A stretch of 61,469 nucleotides of DNA from contig JYFJ02002182.1 of assembly GCA_000934665.2 (NCBI GenBank), positions 1 to 61,469 of the forward strand. Direction: 5' to 3'. Positions within the stretch are counted from its first letter, which is position 1; the number at the start of each line of letters is the position of its first letter. The notes beneath the pieces are model-generated. The model was not told the DNA's origin. It made no database searches and saw nothing but the letters and a program-made list of their open reading frames with translations. This DNA is from Catajapyx aquilonaris (lineage: Eukaryota). Below are positions 1 through 61,469 of this stretch, piece by piece. The translations under genes were made by a program, and so were the position numbers.

Positions 1-285
1 ATACCATTACCCTTCTAAAATAAAGGGGGCCAAAACCGGCCATTTGTCCCATGTACATAAAGGTGACCTGATTAAAACTTTACAGGGTTCAACGGTACCT
101 TTTATTTTTAAGGGGACATATTCCCTTCTAAAATAAAGGTGACAAAACAGGCAATTTTGTCACCTTTAAATAAAGGTGACCAACGGTACCTTTTGTTTTA
201 AAGGAGCCATGTACCCTTCTAAAATAAAGGTGACAAAACAGGCTGTTTCGTCACCTTTAATAAAGGTGACCGGGCTAAGAGTGTA
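1..285. repeat. Degenerate tandem repeat (~3 units of ~90-110 bp) with internal hairpins; probable end of a non-autonomous DNA element
   Basis: CCTTCTAAAATAAAGG recurs three times. Hairpin AAAGGTGACAAAA..TTTTGTCACCTTT is present. Truncated by the window edge. Confidence 0.55.
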
Positions 286-383
286 CACTTTACAGTCGAG
301 TGGTTAACCCCTTGGAAATTTGATTATAATTTTGGACAATGGAAAATAAAGCGAAATTGGCCCATATAGCTGTTCTTAAAAGG

Positions 384-512
384 CAATGGGTGGAATTTTT
401 GTCCCACTGCTAGTCCCACTGTTATTCCAGCTACCTTAGCTTAGCACTGCCAGTGTTGGCAATTGTTAGTTAACAGTAACTAGCAGTGGGACGAAATTTA
501 TTCCATCCATTG
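384..512. mobile_element. Small MITE-like inverted repeat
   Basis: CAATGGGTGGAAT..GTCCCACTGCTAGT pairs with ACTAGCAGTGGGAC..ATTCCATCCATTG. Confidence 0.5.
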
Positions 513-558
513 ATGTTTATTCTGTAATATAGTACAAGACGAACTAAACAAAAAAAAA

Positions 559-630
559 ATCCGGTACCGGGAATCGAACCCGGGCCTCCCGGGTGAGAGC
601 CGGGTATCCTAACCACTAGACCATACCGGA
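559..630 (-). tRNA. tRNA-Glu-CTC: tRNA-Glu (anticodon CTC)
   Basis: Reverse complement folds as a cloverleaf: acceptor stem TCCGGTA/TACCGGA, anticodon arm CCCGG-CT-CTC-AC-CCGGG, T-loop TTCGATT. A T-run (Pol III terminator) follows. Confidence 0.96.
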
Positions 631-1873
631 CCTTATGATTATACTATTTATACTTCACAGAAAATATATAATACTCTCGATGAGATATGAGCTTTTGAGA
701 GTCTGTTATTAGTTCCTCACGAGATCTCTTTTATTCCGCAACCTCTAAACTTGACTGTAATTGCACTAGCAGAAAACTGTCTTGACCAAAGTACGCTGTA
801 AGTATATATAAGCAGGCTCCTAACCTGCCCAGAGTGGTCCGTGTGTATAGCCTACCTTGTGTTGATGCCTCATTATGCCAGGAAATCACCCAAATGGACC
901 GTATGACATCTGCACATGGGATGAAGTACTTTAAAATAAATATTATTGTTGGCACTGTAGAAAGCAGTAGCAGCACACTCAGGCTGGGTTGCATTACGAA
1001 AGGTACGGTATAGATTAATATATTATCTAACCAGGAACTATCTTATGTTATAGTATCTTGCTACGCTATCTTATGCTATCGTGTTTATCATTGGCAACAA
1101 TGATTTATTATTTATTATTTATTGCATTGCGTACTGTTTGTTTAATCCTAGTTAGATAATAATCTGCACCTTTGGCAGTGCATCAGCCTCTTACATCGCG
1201 ACTCGCCCAGATAAGCACAGGTAGGCCTACAATTAAATGCAGATATTGACATGTTACAAGAGACAATTTTAATGTCAATAACATGTCATAATACTTGTTG
1301 TTGTTTTATTTGTTTTTAAAAAATTTATTTATATTTCTTAGTTTTGCATTATTTTTAATATTTTTATTTTTAATATTTTTAATATTTTTATTATTAGTGG
1401 TTAGAAGTCAGTGTAGTTGCTTAGAAATAAAGTGACATTCGTTTCAATAAATCTATTGAGTGTCAAGCCCTGACGTTCCAGTGGAAATCCACAAATGTTC
1501 CTAAGCTGCTTATTATATAAGTAATAACTTTGCAAGAGCAATCCCCTATAATAAGAACATCAGAAATATTAGATTTCAATATTACGTTGAAGTATGATAA
1601 TGCCTAAGTGGGAATTTCAATACATTTCTGATCTTCAAACCTAGCCATTGCATTGAATCCATTGATCCATTTCGACTCAATAGGCCTACTATCCGAGTCC
1701 AATAGTTGCATCCATATTTTGGATGCTGGGCGGAATTGGCAGCTAAAAAGCAATATTTAAAAGGGGTTGCAAGTTACACTGCCAGTTTAAAATATACGTA
1801 TAAAATTACTTAAACATCAATATTTTGCATTTCCACTTAGAATCTGGGTTAATTACTATTCTTTGAACCAATT

Positions 1874-2088
1874 TACACAGCACAGAGTAAACTGGACCCG
1901 TTTCGGAACCGGTCCACTATTCCGTTACTAAGGATCGTATTGCCAGCTCAGAGTCAATTATCTGATTTTATTAAATGCGAATTCATGGTGCTCGCTTTCT
2001 TTGGTTCTTTGTCAACTTGGTGGCTCACAATAAGTAACCAAATAGTGGGCCGGTTTCGGAACAGGTCCAGTTTCCTATGCGCTGGGTA
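1874..2088. mobile_element. MITE with ~50-bp imperfect TIRs, TA-flanked
   Basis: TACACAGCACAGAGTAAACTGGACCCGTTTCGGAACCGGTCCACTATT matches the reverse complement of the right end, TACCCAGCGCATAGGAAACTGGACCTGTTCCGAAACCGGCCCACTATT. Confidence 0.7.
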
Positions 2089-2863
2089 GTAAGTCATGAC
2101 GCAACTTACGACTCTGAGTCTTCCATGTCGTCAACTGGCAACAAAATTATCCTCGCAGCCTTTGTAACCATCCATAGATTTCCTCCCCCATTTTTTCCCC
2201 AAGAATGCTCTATTGTTCCGCCCACACCAACTCTTGGCCGAAAATGAGATTCTGGTCGAACGCACCAGAAAACGAAGCCCGTTCCCCGCGATACGAATCT
2301 AGTTAGCAAAGTCCCCTGGACAAACAAAAGACCTACCCACCCACAGAGTCGTCCAGAAAGTGGCCTTTGAAGGCGCATCCACCCCTTCTACCACACGCAC
2401 GTTTTTGGGACGGAAAAGGCACGGAGGCGGATAAGAGATACACATAAAGCTCTCCCGACGAGCTGGCTAATTTGCCTTTGGTGTCAGCCAGCGGCCAGTT
2501 TGATAGGCGCCATACCCATTGTGTGATTTATCAGGGCCACAAGCTCGCTGGACATTTGCATCCCCCCCCCCCTCTCACCCAACCAACGGCCTTTCATTTC
2601 CGCCCACTCTTGTTCAGAGTATTCTGATAACCCGAAACTGTGAGGGTTNGGGGGGGGGGTCAACCCGAAGCGTCCTCTGCGAATAGGGGCTGTCATTTTC
2701 AATAATTTCTCCACCTGTTCCTTCAACGGGGACTCTCATGGCTGTTGGTGGGAAGATTCCAGGAAAATATGGGTACCAGATGGAAAGTAACTTCTTAGAT
2801 AAACTTCTTAGATTAAATAATAAAGATATTTGGTAAGCTCTGTATATAGGTGTACTGGACTGC

Positions 2864-3005
2864 ACTTATTTCCAACGCTACTCTCGAGGGGAAATAAAAT
2901 GGCCGACGTTAGCGCGACGTTGCCAAAGCTCAGTAACGAGCCTCGAAGGCTATACGGGTGTGAATTTGGTCCCTGGGAAGCAACTCTGGCAACGTTGTTG
3001 TCATA
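2864..3005. repeat. Dispersed repeat fragment, same family as 25632-25767
   Basis: CTTATTTCCAACGCTACTC..GGGGAA..AAAATGG.CGACGTT and ACTCTGGCAACGTTGT are shared with the ~25.7 kb copy (opposite orientation). Confidence 0.55.
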
Positions 3006-4136
3006 AGAAAATGACATAATAATTAAGTTTCACTCATGACGAACATACAGAAATGTTTAGTAACTAATATCAGGTAGCAAGGGCAATTTATTGCTGCCAG
3101 GAACACAACAGGCATCATTCCCAAAATTCGGCGCTCAACCATCTCCTGTAATCTTTACATCCCTTTTTTTCTCGTTTAGATAACATCCTCGCATTGTTTC
3201 TCTACAACACTGCTGGAGCACCAAATTTACAACCTCGTTTATTTTTACACCCATCAATGCGTCATAATTATGTATCTTCCTTTGTACAAATGGTTTTTGT
3301 TCGGCTGTAGGGTACGTTAGGGGACTATAACTGGGGAGGAAGCTCACTTTTTATAGGTCAATGGTCTACGTTACGTGTTTAAAAATTGGTAAAACACATA
3401 GTTTTTTTTTAAATCCTACACTTTTAAAAGACAACCTCCATCCAACCCTACTTCTTCTACATATCCACTTATGTACAGTATATAAAGACACATCGCAGCA
3501 ATGCTGCCAATACATGTACACCCTTACGACACTAACAAGACCATTGACTATGAATTTAATGACATTTGAACTATCCACTTAACATTTTCATCGAACTCTA
3601 ACAATTTGCATTTCTACATTCCCTGCGAAGGAACATAGTGATATCGGGCATAGTCCGGCCAAAAACATGTGGCAGTCGTCTTTATCTGAATGCTACTATT
3701 AGCATGAGATAAAGACGACTGTGCCACATGTTTGTGGTATGACTCTAGCATGAAATCGACACCGTGAGTTTGTGTTGAGGAATCATACAATGTCACCTTG
3801 TGTATAATACATGTTGTTTCTTGCACATAACATGACAGCCTCCTGTAAATAAATAAGTTATGTAAACCTATACAAAATATCGCACCAATAATACTAGAGT
3901 ATAAGATGGATTCTGTTTTTTGAAGGGTCACATTTTAAGACGTCCCCTGAAAGTCAGAAAGACGTCTTTAAAAAAAAGATCACCCTCAAAGTTTCTCAAC
4001 ACAGTGACGTCGCAGCATCGATTCAGTTCTGGACACTTGACAAACCCAAGTTATTGATATGTGAGTGCTTGTTTCTGTCTGAAAAAACTGTCTGAACCAG
4101 TGAGTATGAAGCCGGAAAAAGAAAGTGAAGAGCCAA

Positions 4137-7100
4137 TCAACGACAAGCGCAGGTGCGCACAGCCATGTCTCGAAACGTCTTCAGTTCCACCCTGTCGCCT
4201 TCGTCCATGTACAGGATGGACACATCCTCGAAAGAAGATGGTATGCAGCAGGAAGATGTGCTGCTCACCTCATTCAAACCGCCTTGAGCCCTCACCAGGC
4301 TCATCAACAAAGCGTGGTTTGTTGAAGGCATAGCCTGGAAATCACATGTCAACAATGTGGACCAATCAAGAATGTGGACCAATCAAACAAGATTATAGAT
4401 CCATCGCAACTCCAGCCTTGCAAAATCGCTGTTGTTCGTCCATCCATAAAACTGGTATAAGCTTGCTGAAAAAATGTTATGCAATCAATTTCATTAAATA
4501 TAATTTTAAGTGGACATTGTGGTGCAAGTGTAATAAAAATTTAAATAAAAAAATTTGAGTTGATGACCACTGGCCAGATTAGCAATTTAGCAATGGCTGG
4601 CTGCACAATGGATTTCGACTCCATCAACCATTGTTACTTACGCACTGATGACTTTCGCTCCTCGTGTGCTATTTGGAAGGCACAAAAAAAGAGAGAGAGA
4701 ATTACAGAGTCTCCTGCCAAACCTATAGACCTTAACAGAATCGACGCTGCAATCTTGCCAATGACTATTTGGCCGCGATTCAGACTCTGGTCCTGGATAG
4801 TCCAATATATTCTCTCCCATCTCCTCAGCAATGTCGGGCTAGGACCCAGTACACATTTTAAGTCAACACACTAAAATCATAGTGTCAGGATGTACTGTAC
4901 TTTAAAGGTAAAACATTACAATATTGTACAGTTGTTCCCAATTTTTTTTCCTGTCTTCCCCTAGAGTTCCTAAAAAGAGGCAATCAGGGAGTCCCTGGCA
5001 TCGATTGGTGTGAAGCTAATGAGGTGGGAGAACCGGCCATTTGTCTTCTGGGTACAAAAAAAAGTGGTCAGTGTCCGAGAGAGTTCCCTACCTGTAATTT
5101 TGGCGGACATGCACCGGCGCAGTAGTGGGTATGAAGCAATGGTGGTGCAATGATGAAGTCCCAACCAACTGCTGCGAATGACACCTCCAGAGCTCGACGA
5201 TGACATCGTGACTTGGTGTCGGCTCGAAATTCATTCACTTCCCATTCCTTAACAAGTATTGTGTCAGACAGTTCAGGTGCTAAATTAGTAGTTAGTTACC
5301 TGTTGGTGTCGACGATTTCCTCGTGTCCTCTTCTTGCCCTCGCCATCCCTTGACCTTGCCCTTCCGCCCCATCTTCGTCGGCCTCTGCCTCGTCCTCTTC
5401 CACGATGTGAGTTCTGCTTCAGCCAGTGTGACGGAAACGGCAAGGTGTCCTCATCCTGTCTGACCCTTGACCTTCCGCGACCTCTGACTCTCGGACCACG
5501 GACTCTGTTGGTCATCAGCCGGACTGGGGATGGAGACGAGGTCAACCTGCTGACCACGTTGTTTTCACCTGGAAGGTCGTTGTCTGCCACGTCCCTCTTG
5601 GATCTCGACGCTTCTTCACTAGAATGACATGGAGGTTACCTTATGCATTTTAAAATTAGGTCATTACTAGTGAACTCGTTGCCAAAGTTTATGACGGTAG
5701 TAATCAAACAACTTTTATGAGATGGCCCGCCAATTTACCACGTAATACTATTTCTAACGCATAGATGGCGCATACGCTTTCTTCGCACATTCAGGTCGGA
5801 CAAACATCCGACGGATAGAATAAGCCTATTAGGAAAAAAGATTACCTGAGAACCGCAGCAGCATGGACTATCCTGGAATGGTTGTCCAGTTCAGCGTCCA
5901 AGAACAGGACAAAGAAGGGCAGGGCGTTGTACCGCAGAAGACGTGACAGCGGTACATCCCCTTGTGCCGTCAGAAACACAGACGACGGCGGCGACGTCCC
6001 CAAGACCTGGCTGGCATCAATGGTCTTCCAGCCTCTTCCTTCTTCAACGTCGCTGTCACGTCCTGGAAGCACCAGTGTCCCCAACGGACGCGGAACATTG
6101 TCGTCCTCATCGCTCCCCAGTGCCCACAAATGCAGCGACGACGACTCCGGCACATTCTTCCTCGGCAGAAGATGCAGCTCAGCAGTCCACAGCCTCTCTC
6201 TACCCCCACCGCTGCTGGCGTTGAAGATGACCGCCGGTACACCATTGAGACGCCCTGGAAATAATCAGTGGTCTGGGTGTCACACAACCGCCAACTTTGC
6301 CCATTGAGCATGATCGAGTGTTGAGCCCAAATCCCAGCAGCAGGTGCTCCGTCCCATTGGCATGCGAATCTCGCCTCCTGAGGAGATCCGACCTCATATT
6401 CCGCCTAAAAGGATAGGACACAGCCTGCGGGACGCCATCGTCGCGACGTCCTCACAAAAAAAAGGAGTGAAAGTGAGAAGAGCTCCTCAACTTGGTCTGC
6501 TATTAAGCCCCCGAGGATTTGTGCCATGTCGTCGCCCTCGGGCCCGGAAAGGTGATTTTTTTAACGGGACTCGAGCAGTATACCAACTAACTTTTCTCCT
6601 CCCAAGAACACTCGCATTACCCTCCCCAAGAAATTATGCAAATAACTCTTAAGTGCGTAAGATGGGCGTCGTCAATGTTCGTCGTGACCTATCATGGCGC
6701 CACACTTAATAAAAAGCAACGACACCACCAGGTCATTATAATGACCATATTAAATCAGTGCCATGATATTATCCTAAGAGATCATGAGTTTGCAGAGAAA
6801 TATTACATACTGAAAACATGGAGTTCATTATTATTTTTTCACTTGCTTAATTGAATAATTAACATTTTCCTGCATTCATTTTAATGCATAAATATATGCA
6901 TTGAGTTCATTTCGGTGTGTAGAACAGAGATTCGCCCAATGTCTGAATCATTATGAAACACTCTAAAATGAACCAGCCATATCAAATGATTCCTGTAACT
7001 TTCCCCTATTACCCTAAGATGTTATCGGAGGGTGCGGGATAATAAAAAAAATGGAGCAAGGAGATCTAGGTCCTCCATCATTTAAGCCATCTGGTGCCAC

Positions 7101-10100
7101 CGGCGTCTGAGTTTGAGGAAGGCGTGTCGGCAGTTGGAAATCAACCCCCTCCCCCCAGTCCCCCCCCCCCCAACCTCTAGCCCATCATCCTGGGGGAGAA
7201 AACACACTTGCTGCAGACATTGTCACCGCCGGCCCGTCCTTCATTTGCATATCGACGATCTAAGGGCGGGGCATTTCTTCCTTCCTCTAAATCCATCCCA
7301 CACCCCCACACCACCAAGCCTTATCCTCCCTATAGTACCATCACCTATAACGTTACCTATTCAAACCACCTGCATCACTATTCACTATCGCTTTGAGATG
7401 GGCGCATCATTTGATTCTAAATGCACAGAGAAGCATCTGGGTCACTGGACTAGGACTAATACTAGGCTAGAAGAAACCGTAATAAATACTGCAGTACTGT
7501 AATTAAATTCCTGCATGGTCACCAATATTGAAGACTGCAATACAATATGGGCCCATCTGTCAATTTTACAAAATAGTTTTAATGGCATACTGTCCTCCAT
7601 CTGGTGGATCCCCATATGTAGAAAATGCACAGAAATGTCACTACCTTAGTAGAAGTGCCTGAATAATGCTTTCAAAATTTTGTTAACTGTGATACTGTGA
7701 TAGAAACCAGAAAAAAAAATTATTCGCTTTTTGAATGTTTCACATGGGCCCTTGTTGAATTGCAGTCTTCAAACTTTTTTTTGAGTGATTTTGAGCATAA
7801 AGGTTTGAAACTCTGGAATTATTTCGCAATTTTCTGATTGGACACCCCAAATTTCTTTACAACACTTATTTATCACAATGTCGTTTTCAAAATATTTTCC
7901 GACGTATATAAAAATCGTCGCTCACATCTGCACATTGGTGCACTATCTCACTCGCACTGACCTTTGATTACATGAGCCAAGTTATATCATGCCAAGATTT
8001 TTTTGTGTGTTTAATATTAATTTGCCCTCCATCAGCAGAAAGTCAATCGGTGACATGAATGTAACACATGTCATTTCAAAAGGTGCATGATGACCTTACT
8101 TAGAGTAACTTTCCCACGTGGTCCCTAGCAACAAAAGGTGAGTTTGCATACTCTTCGAGTATCTGCGAACCACGTGCGTCCCATTGCCCATCCCCCACTT
8201 CACAACACGGTTCTCCTTTCAAGGGAGACAATGCAAATCCAGATCAAACCTCTCCCCTTTTCATTTACGGCGCCGGAATGGCAGCTCTCAAGAGCTTTGG
8301 CTTCTTCTTTTTTTTCCAGGGAGTTTTAGGCCCGTGACTAATCTCCATAGTGAAGAGAGGGGGCTGACTGTTCTATTCCAGCTTGCCTTGTGGTATCGGA
8401 TAGGGAAAAATATATATATAAAAGAGGATTCTCCTGTGGGGGGGCCGAAGACAGGGCCCAGGCGGGGCAGAGGGCGGGCAGGGGCAGCCCCTCTCTTGGG
8501 GGACTGCCAAAAAGTCGCTTCGGAGGGCTGTCAGCTTGATTCGCACTGCATAATTATTCTGCTCATGATTAATGCAATATTTGGCAACATAAAGTCGTTT
8601 CAAAAGTAAAAAAATCGAGCATAACTGCCTCATTGCAATAATGGGGCATGACTCAAGTCATTATCCGCGTAACTACACCGTAACAACGCGTCTAATCGCC
8701 ACTTCCCCCCAAAAATGCCTGGCCATCGATCTGCCAATCGTTATGGCAGCTTATGAAGCCAATTCGTTATAACAACTCCCTGCCAGTTCCGCTGACGCCG
8801 CCATCCTTGACTTATTTCCACTGTTAAGTTAGCATTCCTCCCCACCCGGGTGATTATTGGAATCATTACACTTCTCCCCCCTTATTTCCAGTCTGAATCA
8901 AAAGGTATATCAATATTCTTGACATATAGATCCGGACTTTGGCCTGGGTCCAAAAATAGTGCTGGCCTCCCATGAGAAGCTCTCAGAGAAAATGACGGAT
9001 GGCACCCCATGGACATGACAGAAAGCAGATGCAACACATTCCACACTCGTCACTATATGTGGCTCACACTTACAATGATTTCATCGTGCTGGGAAGTTTT
9101 TCGCGCCTTTATTATCCAGGAAGGTTGGATATAAAAAATTGTGATTATAAAAAGAAGTAGGGGGGAAGTTCTTTGGTGTATGGCTTGGATAGCTTTCTAT
9201 AGCCAAACCCCTTCGTGTATGATGGGGTTGAAAAGGCTGGACGTGCCGTCACCGCAATTGGGCCAATCGGTAGGGGCAACGTTCGCTAACGAACAAGGGA
9301 GGGTTCCACAGTACACACTACGAGCCTTTAAGATTTTTTTTTTCATATTTAGTTGAACCCAAGTTATTTTGTCCAACGTTCATCAACTGGTAATGTGCGT
9401 CGATTTGTCCACCAAAAAAAGTTGCTCATTCTGTAGCAATATTTCGCCACATATTTCCAGCAATCGTTCAACTTCCCCTGTTGCAATTTTCTGCCAGAGG
9501 TGCTTAACAGCACGCCATGGCACTAACCTTGAGTACTTTGTATCCGAAAAGGAGGGGGTGTGTTCTCTCAAGCTCGGTTGAAGACTGAGAAATATATCGG
9601 AGAGCAATATCAGTAATTCCGTGGGTACCCAGTCGGAAAATCCTAGCCCGGATTCTTGCCGTGCCGTCTCAACATTTCGCCGGGGTGAAGTAAGGCCAGG
9701 CGGAAAACAACAGGCAATAAGAGCCAGCCCCCTTTCCTTCCGCACCGGTTCACATCACTTGCTTGTCCCCCCTATATAGGAAGAAGAAGAAGAGGAGTGA
9801 GGAACATATGGACGGACTGTCTCTGAAGCAATATGGAACAGGCAGAGAGAGACCTGGTTGCTCAATAAGAGACAAGAGCAATCGAGATTAACCCCTTTTC
9901 CAGGCGAGTCCACACGCCTGACCGCATCGCTGGATTCCTGGAACGCCATCTATATCCAGGAAACCTGGAATATGTTAGCTGTCCCGACTGAGTAGCACTC
10001 TTTTGCTAAAAGTTTAGAAATTTTGCTAATAATAGATCAAGGGCGTAATTCCTTGCATAGTTACGATCAAATCAGAGCTAGTCACAGAATTAAATTGTTA

Positions 10101-13100
10101 CATTTTCATAATTATCATTATATAGGGTGACTCTAAAGTCTGGATACATAGGATTGAATTGTTGATTGCCAGTTGTGCCACTAGAGGTTGGGACACATTT
10201 CATCGGTCAGTGTTGCCAAATTTTGGCAACTGGTTCACTACTAGTATGCTAATAGCGCGTTTACTTCCAAAAAAACTTGACGAAAATTGAGTCGAACTTG
10301 ACGTGTCGTAGGTCACTTCCTCAATTCCAGGAACTGCGGACATTTACACCATCCTTGTGGTATTGTTGGAGCGTGACTCCACCCTACTCTTCCTCTCCCT
10401 ATTTTCTTCTCCTTCTTCTTTTTTTCTTGTTTTATTTGTTTGAACCGACGCTACTACCTTTCAGCGCGAATTAAGCGTCCTCTTCCGTTGGGTGACTAGC
10501 AGCACTTTAGAAGAGACGTGCACCAGGCGAGGAAAAGGAGCCCTGGACAAGCTAGGAGGCTTGTAAAAGGTATAGTGTTGGAGAGGGTGATGGCAGACAC
10601 TCGTTTTCTTCGGCTGCAGCAGGTGGTGGAATTCCCGCCAATCCCTCTACCACCCCCTTCCCCCTTAGTCTCTCCCTCCTTCTCCCCCGTCCTCTTACCG
10701 CAGGCAGATTGAGGATTCCCGGAGAAGAGGGAAGAAGGAAGGAAAAGCAAACTTCCGGAGAGAAGGAAAGACGACTTGTTCTCACACCACCATACTTGTT
10801 TTCCAGTCAAGAAATCTCTGGAAAGCAGACTAAAGAGAGCATTCACACGGTCTGTGTCTCTGTTTGTCCGCGGCGAGTCATCAGTAGCGTGTATATAGGG
10901 AGAGTGCGCCATCTATCAGTAATTGGATGCCAAGTTGCCGAATTGATGTTAACCTTAGGGCGAAATGTCGAAAGGTGACCAGCATTGTGTTCAGCCAGGG
11001 ACAAGCAAATTGACACTGAGTTCTCGGGAAAATTTTGCGAAGCGTAGTTGGGCACACAAAGAGGAAGGGTTCGCGGAATGGGCGAGAAGCGAGTGTGGAT
11101 ATTATTTTCCCGGAGGACATAAAGTGGAAATGACTCGATGAGGAGGACAAGGCAAGAGGAGGAGGAGTAGGGACAGGTTTTATTGTTAACCCGTTTTCCG
11201 ATGGAGGTTCCCATTTCCCCTGCTGATGCACCACCCCCCATGCCCCCAAAGTACTTGTTTATTCTTCCGATTCCTGAGTCCCGCAGACAAGCAGGCAGCA
11301 AAGCACGAGGGCTCCTGTTTGCCAAGCGCCACCTTGCCCTCTCAACATCTCTTTTCTTTCTTATTTGATTTAACCCCCCCCCCCCCTACAACTTCCCCTC
11401 CCCACAGTCTCTCAACAGTTCCCGGAAGAATCGTGGGATGTCAACGGCACCTTAATAACCATAAAAAATGTTTTGAAATTTGCAATAAAACCAACAAAAA
11501 AATGACTTTTTTTTCAAATGCATTTCATGTCTTACCATATACTACTTGATCGCATGAGGTTATGTCCGGTCATCTTCATTTTTTGTTTGCCTGTTTTACA
11601 CGTGCTTTTCCATGCTCAAAAAACCAGGCTGGCTTAAAATAAATGGATGACAGTCACGGTCTCTGACATCAGCAGAGCATATTTTTTTTGTTATGCCAAT
11701 TTTTTTGAAAGCATATGCTCTTCTTCATATTTTAAGTGCAGCTATTTTCACTGGTACTGACCTCACTTTTTTCACTTTTACTGCTTGGTCATATGCAGAC
11801 AGCAAATAAATGCGCAAAAAATTAGCAATTATTAAAAATTATAATTTCATGTGTACTTATTACGGAATCAGGCGATTCGAAAAAAAAGTAGGCATACAGC
11901 CAAATATCACTGCGCAAAATAATTTTTTCATGCAATTTACCATATGTGCAATCACACAAGTTACATTCAGTATCTCGTAATTAATGTGAGGAACAGACGA
12001 CCTTGCTTCTTTATCTCCACATAGGAACTGTAAGGTCGTGAAAGTTCGTCTCCATCTTATAAAATGAAAATAATCCGCATTCTCGCTTGCTCGAGCAGAT
12101 TACAAAGAATAAACATGTCAAGCTGCCTGGCATGCATAAAAGCCTATCTCTTATTCAATCTCTCCCCTTCCAAAAGCCGAGGGAAAAAAAAAATTCTTCA
12201 CAAAAAAGTCAACCCGCAGAACAAATCCAAGACGTCCAGAGTTTCTTTTGATCCAGCCAAAAGAGGTGGAAATCAACACAAAAGAAAAAAAATTCGGGGA
12301 GGCGCTTGCGCCGACAGTTGGCGACATTACAATAATTTCACCGTTTACTGCATAAATTCATGAAGTGTCTGTCGGAGGGTTTGAATGGTCGCTGCCATCT
12401 TTAGAAAGAAATAGTAAAAAAAAAAATCCGATCTCTCTTCCACATGCCTCTTTCCCACTTTCTTCAAAAAGTCAATAACGGATTTATAAGGTCTCTTCCA
12501 TTTTAATGGCACATTTTTTAAGTTCCAAGAAGTGAGCTCTCCTCCCCCCCAAAAAATATATAAGGAAACAGGAGCGTCTGAAGATGCCATCCGGAACTTT
12601 GTCGCCAATAATTTAAGGACATTATGGCCAAAGTTTTTGAAATGTTCGAAGGGGGGGACACTGCCTGGGCGCAAATTACCCCCACTTGAATTCGATAGGT
12701 GATGGGGACAGTCATTAGTCGACCAGATGACGATGTGTCGCCTTTAAAAATTCTGCGGAGATCGTTTTGGGGGGTTGATGTGGACACTTAGGATGACAAT
12801 AAATTTGGGTTGAAATTAAGGCGAAAAAATATGCTAAATTTTACTGTCAGCCCTTGCATACCGTCCAATAAACCCGTCTTCATTCAAGAAAAAATGACAA
12901 GCTGGATTCATCACTTATTTTTTGCAATTTCCTGAGTGGTGCCGCAGTCGGTTTCATTTTCCATGATTTACGAGCCATGATTACTTTATATGTGACACTG
13001 CATCTGCTGAAGTTTAAACTAAATCCGAATAATATCCTTCCTTCAAAAAAAAAAATGAATTGGTTCTGAAGCAACACCAATTCGAGCGCAGGAAGTATAG

Positions 13101-13637
13101 CAACATCAAAACAATACACCCGTAATTAGGTGCCTCTAATCAGAGAAAAACTTGCCCACAAATTATGGCAAAAGTTTCGCAAAAGTTCAGTAATTAGAGC
13201 AGATTGTTTGCCAATGGCAGCTGATGGCGCTTCCGAGCCCAATTATGATGTAAGAATCTCAAATTTGTAACTAACTTTTTAACGCGTACATCTTCTAAGT
13301 AGACGTGGATTTTCTTTCAAACAAATGTTCCTATGTTATGTGTTTTTTTCCGTACAGTATGGAACAGTTCTTACCCAATAAGTTACCTCCTCTGATCAGA
13401 ATAGCCAAAGAGTAATAAGGTGTCATTGCCCTCCATTCAATGAAAATATTTGCAATACCATGCGTACTCACCGAGCACGCCCGGCACACTCCGCACAGTG
13501 TCAGCCAAGCCCCGTGTCGGCCCCTGGGCCAAACGCTGGTACAGGTCCAGCATGTAGGTGGTGGATGGTGATGGCACAACCCTTGAGGAAGAACCAGCTG
13601 CTAGGGCAATGGCCAGGAAGAGGAAGAGAGGCGCCAT
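4137..13637 (-). CDS. BMP3: TGF-beta/BMP family ligand, BMP3/GDF10-like (~415 aa, 5 exons)
   Basis: Exons 13637-13472, 6254-5846, 5618-5300, 5247-5092 and 4334-4137 splice in frame (1248 nt). Signal peptide, YMLDLY prodomain helix, FN..E.L..AELHL, furin site RSKR. Seven-Cys knot: CHRR..GWD..YCAGAC..NHA..CC..CACR. Family is secure; BMP3 orthology is moderate confidence. Confidence 0.85.
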
Positions 13638-15139
13638 GGTCGCCCGCACGTGGCGGAGGCCCCCACCAGAAGCAGCTTCTCTTTCTCCTTATCTATCCGA
13701 AGAAAGACAGAGAGAAAGGTCCACCCCCACCAACAGAAGCCAGCAAGCAAGCAACACCCCCGCACGCTGCTGCAGCAGAAACAGTTCCCCCAGGGGAGGA
13801 ACACACTTGAAGCCAGAGGCCAGCGCGCGCAACGTCCACTGGAAAATTTCATGGGCCCAACCAGCGCATCTTTACTCGCACACCAACCCAACATCACCTG
13901 GAAAAAAAACCATCATCAACGAGGGGCATTCATGCCTTAGAATTATCAATATCCGGCAGTGTTCCAAACTATGTACACGAAGCTATTGAAAGGGTTCAAC
14001 ATTCGGAGAGATGTAGTGATTTTGGTTGGAAAATTTTTGCATCTGTGCCCAAAAATTGAGAATTTGAGCTCCTTTCCGAGCTTTGAATGTGGCCAATTTG
14101 GAAGCAGTCACACATACGGTATAACCTTGCTCTTGGTCCAACTGAGTTATCTTAGTTGTAGTGGGCATTTAAAAGGAATGATGAGGTCTCAATAAACATT
14201 TGCCCGATGCACATTATGGTGTTTTTTTTCAACACCTAGTGCAGAACTGGATTGCAAGCCTACTGTGTCAATATTTGCTCATAATTAGGCAAAATATACA
14301 GTGCAAATTTTAAATAATATTGTACAGCAGTCTTTAATGAAAAAACATTTTCGCGGAAGCCGTGTATCCCTCTCTGCAGGTCGTTTGTTGGATTTATTGG
14401 TTTTCCCCATCAATTTGTTGTAAATAATATATGAAAATAAAAATAATATGGTCTGTCTACTCCAGACGGAAAGGTAGATGGGTAAATTATGCACCCGTCT
14501 TCGCATTGGAATGCCATCATGATGATAACGCCTGAACTTCCATTGCAAACGTGAAAATAATACACAATCTGTAATCATTATTATTCCTTTATCACTTACG
14601 TTACTCTGTTTTCATAATATTATTTTAATTAAGAATTTCCGTGATTACGGATGAAAAGGCATCATTAGTGTGACAGGTGTAGTAGCAGCCACTCTTCTTA
14701 TTAAAGTTTACTTTAACAATATATTGCTCAATTGTCCTCAGTAAGTTAAGGTAAATGAGTTTGCCAAATTATATCATCTGGGAACATGGCCAAATTATAC
14801 ACATACACAGGGAGATTGTTCTTTTATACTATAGTGATGAAGATATCATGAACGTCTTTCGAAAGTTTGTCGTTTTTCTGTGACATCGATTTGTCATGCA
14901 CTTGAGTTTTGTGGGAATTGCGCTATGTGGACAGGAAACATCTGGGTCATCAGTGATAGATCCCTTCCTTGGGACATCGTTCTTTTCTTTTCGGGTAGGA
15001 ACAAGCCTAGCATCACTTAGGTGTATCTCGGATAAATAGCAAAAGTATAGTGACGCTTCCTAAAACAAACGGGTGACTCACAACTCCCAGCATTTTAACC
15101 AAAATAATGGTTACATAATTTAATGATTTTGATAATGGT

Positions 15140-15190
15140 AATCATCCTCATCATCCTCATCATCGTCATCCTCATCATCATCATCATCAT
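15140..15190. repeat. (CAT)n-type microsatellite
   Basis: Run of ATC/CTC/GTC triplets. Confidence 0.8.
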
Positions 15191-15739
15191 GCCAGATTCC
15201 TGAGCCAATGTTGCATCATATTAATATGCAGTTTCTATACATGCCATTATTTTTAAAAACAAGTTGATATTTATAAATTATAGTTATGGCTACGTGTTAC
15301 AAATCATAGGGTAATTATGTAAAGAAGTGGCCACATGTTGTAAAATAATCAGGATTTCACCCAGAAGCATATTTTAAATCAATTTGTATCATTAAGCAAT
15401 AATTATTCGTAAATCATTATATTAAACGTAACTGCTATACGTACATTTAAGTAAAATACTCGGCAAGGCATCGTAATGTGCATGATAATGTAACATTTAC
15501 AAAAACGGCTCCGCCTTTTAAAAACTTTTGCTATTAGGAAATCCAAATTCTCTCCCTTGAAATTGTCATATCTGCAGGCGACATATTTCCATCTTTACTG
15601 ATCACTTAGCCACTATTTGCCAACATTTGAAAGGAAAATGTGATCTTCTGATGTAGCCCATGCCCAAATTCCTCTAATGTGGAGCACGTAAATGTTTACG
15701 CACAAAGAAAACTCACACGCACAAGCGATAACAATGGAG

Positions 15740-15747
15740 TATATAAA
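15740..15747 (+). promoter_or_regulatory. TATA box of the defensin gene
   Basis: TATATAAA ~50 nt upstream of the ATG at 15797. Confidence 0.65.
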
Positions 15748-15796
15748 GAGGTCCCCGTGGATAATGCGTTAACAGCTCATCCAGCTTGGAACCAAA

Positions 15797-16244
15797 ATGT
15801 TCTTCTCAATCATTCTGTTCCTCGTTCTGTCGGCGACCACCGGTAAGTATGGAATTTACGAATAGATTTTTATCATAGAACTTACATTTTCTCTCATTTT
15901 CTGCAGCAATCGAGATTGATCCCGATGTAGATGTAACGTATTTCTTGTCTGAGGCTATTCCGGATGATGCAGCAGAAGATGAAATTGGCGCACTGAGGCA
16001 CCCTCGACTGTTTTTCTGTCTCATCCCATTCATCGGAGGCAATATGTGCTCGCAGTTCTGCAGACTTGCGGGAAGAGACAGAGGACAATGCTATGGCCTC
16101 ACTTGCTTCTGCGACGATAACCCCCCCACGACCACCACAACCACCACGACTACAACCACGACCAAAGCCCCAACCACAAGCACGTCAAGTCGACGTCCGT
16201 CACTAGGGAGCAGTCCATCAAGTAACGGGAAACTCTACAAATAA
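15797..16244 (+). CDS. Invertebrate CS-alpha-beta defensin precursor with Thr/Ser-rich C-terminal tail (127 aa, 2 exons)
   Basis: Exons 15797-15842 and 15907-16244. Signal peptide MFFSIILFLVLSATTA, acidic propeptide, RHPR site, then C-x9-C-x3-C-x9-C-x4-C-x-C. AATAAA at 16322. Confidence 0.8.
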
Positions 16245-16418
16245 GGCAAGGAAGGATCACAACTGAAGTGTATTATACCTCTACACAATAATCCAAACTA
16301 TTAGTTGATTAGTTATGCAGCAATAAAATATTGCCAAAACACTAGCCTGTATTATTATTTTGCACCTCTACTGATACACACAATCTGCCAGCAGCAACAG
16401 TCTTAATAACATGCATTA

Positions 16419-17600
16419 GACAGCGCAACAAAAAAAAACTACCTTTCGGCGTGTTACTCGGAAACCACTATGCACATCATGTTAGTAGGACCCAAAGTAG
16501 CTGGGAAACGCCCGGGATTTCTCTCCCAAAATGTGCAGTGGGTCAGGGTGATCAAAAATCCGAAAAATTCAAAATATTGACGTTTTTTGGCCTATTTCCT
16601 GGTCATGGCAACCACTGTAAGTTTCGGATTTTGTTTTTGCTGGCATTAGGTGTTACCTGGGTCTAGTCTGAAGCCACTATGGTGTTTAAAGTCAATCTTT
16701 TATAGAAACTGTGGTTTTCCAGGGTCCTTTTTATGAAAAAAATTCCGTTTTTTGGTACTTTTTCGTCAATTTTTGGGGAACAGTGTATGGACCTTTTTTT
16801 AAAAAAAGTGTAGCGTAATGGGCTCTTTAGAGACCCTACAATCGAGGAATAATAGTAGAACTTTCCTATGCAACCCTAGTACGCGTGTGCAAAAGCCTAA
16901 TCTTGGGTGAAATCGCGTTTTTTCGCATTTTTGGTGATTTGACTTTTTTCAACATTTAAAACCAAACATTCCTCGGCTTTAAAATATATGAATTCTTCTT
17001 AGTCTAACAAACTGTCAGGGACCCCCATAGTATGGAAAAAGACTACGATTTCATCAGTAGGTGTGTATTTTTGGAAAAAGTCAAATCACCAAAAATGCGA
17101 AAAAACGCGATTTTACCCAAGATTAGGCTTTTGCACACGCGTACTAGGGTTGCATAGGAAAGTTCTACTATTATTCCTTGATTGTAGGGTCTCTAAAGAG
17201 CCCATTACGCTACACCATTTTAAAAAAAAAGTCCATACACTGTTTTCCAAAAATTGACGAAAAAGTACCAAAAAACGGAATTTTTTCCATAAAAAGGACC
17301 CTGGAAAACCACAGTTTCTATAAAAGATTGACTTTAAACACCACAGTGGCTTCAGACTAGTCCCAGGTAACACCTAATGCCAGCAAAAACAAAATCCGAA
17401 ACTTACAGTGGTTGCCAGACCTGGAAATAGGCCAAAAAACGTCAATATTTTGAATTTTTCGGATTTTTGGTCACCCTGACCCACTGCACATTTTGGGAGA
17501 GAAATCCAGGGCGTTTCCCAGCTACTTTGGGTCCTACTAACATGATGTGCATAGTGGTTTCCGATTAACACGCCGAAAGTTTTTTTTTTGTTGCGCTGTG
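16419..17600. mobile_element. Non-autonomous foldback DNA transposon, ~530-bp TIRs, 4-bp TSD ATTA (Chapaev-like)
   Basis: 16419-~16950 is a near-perfect reverse complement of ~17075-17600. ATTA at 16415-16418 and 17601-17604. Right end GCGCTGTG gives a CAC-type terminus. Confidence 0.85.
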
Positions 17601-18890
17601 ATTATCAGAATATAAGTTAGTACTGAGCAACATTTGAGGGATCTAGTGGGAAAACTTCATAGCCCTCATAAATGTTTTCAGGAGAGCGAAGTACAGTATG
17701 TGTGGGTGGGTGTGACATTTGCATTCTCTTCACAAATCATAGGGAATGTGGGTTTTGATCTAGTCCGTGTTTCCGTATTGTGCATTATACGTGAACTTGG
17801 AGCTATATACCCAACTGTTTGTCATGCCTCTTACATAGTTGCTACGTGTTCAGGTAAAAATTGACAAAAATGAGGCGTAGGCTATTAAGTTTATCCACCA
17901 CACACCTCATTTCTCAACCAACCTGGTTTGAATTATTATTATTATTATTATTATTAGGAATGATACAATATTGAGGCTGTCCTGTATTATTTATTCATTT
18001 CTCTTGCTTAAAATTTCTGTTCATGGAACAGACTTGCGTTGCGTTGACCTGAGTGTGCACTTAAAACTACGAGTGAGATCCACGAGTGATATCCACATTT
18101 CCACCTCGTTAATGCTATTTAAAAGTCATCAAGTTATTACTAATATTCGGTGTTGGAAATTTTTGTGTACATATTTCATAATTGACATGGTCTGTTATAA
18201 CATTAGTTCAATATTATCTGTGAAAGAATGCATGCTTACACGACACTAGCTGACATTTAGAAAAATCTTTTTTGTTGCTAAATTATGTGTAAATATACTT
18301 GCCAAAAACCGTGATGATTACTATAATATGCTATACTGTACATCCGTGATTCCGCGTTTCTGTAAAATCCTGAATAAATAATTATGTGGAAGGAAGGTGA
18401 CACCAAAGAATACTTGCGTAACAATCATCTATATCGCTCAGTTAGTGACTTATGAGCCGATCTAGGCCTACATAACTTTATCAAGTTTCACTTCGAAGGT
18501 CGACATCTAAATATAGGCTCAAACTGTTCGTCCTACTATCCTTTCATATATCAATCAGAGTTAAATGTAATGACTAATGATTCAAGTAATTAAAATGAAC
18601 TGCTACTAACAGGAAAATTTGTGGACACCTTTTTTTTACCCACTTCATGAGATTTCTTTTTGGTTATTAGCATTGTGTTTCGTAACAATAATATTATAAA
18701 GCAGGTTGCAAAAGAGGCACACATTTTTGCAAAAAAATGACCATTCAAAACTGACTCATCTGAAGTAATAATTCGCTTCTTGACTGTACAGTAGGACTCA
18801 AAAGTTATGTACAGTATTCTACTACACCATGATTTTTTAAAAGTGGAACTGATGATTGTCGAATATTAAGCAAGTCATCATTATGTACTA

Positions 18891-19006
18891 TATACACCAA
18901 ATTGTTTCATACCCCCGGGGTATGAAACAATTTGTCGTATACCTAGGTATAGTGCTATACGACAAATTGTTTCATACCCCGGGGGTATGAAACAATTTGG
19001 CGTATA
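18891..19006. repeat. Nested double palindrome (MITE-like)
   Basis: Two copies of the hairpin AAATTGTTTCATACCCC/GGGGTATGAAACAATTT, arranged as inverted copies of each other and TATA-flanked. Confidence 0.8.
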
Positions 19007-19561
19007 TGGTACAATTAGGTACAATACTGTACAATACTACACTACAACGATATTTTAAAGTGGAACTAGGGTCAAAATTTATACATTTATAAGCAAGCCA
19101 TCAGAACAATGAACAATGGCGACTACAAAGTGAGAACTATCAGAGTACCGTATATGAATGTTTGTGAAATTCAAAATTGAATGTGCTTTATGTGAACCCG
19201 TTTTACTTAATTAACAGATCAAGCAGATGCTACCATTTTTTGCACAACTTGTAATTCTGGACAACTCTCATTGCAGTACTTTTCATTCAGAAATCGATTT
19301 CATCTAAATCCGCACACACTCTAATTATCCAATTCGAAATTTTCTAACTCAATGACAAGTAACAACCTTCAGTGCCGCAGACATCTATATTGATGATAAG
19401 AAATTCACTTTATTAGCCGGGATCAAATCGCCAGTGACCCGCGTCTGCTCCCGAGATGACCTCACAGGGGGTATGCGTCAAGAGTTCAAGATAATTACAT
19501 ATGTCCTAAACCAGGATCCCTTCTCTTGATATTTTGCACACGACACCAAGCATGGATTTGG

Positions 19562-19568
19562 TATAAAA
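19562..19568 (+). promoter_or_regulatory. TATA box of the hexamerin gene
   Basis: TATAAAA ~90 nt upstream of ATG 19657. GATA motifs (TGATAA ~19394, AGATAA ~19489) lie upstream. Confidence 0.65.
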
Positions 19569-19656
19569 GGTCTGCCCATCACCAGAATCGTCGCTGCGGT
19601 GACAAGTTCCAGTAGCCCCCCCAATAACTCTCGAGTTGTTGAGCTTTTAGACGAAG

Positions 19657-22600
19657 ATGAAACTGACCATTGCTTTCCTCGCCCTCCTTGTTGGAGTGGC
19701 CGTCGGACAGTGGGCTCGCCCCATCGGTAAGGCAGTGTCCGAAGCTATTGGAAGTAGTATTTGTCACCTAAAATTGTATGTACTTATTTTGTCTCTTTGT
19801 CCACACAGCTGACCAGGACTTCCTGGACAGGCAGCATTCCATCTACAAGCTGCTGACCAGGCCCCATCTGCCCATTGAGGACGCAGAGATCAGGGAGATC
19901 GGAAACACCTACAACCCCTACCGTTTCGCCAACTACTACAATGTGAGTATTGCTTTTTCCATGTACTGTTAATTGTCATGTACAGGGTGGTGTACTGCAG
20001 TATCCCATGGTCCTACAATGGATTAAGATGTGGACTCTTAACTTCAGCATCCATTTTATTTAAAAAGAGACAGGCAATTTGGGTTGCTTCTCTTTAGACT
20101 GGTTGCTGGAGTCAACAATCCGCAATTCTTGGGACTTGGGCAGTGCATAACCCTGTTTAATGATGATTGTTCAGGCCATTTTTTGCATTGTGAATATGAC
20201 CCAAGAAATAATTATAATTAGGCATGATCTGAATATTTAGTGCAATTTGATCTGCACTCTACTTCAACATGTAATTAAATATTGTTAGTTGCTTTAAATG
20301 TGCTCGCTGACTAATCAAGATTGCGCATTGTTGTAATTAAGTGTGCAGTTTTGTGCTGGCCTAATTGGATTTAGAGAATAATATTATTTATTGCGGCCAT
20401 TTTTTCTCGGACAGATAATGGGGCAATATAATTTCCTTCTCGGCTGTGTTTCTATACAGTCACTTAAAAATTACCTTGACACAGTTAATATGGAAATTTA
20501 AAATCGCATAATGAGAATTTATCAATCCTGAGAATGCAATGCTTTCGGCAATACCGTATTTCACAAAATAATTCTGCCAGAAATATTTTAAAAAATTCAT
20601 TGCAAGATTATGTCCATGTGTTTCCAAAAAAAACATTTTTCCTCCTTAATTTGCAATTTAACTTTCATCTGTGCTTTTGATCATTTTTACCAAGGTGGTA
20701 AAACCAATAAGGACCAACAGTTAAATCATATTAACTGTCTTGCATAAAACGACATACGATTTAATTTTCACTCTATGGGCCCTATTCTAACAGTTGGTGT
20801 CCTCTACATTCAGTATCAAAACTTAAATGCATTTTGCAATTTAAATATGTGGCTCAGATTGGTCAGGAACCATTTTAACCCAAATGTTTGGCTGTGGGGG
20901 GTGTTCAGCTTTTATGGTCCCATAGTCCTGCCATGTGTCGAACATTTCCAAATAATTCTCCCCGTATTCGAGTGGGTTTTCTCTCACTGCCCAAAATCAC
21001 CTGATGGCATTAGTTGCCTCGGCACCTCCAATAAGCCAAACTATAATTCTGGGTGGTAAGAATCTCCTTCTCGACTTGCTTCTGGCCAACAGTCTTTACA
21101 ATTTATTGTTGTCTCTCCGAATCCAGGTTCCCGAGCAGCACATCCAGCAGTACGTGCAGCAGGTGGAGCAGGGTCAGATCCTCCACCGCGGAGTGGCTTT
21201 CAACGTCCTTGACGATGCCCACCGCCGCGAGATGGTCACCCTCTTCCAGCTGCTTCACCAGGCCAGGGATTGGGAAACCTTCCACAAGACCGCCGCCTGG
21301 GCACGTCAGCGTGTGAACGAGTACATGTTCGTGTACGCCTACACCACTGCCCTCCTGCACCGTGCTGACTCCCAGAACTTCAAGATCCCCCCAACCTACG
21401 AGATCTTGCCTGGGAACTACTTCACCCCCGAGGTCCTCCGCCAGGCCTTCGGAACCGGCTACGGTTACGGACAGGTGAGGACACACTAATTGAACTGATG
21501 TTTGTCCGACCTGGTAGTACCTACACCTCTCACTCGCCCTGAGTGGCAGGAGCGTGCAGAGGGTGGATGCGCCATCTATGATAGGTAGTGTGTACTTACA
21601 CCTGGATTTCTCTGCCCACAGAACGGTGTGGTGATCCCCACCACTTTCGCCTACAAGTACTACAACCCCGAGCAGCGTTACGTCGCTTACCACACTGAGG
21701 ATGTCGGCATGGGCCAGCTCCATGAGGTCTTCCACAAGCAGTTCCCCTTCTGGAATTGCCAGAACCAGGAGCGCCAGGGAGAGCTTTTCCACCACTTCAT
21801 CCAGCAGACCCTCGCCCGCTACAACCAGGCTCGTCTGAGCAATTACATGCCTTTCGAGCAGCGTTTCAACTATGGACGCCAGTACGGATTCCCCGGAGAG
21901 CACTACGGTAACTACTACGGCTACCCCGAGCAGCACCAGGAGATCGAGGGCGTGAAGAAGGTTCATGGATACACCATGGAGAAGGAGGTCGTTGGACAGA
22001 AGTACGGATATGGCTACCCCGAGGAGGTTGAGGGAGAGAAGAAGGTCCGCGGTTTCACCACCGTTGAGAAGTTCGTCCAGGGCCAGCGCTACCCCGCTGG
22101 ATTCCACAACTTCCACTACCTGACCACCCCCATCGAGAAGCTCGTCCAGCTGGTCCAGCTGCAGCAGCAGCAGGGTCTGACCACCGTCGCCGAGAAGGAG
22201 ATGCTCCTGCAGCGCATGCAGCAGGAGGGACAGATCACCCCCATCGAGAAGGAAGAGCTCATGCAGCAGGTCTACCGCCAGCACCATGTCCTCTACACCA
22301 TCGAGAAGATCGCCTACCTGAACAAGCTTCACCATGAGGGTGTCATCTCCCAGATCGAGAAGGAGCAGATGAAGATGCACTTCGAGCAGAAGCTTGAGAT
22401 GCAGGAGGCTTTCACCGGCCGCTTCGAGAAGGAGCAGATCGTCCGCAAGGTTATCGAGCAGCAGGGTGCCATCTCCCCCATCGCCAAGGTTGAGGTTCTG
22501 GAGCGCCTGCACCAGCAGGGCATCATCACCCCCATGGAGAAGACCGAGCTTCTGCAGAAGGTCGAGCGCAAGCACTTCGAGAAGGAGCAGGGATACCCCA

Positions 22601-25437
22601 CCCCCGTCGACCAGATGGAGCTCCTGGAGACTCTTGAGCGCCAGGGTGTCATCGGACCCATGGAGAAGGTTGAGATCCATCAGCAGATCCAGCAGCAGTA
22701 CTACGGCCACCAGTACCCCGCTGAGTTCTACAACTACCACTACCTGACCACCCCCATCGAGAAGCTCGTCCGTCTGTACCAGCTGCAGCACCAGCAGAAC
22801 CTGAACACCGTTGTCGAGAAGGAGATGCTTCTGCAGCGCATGATGCAGGAGGGACAGATCACCCCCATCGAGAAGGAGGAGCTGATGCAGCAGGTCAACC
22901 GCCAGCACCATGTTCTGTACACCATCGAGAAGATCGCCTACCTGAACAAGCTTCACCACGAGAACGTCATCAGCCAGATCGAGAAGGAGCAGCTGCAGCA
23001 GCACTATGAGCAGAAGCTTCAGATGGAGGAGGCTTTCACCGGCCGCTTCCAGAAGGAGCAGATCGTCCGCAAGGTCATCGAGCAGCAGGCTTCTATCTCC
23101 CCCATCGCCAAGGTTGAGGTTCTGGAGCGCCTGCAGCAGCAGGGTGTTATCACTCCCCTGGAGATGAACGAGCTCCTGCAGAAGGTTCAGCGCAAGCACT
23201 TCGAGAAGCAGCAGGGATACCCCACCCCCGTCGACCAGATCGAGCTCCTGGAGCAGCTTGAGCGCCAGGGTGTCATCGGCCCCATGGAGAAGGTTGAGAT
23301 CCAGCAGCAGATCCAGCAGCAGCAGCAGTTCTACGGATTCCCCGGCCAGTACCACCACAACGGATTCTTCGGCCAGCGTTACCCCGCTGAGTTCTACAAC
23401 TACCACTACCTGACCACCCCCATCGAGAAGCTCGTCCGTCTGTACCAGCTCCAGCACCAGCAGGGTCTGAACACCGTTGCCGAGAAGGAGATGCTTCTGC
23501 AGCGCATGCTGCAGGAGGGACAGATCAACCCCATCGAGAAGGAGGAGCTCATGCAGCAGGTCTACCGCCAGCACCATGTCCTCTACACCCTGGAGAAGAT
23601 CGCCTACCTGAACAAGCTTCACCATGAGGGAGTCATCTCCCAGATCGAGAAGGAGCAGCTGAAGATGCACTACGAGCAGAAGCTTCAGATGGAGCAGGTC
23701 TTCACCGGCCGCTTCGAGAAGGAGCAGATCGTCCGCAAGGTTATCGAGAAGCACGCTTCCATCTCCCCCATCGCCAAGGTTGAGGTCCTGGAGCGTCTCC
23801 AGCAGCAGGGTGTCATCACTCCTCTGGAGAAGATCGAGCTTCTGCAGAAGGTCCAGCGCAAGCACTTCGAGAAGCAGCAGGGATACCCCACCCCCGTCGA
23901 CCAGATGGAGCTCCTCGAGACCCTTGAGCGCCACGGCGTGATCGGCCCCATGGAGAAGGTTGAGATCCAGCAGCATCTGCAGCAGCAGTATGGCTTCCCA
24001 GGCCAGTACCGCCACTTCGGATTCCCCGGCCAGCAGTACCACCACTTCGGATTCCCCGGCCAGTACAACCGCTACGAATTCCCCGGCCAGTACCGCCACG
24101 AATTCCCCGGCCAGTACCGCAACGAGTTCCCCGGCCAGTACAACCGCTACGAATTCCCCGGCCAGTACCACTTCGGACACCCCGAGGAGTACCAGAACGA
24201 GTACCGCTACCCCGTTGAGAAGATGGAGCAGATCAAGCAGTGGGAGCGCCGCATCCAGGAGGCCATCGACACCGGATACGCCCGCGATGTCAACGGACAG
24301 AACATCTACTTCAACCAGACCCACGGTATGGACGTCCTGGGAAAGATGATCCAGGCCTGCGAGGACAGCGCCAACCCCACCTACTACGGAAGCCTCCGCA
24401 ACGCCCTGCACATGCTCCTGGAGCAGCAGCAGCAGCGTGGATACCCTGTGAACGACTTCCACACCTACGTGAGGGACCCCGCCTACTACCGCATCGCCGA
24501 GCTGGTCAACCAGCTGGGTCACCGCTTCCAGAGCTACCAGACCCCTTACACCCGTGAGGAGCTGGAGTTCCCCGGAGTCCAGGTTGAGACCGTCGAGGTT
24601 CTCGGAGAGGAGGAGACCAACCCCAACATGCTGACCACCTACATGGACAAGTACAACGTGGATATGGCCAACGCCGCTGAGGACAACGTCATCTCCCCCG
24701 TGCAGCTGATCGAGGCCCAGCGTCTCCACCACAAGAGCTTCCAGTACGTCATCAAGGTCCGCTCCACCATGGTCAAGAAGGCCCTGGTCCGCATCTTCAT
24801 GGCTCCCATGTACGACCACTACGGTGTTGAGATCCCCCTGACACAGCAGCGCCACCACTACATCGAGATGGACAAGTTCATCACCGTCCTGAAGGAGGGC
24901 CAGACCGTCATCCGTCGCTCCTCCCTGGAGTCTTCCATCGCCGTCCCTGAGACCATGGGCTTCAAGCAGATGATCGAGGAGGTCGTCGCCGCCAAGGAGG
25001 GCAAGACCGTCTTCTACGTCCAGGAGAACCAGCCCCGCTGCGGAATCCCCCAGAACCTTCTTCTGCCCCGCGGAACCCCCGAGGGCATGAAGTTCAACCT
25101 TCTGGTCATGGTCACCGACGCCGAGAAGGAGATCGTTGAGCACTACCGCCACCAGTACCTGAACCTGCCCGTCTACAAGAGGCAGTACCAGCAGCAGACC
25201 CGCTTCGTCCAGCAGGAGAAGGAGGTCCAGGTCCAGCAGGGTGTTGAAGAGCACTACATGCCCACCTACGCCCAGTGCGGTCTCATCGACGGAAGCTACC
25301 CCTTCGCCAGGAGCATGGGATACCCCCTCGACCGCCCCATCCACTACTACGGCAAGCAGGCCTTCCAGACCCTGAACATGAAGTTCGTCGAGGTCGTGGT
25401 CAAGCACGTCAGCGCCTTCGCCACCCCCGCCTACTAA
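19657..25437 (+). CDS. Giant hexamerin (hemocyanin-superfamily storage protein), ~1455 aa, 4 exons
   Basis: Exons 19657-19726, 19809-19942, 21127-21474 and 21622-25437 (4368 nt). Signal peptide. Motifs ADQDFL, TAAWARQRVNEYMFVYA, EDVG..FPFW..GELF..QQTLARY, YYGSL, RDPAYY, YTREELEFPGV, CGIPQNLLLPRG and SMGYPLDR. Three of the six Cu-binding His positions are substituted. Confidence 0.92.
22081..23988 (+). repeat. Three coding tandem repeats (~624-666 nt) in hexamerin
   Basis: Units start at 22081, 22705 and 23371 (GQRYPA../GHQYPA..HYLTTPIEKLV). Confidence 0.95.
23989..24177 (+). repeat. Short coding repeats (G/E)FPGQY
   Basis: Seven FPGQ(Q)Y units at ~24-30 nt spacing. Confidence 0.9.
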
Positions 25438-25631
25438 GCAACTTGTAACACCGCCAAGCCAATCTTCCCGCACTATGTGATTCTTTACTTGCCAAAACAA
25501 CAGCCATGAGCAAATAAATATGATAGTGTGAGCAACCAAAATACCTTCTTCTCATTTTGTCTCTCCAGCAGCACAGCGAGCGCAACCGAGTGCGCACCCA
25601 CACTCGCGCAGCTCCACCAGTTACGACAACA

Positions 25632-25767
25632 CTCCTACTGAGTAACTCTGGCAACGTTGTGACAACAACGTTGCCAGAGTAGGAGCCAAATTAACGTGAG
25701 GTAGCCTCTGAGTCTCTGAAACGTCGCCCATTTTGTTCCCCCCGAAGAGTAGCGTTGGAAATAAGTA
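25632..25767. repeat. Dispersed repeat with a perfect 16-bp hairpin
   Basis: ACTCTGGCAACGTTGT-GACA-ACAACGTTGCCAGAGT at 25645-25680. Shares sequence with 2864-3005. Confidence 0.6.
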
Positions 25768-26876
25768 GAGCAATTAATTGCAATTGATATAATGCCAACC
25801 ATGCCAATATGTGGTGCGCACTTGGTTGGGCTACATTTTTAAAAATCTTACTATGACAGCAATGACAATTGCAGTACAAGTACAAGTACAAGCTAGTTAC
25901 AATAGGAATATTAGTTTGTCCACCCAACCAAGCATGCCGCGCAAAAAGGACTCAGAACAAGTAATGCCCTCTATTGGCAATATCTGGAAACACAATCCAT
26001 GCACTTTGATTGCACATATTTTAACTTAATTTGTCTTTTAAAATGCTTATTAGCACACAAAATGACTTGTTAAATCTGCATAAGCACTAACATTATTCTA
26101 AAAATTAAACATGAGTTTACACAATCTAGCTGTACACTGCGACCAATCAGATTGCAGTGTGCAATCCTGTCGACCAATAGTATTTAGCTTGGTTTCATGC
26201 ACAATCAGTTAATGTTATTATTGAACATTATTAATTTTTTAAAATTAAAGCAATTATTACTTCATTAATAAATGAAGCTTTTGCCTAGATAAATAGCCAG
26301 TTATTCATCTTGCAACACTGTTCAGCTAAAAGGCGCGGACGCCATATTTCTTTTCCTGTTCGATCCCTTGTCACTTGCCCTTTTAAGTGACAACCCGGTG
26401 CATTTCGTCCCTTCCTTCGAGGCCAGCAGTGTACAGACAGGGTAAGATCACAACTGCACACCCACAACAATTACCTGTCGGCTCTAATCACAAGCATTAT
26501 GAGGGCATGTATAGTTGCAGACCCGTTCGGTTGAAAAATTGCATTATTGGCACCCCTTGCCAAGTCACATGTCCCAGTGTAGCCAATGCTAATTGGCATG
26601 TTTAATTAGTCGCAATGAGCACGGAGAGAGGGTCCAACTATCACCTCTAGCGTCACATTTGAATGAAAAGTCCGCAAGTCACTTTCGAGCGATCAGTACT
26701 TACTTACGTGGAAATATTTCATTTAATCACACTTTATCCTGTTGGGAACACTGTTGGGTAACACATGTGAAAACATTGCAATTTTCTTCCTTCTTTTACT
26801 TGCCAAAAGACATTTTGTCAGAACATTGCATGCATACTCAATCATGAAATCATCATCTACATGAAAACGTACGCTT

Positions 26877-26990
26877 TAAAGCCGCAATTACATGCGAGCA
26901 ATTTATCGGCGATATGAGCGATGAGACTATAATAGCTTACCTCAGCTATGTACATCGCTGATAGATCGCTTGCATGTAACCGCGGCTTTA
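26877..26990. mobile_element. Small PIF/Harbinger-like MITE
   Basis: TAAAGCCGCAATTACATGCGAGC..ATCGGCGAT pairs with ATCGCTGAT..GCTTGCATGTAACCGCGGCTTTA. Resembles 32663-32793. Confidence 0.6.
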
Positions 26991-27095
26991 GCACAGCGCC
27001 AATAATACGGTTAATTGCTAACTATTAATGGAGCACTACAGTTTCTAATTAACACTGACCACACATTCCAGCGATAAGTTCATGTCGCCTGCAAT

Positions 27096-27631
27096 TCAAG
27101 CGGTCCACTTGTGACACCTGGTGTCCTGATGCACTCCGAGGCATTTAATACAGCAGTAGCGTGCACCGCATGGGATGCAAGTGTAGTCACTTGGAAATCC
27201 GCACACTGCGCAGAAGTGTCGGTCCGGAAACTGAGACGGGGGAGCTTGAGCCGTGAAATAATTCGGGTATTCAGTATTAACTTGTTGGTCCTCTTCCAGC
27301 AGTTGCGCCAGAGTCTTACGGAATCGCTGCTTGTAGTAATCCGGAGTCTGGCTCTTACGCTTTGCGCGGCTGCTTCGGGAATCAAGAGTGTCCTGGAACT
27401 TCGGAGCTTTCTTGCTCATCACTGCAATGAAACCAAATTTAGTTCTCGACATCTTTTCCCGACATAACGACAGTATCACAACTTACCCAAATCTGCATGA
27501 GGATCATCATGGAAGTTGTCCTGCTCCAGAGCCTCCAGAGCCTTCCTGGCTCTCCTCTTTCTGGTTGCATCATCCAAAACCCGTCTGGAATTCACCTCCT
27601 TCAGTCTACCCGATTCGCGTATGGCTGCCAT
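27096..27631 (-). CDS. ZNHIT1: Zinc finger HIT domain protein 1 (SWR1/SRCAP subunit, Vps71/Swc6), 156 aa
   Basis: Exons 27631-27487 and 27421-27096. Motifs RARKALEALEQDNFHDDPHADL and FCAVCGFPS.YTC..CGARYC...CL..HQDTRC.KWT. Confidence 0.95.
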
Positions 27632-27668
27632 CGCGTTCCCTTCAAGTACGATCCAGTACAACAAGAGT

Positions 27669-29995
27669 TCAATTATTGTCGGCCAGCGGGAAGCTTATCT
27701 TGTCCATAAGGTCATCAATTTGCATCTGAAGTGTCTCGATGATGTCTGATGAGATGAAAATGTGGGTCTCGTCCAGATCTTGAATAATAAACTTCTTTCC
27801 AAGGGCGTTCGTTTCGTCCAAGTGAAGTAGAAATTGCTTCATGGCAGGGTCGCTGTCGGACAAAAATTTGAATATTAGTTAGGTGCCACATTTTCATTAA
27901 CTACATAAATTGGTGATCACTTCCAGGATGTCACGACGTAAGGGACTGAGTGCAAGCGAGAAGCGAGATAAGATGATGCAGATCTTTTACGAGAGAAAGG
28001 ATTTTTTCCAGCTCAAGGTACGCTCTTTGCACGTCATGCAATTGCATTAAAATGCACACAAATAATTGTACATTGCACATTACAGGAGCTGGAGAAGATA
28101 GCCCCAAAGGACAAAGGAATAATATCCCAGTCGGTGAAGGAGGTCCTACAGAGCCTGGTGGACGACAGCCTGGTGGACACGGAGAAAGTTGGATCATGCG
28201 TGTACTTCTGGGCGTTTCCCAGCAAAGCGATTAGCAATCGCAAGAGGAAGCAATCGGACATAGAGGGCCAGCTGGGGGAGGCCAAGAAGCGGCACAAGGC
28301 GGCCAAAACCCAGCTGGAGAAGGCCATGGTCGGTCGGGAGGATTCGGAGGGACGGACCCAAATCTTGGAGGAGCTGGCCGCCTTGAACACGGAGAAGGAG
28401 AGGCTGCTAGCGGAGATACAGAAGTACAGCGACAACGATCCCGAGGTACTTGACGCCATGAGGAAGGTCACTGAAGTAAGTTCATCATCTTGCAATTACG
28501 TTTCAGAATTTGGCTAGCATAATTATGTATCAATGTGGAACCCGGCCTGTTTCCATCATGGTCACGTAATGAACAGCAATCAATCGTTGTTTTTTTTTGC
28601 TGCCATGTTGATAATCATGTTGGCATGGACAAACAAACAAACAACCATTGCAATGGAGACCCGCTGCTGTGGACAAACGAAACTTTGCCTTCATGCAGGC
28701 ATAAAATTGGTGTGAGATGGTCAAGCAAACAAACTTTGCCTTTTTCAATACTCTTTGTTCATCTCAGATATAAAATGGGTATGAAATGGGAACAAAAGGC
28801 CAAACAAACAAACTTTGCCGTTTATACATCAATATTCCTAATTCTTTTCACAGATATAAAATGGGTACGAAATGGACACAAAATGGCCAAACAAACTAAC
28901 TTTGCCATTTATATAATTGTAAAGATAAACATGGAGATTAATGTCTCGCTAATCCTCATTCACAAGATTTTGTGCGCATTTTTTTTTTAAGTGCATGTTT
29001 TTACGTGCCAACTGTTGAGAGTTGAAAGATGACTAATGAATTAAATTATTTATGAATAATTAATTTACCTAATAATTACTAATCTAGGTGTCGAAGGACG
29101 CTGCCAACCGTTGGACCGACAACATCCAGGCCCTGAAGTCGTGGTGCAAGAACAAGTTCTTCATCGAGGAGGCAACGATGAACAAGAACTTTGGAATACC
29201 CGAAGATCTGGACAACATCTAACTTAAAGTTCTGAAGAAGTTCAGCCATTTTTGTTCCATAATGTAAAACTGTTCTGTCAATAAAATAGACATGGTAGCT
29301 GGATAATTGGCTCATCATTTACACTGGGTTCAGTGGGGCTTAACGTCGGCCTATTTCCGCCTCTAAGGCTCAACACCGACGCCAGGGGGTGGTCCTCCTC
29401 CTGGAAATTAGGCCACTCTGGGGATCTTTAACGTGCACTCGCGCAATGTCACAAGCACACGGGACCGACGGCTTTACTTCCCCTCCGAAGGAAGGCGCAC
29501 TCTCACTTTTCTACCACCCGGAGAAAAGTCACCGACCTCGGCCGGGTTCGAACCCACAACCTTGGGACCAGAGGCGAGTGCGCTAACCACTAGTCCACCA
29601 AGGCCAGCCATCATTTACACTGTAGTCGCAATTATCCGTGTTGCGGATTATCCGTCCATTGCCATTTTAATCAAAGGAAAATACATAAATTACTGCCCTA
29701 CTTTTCTTCATCTACAGGCAAATTCCTTGACATCTCTTCCCCAACGTGGCTCTTCCATGTGGCTCCTTAGCGTATAAGTTGTCCAAATGAAACATTCTCC
29801 AGAAATTTCTATTTGTGATATCAACATGCAGGTGGATTTTGTGCTAGGCGACTGGTGTTTGGGCAAGTACAATGTACTTCCAGCATACACTTATTCTACA
29901 GTTGTTACCCCCCATCTAGGGGGTCATCATTTTTTGACCTATTGACCCGTTGAACCTTACCACTCGACCAGAATTCCCTTCAGAACGTTGACCAT
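27669..29995 (-). CDS. GTF2H5: TFIIH subunit p8/TTDA (TFB5), 72 aa, 2 exons
   Basis: Exon 1 at 29995-29961 ([17 protein letters not shown] donor). Exon 2 at 27852-27669 ([30 protein letters not shown]). Splice phase matches. Confidence 0.93.
27928..29222 (+). CDS. MND1: Meiotic nuclear division protein 1, 204 aa, 3 exons
   Basis: Exons 27928-28017, 28086-28475 and 29088-29222. Motifs [50 protein letters not shown] and [14 protein letters not shown] at 29280. Confidence 0.95.
29327..29608 (-). mobile_element. tRNA-derived SINE (Deu/Nin-like core) with a 14-bp TSD
   Basis: Head with box A (TGGACTAGTGG) and box B (GGTTCGAACCC). Core CCTTCGGAGGGGAAGTAAAGCCGTCGGTCC..GCACGTTAAAGATCCC. TSD CATCATTTACACTG at 29313-29326 and 29609-29622. 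Confidence 0.85.
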
Positions 29996-30278
29996 CACTG
30001 GAAGTCAGCCATGTTGTGTTCGAATCGAATTAGATATCGACACACTACCGAGATAAATTTACAAAATAGTGATACTATCGTCACTATCAAGCGCATGAGC
30101 ATCATCCAAGTGTCACTTGATGTTGTAACTTTCACTACCAATGAACACTACGCATGCGTATTGGCTACCAGTTGATCATGTAAATTTATATGATAAGACT
30201 TCAATTTTTATTTTTTTTTCCCCCTGTACCTAATGACCCCTAGCAGTAATTAGTCGGCCCTTTTTTTAATTGGTGACC

Positions 30279-31551
30279 ATGGCCTTCGTAAGCCGGCTGC
30301 ACTGCGCCCAACGCAGCTTCTCCTCCTCAGCCTCCCTCAGAAACATGCAGGGTCAGCTCATCAACCAGGTCACGGTCATCGGAGGAGGACTCATGGGATC
30401 AGGGATCACGCAGGTAGAGGAGCTGGATGGCTTGGGTCAAAGGTCACTCTGTACTCAACATTTCGTCTTTAAACCAGGTGACGGCCCAGGCGGGTCAGAA
30501 GGTCACGCTGGTGGAGCTGAACGAAGACTTGCTCAAGAAGGCCAAGGGGAACATCGAGAAGAGCTTGCAACGGGTGGCCAAGAAGCAGTTCAAGGTACGC
30601 CTACCGTGTGTGTCGTAATTGAGCTTAACCTTCTTATCTACGCAGGACAATCCAGCGGAGGCGGTGAAGTTCGTGGCCAACGCCATGTTGAACATCACGA
30701 CCAGCACCAACGCCGAAGAGGCCGTCAAGACATCGGACTTGGTCATAGAAGCCATTGTTGAGAATATTGATATTAAAAGAAAGCTGTTTAGCAGCCTTGA
30801 TAAAGTACGTACTGTACTATACATGCATTGAAGCCACAAAATCGTTTCGCATCATATTGAGCACTAATTACAAGCATTATGATCATTTTAGGTAGCCCCA
30901 TCGCACACGCTATTTGCGTCAAACACATCGTCTTTGCCTATATCGGAAATGGCTTCCAGCACTAATCGCAAGGATAGGTTCGGCGGACTCCATTTCTTCA
31001 ATCCCGTACCCATGATGAAGCTTCTTGAGGTTAGCCGATGCGATTTGTGTACGTAACTTGGTAAATCGCAGCGGTTCCTTCCAAAACAGGTGGTCCGAAC
31101 GCCCGAGACTTCAGATGACACATTTGACAAGATGGTTGACTGGGGCCGATCCATCGGTAAGACCACCGTCGCCTGCAAGGACACCCCAGGCTTCATCGTC
31201 AACCGCCTTTTAGTGCCGTACATGGCCGAAGCTGTTCGGATGCTCGAAAGAAACGATGCAACAGCAAGAGACATTGATCTCGCAATGAAATTAGGCGCAG
31301 GATATCCAATGGGTCCTTTTGAACTGGCCGATTACGTTGGACTCGACACCGTCAAGTTCATAATGGACGGTACGTAACATCATGCACCGAACAACTTTGC
31401 GATTATTACATCCGCTTTATTTACAGGCTGGCACACAAGATTCCCAGACGAAGGACTGTTCAAGCCATCAACGATGGTCAACAAACTCGTCGGCGAAGGA
31501 AAGCTCGGAGTCAAATCCGGGGAAGGATTCTACAAGTACGATCGCAAATGA
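30279..31551 (+). CDS. HADH: Mitochondrial 3-hydroxyacyl-CoA dehydrogenase, 317 aa, 6 exons
   Basis: Exons 30279-30413, 30478-30594, 30646-30804, 30892-31029, 31090-31369 and 31427-31551. Motifs [49 protein letters not shown] and [15 protein letters not shown]. Confidence 0.96.
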
Positions 31552-31724
31552 AGCAACGGGCAGTATTGTACCAGAAGGGGTCCATATAACATATTTTGGG
31601 GCGAAACATTTATTTTGAATAAACCTTACTTTTTTTAGCATCCGATTTCCGTATTGTCTTGTGCTAGTCATGAAAAGCATGGCTACAATCGTAACACTTT
31701 TATTTTGCACTTGAACTATTGCAG

Positions 31725-34700
31725 TTATCCTGACTTTTTCGACTTGATGGTCTTCAAACTTGCCCTGGACGGCCGTTTGCTCAGCGAAATGCTTGAAGCC
31801 GTTACACGGATACTAGAGTCTTCCTTGGTTTCTGCGTCTTTCTTCTCTTTGATCTCTTCATCTGGGTCCTTGACCACCACAGACGGAGTGCTTTTCTTCA
31901 CAGATGACCCCTTAGATGATTTCTTGATCACTGCAGTCGTGCCCTGTATAGTTATACCTGCCTCCTCGATTGATCCAGCATCGGGCGACTCCCCCATCAT
32001 ATTGGTTGGCTCCCCGTTCGCTGCGGCCGAGTCTTTGGTCGCTGCAGCTACGGCCGAGTCTTTGGTCGCTGCAGCTACGGCCGAGTCTTTGGTCGCTGCA
32101 GCTACGGCCGAGTCTTTGCTCACTGCAGCTACGGCCGAGGCTTTGCTCACTGCAGCTACGGCCGAGGCTTTGGTCACTGAAGCTACAGCCGAGCCTTTGG
32201 TCACTGAAGCTGCGTCAGTCTCTTTGATCGATTTCCCCTCAGGCACTTCCTTGATCACTGGCATGACGGCCACGTCGGACTCGGCAGCCCAATTCTTCCT
32301 CCTCCGCTGCAGCAGGGGCTTTGCGGTGATGGAAATGTCCGGCTTCGCCTTCGGAATTGTCGGCTTCATCACATTAACCTGGTTGGAAAACAATTTTTTA
32401 GTGACTACAGCGCTTTTCCGAGTGCAACGGACTCACATGCCCCGGCTTCGTCGGTATGGTCACGTTGAAGGTTGGCTTGAAGGTGCTGTCCCCAACGATC
32501 CTGGAGAATCTGTAGTGGTTGGGTGCGGGGACCGGAGTGACGAACGACTGGAAGCGCTTCTTCTTCGAGGTCATCAAGTTCTTCTGCTCTTTGCAAACCT
32601 TGGGGTCGTACGAGCCAGGGCCTGTGCGGAGAAGGCAGAAGAAAGTATAATTTCATGACTAACCCCGCGTTTAACGTGTGAGCGATTTAATCAGCGATGA
32701 AATCAATTGACTTGGAGCGATACACGATTGTTACCTTTGCCCCCAAACGATTAGATTCATCGCTGATTAAATCGCTCACATGTGAACACGGCCTAATATT
32801 ACTGCAGCGCAATGCTCTGTAAATAAACCAACAGCCTTCCGCCCCGACAAAACATTGGGAAAGTATACGGCCACGTACTGGGGGACGGTCCCAGCCTCCT
32901 GTCCATCTTCGGGTCTCCGAACGGACCGAATCTGGTCATAGAGCTGAAGAATGGGGTGGCCTTGGAGGCAGGGTGACCCGTGATCAGCGGAATGGTCAGG
33001 TTGTAACGATTCGGAGCAATCTGGGGCTGGAAAGGAAACGCAATCGACGACAATTGAACGCCATTTCGGGAGTTACGACTACTCACGACGACAGGCGAGA
33101 TCTCCTTCTGGGTCATTCTCCTTGTTTTCGACCTGAAGGCGCTTCCGTGGGCAGGCACGGCCTTCACCGGTTGTCTGGGCGTGTACCTCGTGGAAGGCGG
33201 AACCTGCAGAATAGTCTTGCTGAACAGCATGGTGCTCCTCTCCGTGCTGACGAGGAAAGCGCCGGCGACGGTCCTGGTCATCCACTTCTGCGATTATGCG
33301 ATTCAGTAATTACGTCAGTTGTACTCTTCAAATTTCCACCGAGATGTCATGCAACAAGTGTCGATGCTTTTTACACCTGTCGACACGACCGAACTTGCCT
33401 GTTTCCTCCACTTGTCCGCCAAGCACGGGAGGTTGTATCTCCCCGGACCAGGCACGACATCCCCGCCTCCTTCCCTGAACCTCTCCGCCTTCCCAGCAAT
33501 GTTGGATCCCTTCTGCATTCCCCGCTGCTCGTAGAAGTACAGAGAAGGCGACTTCGGCCTCGGGTAGGTCTCCGGCCCCGGAGTGTCTGACACTTTGAAG
33601 TAGGTCTTCTTGCGCCCCTCGTTAGTGAACGAGGAAGTGGGGATCTGGTGGCGTGGATCCGGGTGCCACGGGTCGTGAAAGTGGTACGCTCCAGGTCCTG
33701 CGAATATAACGAGTAAGTACTGTACAGGCGCAACTGAGCCGCATGTCAGACCTGGACACCACTTGTGCCGCTCCTGCCGCACCAGCCGATCCAGCGACCT
33801 CAGTTTGTCAGTCCCGAACTTGACGCCCGTGTTGTTCGGTCCCCACGGACTGAACGAGAGTACGTCCACGTTGTACCTGTTCGGCGGAGGAGCGCGTGAG
33901 GGAGGAGACGGCATGCGTGGGGTCTGCAGGAAGTGGATCCCGTGATACAGCTCATGCGACATGGGGGGCGCGGCCGCTCCGAAGTACCGATCCGGCCCAG
34001 GCGGAGGCTCGTACTCATGCCGAACCTGCTGGAGACGACCTCCGGGCATCTCGGTGTAACCTACAATACAACGAACATCAGGTCATACTTCTATAACTTA
34101 CAGTAATGTATTTTAGGGCATGTAAGACGCACCACCAACAAATTAGTGCATTTTTGCATATACGACGCAGGGCAATTTTTTGAGCCACTTTTTCCTATGC
34201 CGTCAAATAAGTCCCGCAGTACTCACCCACGATATTCTTCGACGGTATGGACGCATAGTCCCTGATTGGTGGCTTCCTTCGTCGCAATGGTGGCTTTACG
34301 GCCAGAATCCGCTTCGAAATGTCTCCTCTGGTGTCATACCGAGTCGCTGGCGGACCTGTGGCCATTCCCTTTGGCTTCGCAAATCTGGCGGCCGTGTTGA
34401 ATCCCAAGCTGGTGTAACCCTTCACCTGGAGGCATGCTGTGCTTACGACTGGAGGGTAGTAGTGAGCAGGACTCGGCTCCGCTTTACGATGCTGCTCTGC
34501 GATTCTTTCTTGCCAACGCTGATCGGTCGACAGGAACGGAGCGGCGCTTGCTGTAAAGTCAGGTGAAATTAAAGGCAAATATTGAAGCAATTCCGCAACA
34601 ACCTGTACTGACATGTAGTCTTCTTGATTGCGGTGTCCTTAAACGGCTGGTAGTTCGGAGGCCCGATGGCGGTGGTGGTTCCACTGGGCCTGTTCAAGAA

Positions 34701-34727
34701 AGATTCTCCTTTGCCACGGCTGAACAT
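31725..34727 (-). CDS. Sperm-tail PG-rich (SHIPPO/PGP-repeat) protein, STPG2/ODF3-like, multi-exon
   Basis: Recurrent P(G/S)Pxx(Y) motifs: IGPPNY, PSPAHY, PGPDRY, PGPETY, PGPGRY, PSPSTW. APFLS near the N-terminus. Internal exon bounds are only approximate. Confidence 0.7.
32020..32215 (-). repeat. 27-bp coding tandem repeat (KDSAVAAAT, ~7 copies)
   Basis: GCTGCAGCTACGGCCGAGTCTTTGGTC units. Confidence 0.9.
32663..32793. mobile_element. Intronic MITE, TAA-flanked
   Basis: TGTGAGCGATTTAATCAGCGATGAA pairs with TTCATCGCTGATTAAATCGCTCACA. Confidence 0.65.
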
Positions 34728-35084
34728 GGCTGGTTCTTAATTCTACCCACGTCGTCTCCTACAGTTCCCTTTCCCCCCCAACAAATCAAGCATTACCCAG
34801 CAATAGAGTTTATTGTTAATGGTGTTGTTCAACAAAAAATTGCGATGATGTCACTCTAACAATGAACAAGTCGCCAGGGAACCTGCGAGTCATTAAATTG
34901 TTAAGAGTGACGTCGCATTAGTTCGCTAATCAAGTGCTTTCCGAAGATTTTGGAAATGAGAGGTGTTGATGTAGGACCGTTAAAAGATTTATCGGCATGT
35001 CAGAGACGCAAACATTTATTGTAAATTCTGCATAAACATAAAGAGAGCAAATTCGTTCACATCGAACGTGTCGCAAAATCCTGC

Positions 35085-36989
35085 TTAAGTCTTCTGCTTC
35101 TTCAGGCGCTTCGCGTGCTTGTGCGCCCCTTTGACCTGTCCCTTCCGTCTTTTCTCGCCCTCGATCTGCTTCTGCCTCTTCTTGCTCATCTGCTGGAACT
35201 CCGAGTCGGCCAAGAGCTCGTCCACTAGGCTCTTCTTGGTCTCCTTCTTGGTCAGCCGACTGCTGTAGTAATCGGCTGCTCCGGCGACTACCTTTCCCTT
35301 CTGGAAGTACTTTGGCAGCACCTTCAGGTCCGATTCCTTGTAGAATCGCTTCTTGTCCAGGACGGACCGCATCTTGATCACCTCCAGTTCTCGCTTCAAT
35401 TCAGCCGTCATCTCGGTAGCAGGAAGATTATACCAGTCGGCTCCCTTTGTCTTCTGGCTCTCCTTCTGCGGTGGACAAAGAGATGAAAAGGTCAACTAGT
35501 TTCTTTGTAGATAAAAAATTATAACCTCATTGGCATCAATTAAACATAACCAAATTGTACGTAAATTATACACAAACTGTACAAGAATTGTCCACGAATT
35601 GTACATGAATTCTTCATAAATTGTATATAAATTATTTATGTGCAATTAGTACACATGTATTGTGCATTAATTGTGCATACATGAATAGGAAGTCAAGTGT
35701 TTGTATGAAATGCAGACCTTTCTCTTCCTCTTTTCCGACTTCAGACTCGGATTGTATTTCGGAGCCCTTTCCAGCTGCTCGAATCCAGGCTGGATGACCG
35801 TCTTCGTCATCACTCCGTCCAGCTTGTTAAAGCGAACCGCCAGCTCACGGTTGCGCTCCTTCAGGTCCTTGGGAAGCTTCTCGTGCTTCTCACGCTTTTT
35901 CAAATTCAGTATCGGCTCTTCTTCCACCCTGAAAAACGTCACAACACCCGTCATACAACCAGGTATGGGACAGTCTCACGCCTGGAATAATTAAGCTTAT
36001 TCGAATCTATACATATGGTGCCAACTTCATCCTAATTATTCAATACTCGTCGCATGCACTGGGCGACTGTTTTAATGCAACCAACTTACTCGATTCTCTT
36101 CCTCTTCTTCCGTTTCCGAGTCTCCTGCTCTTCCTTCTGGGTCAGCATAGTGTACAACCTCTCTGTAAAACCATAAATGCCATTACAACCTGCAGTTACA
36201 CACAAACAGGCATACATACATAAAAACCGACAAACAAACAAGCAAGCGTACGAATGAACAAGCAAATGAACATACATGAAAACAAAAAAGCAAGCAAACT
36301 ATTCAATAAACTAACTAGCTAACTAATTAACTAGCTAACACACGAACTAATTAAGTAACCAACTAGATAACGGATGAACTAATTACATAACCAACTAGCT
36401 AAGGGACAAACTAATTAAGTAACCAACTAGCTAATGGACTAATTAAGTAACTAACTAGCTAACAGACTAATTAAGTAACCAACTAGCTAACGGACGAACT
36501 AATTAAGTAACCAACTTGCTCACGGTCGAACTAATTAACCAACTAGCTAACGGATGAACTAAGTAACCAACTTGCTAACGGACTAATTAAGTTACCAACT
36601 AGCTAACGAATGAACTAAGGAACTAACCAACTAATTAACAAAGTAACTAACAAACGAACAAAGTAACTAATTTAAGTTACTAACCAACTAATTAACTGAC
36701 TGACTGACGAACTATGTAACAAACGAAGGAACTAAAGAATTAACCAATTTAATTACCTAACTGACTAATGAACTATCTAACGAACGAACTAAGTAACTAA
36801 AGATCAAACTGACCAACTAATTAAATTAACTAGAGAGGTAATTGTAGAACCTTTCAGTTGCAGGCCTACACAACAAACCGCCATACGTTTGGTGAGGTAG
36901 AAGGGCAGCTCCAGGTCGGCATCGGGCTCGTCCATCATCATGTCGTCCAGCTTCAGGCTGAGAGGGTACCTTCCTCCTTCAGCTTCCAT
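35085..36989 (-). CDS. DNTTIP2: Fcf2-domain pre-rRNA processing protein (DNTTIP2-like), ~255 aa, 4 exons
   Basis: Exons 36989-36887, 36162-36090, 35928-35718 and 35465-35085. Fcf2 motifs TKGADWYNLPATEMT, MRSVLDKKRFYK, LPKYFQ.G and SLVDELLAD. Confidence 0.87.
36300..36835. repeat. Intronic degenerate minisatellite (AACTAGCTAAC/AACTAATTAAG)
   Basis: Repeated AACTAATTAAGTAACCAACTAGCTAAC units. Confidence 0.85.
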
Positions 36990-37305
36990 CTTGCTCTGAA
37001 ACTAGGCCCGGTTCTAATAACAATGCCGGAGAGAAAACTACGTTAACGAAGCCTAATCAAAAATCAAAAGCCATCGGCCATGCTTTCAGAGGTGGTTATT
37101 AACACTGTGCGGCAGTGCTGGATCGCACTTTCGGGCTGATTGGCCGGAATCAGGAGCGCCACTCACCCTCTTGGGTCTGTCACCAGGCGGTGGCCGTGTA
37201 AAGGCCTTTTGCAGGATGAGTTGTTGTACCCAGCTGATTTTTCCAGCTTGAGAATTATTATTATTTTTTATTAATTTCTTAACAAGTCCACTGTCCACAA
37301 GAAAG

Positions 37306-39178
37306 ATGGGTCGGACAGTCCTGGCGGAGCTGGACGTCCGGGAGAGGTTGATGGAGTTCGCCAAGGAGAGCAAGTTCTGCCTGGGGCTGCTGCTGGGGCA
37401 GGTCAGCATATGGGGAGGGACAAACAAACAAACGGACGGACGGACTGCGCATTTTATACACACAGGACAAACAAGCAAACTTACAACATTAAATACCAAT
37501 GCCCACACAGAGGACAAGCAAGATGTTCCATTTCATGCACACATGTAGGACAAACAAACAAACAAACATTTCTATACCCATATAATACCCACACAGGACA
37601 AACAGACAGACAAACTTTGCCTATTTAAATGATTTATTACGGTTTGTTTAACGTATATGGTGGTGACGGTTTGGTGATTTTCAGCATTCGCCGGACAGAG
37701 ACTTTGTGGTTCATGTGGCGGCGACTCCTGTGCCGGACGAGGAGAGGGCCAAGTTGAAGGGCGTGCAGCAGTTCAAGGATGGTTGGGCGGCCGAACATGC
37801 AAGACAGGTGCCTGGGATATTCAAGCGGCGGTGACTTGTGAACTGATTGGTGTTCATTGCAGGTGACCTTATTGATGCCTGGCGGTATGTGCGTGCTGGG
37901 CATCTTCATTGCGGGTATGAGCGAGCCGCCTCATGGGAGCAGAGTCCCGCAGATTATTCAGGCCGTTCACAAGTCTGTCAATCGTAATGCGTATTTCTAC
38001 GGGTCTGGCGGAAGCAATGAGAAGTTACTAGCGTACGTGAATCCTCACAAGGAAGTGTAAGTGAGTGCGATGTAATAATCGCTGCCACTTGCTTACATTC
38101 TCCGCATTTTCCAGTGTTACCTGCAAGTCCATAGATGCGTCGAGCTCGTCGTCCAGCTTCCGTCCAGCCGACATAAAGTTCCAGGCGTCTCCGACCATAT
38201 GGCAACATCTCCACACCACCTACCATGTGGACTCTGCCCTTCCGTTAATGGCAGAGCGATGGCAACTCCCACTAAAAAAGCATCTCCAGGCCACCCTGAG
38301 TGCTTTGTCTAACCTGCTGGACCACGCTTGTTACGTTATGGATGGTCAGTTAAGGTCTGAGTTCGAACCCCTGAGTCCGGAAGCAAGCAAGAAGAAACAA
38401 AGGCATGGCGATGCTGATGATGACGATTGCGAGTCGCACGCTGTGGACATTTTGACCCTGGCTGAAGCCCCGGACGGTTGGGATGTTGCGACGCAAGGGG
38501 CCAGACTCATCTTTAAAGGCGCGATGCACAGCATTGCATACGTCAACGGAAAGGCAACTGTTCAAGATGCAATAGATGCAATAAAGCAAGATATCTTGCG
38601 CTCAATGGCAGCTAGATTGGAGATGCACTGCGACTCGCTCCTGGATGACGAGCAGAGTGCAACTACGCACGGTGAGATTAACTGCCAAATGTGTAACGGC
38701 TGAGGGGTTAGTCACTTATGAAGTCAGAGACTTCATTGCTTTCTACAGATTCCCGTGTAGTCCACGAGCCGCCCAGACGTGTCCTTGTGCCACTGCCTGC
38801 CGCTCCTGTGATGGTTGGAGACTACCTTTTCCCAGGCGAGGGACCTCAGGAAGCTCTTCCTTCAATGGTGGAGCTGCTTGGACTCAAACTGACTCAAGGA
38901 GACATAGTAGACGACGTGGAGCTTCAAGGAGGTAAACCGATAACGTACTCTTTGTTAAACGAAGCTCAACAATTCGATTATTTTATTTTGCAGAACATGA
39001 CGAGGCGAAGACTGGCTCGGAAACGGAGATGCTGGTTGACACTTTGACAGACACGCAGCTGATACCGAGTCGTGGCAAGACTTGCAATCTCTCAGCCGCA
39101 TTGTTAGCCACTGCCATAGCGATTGCTGGAGTGGGCATTTCCTACGTGACCCTTACGATGGGCTCGAAGCCACTCTGA
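37306..39178 (+). CDS. ODR4: ODR-4 homolog (tail-anchored ER membrane protein), ~6 exons
   Basis: Motifs MGRTV, GLLLGQ, WAAEHARQV..LMPGGMCVLGIF, AIKQDILRSM.ARLEMHCDSL, HEPPRRV and DYLFPGE. C-terminal TM helix before the TGA at 39176-39178. Confidence 0.92.
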
Positions 39179-39867
39179 AATCATTCCCCTGATATATATG
39201 CACAATTTTGACCAGAAACTGATGCAACTTACAGGGTTTTAAGTTTTGTTTCGGCTTCGTACCGGTTTGGAAGCAGTGATATTTTTTTTTTTTGCAGAGC
39301 ATTTAAAAAATGAAATATTGATATTTATAATATAAACGATAGCCGCACTTGTAATTCTTGTCGTATCGGTATTTTATTTGCAAGAAGAAGAAAAAATATA
39401 TCGGTGCTTCCAGCAATCGTGGAGCTTGGAGCAAAACTAGAACTCAATTTTTTTAAACGTCTCTCAGAGATTAATTTTGTAGATCCATCAAAGAATATTC
39501 TAATTAGTGATAAAAATAAAAATAAAAAAAACACATTTTCAAGGGATTGGCACACATGACTTGTTCGTTATTACCTTAGAAACAAACAATTAAGAGCGTT
39601 TGGCTAGTCGCAACAATCTTTGGATTCCCGTAAGTTATTAACGGCAAGTGAATATTTAACAAATCGATTGGCGAATTTTACTGGCAAATTAATTGCCGTA
39701 TCCTTGTTAATGACTTGTGCCAATTGCACCCAAAAAAAAATCGGCAAATCTCTCGTTACATATCGTGTAATTTGCATACGTAGCAAAATTTAACGGAGAC
39801 AATCTCACCGTAATCTTTTTCAGCATCCTTATTAGCCAAACGAAGTTATAATTAATCCGGCTCAAGT

Positions 39868-40080
39868 ATGGGCAACACCGCTTACCACATTGGCTACTTC
39901 CTGTCTTCACTAGTCATCTTGGTGGATTCCATGATGTTGACTCTGGTCATTTCAAACTGGGAAGGCAAGCCAGAGTGGGAAATCGCAGGAGCCGTGATTT
40001 TGCTCAGCTTGAGCCAATTGCTCACCATCTTTGCCATACACGTCTTGGAAATATTCCTTATCGACGATGAGGACGAGTAG
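39868..40080 (+). CDS. Possible 70-aa two-TM microprotein
   Basis: ATG-initiated ORF with two hydrophobic segments and an acidic tail. No homology recognised. Confidence 0.25.
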   Translation: MGNTAYHIGYFLSSLVILVDSMMLTLVISNWEGKPEWEIAGAVILLSLSQLLTIFAIHVLEIFLIDDEDE

Positions 40081-40504
40081 CATGAATACGTAGGACGTCG
40101 GGTGAGTATCCGTCAGTTTATATGAATGTTGGGGGCTCGGAAATGAATATGGGCAACCCCGAATGATATCGACTAACTTCGCATTTTCCTAAAAAAATCA
40201 TGCTCGTCTTGTTTTTCCAGTGGTGTACATGAAGCATGGGCATACACCGGAGATGACCAGTTAATATTTCAAGTTGTTCTTCATAAGTACAAGTAGCGCA
40301 TCCAGAAGGCGGATGTTGGATAGCGCAATTATTCCATTTGTTACGAATCAAATATAGTCAAAAGTTGTTAGAGTTTTAAAACCCTTTTTAAAAATATTAC
40401 AGTTCAAAAATTCCACCTAATAAAACTACGCCTCTTAAATAAACATGTTAAGGTGGCTGTATTTTGTAAGCAGTACATTAGTCACATTTCTATCATTGCT
40501 ACCT

Positions 40505-42273
40505 TTACTTTTTCTTTGGGCGCAACCTGCGTTTAACAGAAGGCTCGAGCTGGATGGGCATGGGAGGCGGAGGCTTCTTCCTGGGAAGGGACTCGAGGAA
40601 TTCCTTATCCTCCAGGAAGATGGGATCCGCAGGTTTTGTCAGGTCCTCCGTGTCCAACGGGGTGTCCCTGTTGCCATCAGTGGACCAGTGGTACAAGCGG
40701 CAACGGACTGGGATCCTATCCTGCTTGTTTACCTGCGTGTAAAATTGATCGTATTACACACAGCTGTCGTTCACTTTCAGTTCAATGAATTGTGAAAATA
40801 AAGCCTTAATTAAGTGCGTACTGGTTCAAAATTCCTGGGAAAAAAATCAGTGCTCACAGCTCACTTATGCTAAAATTATTCCGCAACATTTAGGACAAGC
40901 GATTTTCATTTGACTCGTAACAAGTAGAAGTAATCAAGGGTCTCCTTACGGTGAGAACCACGTAGAATTCCTTCCCCTCGAGGGAAAGGTCCGGCCCGAT
41001 GATCCCCCTCTCCGGAGGGATCTCTATGTCCTGGTCCGTCTCCACCTGGTATCCCGCCGTCCGGAAAGCAAGTCGGACGTGCCAGGGCTCCAACGTCCAA
41101 GGGGTCTCTACGTGCATGGTCACCGGAATCACCTCAGTCGACAGCAGCTGGATGAGCTTCAGGGCGGAGAAACAGGACATTACAATAAGGGTCAGTCTCA
41201 CTAAAAATTGGAGCCAATCTTACATATATAAAAGGCGCCGTTTGTTTGTTTGTACATGGCAACGGATACATGGCAACTGGAGCATGACAACAGGTGAATT
41301 GCAATTGGACCATGGCAATGGGTGCATGGAAACATGTATCTTCTTATTACATATAAAGGGAAAGTTTGTCCATGGCAACGAATACATGGCAATGGGTGCA
41401 TGGAAACATGCATCATGGAAACATGTAGGCCTATCTTCTTATTACATATAAAGGGAAAGTTTGTTTGTTTGTCCATGGCAACGGATACATGGCAATGGGT
41501 GCAGGGAAACATGTGTCATGGAATCATGTAACTTCTTGCACATAAAGGTAAAGTTTGTTTGTCCATGGCAACAGGAGCATGACAATTAGTATCATTTCAA
41601 TGGTGCATGGAAACATGTAACTTCTTGCATATAAAGGGAAAGTTTGTTTGTTTTTCCATGGCAATGGGTCCATGGCAACATTTATCACGGCAACAAACCC
41701 TGCCATGCAAAGAACACGAGTAAGTTTTCACGAAGCAAGTGTACTCCATGCGCTGTATATATACACCTTAGCGGCCAGGAGCGACCCTCTTGGCCTGTGG
41801 TCGCCGTCTTTCCTCCCGTATTTGGCCAGGTTCTCCGGCGTGACGTACACGGCCAGCTTGGGGAGCAGGAGGTCGTTCCTGGCCGTCTTGGGCCGGACGG
41901 ACACCACGTCCCCTGGGTGTCCGAACCCCTCCACCGGAGAGGTCAGAAGCACCTGCATGTCCGGTTTGATGTTGTAGGACACTTTGTCCACAAACTCGTA
42001 GGCGTAGTCCCTGGCACGGAGGCGACGGGGAGCACGGCCCAGCTTGTTTATGTGTGGTGCCCAACGACGCTTCAGGATCCAAGTCGTCTGGAAGGCAGGT
42101 TGAATATTTAATTAAGAGAGAATATTTTAATGAGCAAACATTTATTATGGGGGCAATGATTGGTAAGGTTGACACGACATTGAGTCGCTTACCCTGCACG
42201 GCTGCACATTGTGGGTGGCAGCCACTCCCAGCAGACTGGACAGTCCCGTCGACACCACGCTTCGAAGCATCAT
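40505..42273 (-). CDS. mRpL9: Mitochondrial ribosomal protein L9 (bL9m), ~4 exons
   Basis: Transit-peptide exon 42273-42193. Motifs TWILKRRW, VLLTSPVEGFG..GDVVSV....ARNDLLLPKLAVY.TPEN, PWTLEPWHVR and I.GPDLSLEGKEFYV. Confidence 0.9.
41240..41710. repeat. Intronic CATGGCAAC/TTTGTTTGT degenerate repeat (dispersed family)
   Basis: Related patches at ~28550-28910, ~37420-37620, ~44265-44315 and ~44815-45130. Confidence 0.75.
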
Positions 42274-43395
42274 TACCCACAGAAGGAAGGGAGCTCCTAA
42301 TTAAGATTAATTAATTGCCAAAACAACGTGGTCCAAATGCTTTAACTCGACGCCATCTTGGGTGCGTTCCGATGGCTGAACAGCCGAACTGTTCCGTTCA
42401 GGTGACGGTCGATTCAAAATATTTAATTGTGCAGATAATTTGGTTGACTTAACTGGCCTAGCACGGTTAAGTTTAATTGTTGCGTATCGTTGTGGTGTCT
42501 GGAAATATCAGGGGTTTGATCTGAGGTGATTGTGGCTCAAGTTAATTAAGTAAATTAAGTACAGTGAAGTCATTTAACTAAGGAATTAAAATTAAGTCAT
42601 TTGACTAATTTTAAATTAATGAGCAATTAAAATTAAGCCATTTAACTGAAGTTAATGTAATTTTAAATTAATAAGTAATTAAACTGAAGTAATTAATCAA
42701 CTCAATGTCATCGGACTTACCTCGATTGAATTTCCCGGGTATTGCCATCATCAGACAATGATCACCAATATTTTTGCAGACTTTTAATATCCCATTTTTT
42801 ACATCATAATCATCATCAGGACAATTTCCCAGCTACAAAAATTATCTGTGGATTTAGGGAGACGGGAACGTGCCCCAAATCCGATGATGAACATGTCGGC
42901 TTCAATTAATTTCGTTGTGCCTGATAGGTCTGAAATGATTGGTGTATGAATTTTCCACATGATAAAGCGTACTGCACACTTTATTGAGGACACCGTAGTC
43001 ATATTATTTAACTAATAAGAACAAACTAGAATGGGATTTTTTTAAACCTTTCCATATTATGTCAGGATATGAACAAAACAAATACAACGAAACACATCAG
43101 ATCAATCACATTATGAGCACAAATTTTTATGTGACATACGGTTCATGATTTATTTTCCTGTATAATTAGCAAATGCTTTTGAGCAAAACTAGCATATTTT
43201 GAACACATATCTCACCGTGAATATTTAAGGTCCGTTGAATAAACAAATACTAGCGGAAAGTGTCACATGTTAATGTACCCTGCGATGAGTTTTTTTTTTT
43301 TAATAATTAACATTAGAAAATTATTTTGTAGACCTCTTTAGTAACATATTACTTTTGCTGAACCAACTGGAAATAATTGCTATTAAATGCACTTC

Positions 43396-44175
43396 TCATA
43401 AATGCGTCGCCATGTGTTCTAAGTACAAATCCTTATTGAGAAATTTGTTTCTGCAGGCAACGCAACTTTTCAGAGTTGCGTAATGCTGCTCTTTGTGTCT
43501 AAACAATTCGTCGGCGGAACATACGATGGTCTTGCACATGTTGCAGACGATATCTTTCTTATGCCTCTCTAAGGACTGTTGGGTAGAAAAGCACTTGCCG
43601 CATGTGCCGCAAGAGAACTGCCTCGTATGCAGCCTGCGATGTATTCTTAATGAATTAACGCTCGCAAATCTTTTGTAACACTCTTGGCAAGTTAACCGCT
43701 TCTCAATCGTATGTTGCTTTCGATGCTGAGCCAATTCGTAACTGGAAGTAAACGACTCTGAACAATGCTTGCATTTAAATCGCTTTTCGCCAACATGCGA
43801 CCTCTTATGTTCCAGGTACACCTCCCGATCGTGGAATTTCTCTCTGCAAAAATCACATGTGAACGAGCCTGTCAGGCCCATAGAATGAGCCTGTTTGTGT
43901 CTATACAGCTCTTCGGCTGAGGAAACCACAGCCTCGCAAGTGGGGCAAGTATATTTTTTTCTGACGACCCCATCTCGTGAAGAATGAGCAGACAAGATGG
44001 ACTTCACATCGAGTGGGTCGCCTTCTTTCGGCGCAACCGCTTCAACCTTCACCACCATTTCTTCCTCTTCGAACTGCTCAATTTCCTCCGTGATAATCTC
44101 TTCCTTCACCGGCAACCACATTTCTTCTTCCTCCTCCTCCGTCTTCACCTCAGTCTTCACTTCTTCTAAGGACAT
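43396..44175 (-). CDS. C2H2 zinc-finger protein (~7 fingers) with acidic VKxE-rich N-terminus
   Basis: ATG 44175 (MSLEEVKTEV). Fingers CPTC, CDFC, CKHC, CQEC, CGTC, CNMC and CVAC, with an HVGEKRF linker. Confidence 0.88.
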   Translation of the reverse strand: MSLEEVKTEVKTEEEEEEMWLPVKEEIITEEIEQFEEEEMVVKVEAVAPKEGDPLDVKSILSAHSSRDGVVRKKYTCPTCEAVVSSAEELYRHKQAHSMGLTGSFTCDFCREKFHDREVYLEHKRSHVGEKRFKCKHCSESFTSSYELAQHRKQHTIEKRLTCQECYKRFASVNSLRIHRRLHTRQFSCGTCGKCFSTQQSLERHKKDIVCNMCKTIVCSADELFRHKEQHYATLKSCVACRNKFLNKDLYLEHMATHL

Positions 44176-45200
44176 CTTCGGTAAGGAAATGCACAAAACA
44201 TGAGCTGATATTTGCACTAAAAGAAAACTATGCCGATGCGACGATGGATTGTGAAAATTCTTACAAGGGAAAGTTTGTTTGTTTGTCCCAGTGGCAACGA
44301 GTACATGGCAACAGGTATGATGTGCCCTTGCAAATTGTATGTATTTGGATTGCACTTTTTGTTTGACAGAAAAAGGCCAAGTGATTTACATGGTGTTCAT
44401 TCAAGGTTGCATTTTTTTGATCATTACAGTTCAGTGTTCAAACCTCAATTATTCCTCACTCCTGCAGGTCATGCACTTACCTTAGTATTACGCACACTTT
44501 ATAGCTTGGTCCAACGATGCAGATCTGTCGATTCGAATTCGTCTAACTGGCCGCAAAATAATTAAATAAAAGCATCACACTTTCCAACTTCTTCAACGAC
44601 TCAACAAGGACGCCATCTTGAAGGGTGCGTTCCGGTGGCTGAACCAAAGAACTGCAGCTCTGATTTTGTGGGAATTCGAAAGTGACACAAATTTTTTATA
44701 TTATTATTATTATTTAAAAAGACAACAACAACAGATTATTAATGCTGTTGGTCCATTAAAAATGAATAGAAACTGGTTAACAATGAAGCCAAAAATTAAG
44801 TGATGGCCCTACAAGGGAGAGTTTTGTTCATGGCAACGTACCATGGCAACAGGTCTCGACGGCAACGAGGTTACCATGGCAACAGTTACATGGTACCATG
44901 GCAATGACAGTTACATGGCAACGGGTTTCCATGGCATTTGATGTGTAACAGCTGACAAAAAAAAAAAAAAGGCTGTGATGGACTTGCATTTAGCGGTACT
45001 TTCTAACATGTTAAATATTTTAACAAACTGGCCGTGGCGCCCGTTAATCGCACAGCCTGTTACGGCATGATAACCGGTCGCCTTGGAGACTGTAGTTGCC
45101 ATGATAACTAGTGTCCATGGCAACAGGTTAGCATGCCGTAACAGGCAGTGTAAGGAACGGGCACTCTAGCGTAGTTTATGTAACAAACACTATTCATAGT

Positions 45201-47503
45201 TCATGAGTAGAATTTTATTTTGTATCTCTTTGCAAATCTAAAGAGCCATCCATTTGATGCGGAAAACTGCTCGACACTGCCATCAGGATGTTCTTGCACG
45301 AATATTTTACGTGCTTCGTCCCTCAGTTGCTTTCCAGACACTTTCACTCTCCTTTCTAGGAGTGGGCACAACCATTTGAACAGCTTTCCTTCGACCTCTG
45401 GGAACCTTGCGCGCTCCAAGTTACATTTGTCAATTTTCGTTTGCCGCATCCTTCGGGCACCGTCAGTTTGTTCGTACGCGGCTTGTTCCAATTTCTCCCT
45501 CTGCTTGATCCAGCCCTGCAGGCAGCTGCGTGACACACCAGAAGCAATGGCCGTGGCTCTTATGTTGCCATTGAACTCATCTAGCTTTGACAACGTGTCC
45601 AGTTTCTTCGCCAGTGAGTAGGACTTACGAGGTAACGTCGATAACGGTGGTACCACAACTACAACAAAAACAGCATATGATTAAAAGTATAGTGCACATT
45701 TCATATATTTGTATGATAAAACAGCAGGTCTTTGTGATAATCTATCATGTCTAGAAAAATTGCAATGTTGTTGAATTTATACTGAGATATTCTAATTCAA
45801 AGCTTTTCTAAGGGCCGGTTTCACCGAGCTTGGTATATGATAAAACCAGGTTTCTTTAGGAAAATCCATACAAATAGATAGGGTTTTTGCTAAAGAACCG
45901 TGGTTTTATCATATACTGAGCTCGGTGAAACCAGCCCTAAGAGAGAAAAATTATTTCAACCAGAAATTTTCTTCATAATATTTTGCCCAATTTGTGCTTT
46001 ATGTTTTCTGTACCTTTAACATTAGCAAATACGTTATGTTTGTCACTTTTCATTTGCAGCATCCTTCGGGCATAGTCAGTATGTTCGCAAGTGGCTTGTT
46101 CCAATCGCTCCCTCTGCTTCATCCATTGCTGGAGGCAGCTGCGTGACACACCAGACGCAATGGCCGTGGCTCTTATGTTGCCATTCAATTCATCTAGCTT
46201 TGACAGCGTGTCCAGTTTCTTCGCCAGTGAGTAGAACTTACGAGGTAACTTCGAAAACGATGGTACCACAACTACAACAGTAACAGCATATGATTAAAAG
46301 TAGCGCACACTTCATATACACGGTGAAGGGAAACTCGCGGACAATCGCCTGGTAGACTGAAAGTACTTGTAAAACTAATATAAGGATGTGCAATTAGTTT
46401 TGGAAGCCGGTGCGTAGTTAATGCATACGTCCTTTAAAGTGTAGAGGCCCTGATGGTAAAATATGAGGCAAAAACGACAAAGTGCACGAGTGCCGTAACC
46501 TGATTCTTACTCAGACGGGATTTGATGACCTAGTATTGCACATGGACAATGTGTTAAGGGACTGGATGCCCTCGAGCTGGCTTTTGCTTCTTTATAGCTG
46601 TCAGAACGGATGTGACGTCACGAAACTTTGACGGTACCATACGCATTAACTATGCAACTGCACCCAAAACTAATTGCACATCCCTATTAGTTTTACAAGT
46701 ACTATCGGTCCACCTGGCGATTGTCCGCGAATTTCCCTTCACCCTGTATTATTTTGTAGGATAAAGCAGCAGGTCTTTGTAATATTCTATCATGTCTGGA
46801 AAAATAATTGCAATGTTAGTTGAATTTATACCGAGATATTCAAATTCAAAGCTTTTCAAAGAGAGAAAAATTATTTACAATGCAATTAACAAGAAATTTT
46901 CTTTATATTTTGCCCAATTTATGCTTCATGTTTTCTGTAGCTTTAATATTAGCAAATACACTTGAGGACAACTGACAGCCAAAAGTGTAAGCTGAATATG
47001 TGACTTTGTGTTTATCTAACAAATGTCACACATTAATTTCCCAACATGAAGACTGCAATGTACAGTCCCGAGCATGAAGTTGGGGACGGCAAGCCGCCCC
47101 CTTTCGGCAGGGTGCTCTCCACCATTATAGTATCAAATACATGGTTAGAAATACACGAACACACATGCGAAATGCATCTGTTTGTGTCTAAACAATTCCT
47201 CGGCAGAAGAGAAGGTCTTGCAAACATGACCGGTCGCAATATCTGCTGTCACATCCTCTAGGAGAGAATTGCAGATTTACCAGAGGAATCAGACTTCACA
47301 TCAAGCGGATCGCTTTCTTCCGAATCAGCCTCTTCCACCTTCACGGACATCTCTTCCTCATCAACCTGCGTCTCATTACTACTGCCTTCTTCCATTTTTA
47401 CAGCAGGATGTCTGTAAAATTCATTCTGCCAAGTCCACGTCGATTCACTAGTCGCATCATCAACCTCCAACTTCACCTCTATTTTCACATCGTCTGAGGT
47501 CAT
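45201..47503 (-). CDS. Acidic N-terminal exon spliced to a CENP-B/Tigger-type double HTH exon (no DDE domain)
   Basis: Exon 47503-47281 (phase-1 GTAAAT donor) fits the acceptor at 45658. That exon encodes RKSYSLAKKL..IRATA...GVSRSCLQGW and FPEVE..LFKW..FSASNGWLFRF.KRY. The splice is inferred. Confidence 0.7.
45812..45937. mobile_element. PIF/Harbinger (Tourist-like) MITE, TSD TAA
   Basis: TIRs GGGCCGGTTTCACCGAGC and GCTCGGTGAAACCAGCCC. Empty site in the paralogous segment at ~46851-46870. Confidence 0.85.
45973..46271 (-). CDS. Duplicated, truncated HTH exon (alternative last exon or pseudo-exon)
   Basis: Near-identical to 45658-~45450 with the same acceptor. Lacks the second HTH. Confidence 0.5.
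46319..46746. mobile_element. Tc1/mariner-type MITE, TA TSD
   Basis: Long TIRs CACGGTGAAGGGAAACTCGCGGACAATCGCC and GGCGATTGTCCGCGAATTTCCCTTCACCCTG. Empty site at ~45700. Confidence 0.85.
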
Positions 47504-48781
47504 GTTCTGTAACAAGTGGATTGTCAGCACATACTTTCACATTATGAAGCAAACTACGCATGCCCAGGAATACATGTAATGTAAAAGTGACCTACAAAGA
47601 AAAATATGTAACAGCAATAAGTATGACGTGCTGCTGTACTGACACATAACACGTACATTTACGGTACTAAGTTATTCAGTAGCCTTGTAATGGTGCCACA
47701 AACAAGATAACAACATAACAAACTAATTTAATACAGTATAATTATTTACTACAGGTATGAAGTGTGGAAATGAAATGTTGAAATATCAAGATCTAATTAC
47801 TCTGACGTACTTTCTTACAATATTGCTCAGGCTTTACGTCAGTTAAACTACGTGATATGTCTTGTTAACTCCAGGTTCTTCTGCACATGGTCCCGGATCA
47901 GCAGGCATCAAAATTATTCCGGACGCTTCAATACCAGGCAGTCAAAAAAAAATATATCAAAAAAATATTGTCACCTTTCATCTGTGGCTTGAGGTGCATT
48001 CCGATTGATGCTCAACCGTTGTTTTTGTCACAAGGAACGACACACTTCCGGTCACTTCTAAAAGTCAGGCAGTTAAATATTTATTTAGCTTATTCATCAT
48101 TATATCCTACAGATGCAGTACATTATTATAAGTAAAAAGTTGATTGACTTTATAGTTGTCGTTTTTGAACTCATTCCGATGCAGGGAACGGTCTGGCAGA
48201 CAATTCAAAATTCAATTGGCAATTTATTTTTTGAGCTATTTATACCACTAATAAGTAAGTATAATTTTTCTTCTCCATTGACTAGTGAAGTCCCTTTAGT
48301 CCTAGATTCATAAGGAGCCAGCAAGCCAGGGATTTCTGTCTTATTCACTAGCATTCAAGGTCAACTCTTCAGTTTTGGTTCATACTTGTTTAATTAGTTG
48401 ACTTCATTTGTACTTGAAATAAATGTCAATCACACTGAAAGCTGTAAAGACTGCTGCATAAATGTGAGACAAGAATTTGTAAAAACAACGTTAACAATAT
48501 ATTTATTGCTAGTTCAATGTCCCTGATACAGTACATGGCATTATACTCTCTAGTTATCTAGTCTATTACAGTCCCTTCCCCGAGTATAATCACAGCAAAA
48601 ATATAATGTCTTCAATAGTGATATCTCGCTGTTAGTATAAAAAATAATATTTCGTAAAGTACTCTTTGACATCACAGAAATATGTGATCTCAAGGCTCCT
48701 CGTTCATACAGTATACGAATAACGCAATATTTACAAACATTGCAGACAAACTTTGTGAGCAAAAAAAAATCTGTTGCTTTA

Positions 48782-51700
48782 TTATTTTCTGGGCACCATC
48801 TTCAATCGCAATCCACCTTTCGGTCGAAGAATAAGTTCTCCAATAATTGATACGTTCTCAGGCTTGTCCAAGGATTCAATCTTCAAGTGACGCAGAACAT
48901 TGGCCACCATCACTTTCTCTTCGTTCATGGCAAACTTTTGACCTGTGAAATTAAACACATTTAAAAAAATGTACTTATGTATAATTTGTTTGTTTGCTGT
49001 TTGTCGCACCCAGCTGACTACTTAGAGTTAAATAACCCATACAGGACATATTGTCCAACATTTGCACTTTTGCACTTTGTACTCACCAATACAGTTTCGT
49101 GGTCCTGCCGAAAACGGAATGTATGCAAATGGATGTCGTCCAGACGCCTGGTCCTTCAGAAATCGTTCAGGTATGTATTTTTCGGGTTCAGGGAACATCC
49201 TTGGGTCCCTATGAACTTGGTAGGGCACGATGAAAGCAGAGGCTCCCGCAGGTATTTTGTATCCGCCTGACATTGTCAAATTAAATTAATTATACTTTAA
49301 TTAGTGGCTCTGACGTACTATGCATGTAGGTCACTCACAAATGTCAACATCTTCATGAAGGTCACGAGCAATGAAGGGCACGCTGGGATACAATCTCAAG
49401 GCTTCTTTGATGCAGATTTCCAGGTATTTCATCTTAGGAAGATCGTCGTTTTGTACAGGTCGGTCTGAGCCACCGAATATGTCTTCCAACTCTTCCAGTA
49501 CTTTTTTCTGAAGTTGCAAAACGCTCGTTATTCAAACAATTTTTATATATAAATAATTTAAACAAATACCTGTACATCCTGATGTAAGCCAAGAAGGTAC
49601 AGAGCCCAGCAGACTCCCATTGAAGTGGTATCATGTCCCTATATGGAAAAAAATTGCAATCATACTTCTAATTAGTTTAATCACTTATGAGTTATGACAT
49701 ATTCACATCCTTAATTTTCTTGTAGCGATTAGCCTTTTAAAATTAAGCAGCAATAATTACCTCAAACATGAACGTGTCGACTTCCTCTCTCAAATCCTCG
49801 TTTCCAAGAGGTTGTCCATCTTCAGTCCGAACCGAAAGCAAAAGGTCCAAAAATGCCAATCGCTTCTTCTTACCAACTGCAAACAAACGAAAACATGCAC
49901 ATCTTTAATAATTATGCAAAATTATAACAATGGTAATATTATTGAAACTGAGAAAATAATTGACATGCATATAGCCTACATTCATCAGTTCCAGCCTCCT
50001 TAGGCCCATACTTAGCCAGTTCACGCTTCTTCTCAGCAATTACCTGTAATCATCATCATCATCATCATGATAAATTCGATGTCATAAATAATAACTTACA
50101 GCGTTTGTGAATCCGTGCAGAGTTTTCAAGCACTTTTGATGCTCGTGGCCATAAGGAGTTAGATAGTTGTAAATCCAATCAGGATGAAACCAAGGACGAA
50201 TTTGTCTGTGCTGAATCAGTTGAGATACTCTGAAATTAAATAATTGCAATTAGCTACAAATTTTACAGTTTGCCTGCACACGTAACTTACCGATAGATTG
50301 CTCGCACATAGTCTGAATCTTTCTGAGATTGTGCCTGGATTTTCTTTCCCATTGCAGTTTCTAGTAATTAAAAATAAGGTTCATTATTATTTGATGCACA
50401 ATCATGATAATATGTACGTACACTGATACACTTGATTATCTTTATTTTTATTCATTAAGCGAGATAATAATTATTAATGCATTCTTGAGATAAGATCACA
50501 TCAAAGCGCTTACCACATATGATATCCAGAGCACATAGAGCTACAAGAGGCAATATGTCAACCCCATTCTTTCCCTGCTCCTTCAGTCGATTAACCATCA
50601 CCATACTTTGCTCATTAAAAACATCAGTAAAATCTTCCAAAATCTTGAAGTGAAACGAAGGCGTCAGAAGTCTTCTTCTTGCAAACCATTTGGATCCTGA
50701 AAGGTACGCGTTTTATCGCTCAAAAGTCACTTTTTTTAGATAAATGATATGCTACAATAAAAACAATTACGCAATGGCTTTATCCGCGTAGAATACTTGT
50801 ATGAAGGCCACTCAGTTGTATATGCAACTTATATCTCAACGACTCAAGGTCAACTTCCTTTACAACCTCTCTGTACTGTATACACTCCCCAAAATCATGA
50901 CAGGCAGACATTTTAATTTCACGTCAACTGTAATAAGTGAGGATGAATGTGCAGAATTGAAATTTTGTTGTGAAAAAAGCTGATGAAGGAGATAATCACA
51001 TAATTAATGCAGTACTTTACGCTTCCTTTATAACAACATTTTCCTCCATAAATTTGATGGCAATGTTATGACTCTACAATATTCACGTTTAGTAACACAT
51101 GCAATTTAGTAAATATATTGCAAAAAAATGCATATGGGAAATTATTTATGTGAGAAATATGATTAGTGAAGAAAACAGCACTGATCATATCGAATTTATT
51201 GAACTCTTCACATTTTTTGCAATAGTCCTAATAATTGCTTTAGTCTGCAAAATAAATTAAATCAGCAAATAAGTGGCTCCTTGATTGTTGTGTAACTTCA
51301 ATGCTACAATACTACGCCACTATAACGACATCACAATTTAATCACAACTCATTTGCATATTTACCTTTGCTCGTCAAGAGACCGGTTCCTAGCCAAGGCT
51401 CCAGGAATTTGTAATCGCCGCTTTTAGTCAGATGTTTATTGCTTGACATAATTGGCTGCAACATGTGCATATTTGTGTTAATTAACTCAGTCCTCATTCA
51501 TTCTAATTTAACCTTGCTTTGTACGAAGGGAAAGAAACGCATTAAATGCATTGTACAGACAATGGGAAAAAAATGTTTGCACGATTTAATCACATGAAAA
51601 TAATAAGCCAAGTTTCAGACCTCTCAGTAGTCAGAAAGTGGGTTAGGTATAACATGCAAACATACCGCGTATACAGATAAACTTTCGCATTTATACTGTA

Positions 51701-52163
51701 AATTGCGATTTTCCTTCCCGGCTCATTTTCCAACCTTTCACTGACATTGATTGATATTGTAATTAGACATAATTAGTACATAACTTACCTCCACAGTTTC
51801 GGCCTTGTAGAGCAACGCATAAAACGTGGGACCCAGCTGAATATACGAAATCCCTTCTTTCGGAACACAGAATTTCTTGACCACCAACTCGAATACATCT
51901 GTACTCGAAAAAACACAACATTTTAAACACCTATTTTTTTGCCAATTACTGTAAGTACACTCACCTTCAGCAGGCACATTCAGCTCCAAAGCATGTCCCA
52001 AAATGGGAAGACCTGGTCTTCCAGGCAATTTTGACAGCATCCTCCTCATCCTGATGTGGTCCATTATCCCCAAATAATGCACCACAACCGCAATCACAAT
52101 GGTCACAAAAATCACAAAAGTGACACCTACGTCACCAGACAACAAACTCGAAATCCAGCCCAT
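48782..52163 (-). CDS. CYP4: Cytochrome P450, CYP4 clan (~12 exons)
   Basis: N-terminal TM and PG..GLPILG. Motifs [48 protein letters not shown] and the heme motif [10 protein letters not shown]. Confidence 0.95.
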
Positions 52164-53822
52164 GTTTTTAGCCTAACAAGAGCCAGCTTATTCCGTGTGT
52201 GTACTGAAGGATAGCTGAGATCCGAATAGTGATATCCCTTTGGGTGATATTACACAATAGACTCGCCAAGTATTTTTTTTCCTTTTTCAAGGCACGTCAT
52301 GTGGCTACTAGTGATAAGTCAAACATGATGCATATAGCCTTTTAGGTGTTGTGTACAAAAAAAAACGAACTAGCAACTGGATTTTATTATGTAAACTTTT
52401 CCATCAAATTTTTTTTTATGCTGTTTGCTTGCACGAAATGTGGTGTGTAATCTATTTTTTATGTGGTTATGTGACGGTCAGACAATTTCCTGCTTTGACT
52501 CATATGGTTGGTTGAATAGTAGAAAATTTATAGTGCTGAAATTTCATGTAGTGTTATCAACTTACATCTTAGTTTCAGCCATATTGAATCGATTGAAGTA
52601 AATTATTTGGTGCAATCGATGACCTTGCAATGCGCAGTTGCTGGTTTTAAAATAAACATTTCCTGCAGCATAATGAAGTAGAATTTAGTTAGGCTACTAT
52701 ATGTTACATGTTACGTTTTTTTGAAGCAGAAAAATTATGACAAGGACTCTGACGTTAGGATTTGTGAATCATTTTAAGGTCATAGGAGCCACATGTATTC
52801 CTTTCACTCTTATATTCCACGGCTAACATGTGCGTGTTGGGCAGGAAAAGCTGTTTGCCCTTGATCATTGTAAGAAATTGTGTTTCCTTAGTATTATAGC
52901 AAAAAGGCCTCTGTAGTCTATGAATCAGGTAGTAAACGCCTAAAATAACAATATAAAGATAGCTACTAAAATACAATATTTTGTGTCCTGCACTGTGTTA
53001 TACTAATAATAGTATAGGTATGTATGAAACTAGTTTGATATATTGCACCGCAATAGCTATTGCCACAAAGGGCTATAAATTCTTTTGTCATTTCTTTTTC
53101 AACATCTTGAACTGTTCAGACTGGTTGTAAGCGGAAAATTAATTTTAACCCCATATTTTAACATGATGTCATAAGGAAACATACTGTACTTTTTTTTAAT
53201 TCACAAAAGAGGTGCTAAACAATAATTAGTAGAGGAAATTTTGATGGCTCATGACAAATTGCATTGCTCATTTCTTCCACTTTTATAGTTTTTGCTTGAT
53301 TCAACGCAATTAATAACAAACCTACTTACTGGGGCTATAAATATTTTTTGACATCTAATTACTATGGTACCGAGTACAGTCCTGCATTTAATCAGTGCCA
53401 ACACTTTGAGATTAAATGTGACTCATCATGGGAAGGAATGTTGCAACTAACATATGGAATAACTAAATACTCATCAGAAGAGTCATACACTGTATTGTAC
53501 TAATAGTCCAGACTTACTATGAGATGTTTCATCTTTGAAGATGTGAAATAGTGTCATTAAGTGGACACTGTAGCGTCTAGGGACAAACTGAAACAATGGT
53601 TTGGATAGGAGTTGCTCTTTTTATTTAGCAGCTCATACATGAATCAACTGAAGGCAACACTTATGCAGCAGTGTCTATCATTTTAGGCTTTTGCAATTAA
53701 CAGCCTACATATTGGCAATTAAGAGCCGTGCTATGAATGTACTTTTACATTAAAAGCAGCCATGCTAGTTATTGCCTTAAGAGCTCAGAAAGTCTGTTAG
53801 ATGCTTTGCCGTTAAATGCTGT

Positions 53823-55154
53823 TCATGGGAGTTCCACTACTGCCAAAAGACCATCGGCACCACCAACATAAAGCCTGGTGTCTGTACAGCACATAGCTTT
53901 GATGCAAAAACCAACATCAACACTGGTCCCATCTTCAGTCATGGTGTTCAGATTCCACTGCTTAACCCCCTTGTCCCATCCTCCGCTGAACAAATGGGTC
54001 GAGTTGCAACACATCGCATTGATGATCATATCGTGGGCCTGTACAAAATATTTCATAAACATGATTTTAATTTACTTGACATAGTGCATTTTACCTGAAA
54101 TTTCTTAATGCAGGGATATCCAGTGGAGACTTCATGTATGTGGATGGCCTTACCACATCTTGACGTGCAAATGATTTTGTTATCTACTAGACATAAAGGT
54201 GCTCTCCCTTCAAACGTTCCCTTTATGGCAAAGCGTAGAGAGTCACCTAATGTAGAGGACATTTTTATTAAATAGGCTCGAGCATGCTATGACAGTATGT
54301 TGTACAGTACTACCTGATGGGCTAAATTCAGTAACCACTATGTCCTTATCCCGTGCTGTGTAGAAGCAGTTATCTTTTACAATCAGGTCCCAAATTTCTT
54401 CCATAAGTGCGTACATATATTTGGTGATTCCTCCTTCCCACATACGCACCTGTTGCAATAGAAAATAATTATTATTTTACTAATCAATTTCACATGTATT
54501 GAACAAAATATTTTTAACTCCTACAAACTACAATGAAGCATACCGATACTGGTTGTGCAGTAAATTACTGGAACATTTAGAGACATTTTATCCCAAATAT
54601 AGCCTGTTACAGTATAAAAAATTTCCAGTAACTTAAGCTACATCTAGATAATATTTAATAATTTTGTCCGTACAAGTGTTACAATAATGTCATAATTATA
54701 TCCAATTGTCATGAGCATAAAATGTTGCATTTAAAATAATTATGTTTAATTAAGGAATAACCATGCAGGCCATTCAACCGAACAACATAGCAGCACTTAC
54801 TTCCCCGGTCTCATCTCCCGAGTAAAGTACACCGTTGGAAATCGAGATCCGATGCACAGCATCTCCGTGGCCTTCGAGAGTTCTTGAATATTCCCAGTTA
54901 TTCCCTTTGCACTGCTTCCATTCCTTAATTATTGAGTCGCTTCCAGCAGTGTAAAGAAGGTCGCCTGTAGCAGCCAGGTGATAGATTGGCCAGTCGTGAC
55001 CTTTGAAGTCGAACAGCAACTGTTGAAGTTCCAAGTCCCACACTTTGACCTTTCCATCGTCAGCTGTGCTGATCACATTTCCGTTGTGAACAATGACAGA
55101 TTCAACGTCATCTGTGTGGATTACTGGCTGTGGTGCAGTCGCAATGACTTTCAT
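53823..55154 (-). CDS. WD40-repeat protein (4 exons)
   Basis: Motifs STADDGKVKVWD, FKGHDWPI, TAGSDSIIKEW, LEGHGDAV and LFSGGWDKGVKQW. Exons at ~55154-54801, 54449-54314, 54246-54094 and 54038-53823. Confidence 0.85.
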
Positions 55155-56257
55155 GTCTGCTTCTCCTTAGCCTACTGGGCATGATGCCAGTTAAAAGCCA
55201 AAAATAGGTTTCGTATAAAAAGACAGATGAAAACCCACACTCATATTTTACTTCGGTTTTACAGTATTATATCGCATCTGACAACATTCATGCTGTTAGT
55301 AAACCTTTACATGCATCATAATATGCAGATCTAGAAAGCAGGATGAGCTGTAATTATATTTTTCTATTGCATTTCTCATATTCAATGTGATCTTCCCTTG
55401 TGATATCCACGGGATATTCAACTTCCAGTCTTCAAGTTATATAAATTCAGGCAATGCACATGCAACTGATGGAATTACAACTCACTCCTTATACACCATT
55501 AACTTCTTCAATTTGTACGGAGATGTCATTGTTACAATATTGCCCCACAATTAGCAGTATGGTGGTTTATATGGCAAGGTCAATCAGTCTAAAATAGGCT
55601 ATACTGGCATGCCAATGTCGGCCGAGCCATCAGGCGTTTACATATTCAATTCAGAAAATAATTACCAATATTCACGGCAAAGATAAAGAGTGAGGTTCGC
55701 GCATGTTCATACAAACACTACAGTTTCCGGAGTCCGACCCTATGGAGGCACAAATATGCACTATATCATAATATGTAGTCACTAAAATTCAGGCATAAAA
55801 TGGCAATGAGCTTCGGGTGAAAAGAACATGGGAAGCTTTCTGAGTTACACACAGCACAAAAAATCAACATTTCACCAAACATTTTTTTTTTTTACTGCTT
55901 ATAAACATGAATATTTACAGATATCAGTTAAGCTTGCAATAAAATTAGTGTTAATACTAAATCAGATGGTGTGTCGTGAAGAGGTCACCAGCAAAAATTG
56001 TGAAAATTGAAGAAATTAATTTCTGTCAATTGCACTAAAAATCAAGTGCACGGAAATCTTTCCGTTAGATATACAAAAGTATAAATTAATTTTTCCGGTC
56101 ACTCCCATTATTATCGTTGTTTTTTCCTCTCCTCTTCAGTTGAAATTTCTACAAACATCTTCTGAAAATGACCTCTACATACACCATGGCTTACCAACAA
56201 ACCCAACAAACATTGCACGTTAAAAGATTTGTACAAAAAACTCATGTCGCGGCTTTT

Positions 56258-59200
56258 TCACTCTCGATCATCTGGAACCAAAGTCCTGACGTTGCATCCC
56301 CCCAACTTTCGGAGATTCTTCAGCATATCTTCACTTGGCTTTCCTCCAGCTTCCTTCTCTCCTCCACCACCGTCATCTTCTCTCTCAGTGTCACTGGAAT
56401 ACTGAGCTCTCTGGCTGTTCATGTTGAGGCAATGGAGGTAGCTCATATCGCCAAAGGGTGACTTTGGATTAGACGCAGAGGCAAGAGGTGAGTCTGGAGC
56501 TGTCATCAATGCAGCGGATGAGTCAGGAGGAGTCGGTGGTCGCTTGCGTGGCCTCCCTCTGCGACGTTTACCTGGAGAAGCAGGAGGAGGAGCAGGGCGC
56601 TTCCGCTAATACAAAAAAGATTAGATCATTAGCAACTACTTTAACTAACAAGTGTAAAAAGTGAATGAGTTACTAAAAGAAAGTGTGCCAAGAATAGTCA
56701 TTTTTGTGCACTTTTCTTACGTTCTTACGTATTAAAATGTGTGGCTCACATGCTCTACTGGCGGACCTTCCTCCTCTTTTCTTTCTTCCTTGACTCTCTT
56801 GAGGTTCATCATTACCCTGGGCACCTCCACCATGGTAGGTCTCTCCCAGAGCAACCCCCGTGGAACCGAAAGGGGAGCAATGTGCTGCGGAAGGTGACAC
56901 GCATTCCTTCTCAGATGTTGCTTCAGTTTGTCCTGTCTTGCAAACTCTCTGGAGCATCCAGCGCATCTGAAAGGCTTCTCTCCAGTGTGGACACGGCGGT
57001 GGCGATGAAGGTGGGCTGAGCGGGAAAATGTGGCTGGACAAACCTCGCACTGGAAGGGTTTGTCGCCGCCTGAACTTCCGCTTCCTCCTCTATTAGTGCT
57101 GCTTGAGCCACCTCGAGGTGGACTGACGAGGTCACTATGGTGGCGGTAAGTGTGACGACGAAGAGACTTTTGGTAGCGGAACATCTTCTGGCAATACGGG
57201 CAGGGGATTGACGGTTGCGGAATAGGCGATTCCTTAACAAAATGAAGATATAATTTGCATTTAATCCTAATCAACAAAAGATTTGCACCAATAAGTGCCA
57301 TGCACTGGTTCCATATGTTGCAAAATTTCTAACTGCAGGTACCTGTACTTCTGCCATTAATGGTGACGTATCGACAGCATGATCTGCAAAGGTAACCTCT
57401 TGCTTCAGGGATGAAATTGCATTCAGGACACTGTTTTCGCAATTGTTGTGGTTGTCGTCATCGCTCACGTCCAGTTCTGTGTCGCTCTTGTTCTCTGGTC
57501 TCCCCTGTAAAAAATTATGGCACTGTTGCAATTTCTACAACTGGGGGGGGGAAAAAAAGCCCTTTTCAATGGTACATTTCGGTAAAAGAAATATCAATTT
57601 TGAACAAATTGATTAACATATCGTTTTTAAAAATTTCTGCGAATCAACAAGCACTAATCAGCTGTGACATTCTTAACATTATTGCTGCCTACAGATTTCT
57701 TCCTGTACATTTTGAACGTCATTCCCAGAGCAAAAACTTGATCAAAGTCAGTAAAAAAAGTGGAGGTTGGCCATGTTATGAGAGAGAAAAATATTGTTAA
57801 AAATATCCTTGCAGTATTCCCTTGATAATTTTTTAGACATGTGAAATTCAACATCCATGTTCTCACATCTAATGGTATGGGCATGCTCTGTACTTGAAAG
57901 CTGACCAAAACAATTAGTAAAAATACTTTCTGATTCATGTCCTGAAATGTAGTGTACTAAAGGAAAATTGCACAAGTTGGTTGGTTCAGTTTCAACCAAA
58001 TATCTCACATTAGTGCATGGACAATTTCACACCTTCTCACAGAAATGGAAGACATCTAAAAGTGGTGTAAATATTAACTTTGAGAAGATTTTTTTTTTTT
58101 TCAGACTACACTGTAGACTTTACTTTAAAAGTACGGTAATTAAACCGAACCTGAGACGTGTCTGGTGATCCCCTGGTCAGATTAAGAGCCAGTCCCTCAA
58201 GCGCAAGACTGGCGCTGTTGCCCCGGTGTTTCTCCTCCTCCTCCTCTCCATCCACCTGCATCGACGAATACAAAAAGGCCGAACGCCAGTCCGCAGCACA
58301 GTCTTCGGCCCCACGCTTGTTCTCTCCAGCGCAAGACGGCACATCCTCCAGGAGCCGCATCCCAGGCTGGTTGTCCTCAGGCAACTGCAGCTGCAACGGC
58401 CCTTTATTGCTCTCCTCGTTAGGAGCATCGCACCTCTTCGGCTCCACCTCCGACAACCCACGGATCTGATAAATGACGTATAAATTACATTAGGCTAAAA
58501 AGGCCCCCACTGCCACAACATTACCATTGTTGTTGTTGTTTTTGCTATTCAATATTATTTATAATTATTAGTTAATATTGATTAGCAGCTATTATTAGTT
58601 AATATTGATTAGCAGCTATTAATAGTTATTATTGATTAGTAGTTATTAATAGTTAAAATTGATTAGCAGTTATTAATAGTTATTATTGATTAGTAGTTAT
58701 TAATAGTTAATATTGATTAGTAGTTATTAGTGGTCATTATTCATTATTGCAATAATTCAGTAGTTATTTCAGTGGTTATTAGTATGTATTTATAAGTAAT
58801 TATTAGCTATTAGTTATTATTGCTGTATATTTATCATTTATTAGTAGTAGTACCATTAGCTCTTGGTAGTAGTTATTATTTATTTATATTTATCATTTAT
58901 TAGTACAGTAGTAATAGTTATTATTTATTTATATTTATCATTTATTAGTACAGTAGTAATAGTTATTATTTATTATTAGTTATTTATTAGTACAGTAGTA
59001 ATAGTTATTATTTATAAGTACGGTAGTAATAGTTATTATTTATTAGTACAGTAGTAATAGTTATTATTTATTAGTAGTTATTTATTAGTAGTAATCATTT
59101 ATCAGTAGTTATTATTAGCAGTTATTAGTTATTATTTATTAGTAATTATTAGCAGTAGTATTCTTGTTAATATTATTTATTATTTATTAGTTATTATTTA

Positions 59201-59793
59201 TTAGCAGTTAGTATTCTTGTTAATATTAGTTATTAGCAGTTAGTATTCTTGTTAATATTAGTTATTAGCAGTTAGTATTCTTGTTAATATTAGTTATTAG
59301 CAGTTAGTATTCTTGTTAATATTAGTTATTAGCAGTTAGTATTCTTGTTAATATTAGTTATTAGCAGTTAGTATTTATTGTTTAATATTAGTTATTAGCA
59401 TTTATTGTTAATATCAGTTATTAGTTATTATTATTTGTTGCTTTTGATGTTGTCCCATACCTGCAAATCTGAGGCAGCCTGCAGTACCTGTTCCATCTCG
59501 TCTTCCCCGACGTTGACCTCCCCGTGATACATGTAGTGCAGCAGCAGTGCCAGTTGCCTCCTGGTCACGTCTTTCAAGATGATGGTGGGGTGGTCCGAGG
59601 GCAGCACGGACTGAAGCACCGAGGCAAAGTAGGGAGAGGCGGCCGCCAGGACGGTCCTGTGAGCCCTCAGCAGGCCATCGGGACAAGCCATGGTGACGTC
59701 CACCAGCTCCTGCCGCATGTACAGAGACTGCAGGGCCGAACGGAGGATCCAGGCGTGCTCACCCCAACAGAGCTGGTACGACGGAAGAGCCAT
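56258..59793 (-). CDS. Tramtrack/broad-type BTB + C2H2 zinc finger + AT-hook transcription factor (~5 exons)
   Basis: BTB exon [14 protein letters not shown]...[30 protein letters not shown]. Fingers CPYC, CEVC..HTGEKPF and CAGC. AT-hook RRRGRPRK at ~56545-56568. Confidence 0.88.
58550..59435. repeat. AT-rich intronic minisatellite / low-complexity tract
   Basis: 32-bp TATTAGTTATTAGCAGTTAGTATTCTTGTTAA units plus TATTAG-type repeats. Confidence 0.9.
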
Positions 59794-60949
59794 GTTGTCC
59801 AAACCTGCAACATGTGATAAACAGTACACTGATGAGTGACCAAACCTGCAGCATGGTAAGTACACTCAACGGCGGGTGACATTTACGTGCTATGTGATTA
59901 GTGCCGCAATGAGACACAACGGCAGTGACAACTTATCCTTGTGCAGCCTCACCAGCAGCCCTTTCTTGTGGTTGAGCCCCACTGGAACACTGGCAAAGCA
60001 ATCCTGGTCTTTTTTGCTGGTTCTCAGGGCCACACTTCTAGATAGAGGAAGCTTGCAAGGCCTATTTTTGGGAAGGGAACCATGTTTGAAGCTGGATGGA
60101 TGTAGGGTGGATGGGGGCGGCCATGTTGGAGGTCGAGACGGAGATGGCCAATGAGAGAGCGGCTTTCCTGTCATGTGGCGGTTTGTGGCGTAACATGGCG
60201 GAACCCATTTCGGACGATTGCGATAGAACATGTCGATACTATGCCGAGTACAAACAGCGGCGGGAACACGTTTGTTTGTTATTTCAACATAACACGTTGA
60301 GAAAAGCATTTCGTTTCGTTCAGAAGAAAGAACCGAAATCTTATCTTGAATCATACCCACTCCGGATCAACCACCACGATAACTGAGGGCGATAAGAGGG
60401 CTTATGATAATAATCCGAAGTACTTTGCGTCAAATGCATGGCATGTGACACCTGTGGGTGACACCATGTCCCTTGTTCTTATCGCACTCAGTTATCGCTT
60501 TGGGCTATCAGGAATGGGTGGGATTCATAGCATTTCATCCGCCAAAAATATTCAAATAAATATTTGGACAAATTGGGAATTTCTCAAAAGGAAATACGTG
60601 TAAATGGTCGGAATCCAATATTTTTCTAGAGGTAAACTCCTGAGTGATTTCGTATAATAAGTCTACTGAATAACGACATATGAAAACAAATGAACCGGCA
60701 CTAATTTTGCCGTTTGTTTTGCAATTAACCACAGACTATCGAAGGGTAATGTGATTTATTCCGTTTACAAGTATAGTAATGGTTCTGCTTGTCTGACCAA
60801 TTTCATAGTAATTTTTAACAACAAACATATCTACCGTACTGTACAAAATACAAATATACTTCACAGATGAAGACATGTATTAATGGCATGAATGAACAGT
60901 GCAAATGACCCATACAGAAGAAAATTATTAATCAATAGTCTCAGACCCG

Positions 60950-61216
60950 CTAATATGAAGACCTCGGGGGAATAAGGAGCAAGGTCCACTTTTTGTCAAA
61001 ATGGAGTTACTTATCTCAGAAGATACTTTTCACTAGCATAGTATATGATGGTTACTGGTTAGGTCGTGGTTGTTGCGTAATGATCATAGGTCACTATGGA
61101 AAGCCCCCGAGAGTGGGGATTTGCAATTGAACCTTATGGGCCTTCGAAATTTAAAATTGGAAGACCTGAGGTGGACCATGGTCGTTCTTCCCCCCGAGGT
61201 CTTCATTTGTTACCGT
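60950..61216. mobile_element. MITE with imperfect TIRs
   Basis: ATGAAGACCTCGGGGG..GGTCCAC pairs with GTGGACC..CCCCCGAGGTCTTCAT. Right end TTGTTACCGTA. Confidence 0.65.
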
Positions 61217-61469
61217 AATTTATAAAAAAAACAGCCAATAGTTAACATTTTCTAAATCTGATTCTGTATACCTTATATTGTACTGTTGGTTTTTATTAAA
61301 TAGTATCAATTTAAACTATTAAAAATTTCGTAAATATAAAATCACCTCTCGTTCTTCCAACCCCACCATCATCTCCCTCCCTCCCTATAGTTCTCCCCCC
61401 AACTGTTTCTTTACATTTTGTCCTTCGAAATTTCTCTCATATGACGGAACATGAAGTCCGGAGGGTGAG

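Follow-up and report, generated by a model that had tools for sequence, protein, structure and literature searches.

The window analysed here, a 61,469-nt stretch of Catajapyx aquilonaris DNA, carries a gene for a hemocyanin-superfamily protein with 780 residues set into the middle of a conserved domain. What are these residues, and what do they do for the subunit? We hold it somewhat probable that the product is a hexamerin- or pseudo-hemocyanin-type storage subunit, secreted and copper-less, in which a loop of the M domain has undergone a lineage-specific, in-frame and mildly constrained expansion that doubled the mass. The insert may be a folded domain or may simply add storable amino acids, and the evidence on each side is set out below.

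Gene model and hemocyanin core

The gene occupies four exons on the plus strand (19657-25437) and encodes a secreted-type protein of 1455 aa. Joining 19657-19726, 19809-19942, 21127-21474 and 21622-25437 gives a CDS of 4368 nt that is open throughout, with a computed mass of ~171 kDa for the mature protein, which bears out the double-size product of about 1455 aa in a preliminary description of this DNA. Exon 1 (19657-19726) starts with the ATG and a signal-peptide-like N-terminus (MKLTIAFLALLVGVAVG...), ends in phase 1 before a donor GT at 19727, and closes in frame with exon 2. Because this junction lies outside the coverage of the listed contigs, the first intron (19727-19808) is a putative one, placed from its GT..AG ends, the reading frame and the signal-peptide-like start. 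The signal peptide was judged by eye, and the protein is presumably secreted. The all-alpha Hemocyanin_N domain (PF03722) begins in exon 2 (19809-19942) and is completed in exon 3 (21127-21474), while exon 4 (21622-25437; 1271 codons plus the stop) holds the first part of the M domain, the entire insert, the remainder of M and the C domain.

Both downstream introns are spliced in the X1 contigs. One joint connects 19942 with 21127 and removes 1184 nt with GT..AG ends (intron 19943-21126), and the other, 21470 to 21618, corresponds after a shift of the cut by +4 to 21474|21622 and skips a GT..AG intron of 147 nt (21475-21621). The same contigs cover every bin of 22114-24283, and none of the 15 joints listed falls within exon 4 (46 further joints exist). 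Two GT..AG introns are thus removed in the X1 contigs whereas the insert is present, so the insert is transcribed and is not an intron. Copy-specific X1 pieces at 22482-22614 and 22929-23123 show 0 differences. X1 depth is zero over 13000-16037, where the DNA run X2 has a depth of ~34; X1 word depth, a poor measure of expression, is 10^3 to 10^5 in exons versus 0-10 in introns and flanks.

This coverage bears on the idea that the long form reflects faulty assembly or is only a minor product, arising from collapsed or expanded repeats or from an insert-less allele, paralogue or isoform, with an ordinary subunit of ~700 residues as the real or main product. The copy number of three comes from the assembly alone, none of the short-read DNA contigs listed spans the repeat array, and variant contigs in X1 and X2 reveal at least one close paralogue. 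Two X1 contigs carry, just before 24196, 16 letters found in the window only at 21912-21927; such a junction would keep the reading frame and remove 756 of the 780 insert codons. They hint at an insert-less form and, were that form dominant, the long form would be minor. However, the skipped stretch starts with GA and ends with AG and is therefore no canonical intron, the frame stays open through the 2340 nt of the insert, and X1 covers all insert bins. Moreover, the repeat copies differ by ~9-10% in DNA and the second has a private 54-nt extension, unlike mis-assembled identical repeats. We regard an artefact or minor product as highly improbable.

The core is that of a hemocyanin. Pfam returns PF03722 at 99.4 bits (cut-off 28.9), PF00372 (Hemocyanin_M) at 113.8 bits in two stretches and PF03723 (Hemocyanin_C) at 204.9 bits, the latter two also above their cut-offs, in the N, M, C order that defines the arthropod hemocyanin superfamily. 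The PDB search yields 24 relatives at E<=1e-3, and the best solved-structure matches are crustacean hemocyanins (6l8s chains A-C and 1hc1/1hcy; E 6.5e-59 to 2.6e-57, 198-203 bits). In the HMMER alignment to lobster hemocyanin 6l8s, exon-4 residues 13-115 correspond to 6l8s residues 170-283 (CuA region) and exon-4 residues 854-1174 to 6l8s residues 268-592 (CuB region), and the Pfam Hemocyanin_M match is split at the same place. The insert (21859-24198; residues 264-1043 of 1455) thus divides the M domain between the CuA- and CuB-derived regions, where it had been placed before, and leaves a core of 675 aa. Crustacean hemocyanin has a loop of ~20-30 residues at this site and a subunit of ~75 kDa, less than half the mass found here.

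Functional hemocyanins and phenoloxidases have six copper-binding histidines, three in CuA and three in CuB. At the positions that we take to be these ligands from the alignment with 6l8s, the CuA-region part of M (21622-21858) keeps His 1 and 2 (LHEVFH) and has Ile for His 3, while in the rest of M, which precedes the Ig-like C domain (24199-25434), CuB His 1 is replaced by Arg, His 2 is kept and His 3 is Ala. With three of the six lost, oxygen binding is unlikely. Like crustacean hemocyanins, the protein has all three domains and retains two CuA histidines and one CuB histidine; as read from its sequence, it is apparently a copper-less storage form of the family. The earlier name of hexamerin is right at the superfamily level, but by score the core is nearest to crustacean hemocyanins: hemocyanins and phenoloxidases reach 159-203 bits, versus 82-140 bits for the solved insect hexamerins. 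In the Atlas, the closest clusters belong to arthropod arylphorin, hemocyanin and pseudohemocyanin (pseudohemocyanin-2-like).

Anatomy and probable growth of the insert

The insert consists of five parts, a leader, three large repeats and an FPGQY tail, all on the plus strand. Its main residues are Q (15.0%), E (12.8%), L (8.2%) and K (6.9%); Q+E makes up 22.7% of the whole protein and 27.5-31.4% of the repeats, and Y+F+W accounts for 30% of the tail and 18% of the leader. The leader (21859-22089; 77 aa) is rich in Tyr, Gly and Glu, plots as disordered by charge-hydropathy and is predicted by AlphaFold2 as coil (pLDDT ~30). Within the leader, a 26-29-aa piece (...E-[IV]-EG-x-KKV-[HR]-G-[YF]-T-x-EK...) occurs twice, and HMMER aligns both copies to the native hemocyanin segment immediately before the insertion point. 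The tail (23992-24198) comprises seven FPGQ-containing repeats of 8-10 residues with ~30% Y+F, is detected by TRF at a period of 27 nt (6.7 copies, 23995-24171) and is likewise predicted as coil, with pLDDT ~30.

The three large repeats (22090-22701, 22714-23325 and 23380-23991) span 204 aa each. The first is built of a 12-aa aromatic head, YPAGFHNFHYLT, and ten helix-turn units, and is followed by a 4-aa linker (22702-22713); after the second comes an 18-aa Tyr/Phe/Gly linker of 54 nt that is private to this copy (23326-23379). Reference copies of 300 nt lie at 22081, 22705 and 23371, spaced 624 and 666 nt apart and 88-93% identical, and across the 204 shared codons the large repeats have 90-91% DNA identity and 84-89% protein identity. 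Every large repeat contains 10 units of 16-24 aa. A unit HMM finds 30/30 units at 12-24 bits each; neither the remainder of the 1455-aa protein nor any of 18 other proteins gives more than 0.8 bits. In the assembled sequence, the count of three repeats with about ten units each, some 30 in all, stands. The reported unit consensus was also recovered: positions 1-5 ([ST]-P-[IMV]-E-K) carry 2.3-3.3 bits each, versus 1.2-1.9 for most other positions.

The ten unit types share a mean identity of only 29%, and the N-cap, Pro, Gly and hydrophobic positions have been kept across these old duplications. Such conservation of cap and motif positions would be needless for pure filler and therefore implies some structural requirement. 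Between the large repeats, dS is ~0.18-0.20, and the pairwise dN/dS values of 0.34-0.51 all lie significantly under 1 (Fisher p 0.02, 0.002 and 0.0003). Replacements among the large repeats are not depleted at motif positions (16/98 versus 22/94, p 0.28). The large repeats are under mild purifying selection. A dN/dS below 1 is compatible with a folded domain as well.

The insert probably grew by serial tandem duplication. The source would be a short stretch from the beginning of the native helix directly after the loop (RYPVEKMEQIK...), copied into some ten diverged 18-residue helix-turn units; the ten-unit block with its aromatic linker would then have been triplicated, recently to judge from dS. 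Descent from the flanking helix is weakly suggested by two observations. At both edges of the insert HMMER finds a match to 6l8s residues 268-283, and outside the repeats the unit HMM scores highest on these two edges, YTMEKEVVGQK and YPVEKMEQ (0.3 and 0.8 bits; i-E-values 0.9 and 1.3). Each unit would form a short helix, opened by an N-cap box (Ser/Thr-Pro-x-Glu) and closed by Gly as the C-cap, and capped short helices of this kind would make the array soluble and largely helical.

Fold and homologues of the large repeats

The preliminary description saw in this periodicity a folded helical array. In such a reading, the thirty capped helices pack as an alpha-helical repeat, a solenoid or a zigzag of hairpins, and present a new domain six-fold on the hexamer for packing, higher-order assembly or partner binding. 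The helix-forming part of the proposal holds: AlphaFold2 places 154 of the 204 residues of large repeat 2 in helix (~75%), with 5-residue breaks that coincide exactly with the conserved [QE]-G-x-I-[ST]-P turns. Conservation of cap and hydrophobic positions among the unit types and the low dN/dS also favour packing, as does the presence of hydrophobic residues on more than one helix face, expected of helices buried between neighbours. The fold itself is not predicted with confidence, either for one large repeat (pLDDT 63.1, pTM 0.37) or for the whole insert (pLDDT 45.6, pTM 0.23), although this is weak evidence against a fold because the alignments had only three rows and one row, respectively. 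Foldseek with the low-confidence repeat model gives no match at E<0.9 (best E 0.91, TM 0.2-0.29), charge-hydropathy values lie on the order/disorder boundary, and motif positions are not spared by the replacements among the recent copies. We consider a packed repeat domain doubtful.

The units had also been described as amphipathic, which fails: tested against 500 residue shuffles per unit, the hydrophobic moment of the ten unit helices (0.13-0.37) is no higher than chance (z -1.0 to 0.9). This result weighs on a further possibility, an apolipoprotein-like array of Pro-punctuated amphipathic helices on a particle that carries lipids or other hydrophobic ligands, for which a high moment is expected. 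Tandem short helices, separated by Pro and rich in Glu, Lys and Gln, would suit such an array, and lipid- and ligand-carrying hexamerins are known. Nevertheless, with the moment at the level of shuffles and no apolipoprotein family in Pfam at E<=10, this possibility seems quite improbable.

For the large repeat, we found no Pfam family, solved relative or convincing homologue in the databases searched. The PDB sequence search gave 0 matches at E<=10, and Pfam at E<=10 gave no alpha-solenoid family (TPR, HEAT, Sel1, PPR and others). The Pfam search and structure prediction on a single repeat proposed beforehand have thus returned no family, a mostly helical model and no confident fold. SHOCT (PF09851) scores 14.6 bits, under its cut-off of 27, DUF1707 SHOCT-like (PF08044) scores 20.6 bits, under 27.6, with no single stretch passing, and SHOCT-like PF22746 is absent from the Pfam results even at E<=10. 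Among 1.84 billion representatives, the only annotatable matches at E<=1e-3 are four bacterial TrbI-like proteins (P0014-P0017; E 1.7e-6 to 5.2e-4), which are full of tandem SHOCT-like (PF22746) domains. An HMM of the TrbI-like turns gives the real insert 17.6 bits versus a maximum of 3.9 in 200 shuffles, whereas in the reverse test the unit HMM scores negative on all of the bacterial proteins.

The insert and the SHOCT-like arrays have in common the turn signature L-x-x-L-x-x-x-G-x-[IL]-[ST]-P-x-x-[EA]-x-x-L-L. They differ in architecture, with a period of 18 residues and one helix per turn in the insert and modules of ~35-70 residues in the arrays. SHOCT domains are mostly bacterial and C-terminal (PMC3581485). 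The SHOCT-type likeness noted before therefore survives as a weak but real resemblance beyond composition that appears to favour a folded repeat, but it does not extend to family membership at the Pfam cut-offs. The resemblance more probably reflects convergence on a tight helix-Gly-turn-helix.

A probable storage subunit beside oversized hexamerins

For the copper-less storage subunit that we favour, the main effect of the insert would be the addition of ~90 kDa of Gln/Glu-rich (28%), locally Tyr/Phe-rich protein per subunit. In a haemolymph store made in abundance, these residues would enlarge the reserve of nitrogen and aromatics that each particle carries; both the storage function and hexamer formation are inferred. 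Insect hexamerins and the decapod pseudo-hemocyanins (cryptocyanins) are described as copper-less hemocyanin derivatives that serve as amino-acid stores, and none of those described in these sources has an insert at this M-domain site (PMC6034248, PMC2861669).

Oversized members of the superfamily offer the closest comparisons. Dipteran fat-body protein 1 (P0005, 1217 aa) is also of the hemocyanin family and has ~580 extra residues, but these lie at a different site, between the N domain and M-profile position 87, and show no likeness to the insert (BLASTP best E 0.59). According to PMC2861669, honey-bee HEX 110 and Nasonia HEX102/109 are large for hexamerins, at 102-110 kDa, and contain a Gln/Glu-rich insertion, which in HEX 110 is a Glx-rich stretch of 291 aa that interrupts the C domain. 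Compared with HEX 110 by description only, the present protein is a parallel in the kind of event and the Glx bias; its insert lies instead in the M domain, is far larger at 780 aa and has three repeat levels with helix caps.

A bolder reading, which we consider distinctly unlikely, is that the insert is a newborn, autonomously folding alpha-helical repeat domain that arose from the duplicated first turns of one native helix, converged on the helix-Gly-turn-helix solution of bacterial SHOCT-like proteins and, displayed six-fold, mediates assembly or binding. If true, it would be a datable case in which a piece of an older fold gave rise to a domain de novo.

Gene model and family

The gene comprises four exons on the plus strand, and the insert falls within the last and largest. 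Exon 1 (19657-19726) carries an ATG and a hydrophobic, signal-peptide-like stretch, exon 2 (19809-19942) is joined to exon 3 in contigs of sequencing run X1, exon 3 (21127-21474) contains the Pfam domain Hemocyanin_N, and exon 4 (21622-25437) bears the insert. Together the exons encode 1455 residues in an open reading frame of 4368 nt, which bears out the size given in the preliminary description (about 1455 aa), and the computed mature protein has a mass of ~171 kDa and a pI of 6.3. Against published sizes, a 171-kDa subunit would rank among the largest in the superfamily. A minus-strand open frame of 1478 residues (21103-25539), with abundant Leu, Val, Gly and Asp, lies antisense to the entire gene. 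The likeliest explanation is that it arises as a by-product of the sense codons, which are repeat-rich and strongly GC3-biased; splicing at GT..AG joints identifies the plus strand as sense for the hemocyanin-family gene.

Pfam also finds Hemocyanin_M, in two stretches, and Hemocyanin_C. Among solved structures, the protein scores highest with crustacean hemocyanins (6l8s and 1hc1, 198-203 bits), followed by chelicerate hemocyanins (170-175 bits), phenoloxidases and related proteins (159-169 bits) and insect hexamerins (82-140 bits). The closest Atlas clusters are arthropod arylphorin, hemocyanin and pseudohemocyanin, and 13 proteins are related to the core at E<=1e-10, the top one merely 31% identical. 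When aligned to the lobster hemocyanin 6l8s, CuA histidines 1 and 2 and CuB histidine 2 are retained, while CuA histidine 3 is replaced by Ile, CuB histidine 1 by Arg and CuB histidine 3 by Ala. With half of the copper ligands lost in this alignment, the protein most probably belongs to the non-respiratory derivatives. PMC6034248 reports that such hemocyanin derivatives arose several times in arthropods.

The surrounding window is eukaryotic, with other open frames matching zf-HIT, Mnd1, 3-hydroxyacyl-CoA dehydrogenase, Fcf2, ODR4-like, ribosomal L9, C2H2 zinc fingers, a Tc5-type transposase domain, WD40 and BTB; none of the window's open frames encodes a second hemocyanin-family gene. The Tc5 transposase DNA-binding domain (E 4e-15) lies in a minus-strand frame at 45204-45680, probably a remnant of a pogo/Tc5-type transposon. 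In a GC-rich stretch (0.56) at 31639-34082, both strands contain long open frames, none of them matched by Pfam; one minus-strand frame there (31725-32432) encodes tandem KDSAVAAAT-like repeats, and another (33315-34082) several PGPG-x-Y-like motifs. High-copy repeats lie at 16038-18207 and 25586-26000, where the summed contig depth of the DNA run X2 reaches 9,000-14,000 and ~3,000, respectively, against ~34 for single-copy sequence. Many alternative joints fall at ~25600-25750, directly past the stop codon.

Anatomy and transcription of the insert

HMMER aligns exon-4 residues 13-115 with residues 170-283 of 6l8s and residues 854-1174 with residues 268-592. This split places 780 extra residues (21859-24198) in the position of the loop between the two copper-site regions, and the core without them comprises 675 residues. 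The insert has five parts: a Tyr/Gly/Glu-rich leader of 77 residues, three large repeats and a tail of 70 residues with seven FPGQ repeats. The large repeats start at 22090, 22714 and 23380, at spacings of 208 and 222 residues, and share 204 residues each, with a linker of 4 residues after copy 1 and an aromatic one of 18 residues after copy 2. Pairwise, they are 90-91% identical in DNA and 84-89% in protein. In each, an aromatic head of 12 residues is followed by ten units that are 16-24 residues long. A unit HMM finds every one of the 30, with scores of 12-24 bits, and rises no higher than 0.8 bits elsewhere in the 1455-residue protein or in 18 other proteins. Mean identity among the ten unit types is only 29%, with [ST]-P-[IMV]-E-K retained at positions 1-5, hydrophobics near positions 8, 9 and 12, and G-x-I near 16-18. 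The alignment, repeat and HMM analyses thus show that the insert, repeats and units of the preliminary description are real and were well described. We rejected a polyprotein or peptide-precursor reading because the dibasic sites (13 in total) do not flank the units.

Of 17 public sequencing runs listed as containing matching sequence, none recorded as RNA, four were compared with the window over positions 13000-26000. The kind of run X1 is not on record, and its cDNA nature is taken from its spliced contigs. One joins 19942 to 21127 across 1184 skipped nt with GT..AG ends, and another joins 21474 to 21622 across 147 nt, also GT..AG after a +4 shift. X1 depth is nil over 13000-16037, where X2 reaches ~34; we infer that X1 behaves as cDNA. 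X1 contigs cover every bin of the insert (22114-24283), the pieces at 22482-22614 and 22929-23123 show 0 differences from the window, and no joint falls within exon 4 among the 15 of 61 joints listed. The exon-spliced contigs and the coverage of every bin show that the insert belongs to the spliced transcript and is not an unrecognised intron, and they bear out its presence in cDNA-like data. X1 word depth over the exons (~10^3 to 7x10^5, versus 0-10 elsewhere) fits a very abundant message, although by the tool's own warning depth is a poor measure of expression. The count of three copies rests on the assembly, as the X2 short-read contigs break inside the array.

A transcript or paralogue without the insert is possible. 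Two X1 contigs carry, right before 24196, 16 loose letters that are unique in the window at 21912-21927. Joining 21927 to 24196 would keep the frame and remove 756 of the insert's 780 codons. The stretch left out begins with GA and ends with AG, so it is no canonical intron; the joined form may stem from a paralogue that lacks the insert, from an allele, from a rare isoform or from a template switch. Clusters of variant letters in X2 contigs (21348-21370, 24288-24344, 24768-24773, 25054-25062 and 25373), most also in X1, together with loose ends of X1 contigs at 24419, 24451, 24672, 25172 and 25250, suggest that one or more close paralogues exist elsewhere in the genome and are transcribed. 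Runs X6 and X7, labelled as other organisms, contain contigs with 0 differences at 21634-21815 and 24335-25536 at a depth of 2-6, which could reflect very close relatives or between-library carry-over of a very abundant transcript.

Relatives and predicted folding of the repeats

No repeat homologue at E<=1e-3 turned up when 5.8 billion proteins were searched by word index (residues 160-800, lengths 699-2225). An exhaustive phmmer search of 1.84 billion representatives with one 222-aa repeat gave five matches at E<=1e-3 and 0 at E<=1e-10. Four of the five are bacterial TrbI-like proteins whose tandem SHOCT-like domains score 100-200 bits; the fifth, the database protein coded P0018, is repetitive, carries no annotation and matches 0 Pfam families. 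The repeat found no usable match in the ESM Atlas and 0 matches in the PDB at E<=10, and scans of metagenomes returned 57 pattern matches for the C-terminal 415 aa and 597 for the repeat alignment, 0 of them confirmed.

The preliminary description had likened the units to SHOCT-type motifs, a resemblance that holds in part. An HMM built from 41 turn windows of the TrbI-like proteins scores 17.6 bits on the real insert, against a maximum of 3.9 bits on 200 composition-preserving shuffles. However, a Pfam search of the repeat at E<=10 puts nothing over cut-off, with SHOCT and DUF1707 below theirs, and the reverse test of the unit HMM on TrbI-like proteins yields negative scores only. From these profile comparisons, we read the likeness as probable convergence on a turn of helix, Gly-x-Ile/Leu-Ser/Thr-Pro and helix, not as common descent.

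AlphaFold2 models copy 2, aligned with the other two copies, as eight helices (154 of 204 residues) with 5-residue breaks at the [QE]-G-x-I-[ST] turns; at two boundaries between units, where Gly or Pro is lacking, the helix runs on without a break (mean pLDDT 63.1, pTM 0.37). The whole insert without an alignment gives the same helices, with leader, tail and linkers as coil at pLDDT ~30 (mean 45.6, pTM 0.23). With one to three alignment rows, these runs are weak evidence in either direction. Foldseek with the repeat model gave no match at E<=0.001 and nothing below E 0.9, and a three-copy self-association prediction scored 0.00 against a mark of 0.32, a 'no answer' that counts neither way. The repeats lie on the charge-hydropathy boundary, and the amphipathicity of the unit helices is not above that of shuffles. 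Between the large copies, dN/dS is 0.34-0.51, significantly below 1, with no depletion of replacements found at motif positions. Together, the AlphaFold2, Foldseek, composition and dN/dS results show defined, capped helices under mild constraint, a compact fold being neither shown nor excluded. Of the folded helical array proposed earlier, the capped helices are thus predicted but a confident compact fold is not, and a folded domain stays a live minority reading.

Proposed growth and meaning of the insert

HMMER matches hemocyanin segment 268-283 twice, in the leader and directly past the insert, and the leader contains two copies of this piece. Past the insert, the native sequence resumes as RYPVEKMEQIK..., which is similar both to the unit motif and to the opening of each large repeat (RYPAEF...). 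The best two non-repeat matches of the unit HMM are the two insert edges, at just 0.3 and 0.8 bits. Although not statistically secure, the edge matches and leader copies suggest that the insert grew by unequal crossing-over, with the start of the native helix as its seed. Every pair of the three large copies shows a synonymous divergence of 0.18-0.20, so the triplication was either recent and near-simultaneous or followed by homogenisation.

Oversized, Glx-enriched hexamerins are known. PMC2861669 describes honey-bee HEX 110, which has a 291-residue Glx-rich insertion; the insert here is likewise Glx-rich, but HEX 110 carries its insertion in the C domain, whereas the 780 residues here lie in the M domain. 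Dipteran fat-body protein 1 has ~580 extra residues ahead of M-profile position 87, unrelated in sequence to this insert. HEX 110 alone was found among the main texts of open-access papers and preprints as a hexamerin with a large or repetitive insert, and none with this insert size, site or architecture was found there. The Galleria cryo-EM paper says nothing of loops or insertions. Most economically, the insert is read as a storage-protein expansion specific to the lineage, which would contribute aromatic linkers and soluble, helical mass rich in Gln/Glu. If the insert is mere storage mass, the strategy of HEX 110 would have recurred independently at another loop. The insert also presents a clean natural series, from flanking helix start to diverged units to recent triplication, that lends itself to studying the origin of repeat proteins and the question of whether capped 18-residue helices suffice for a fold.
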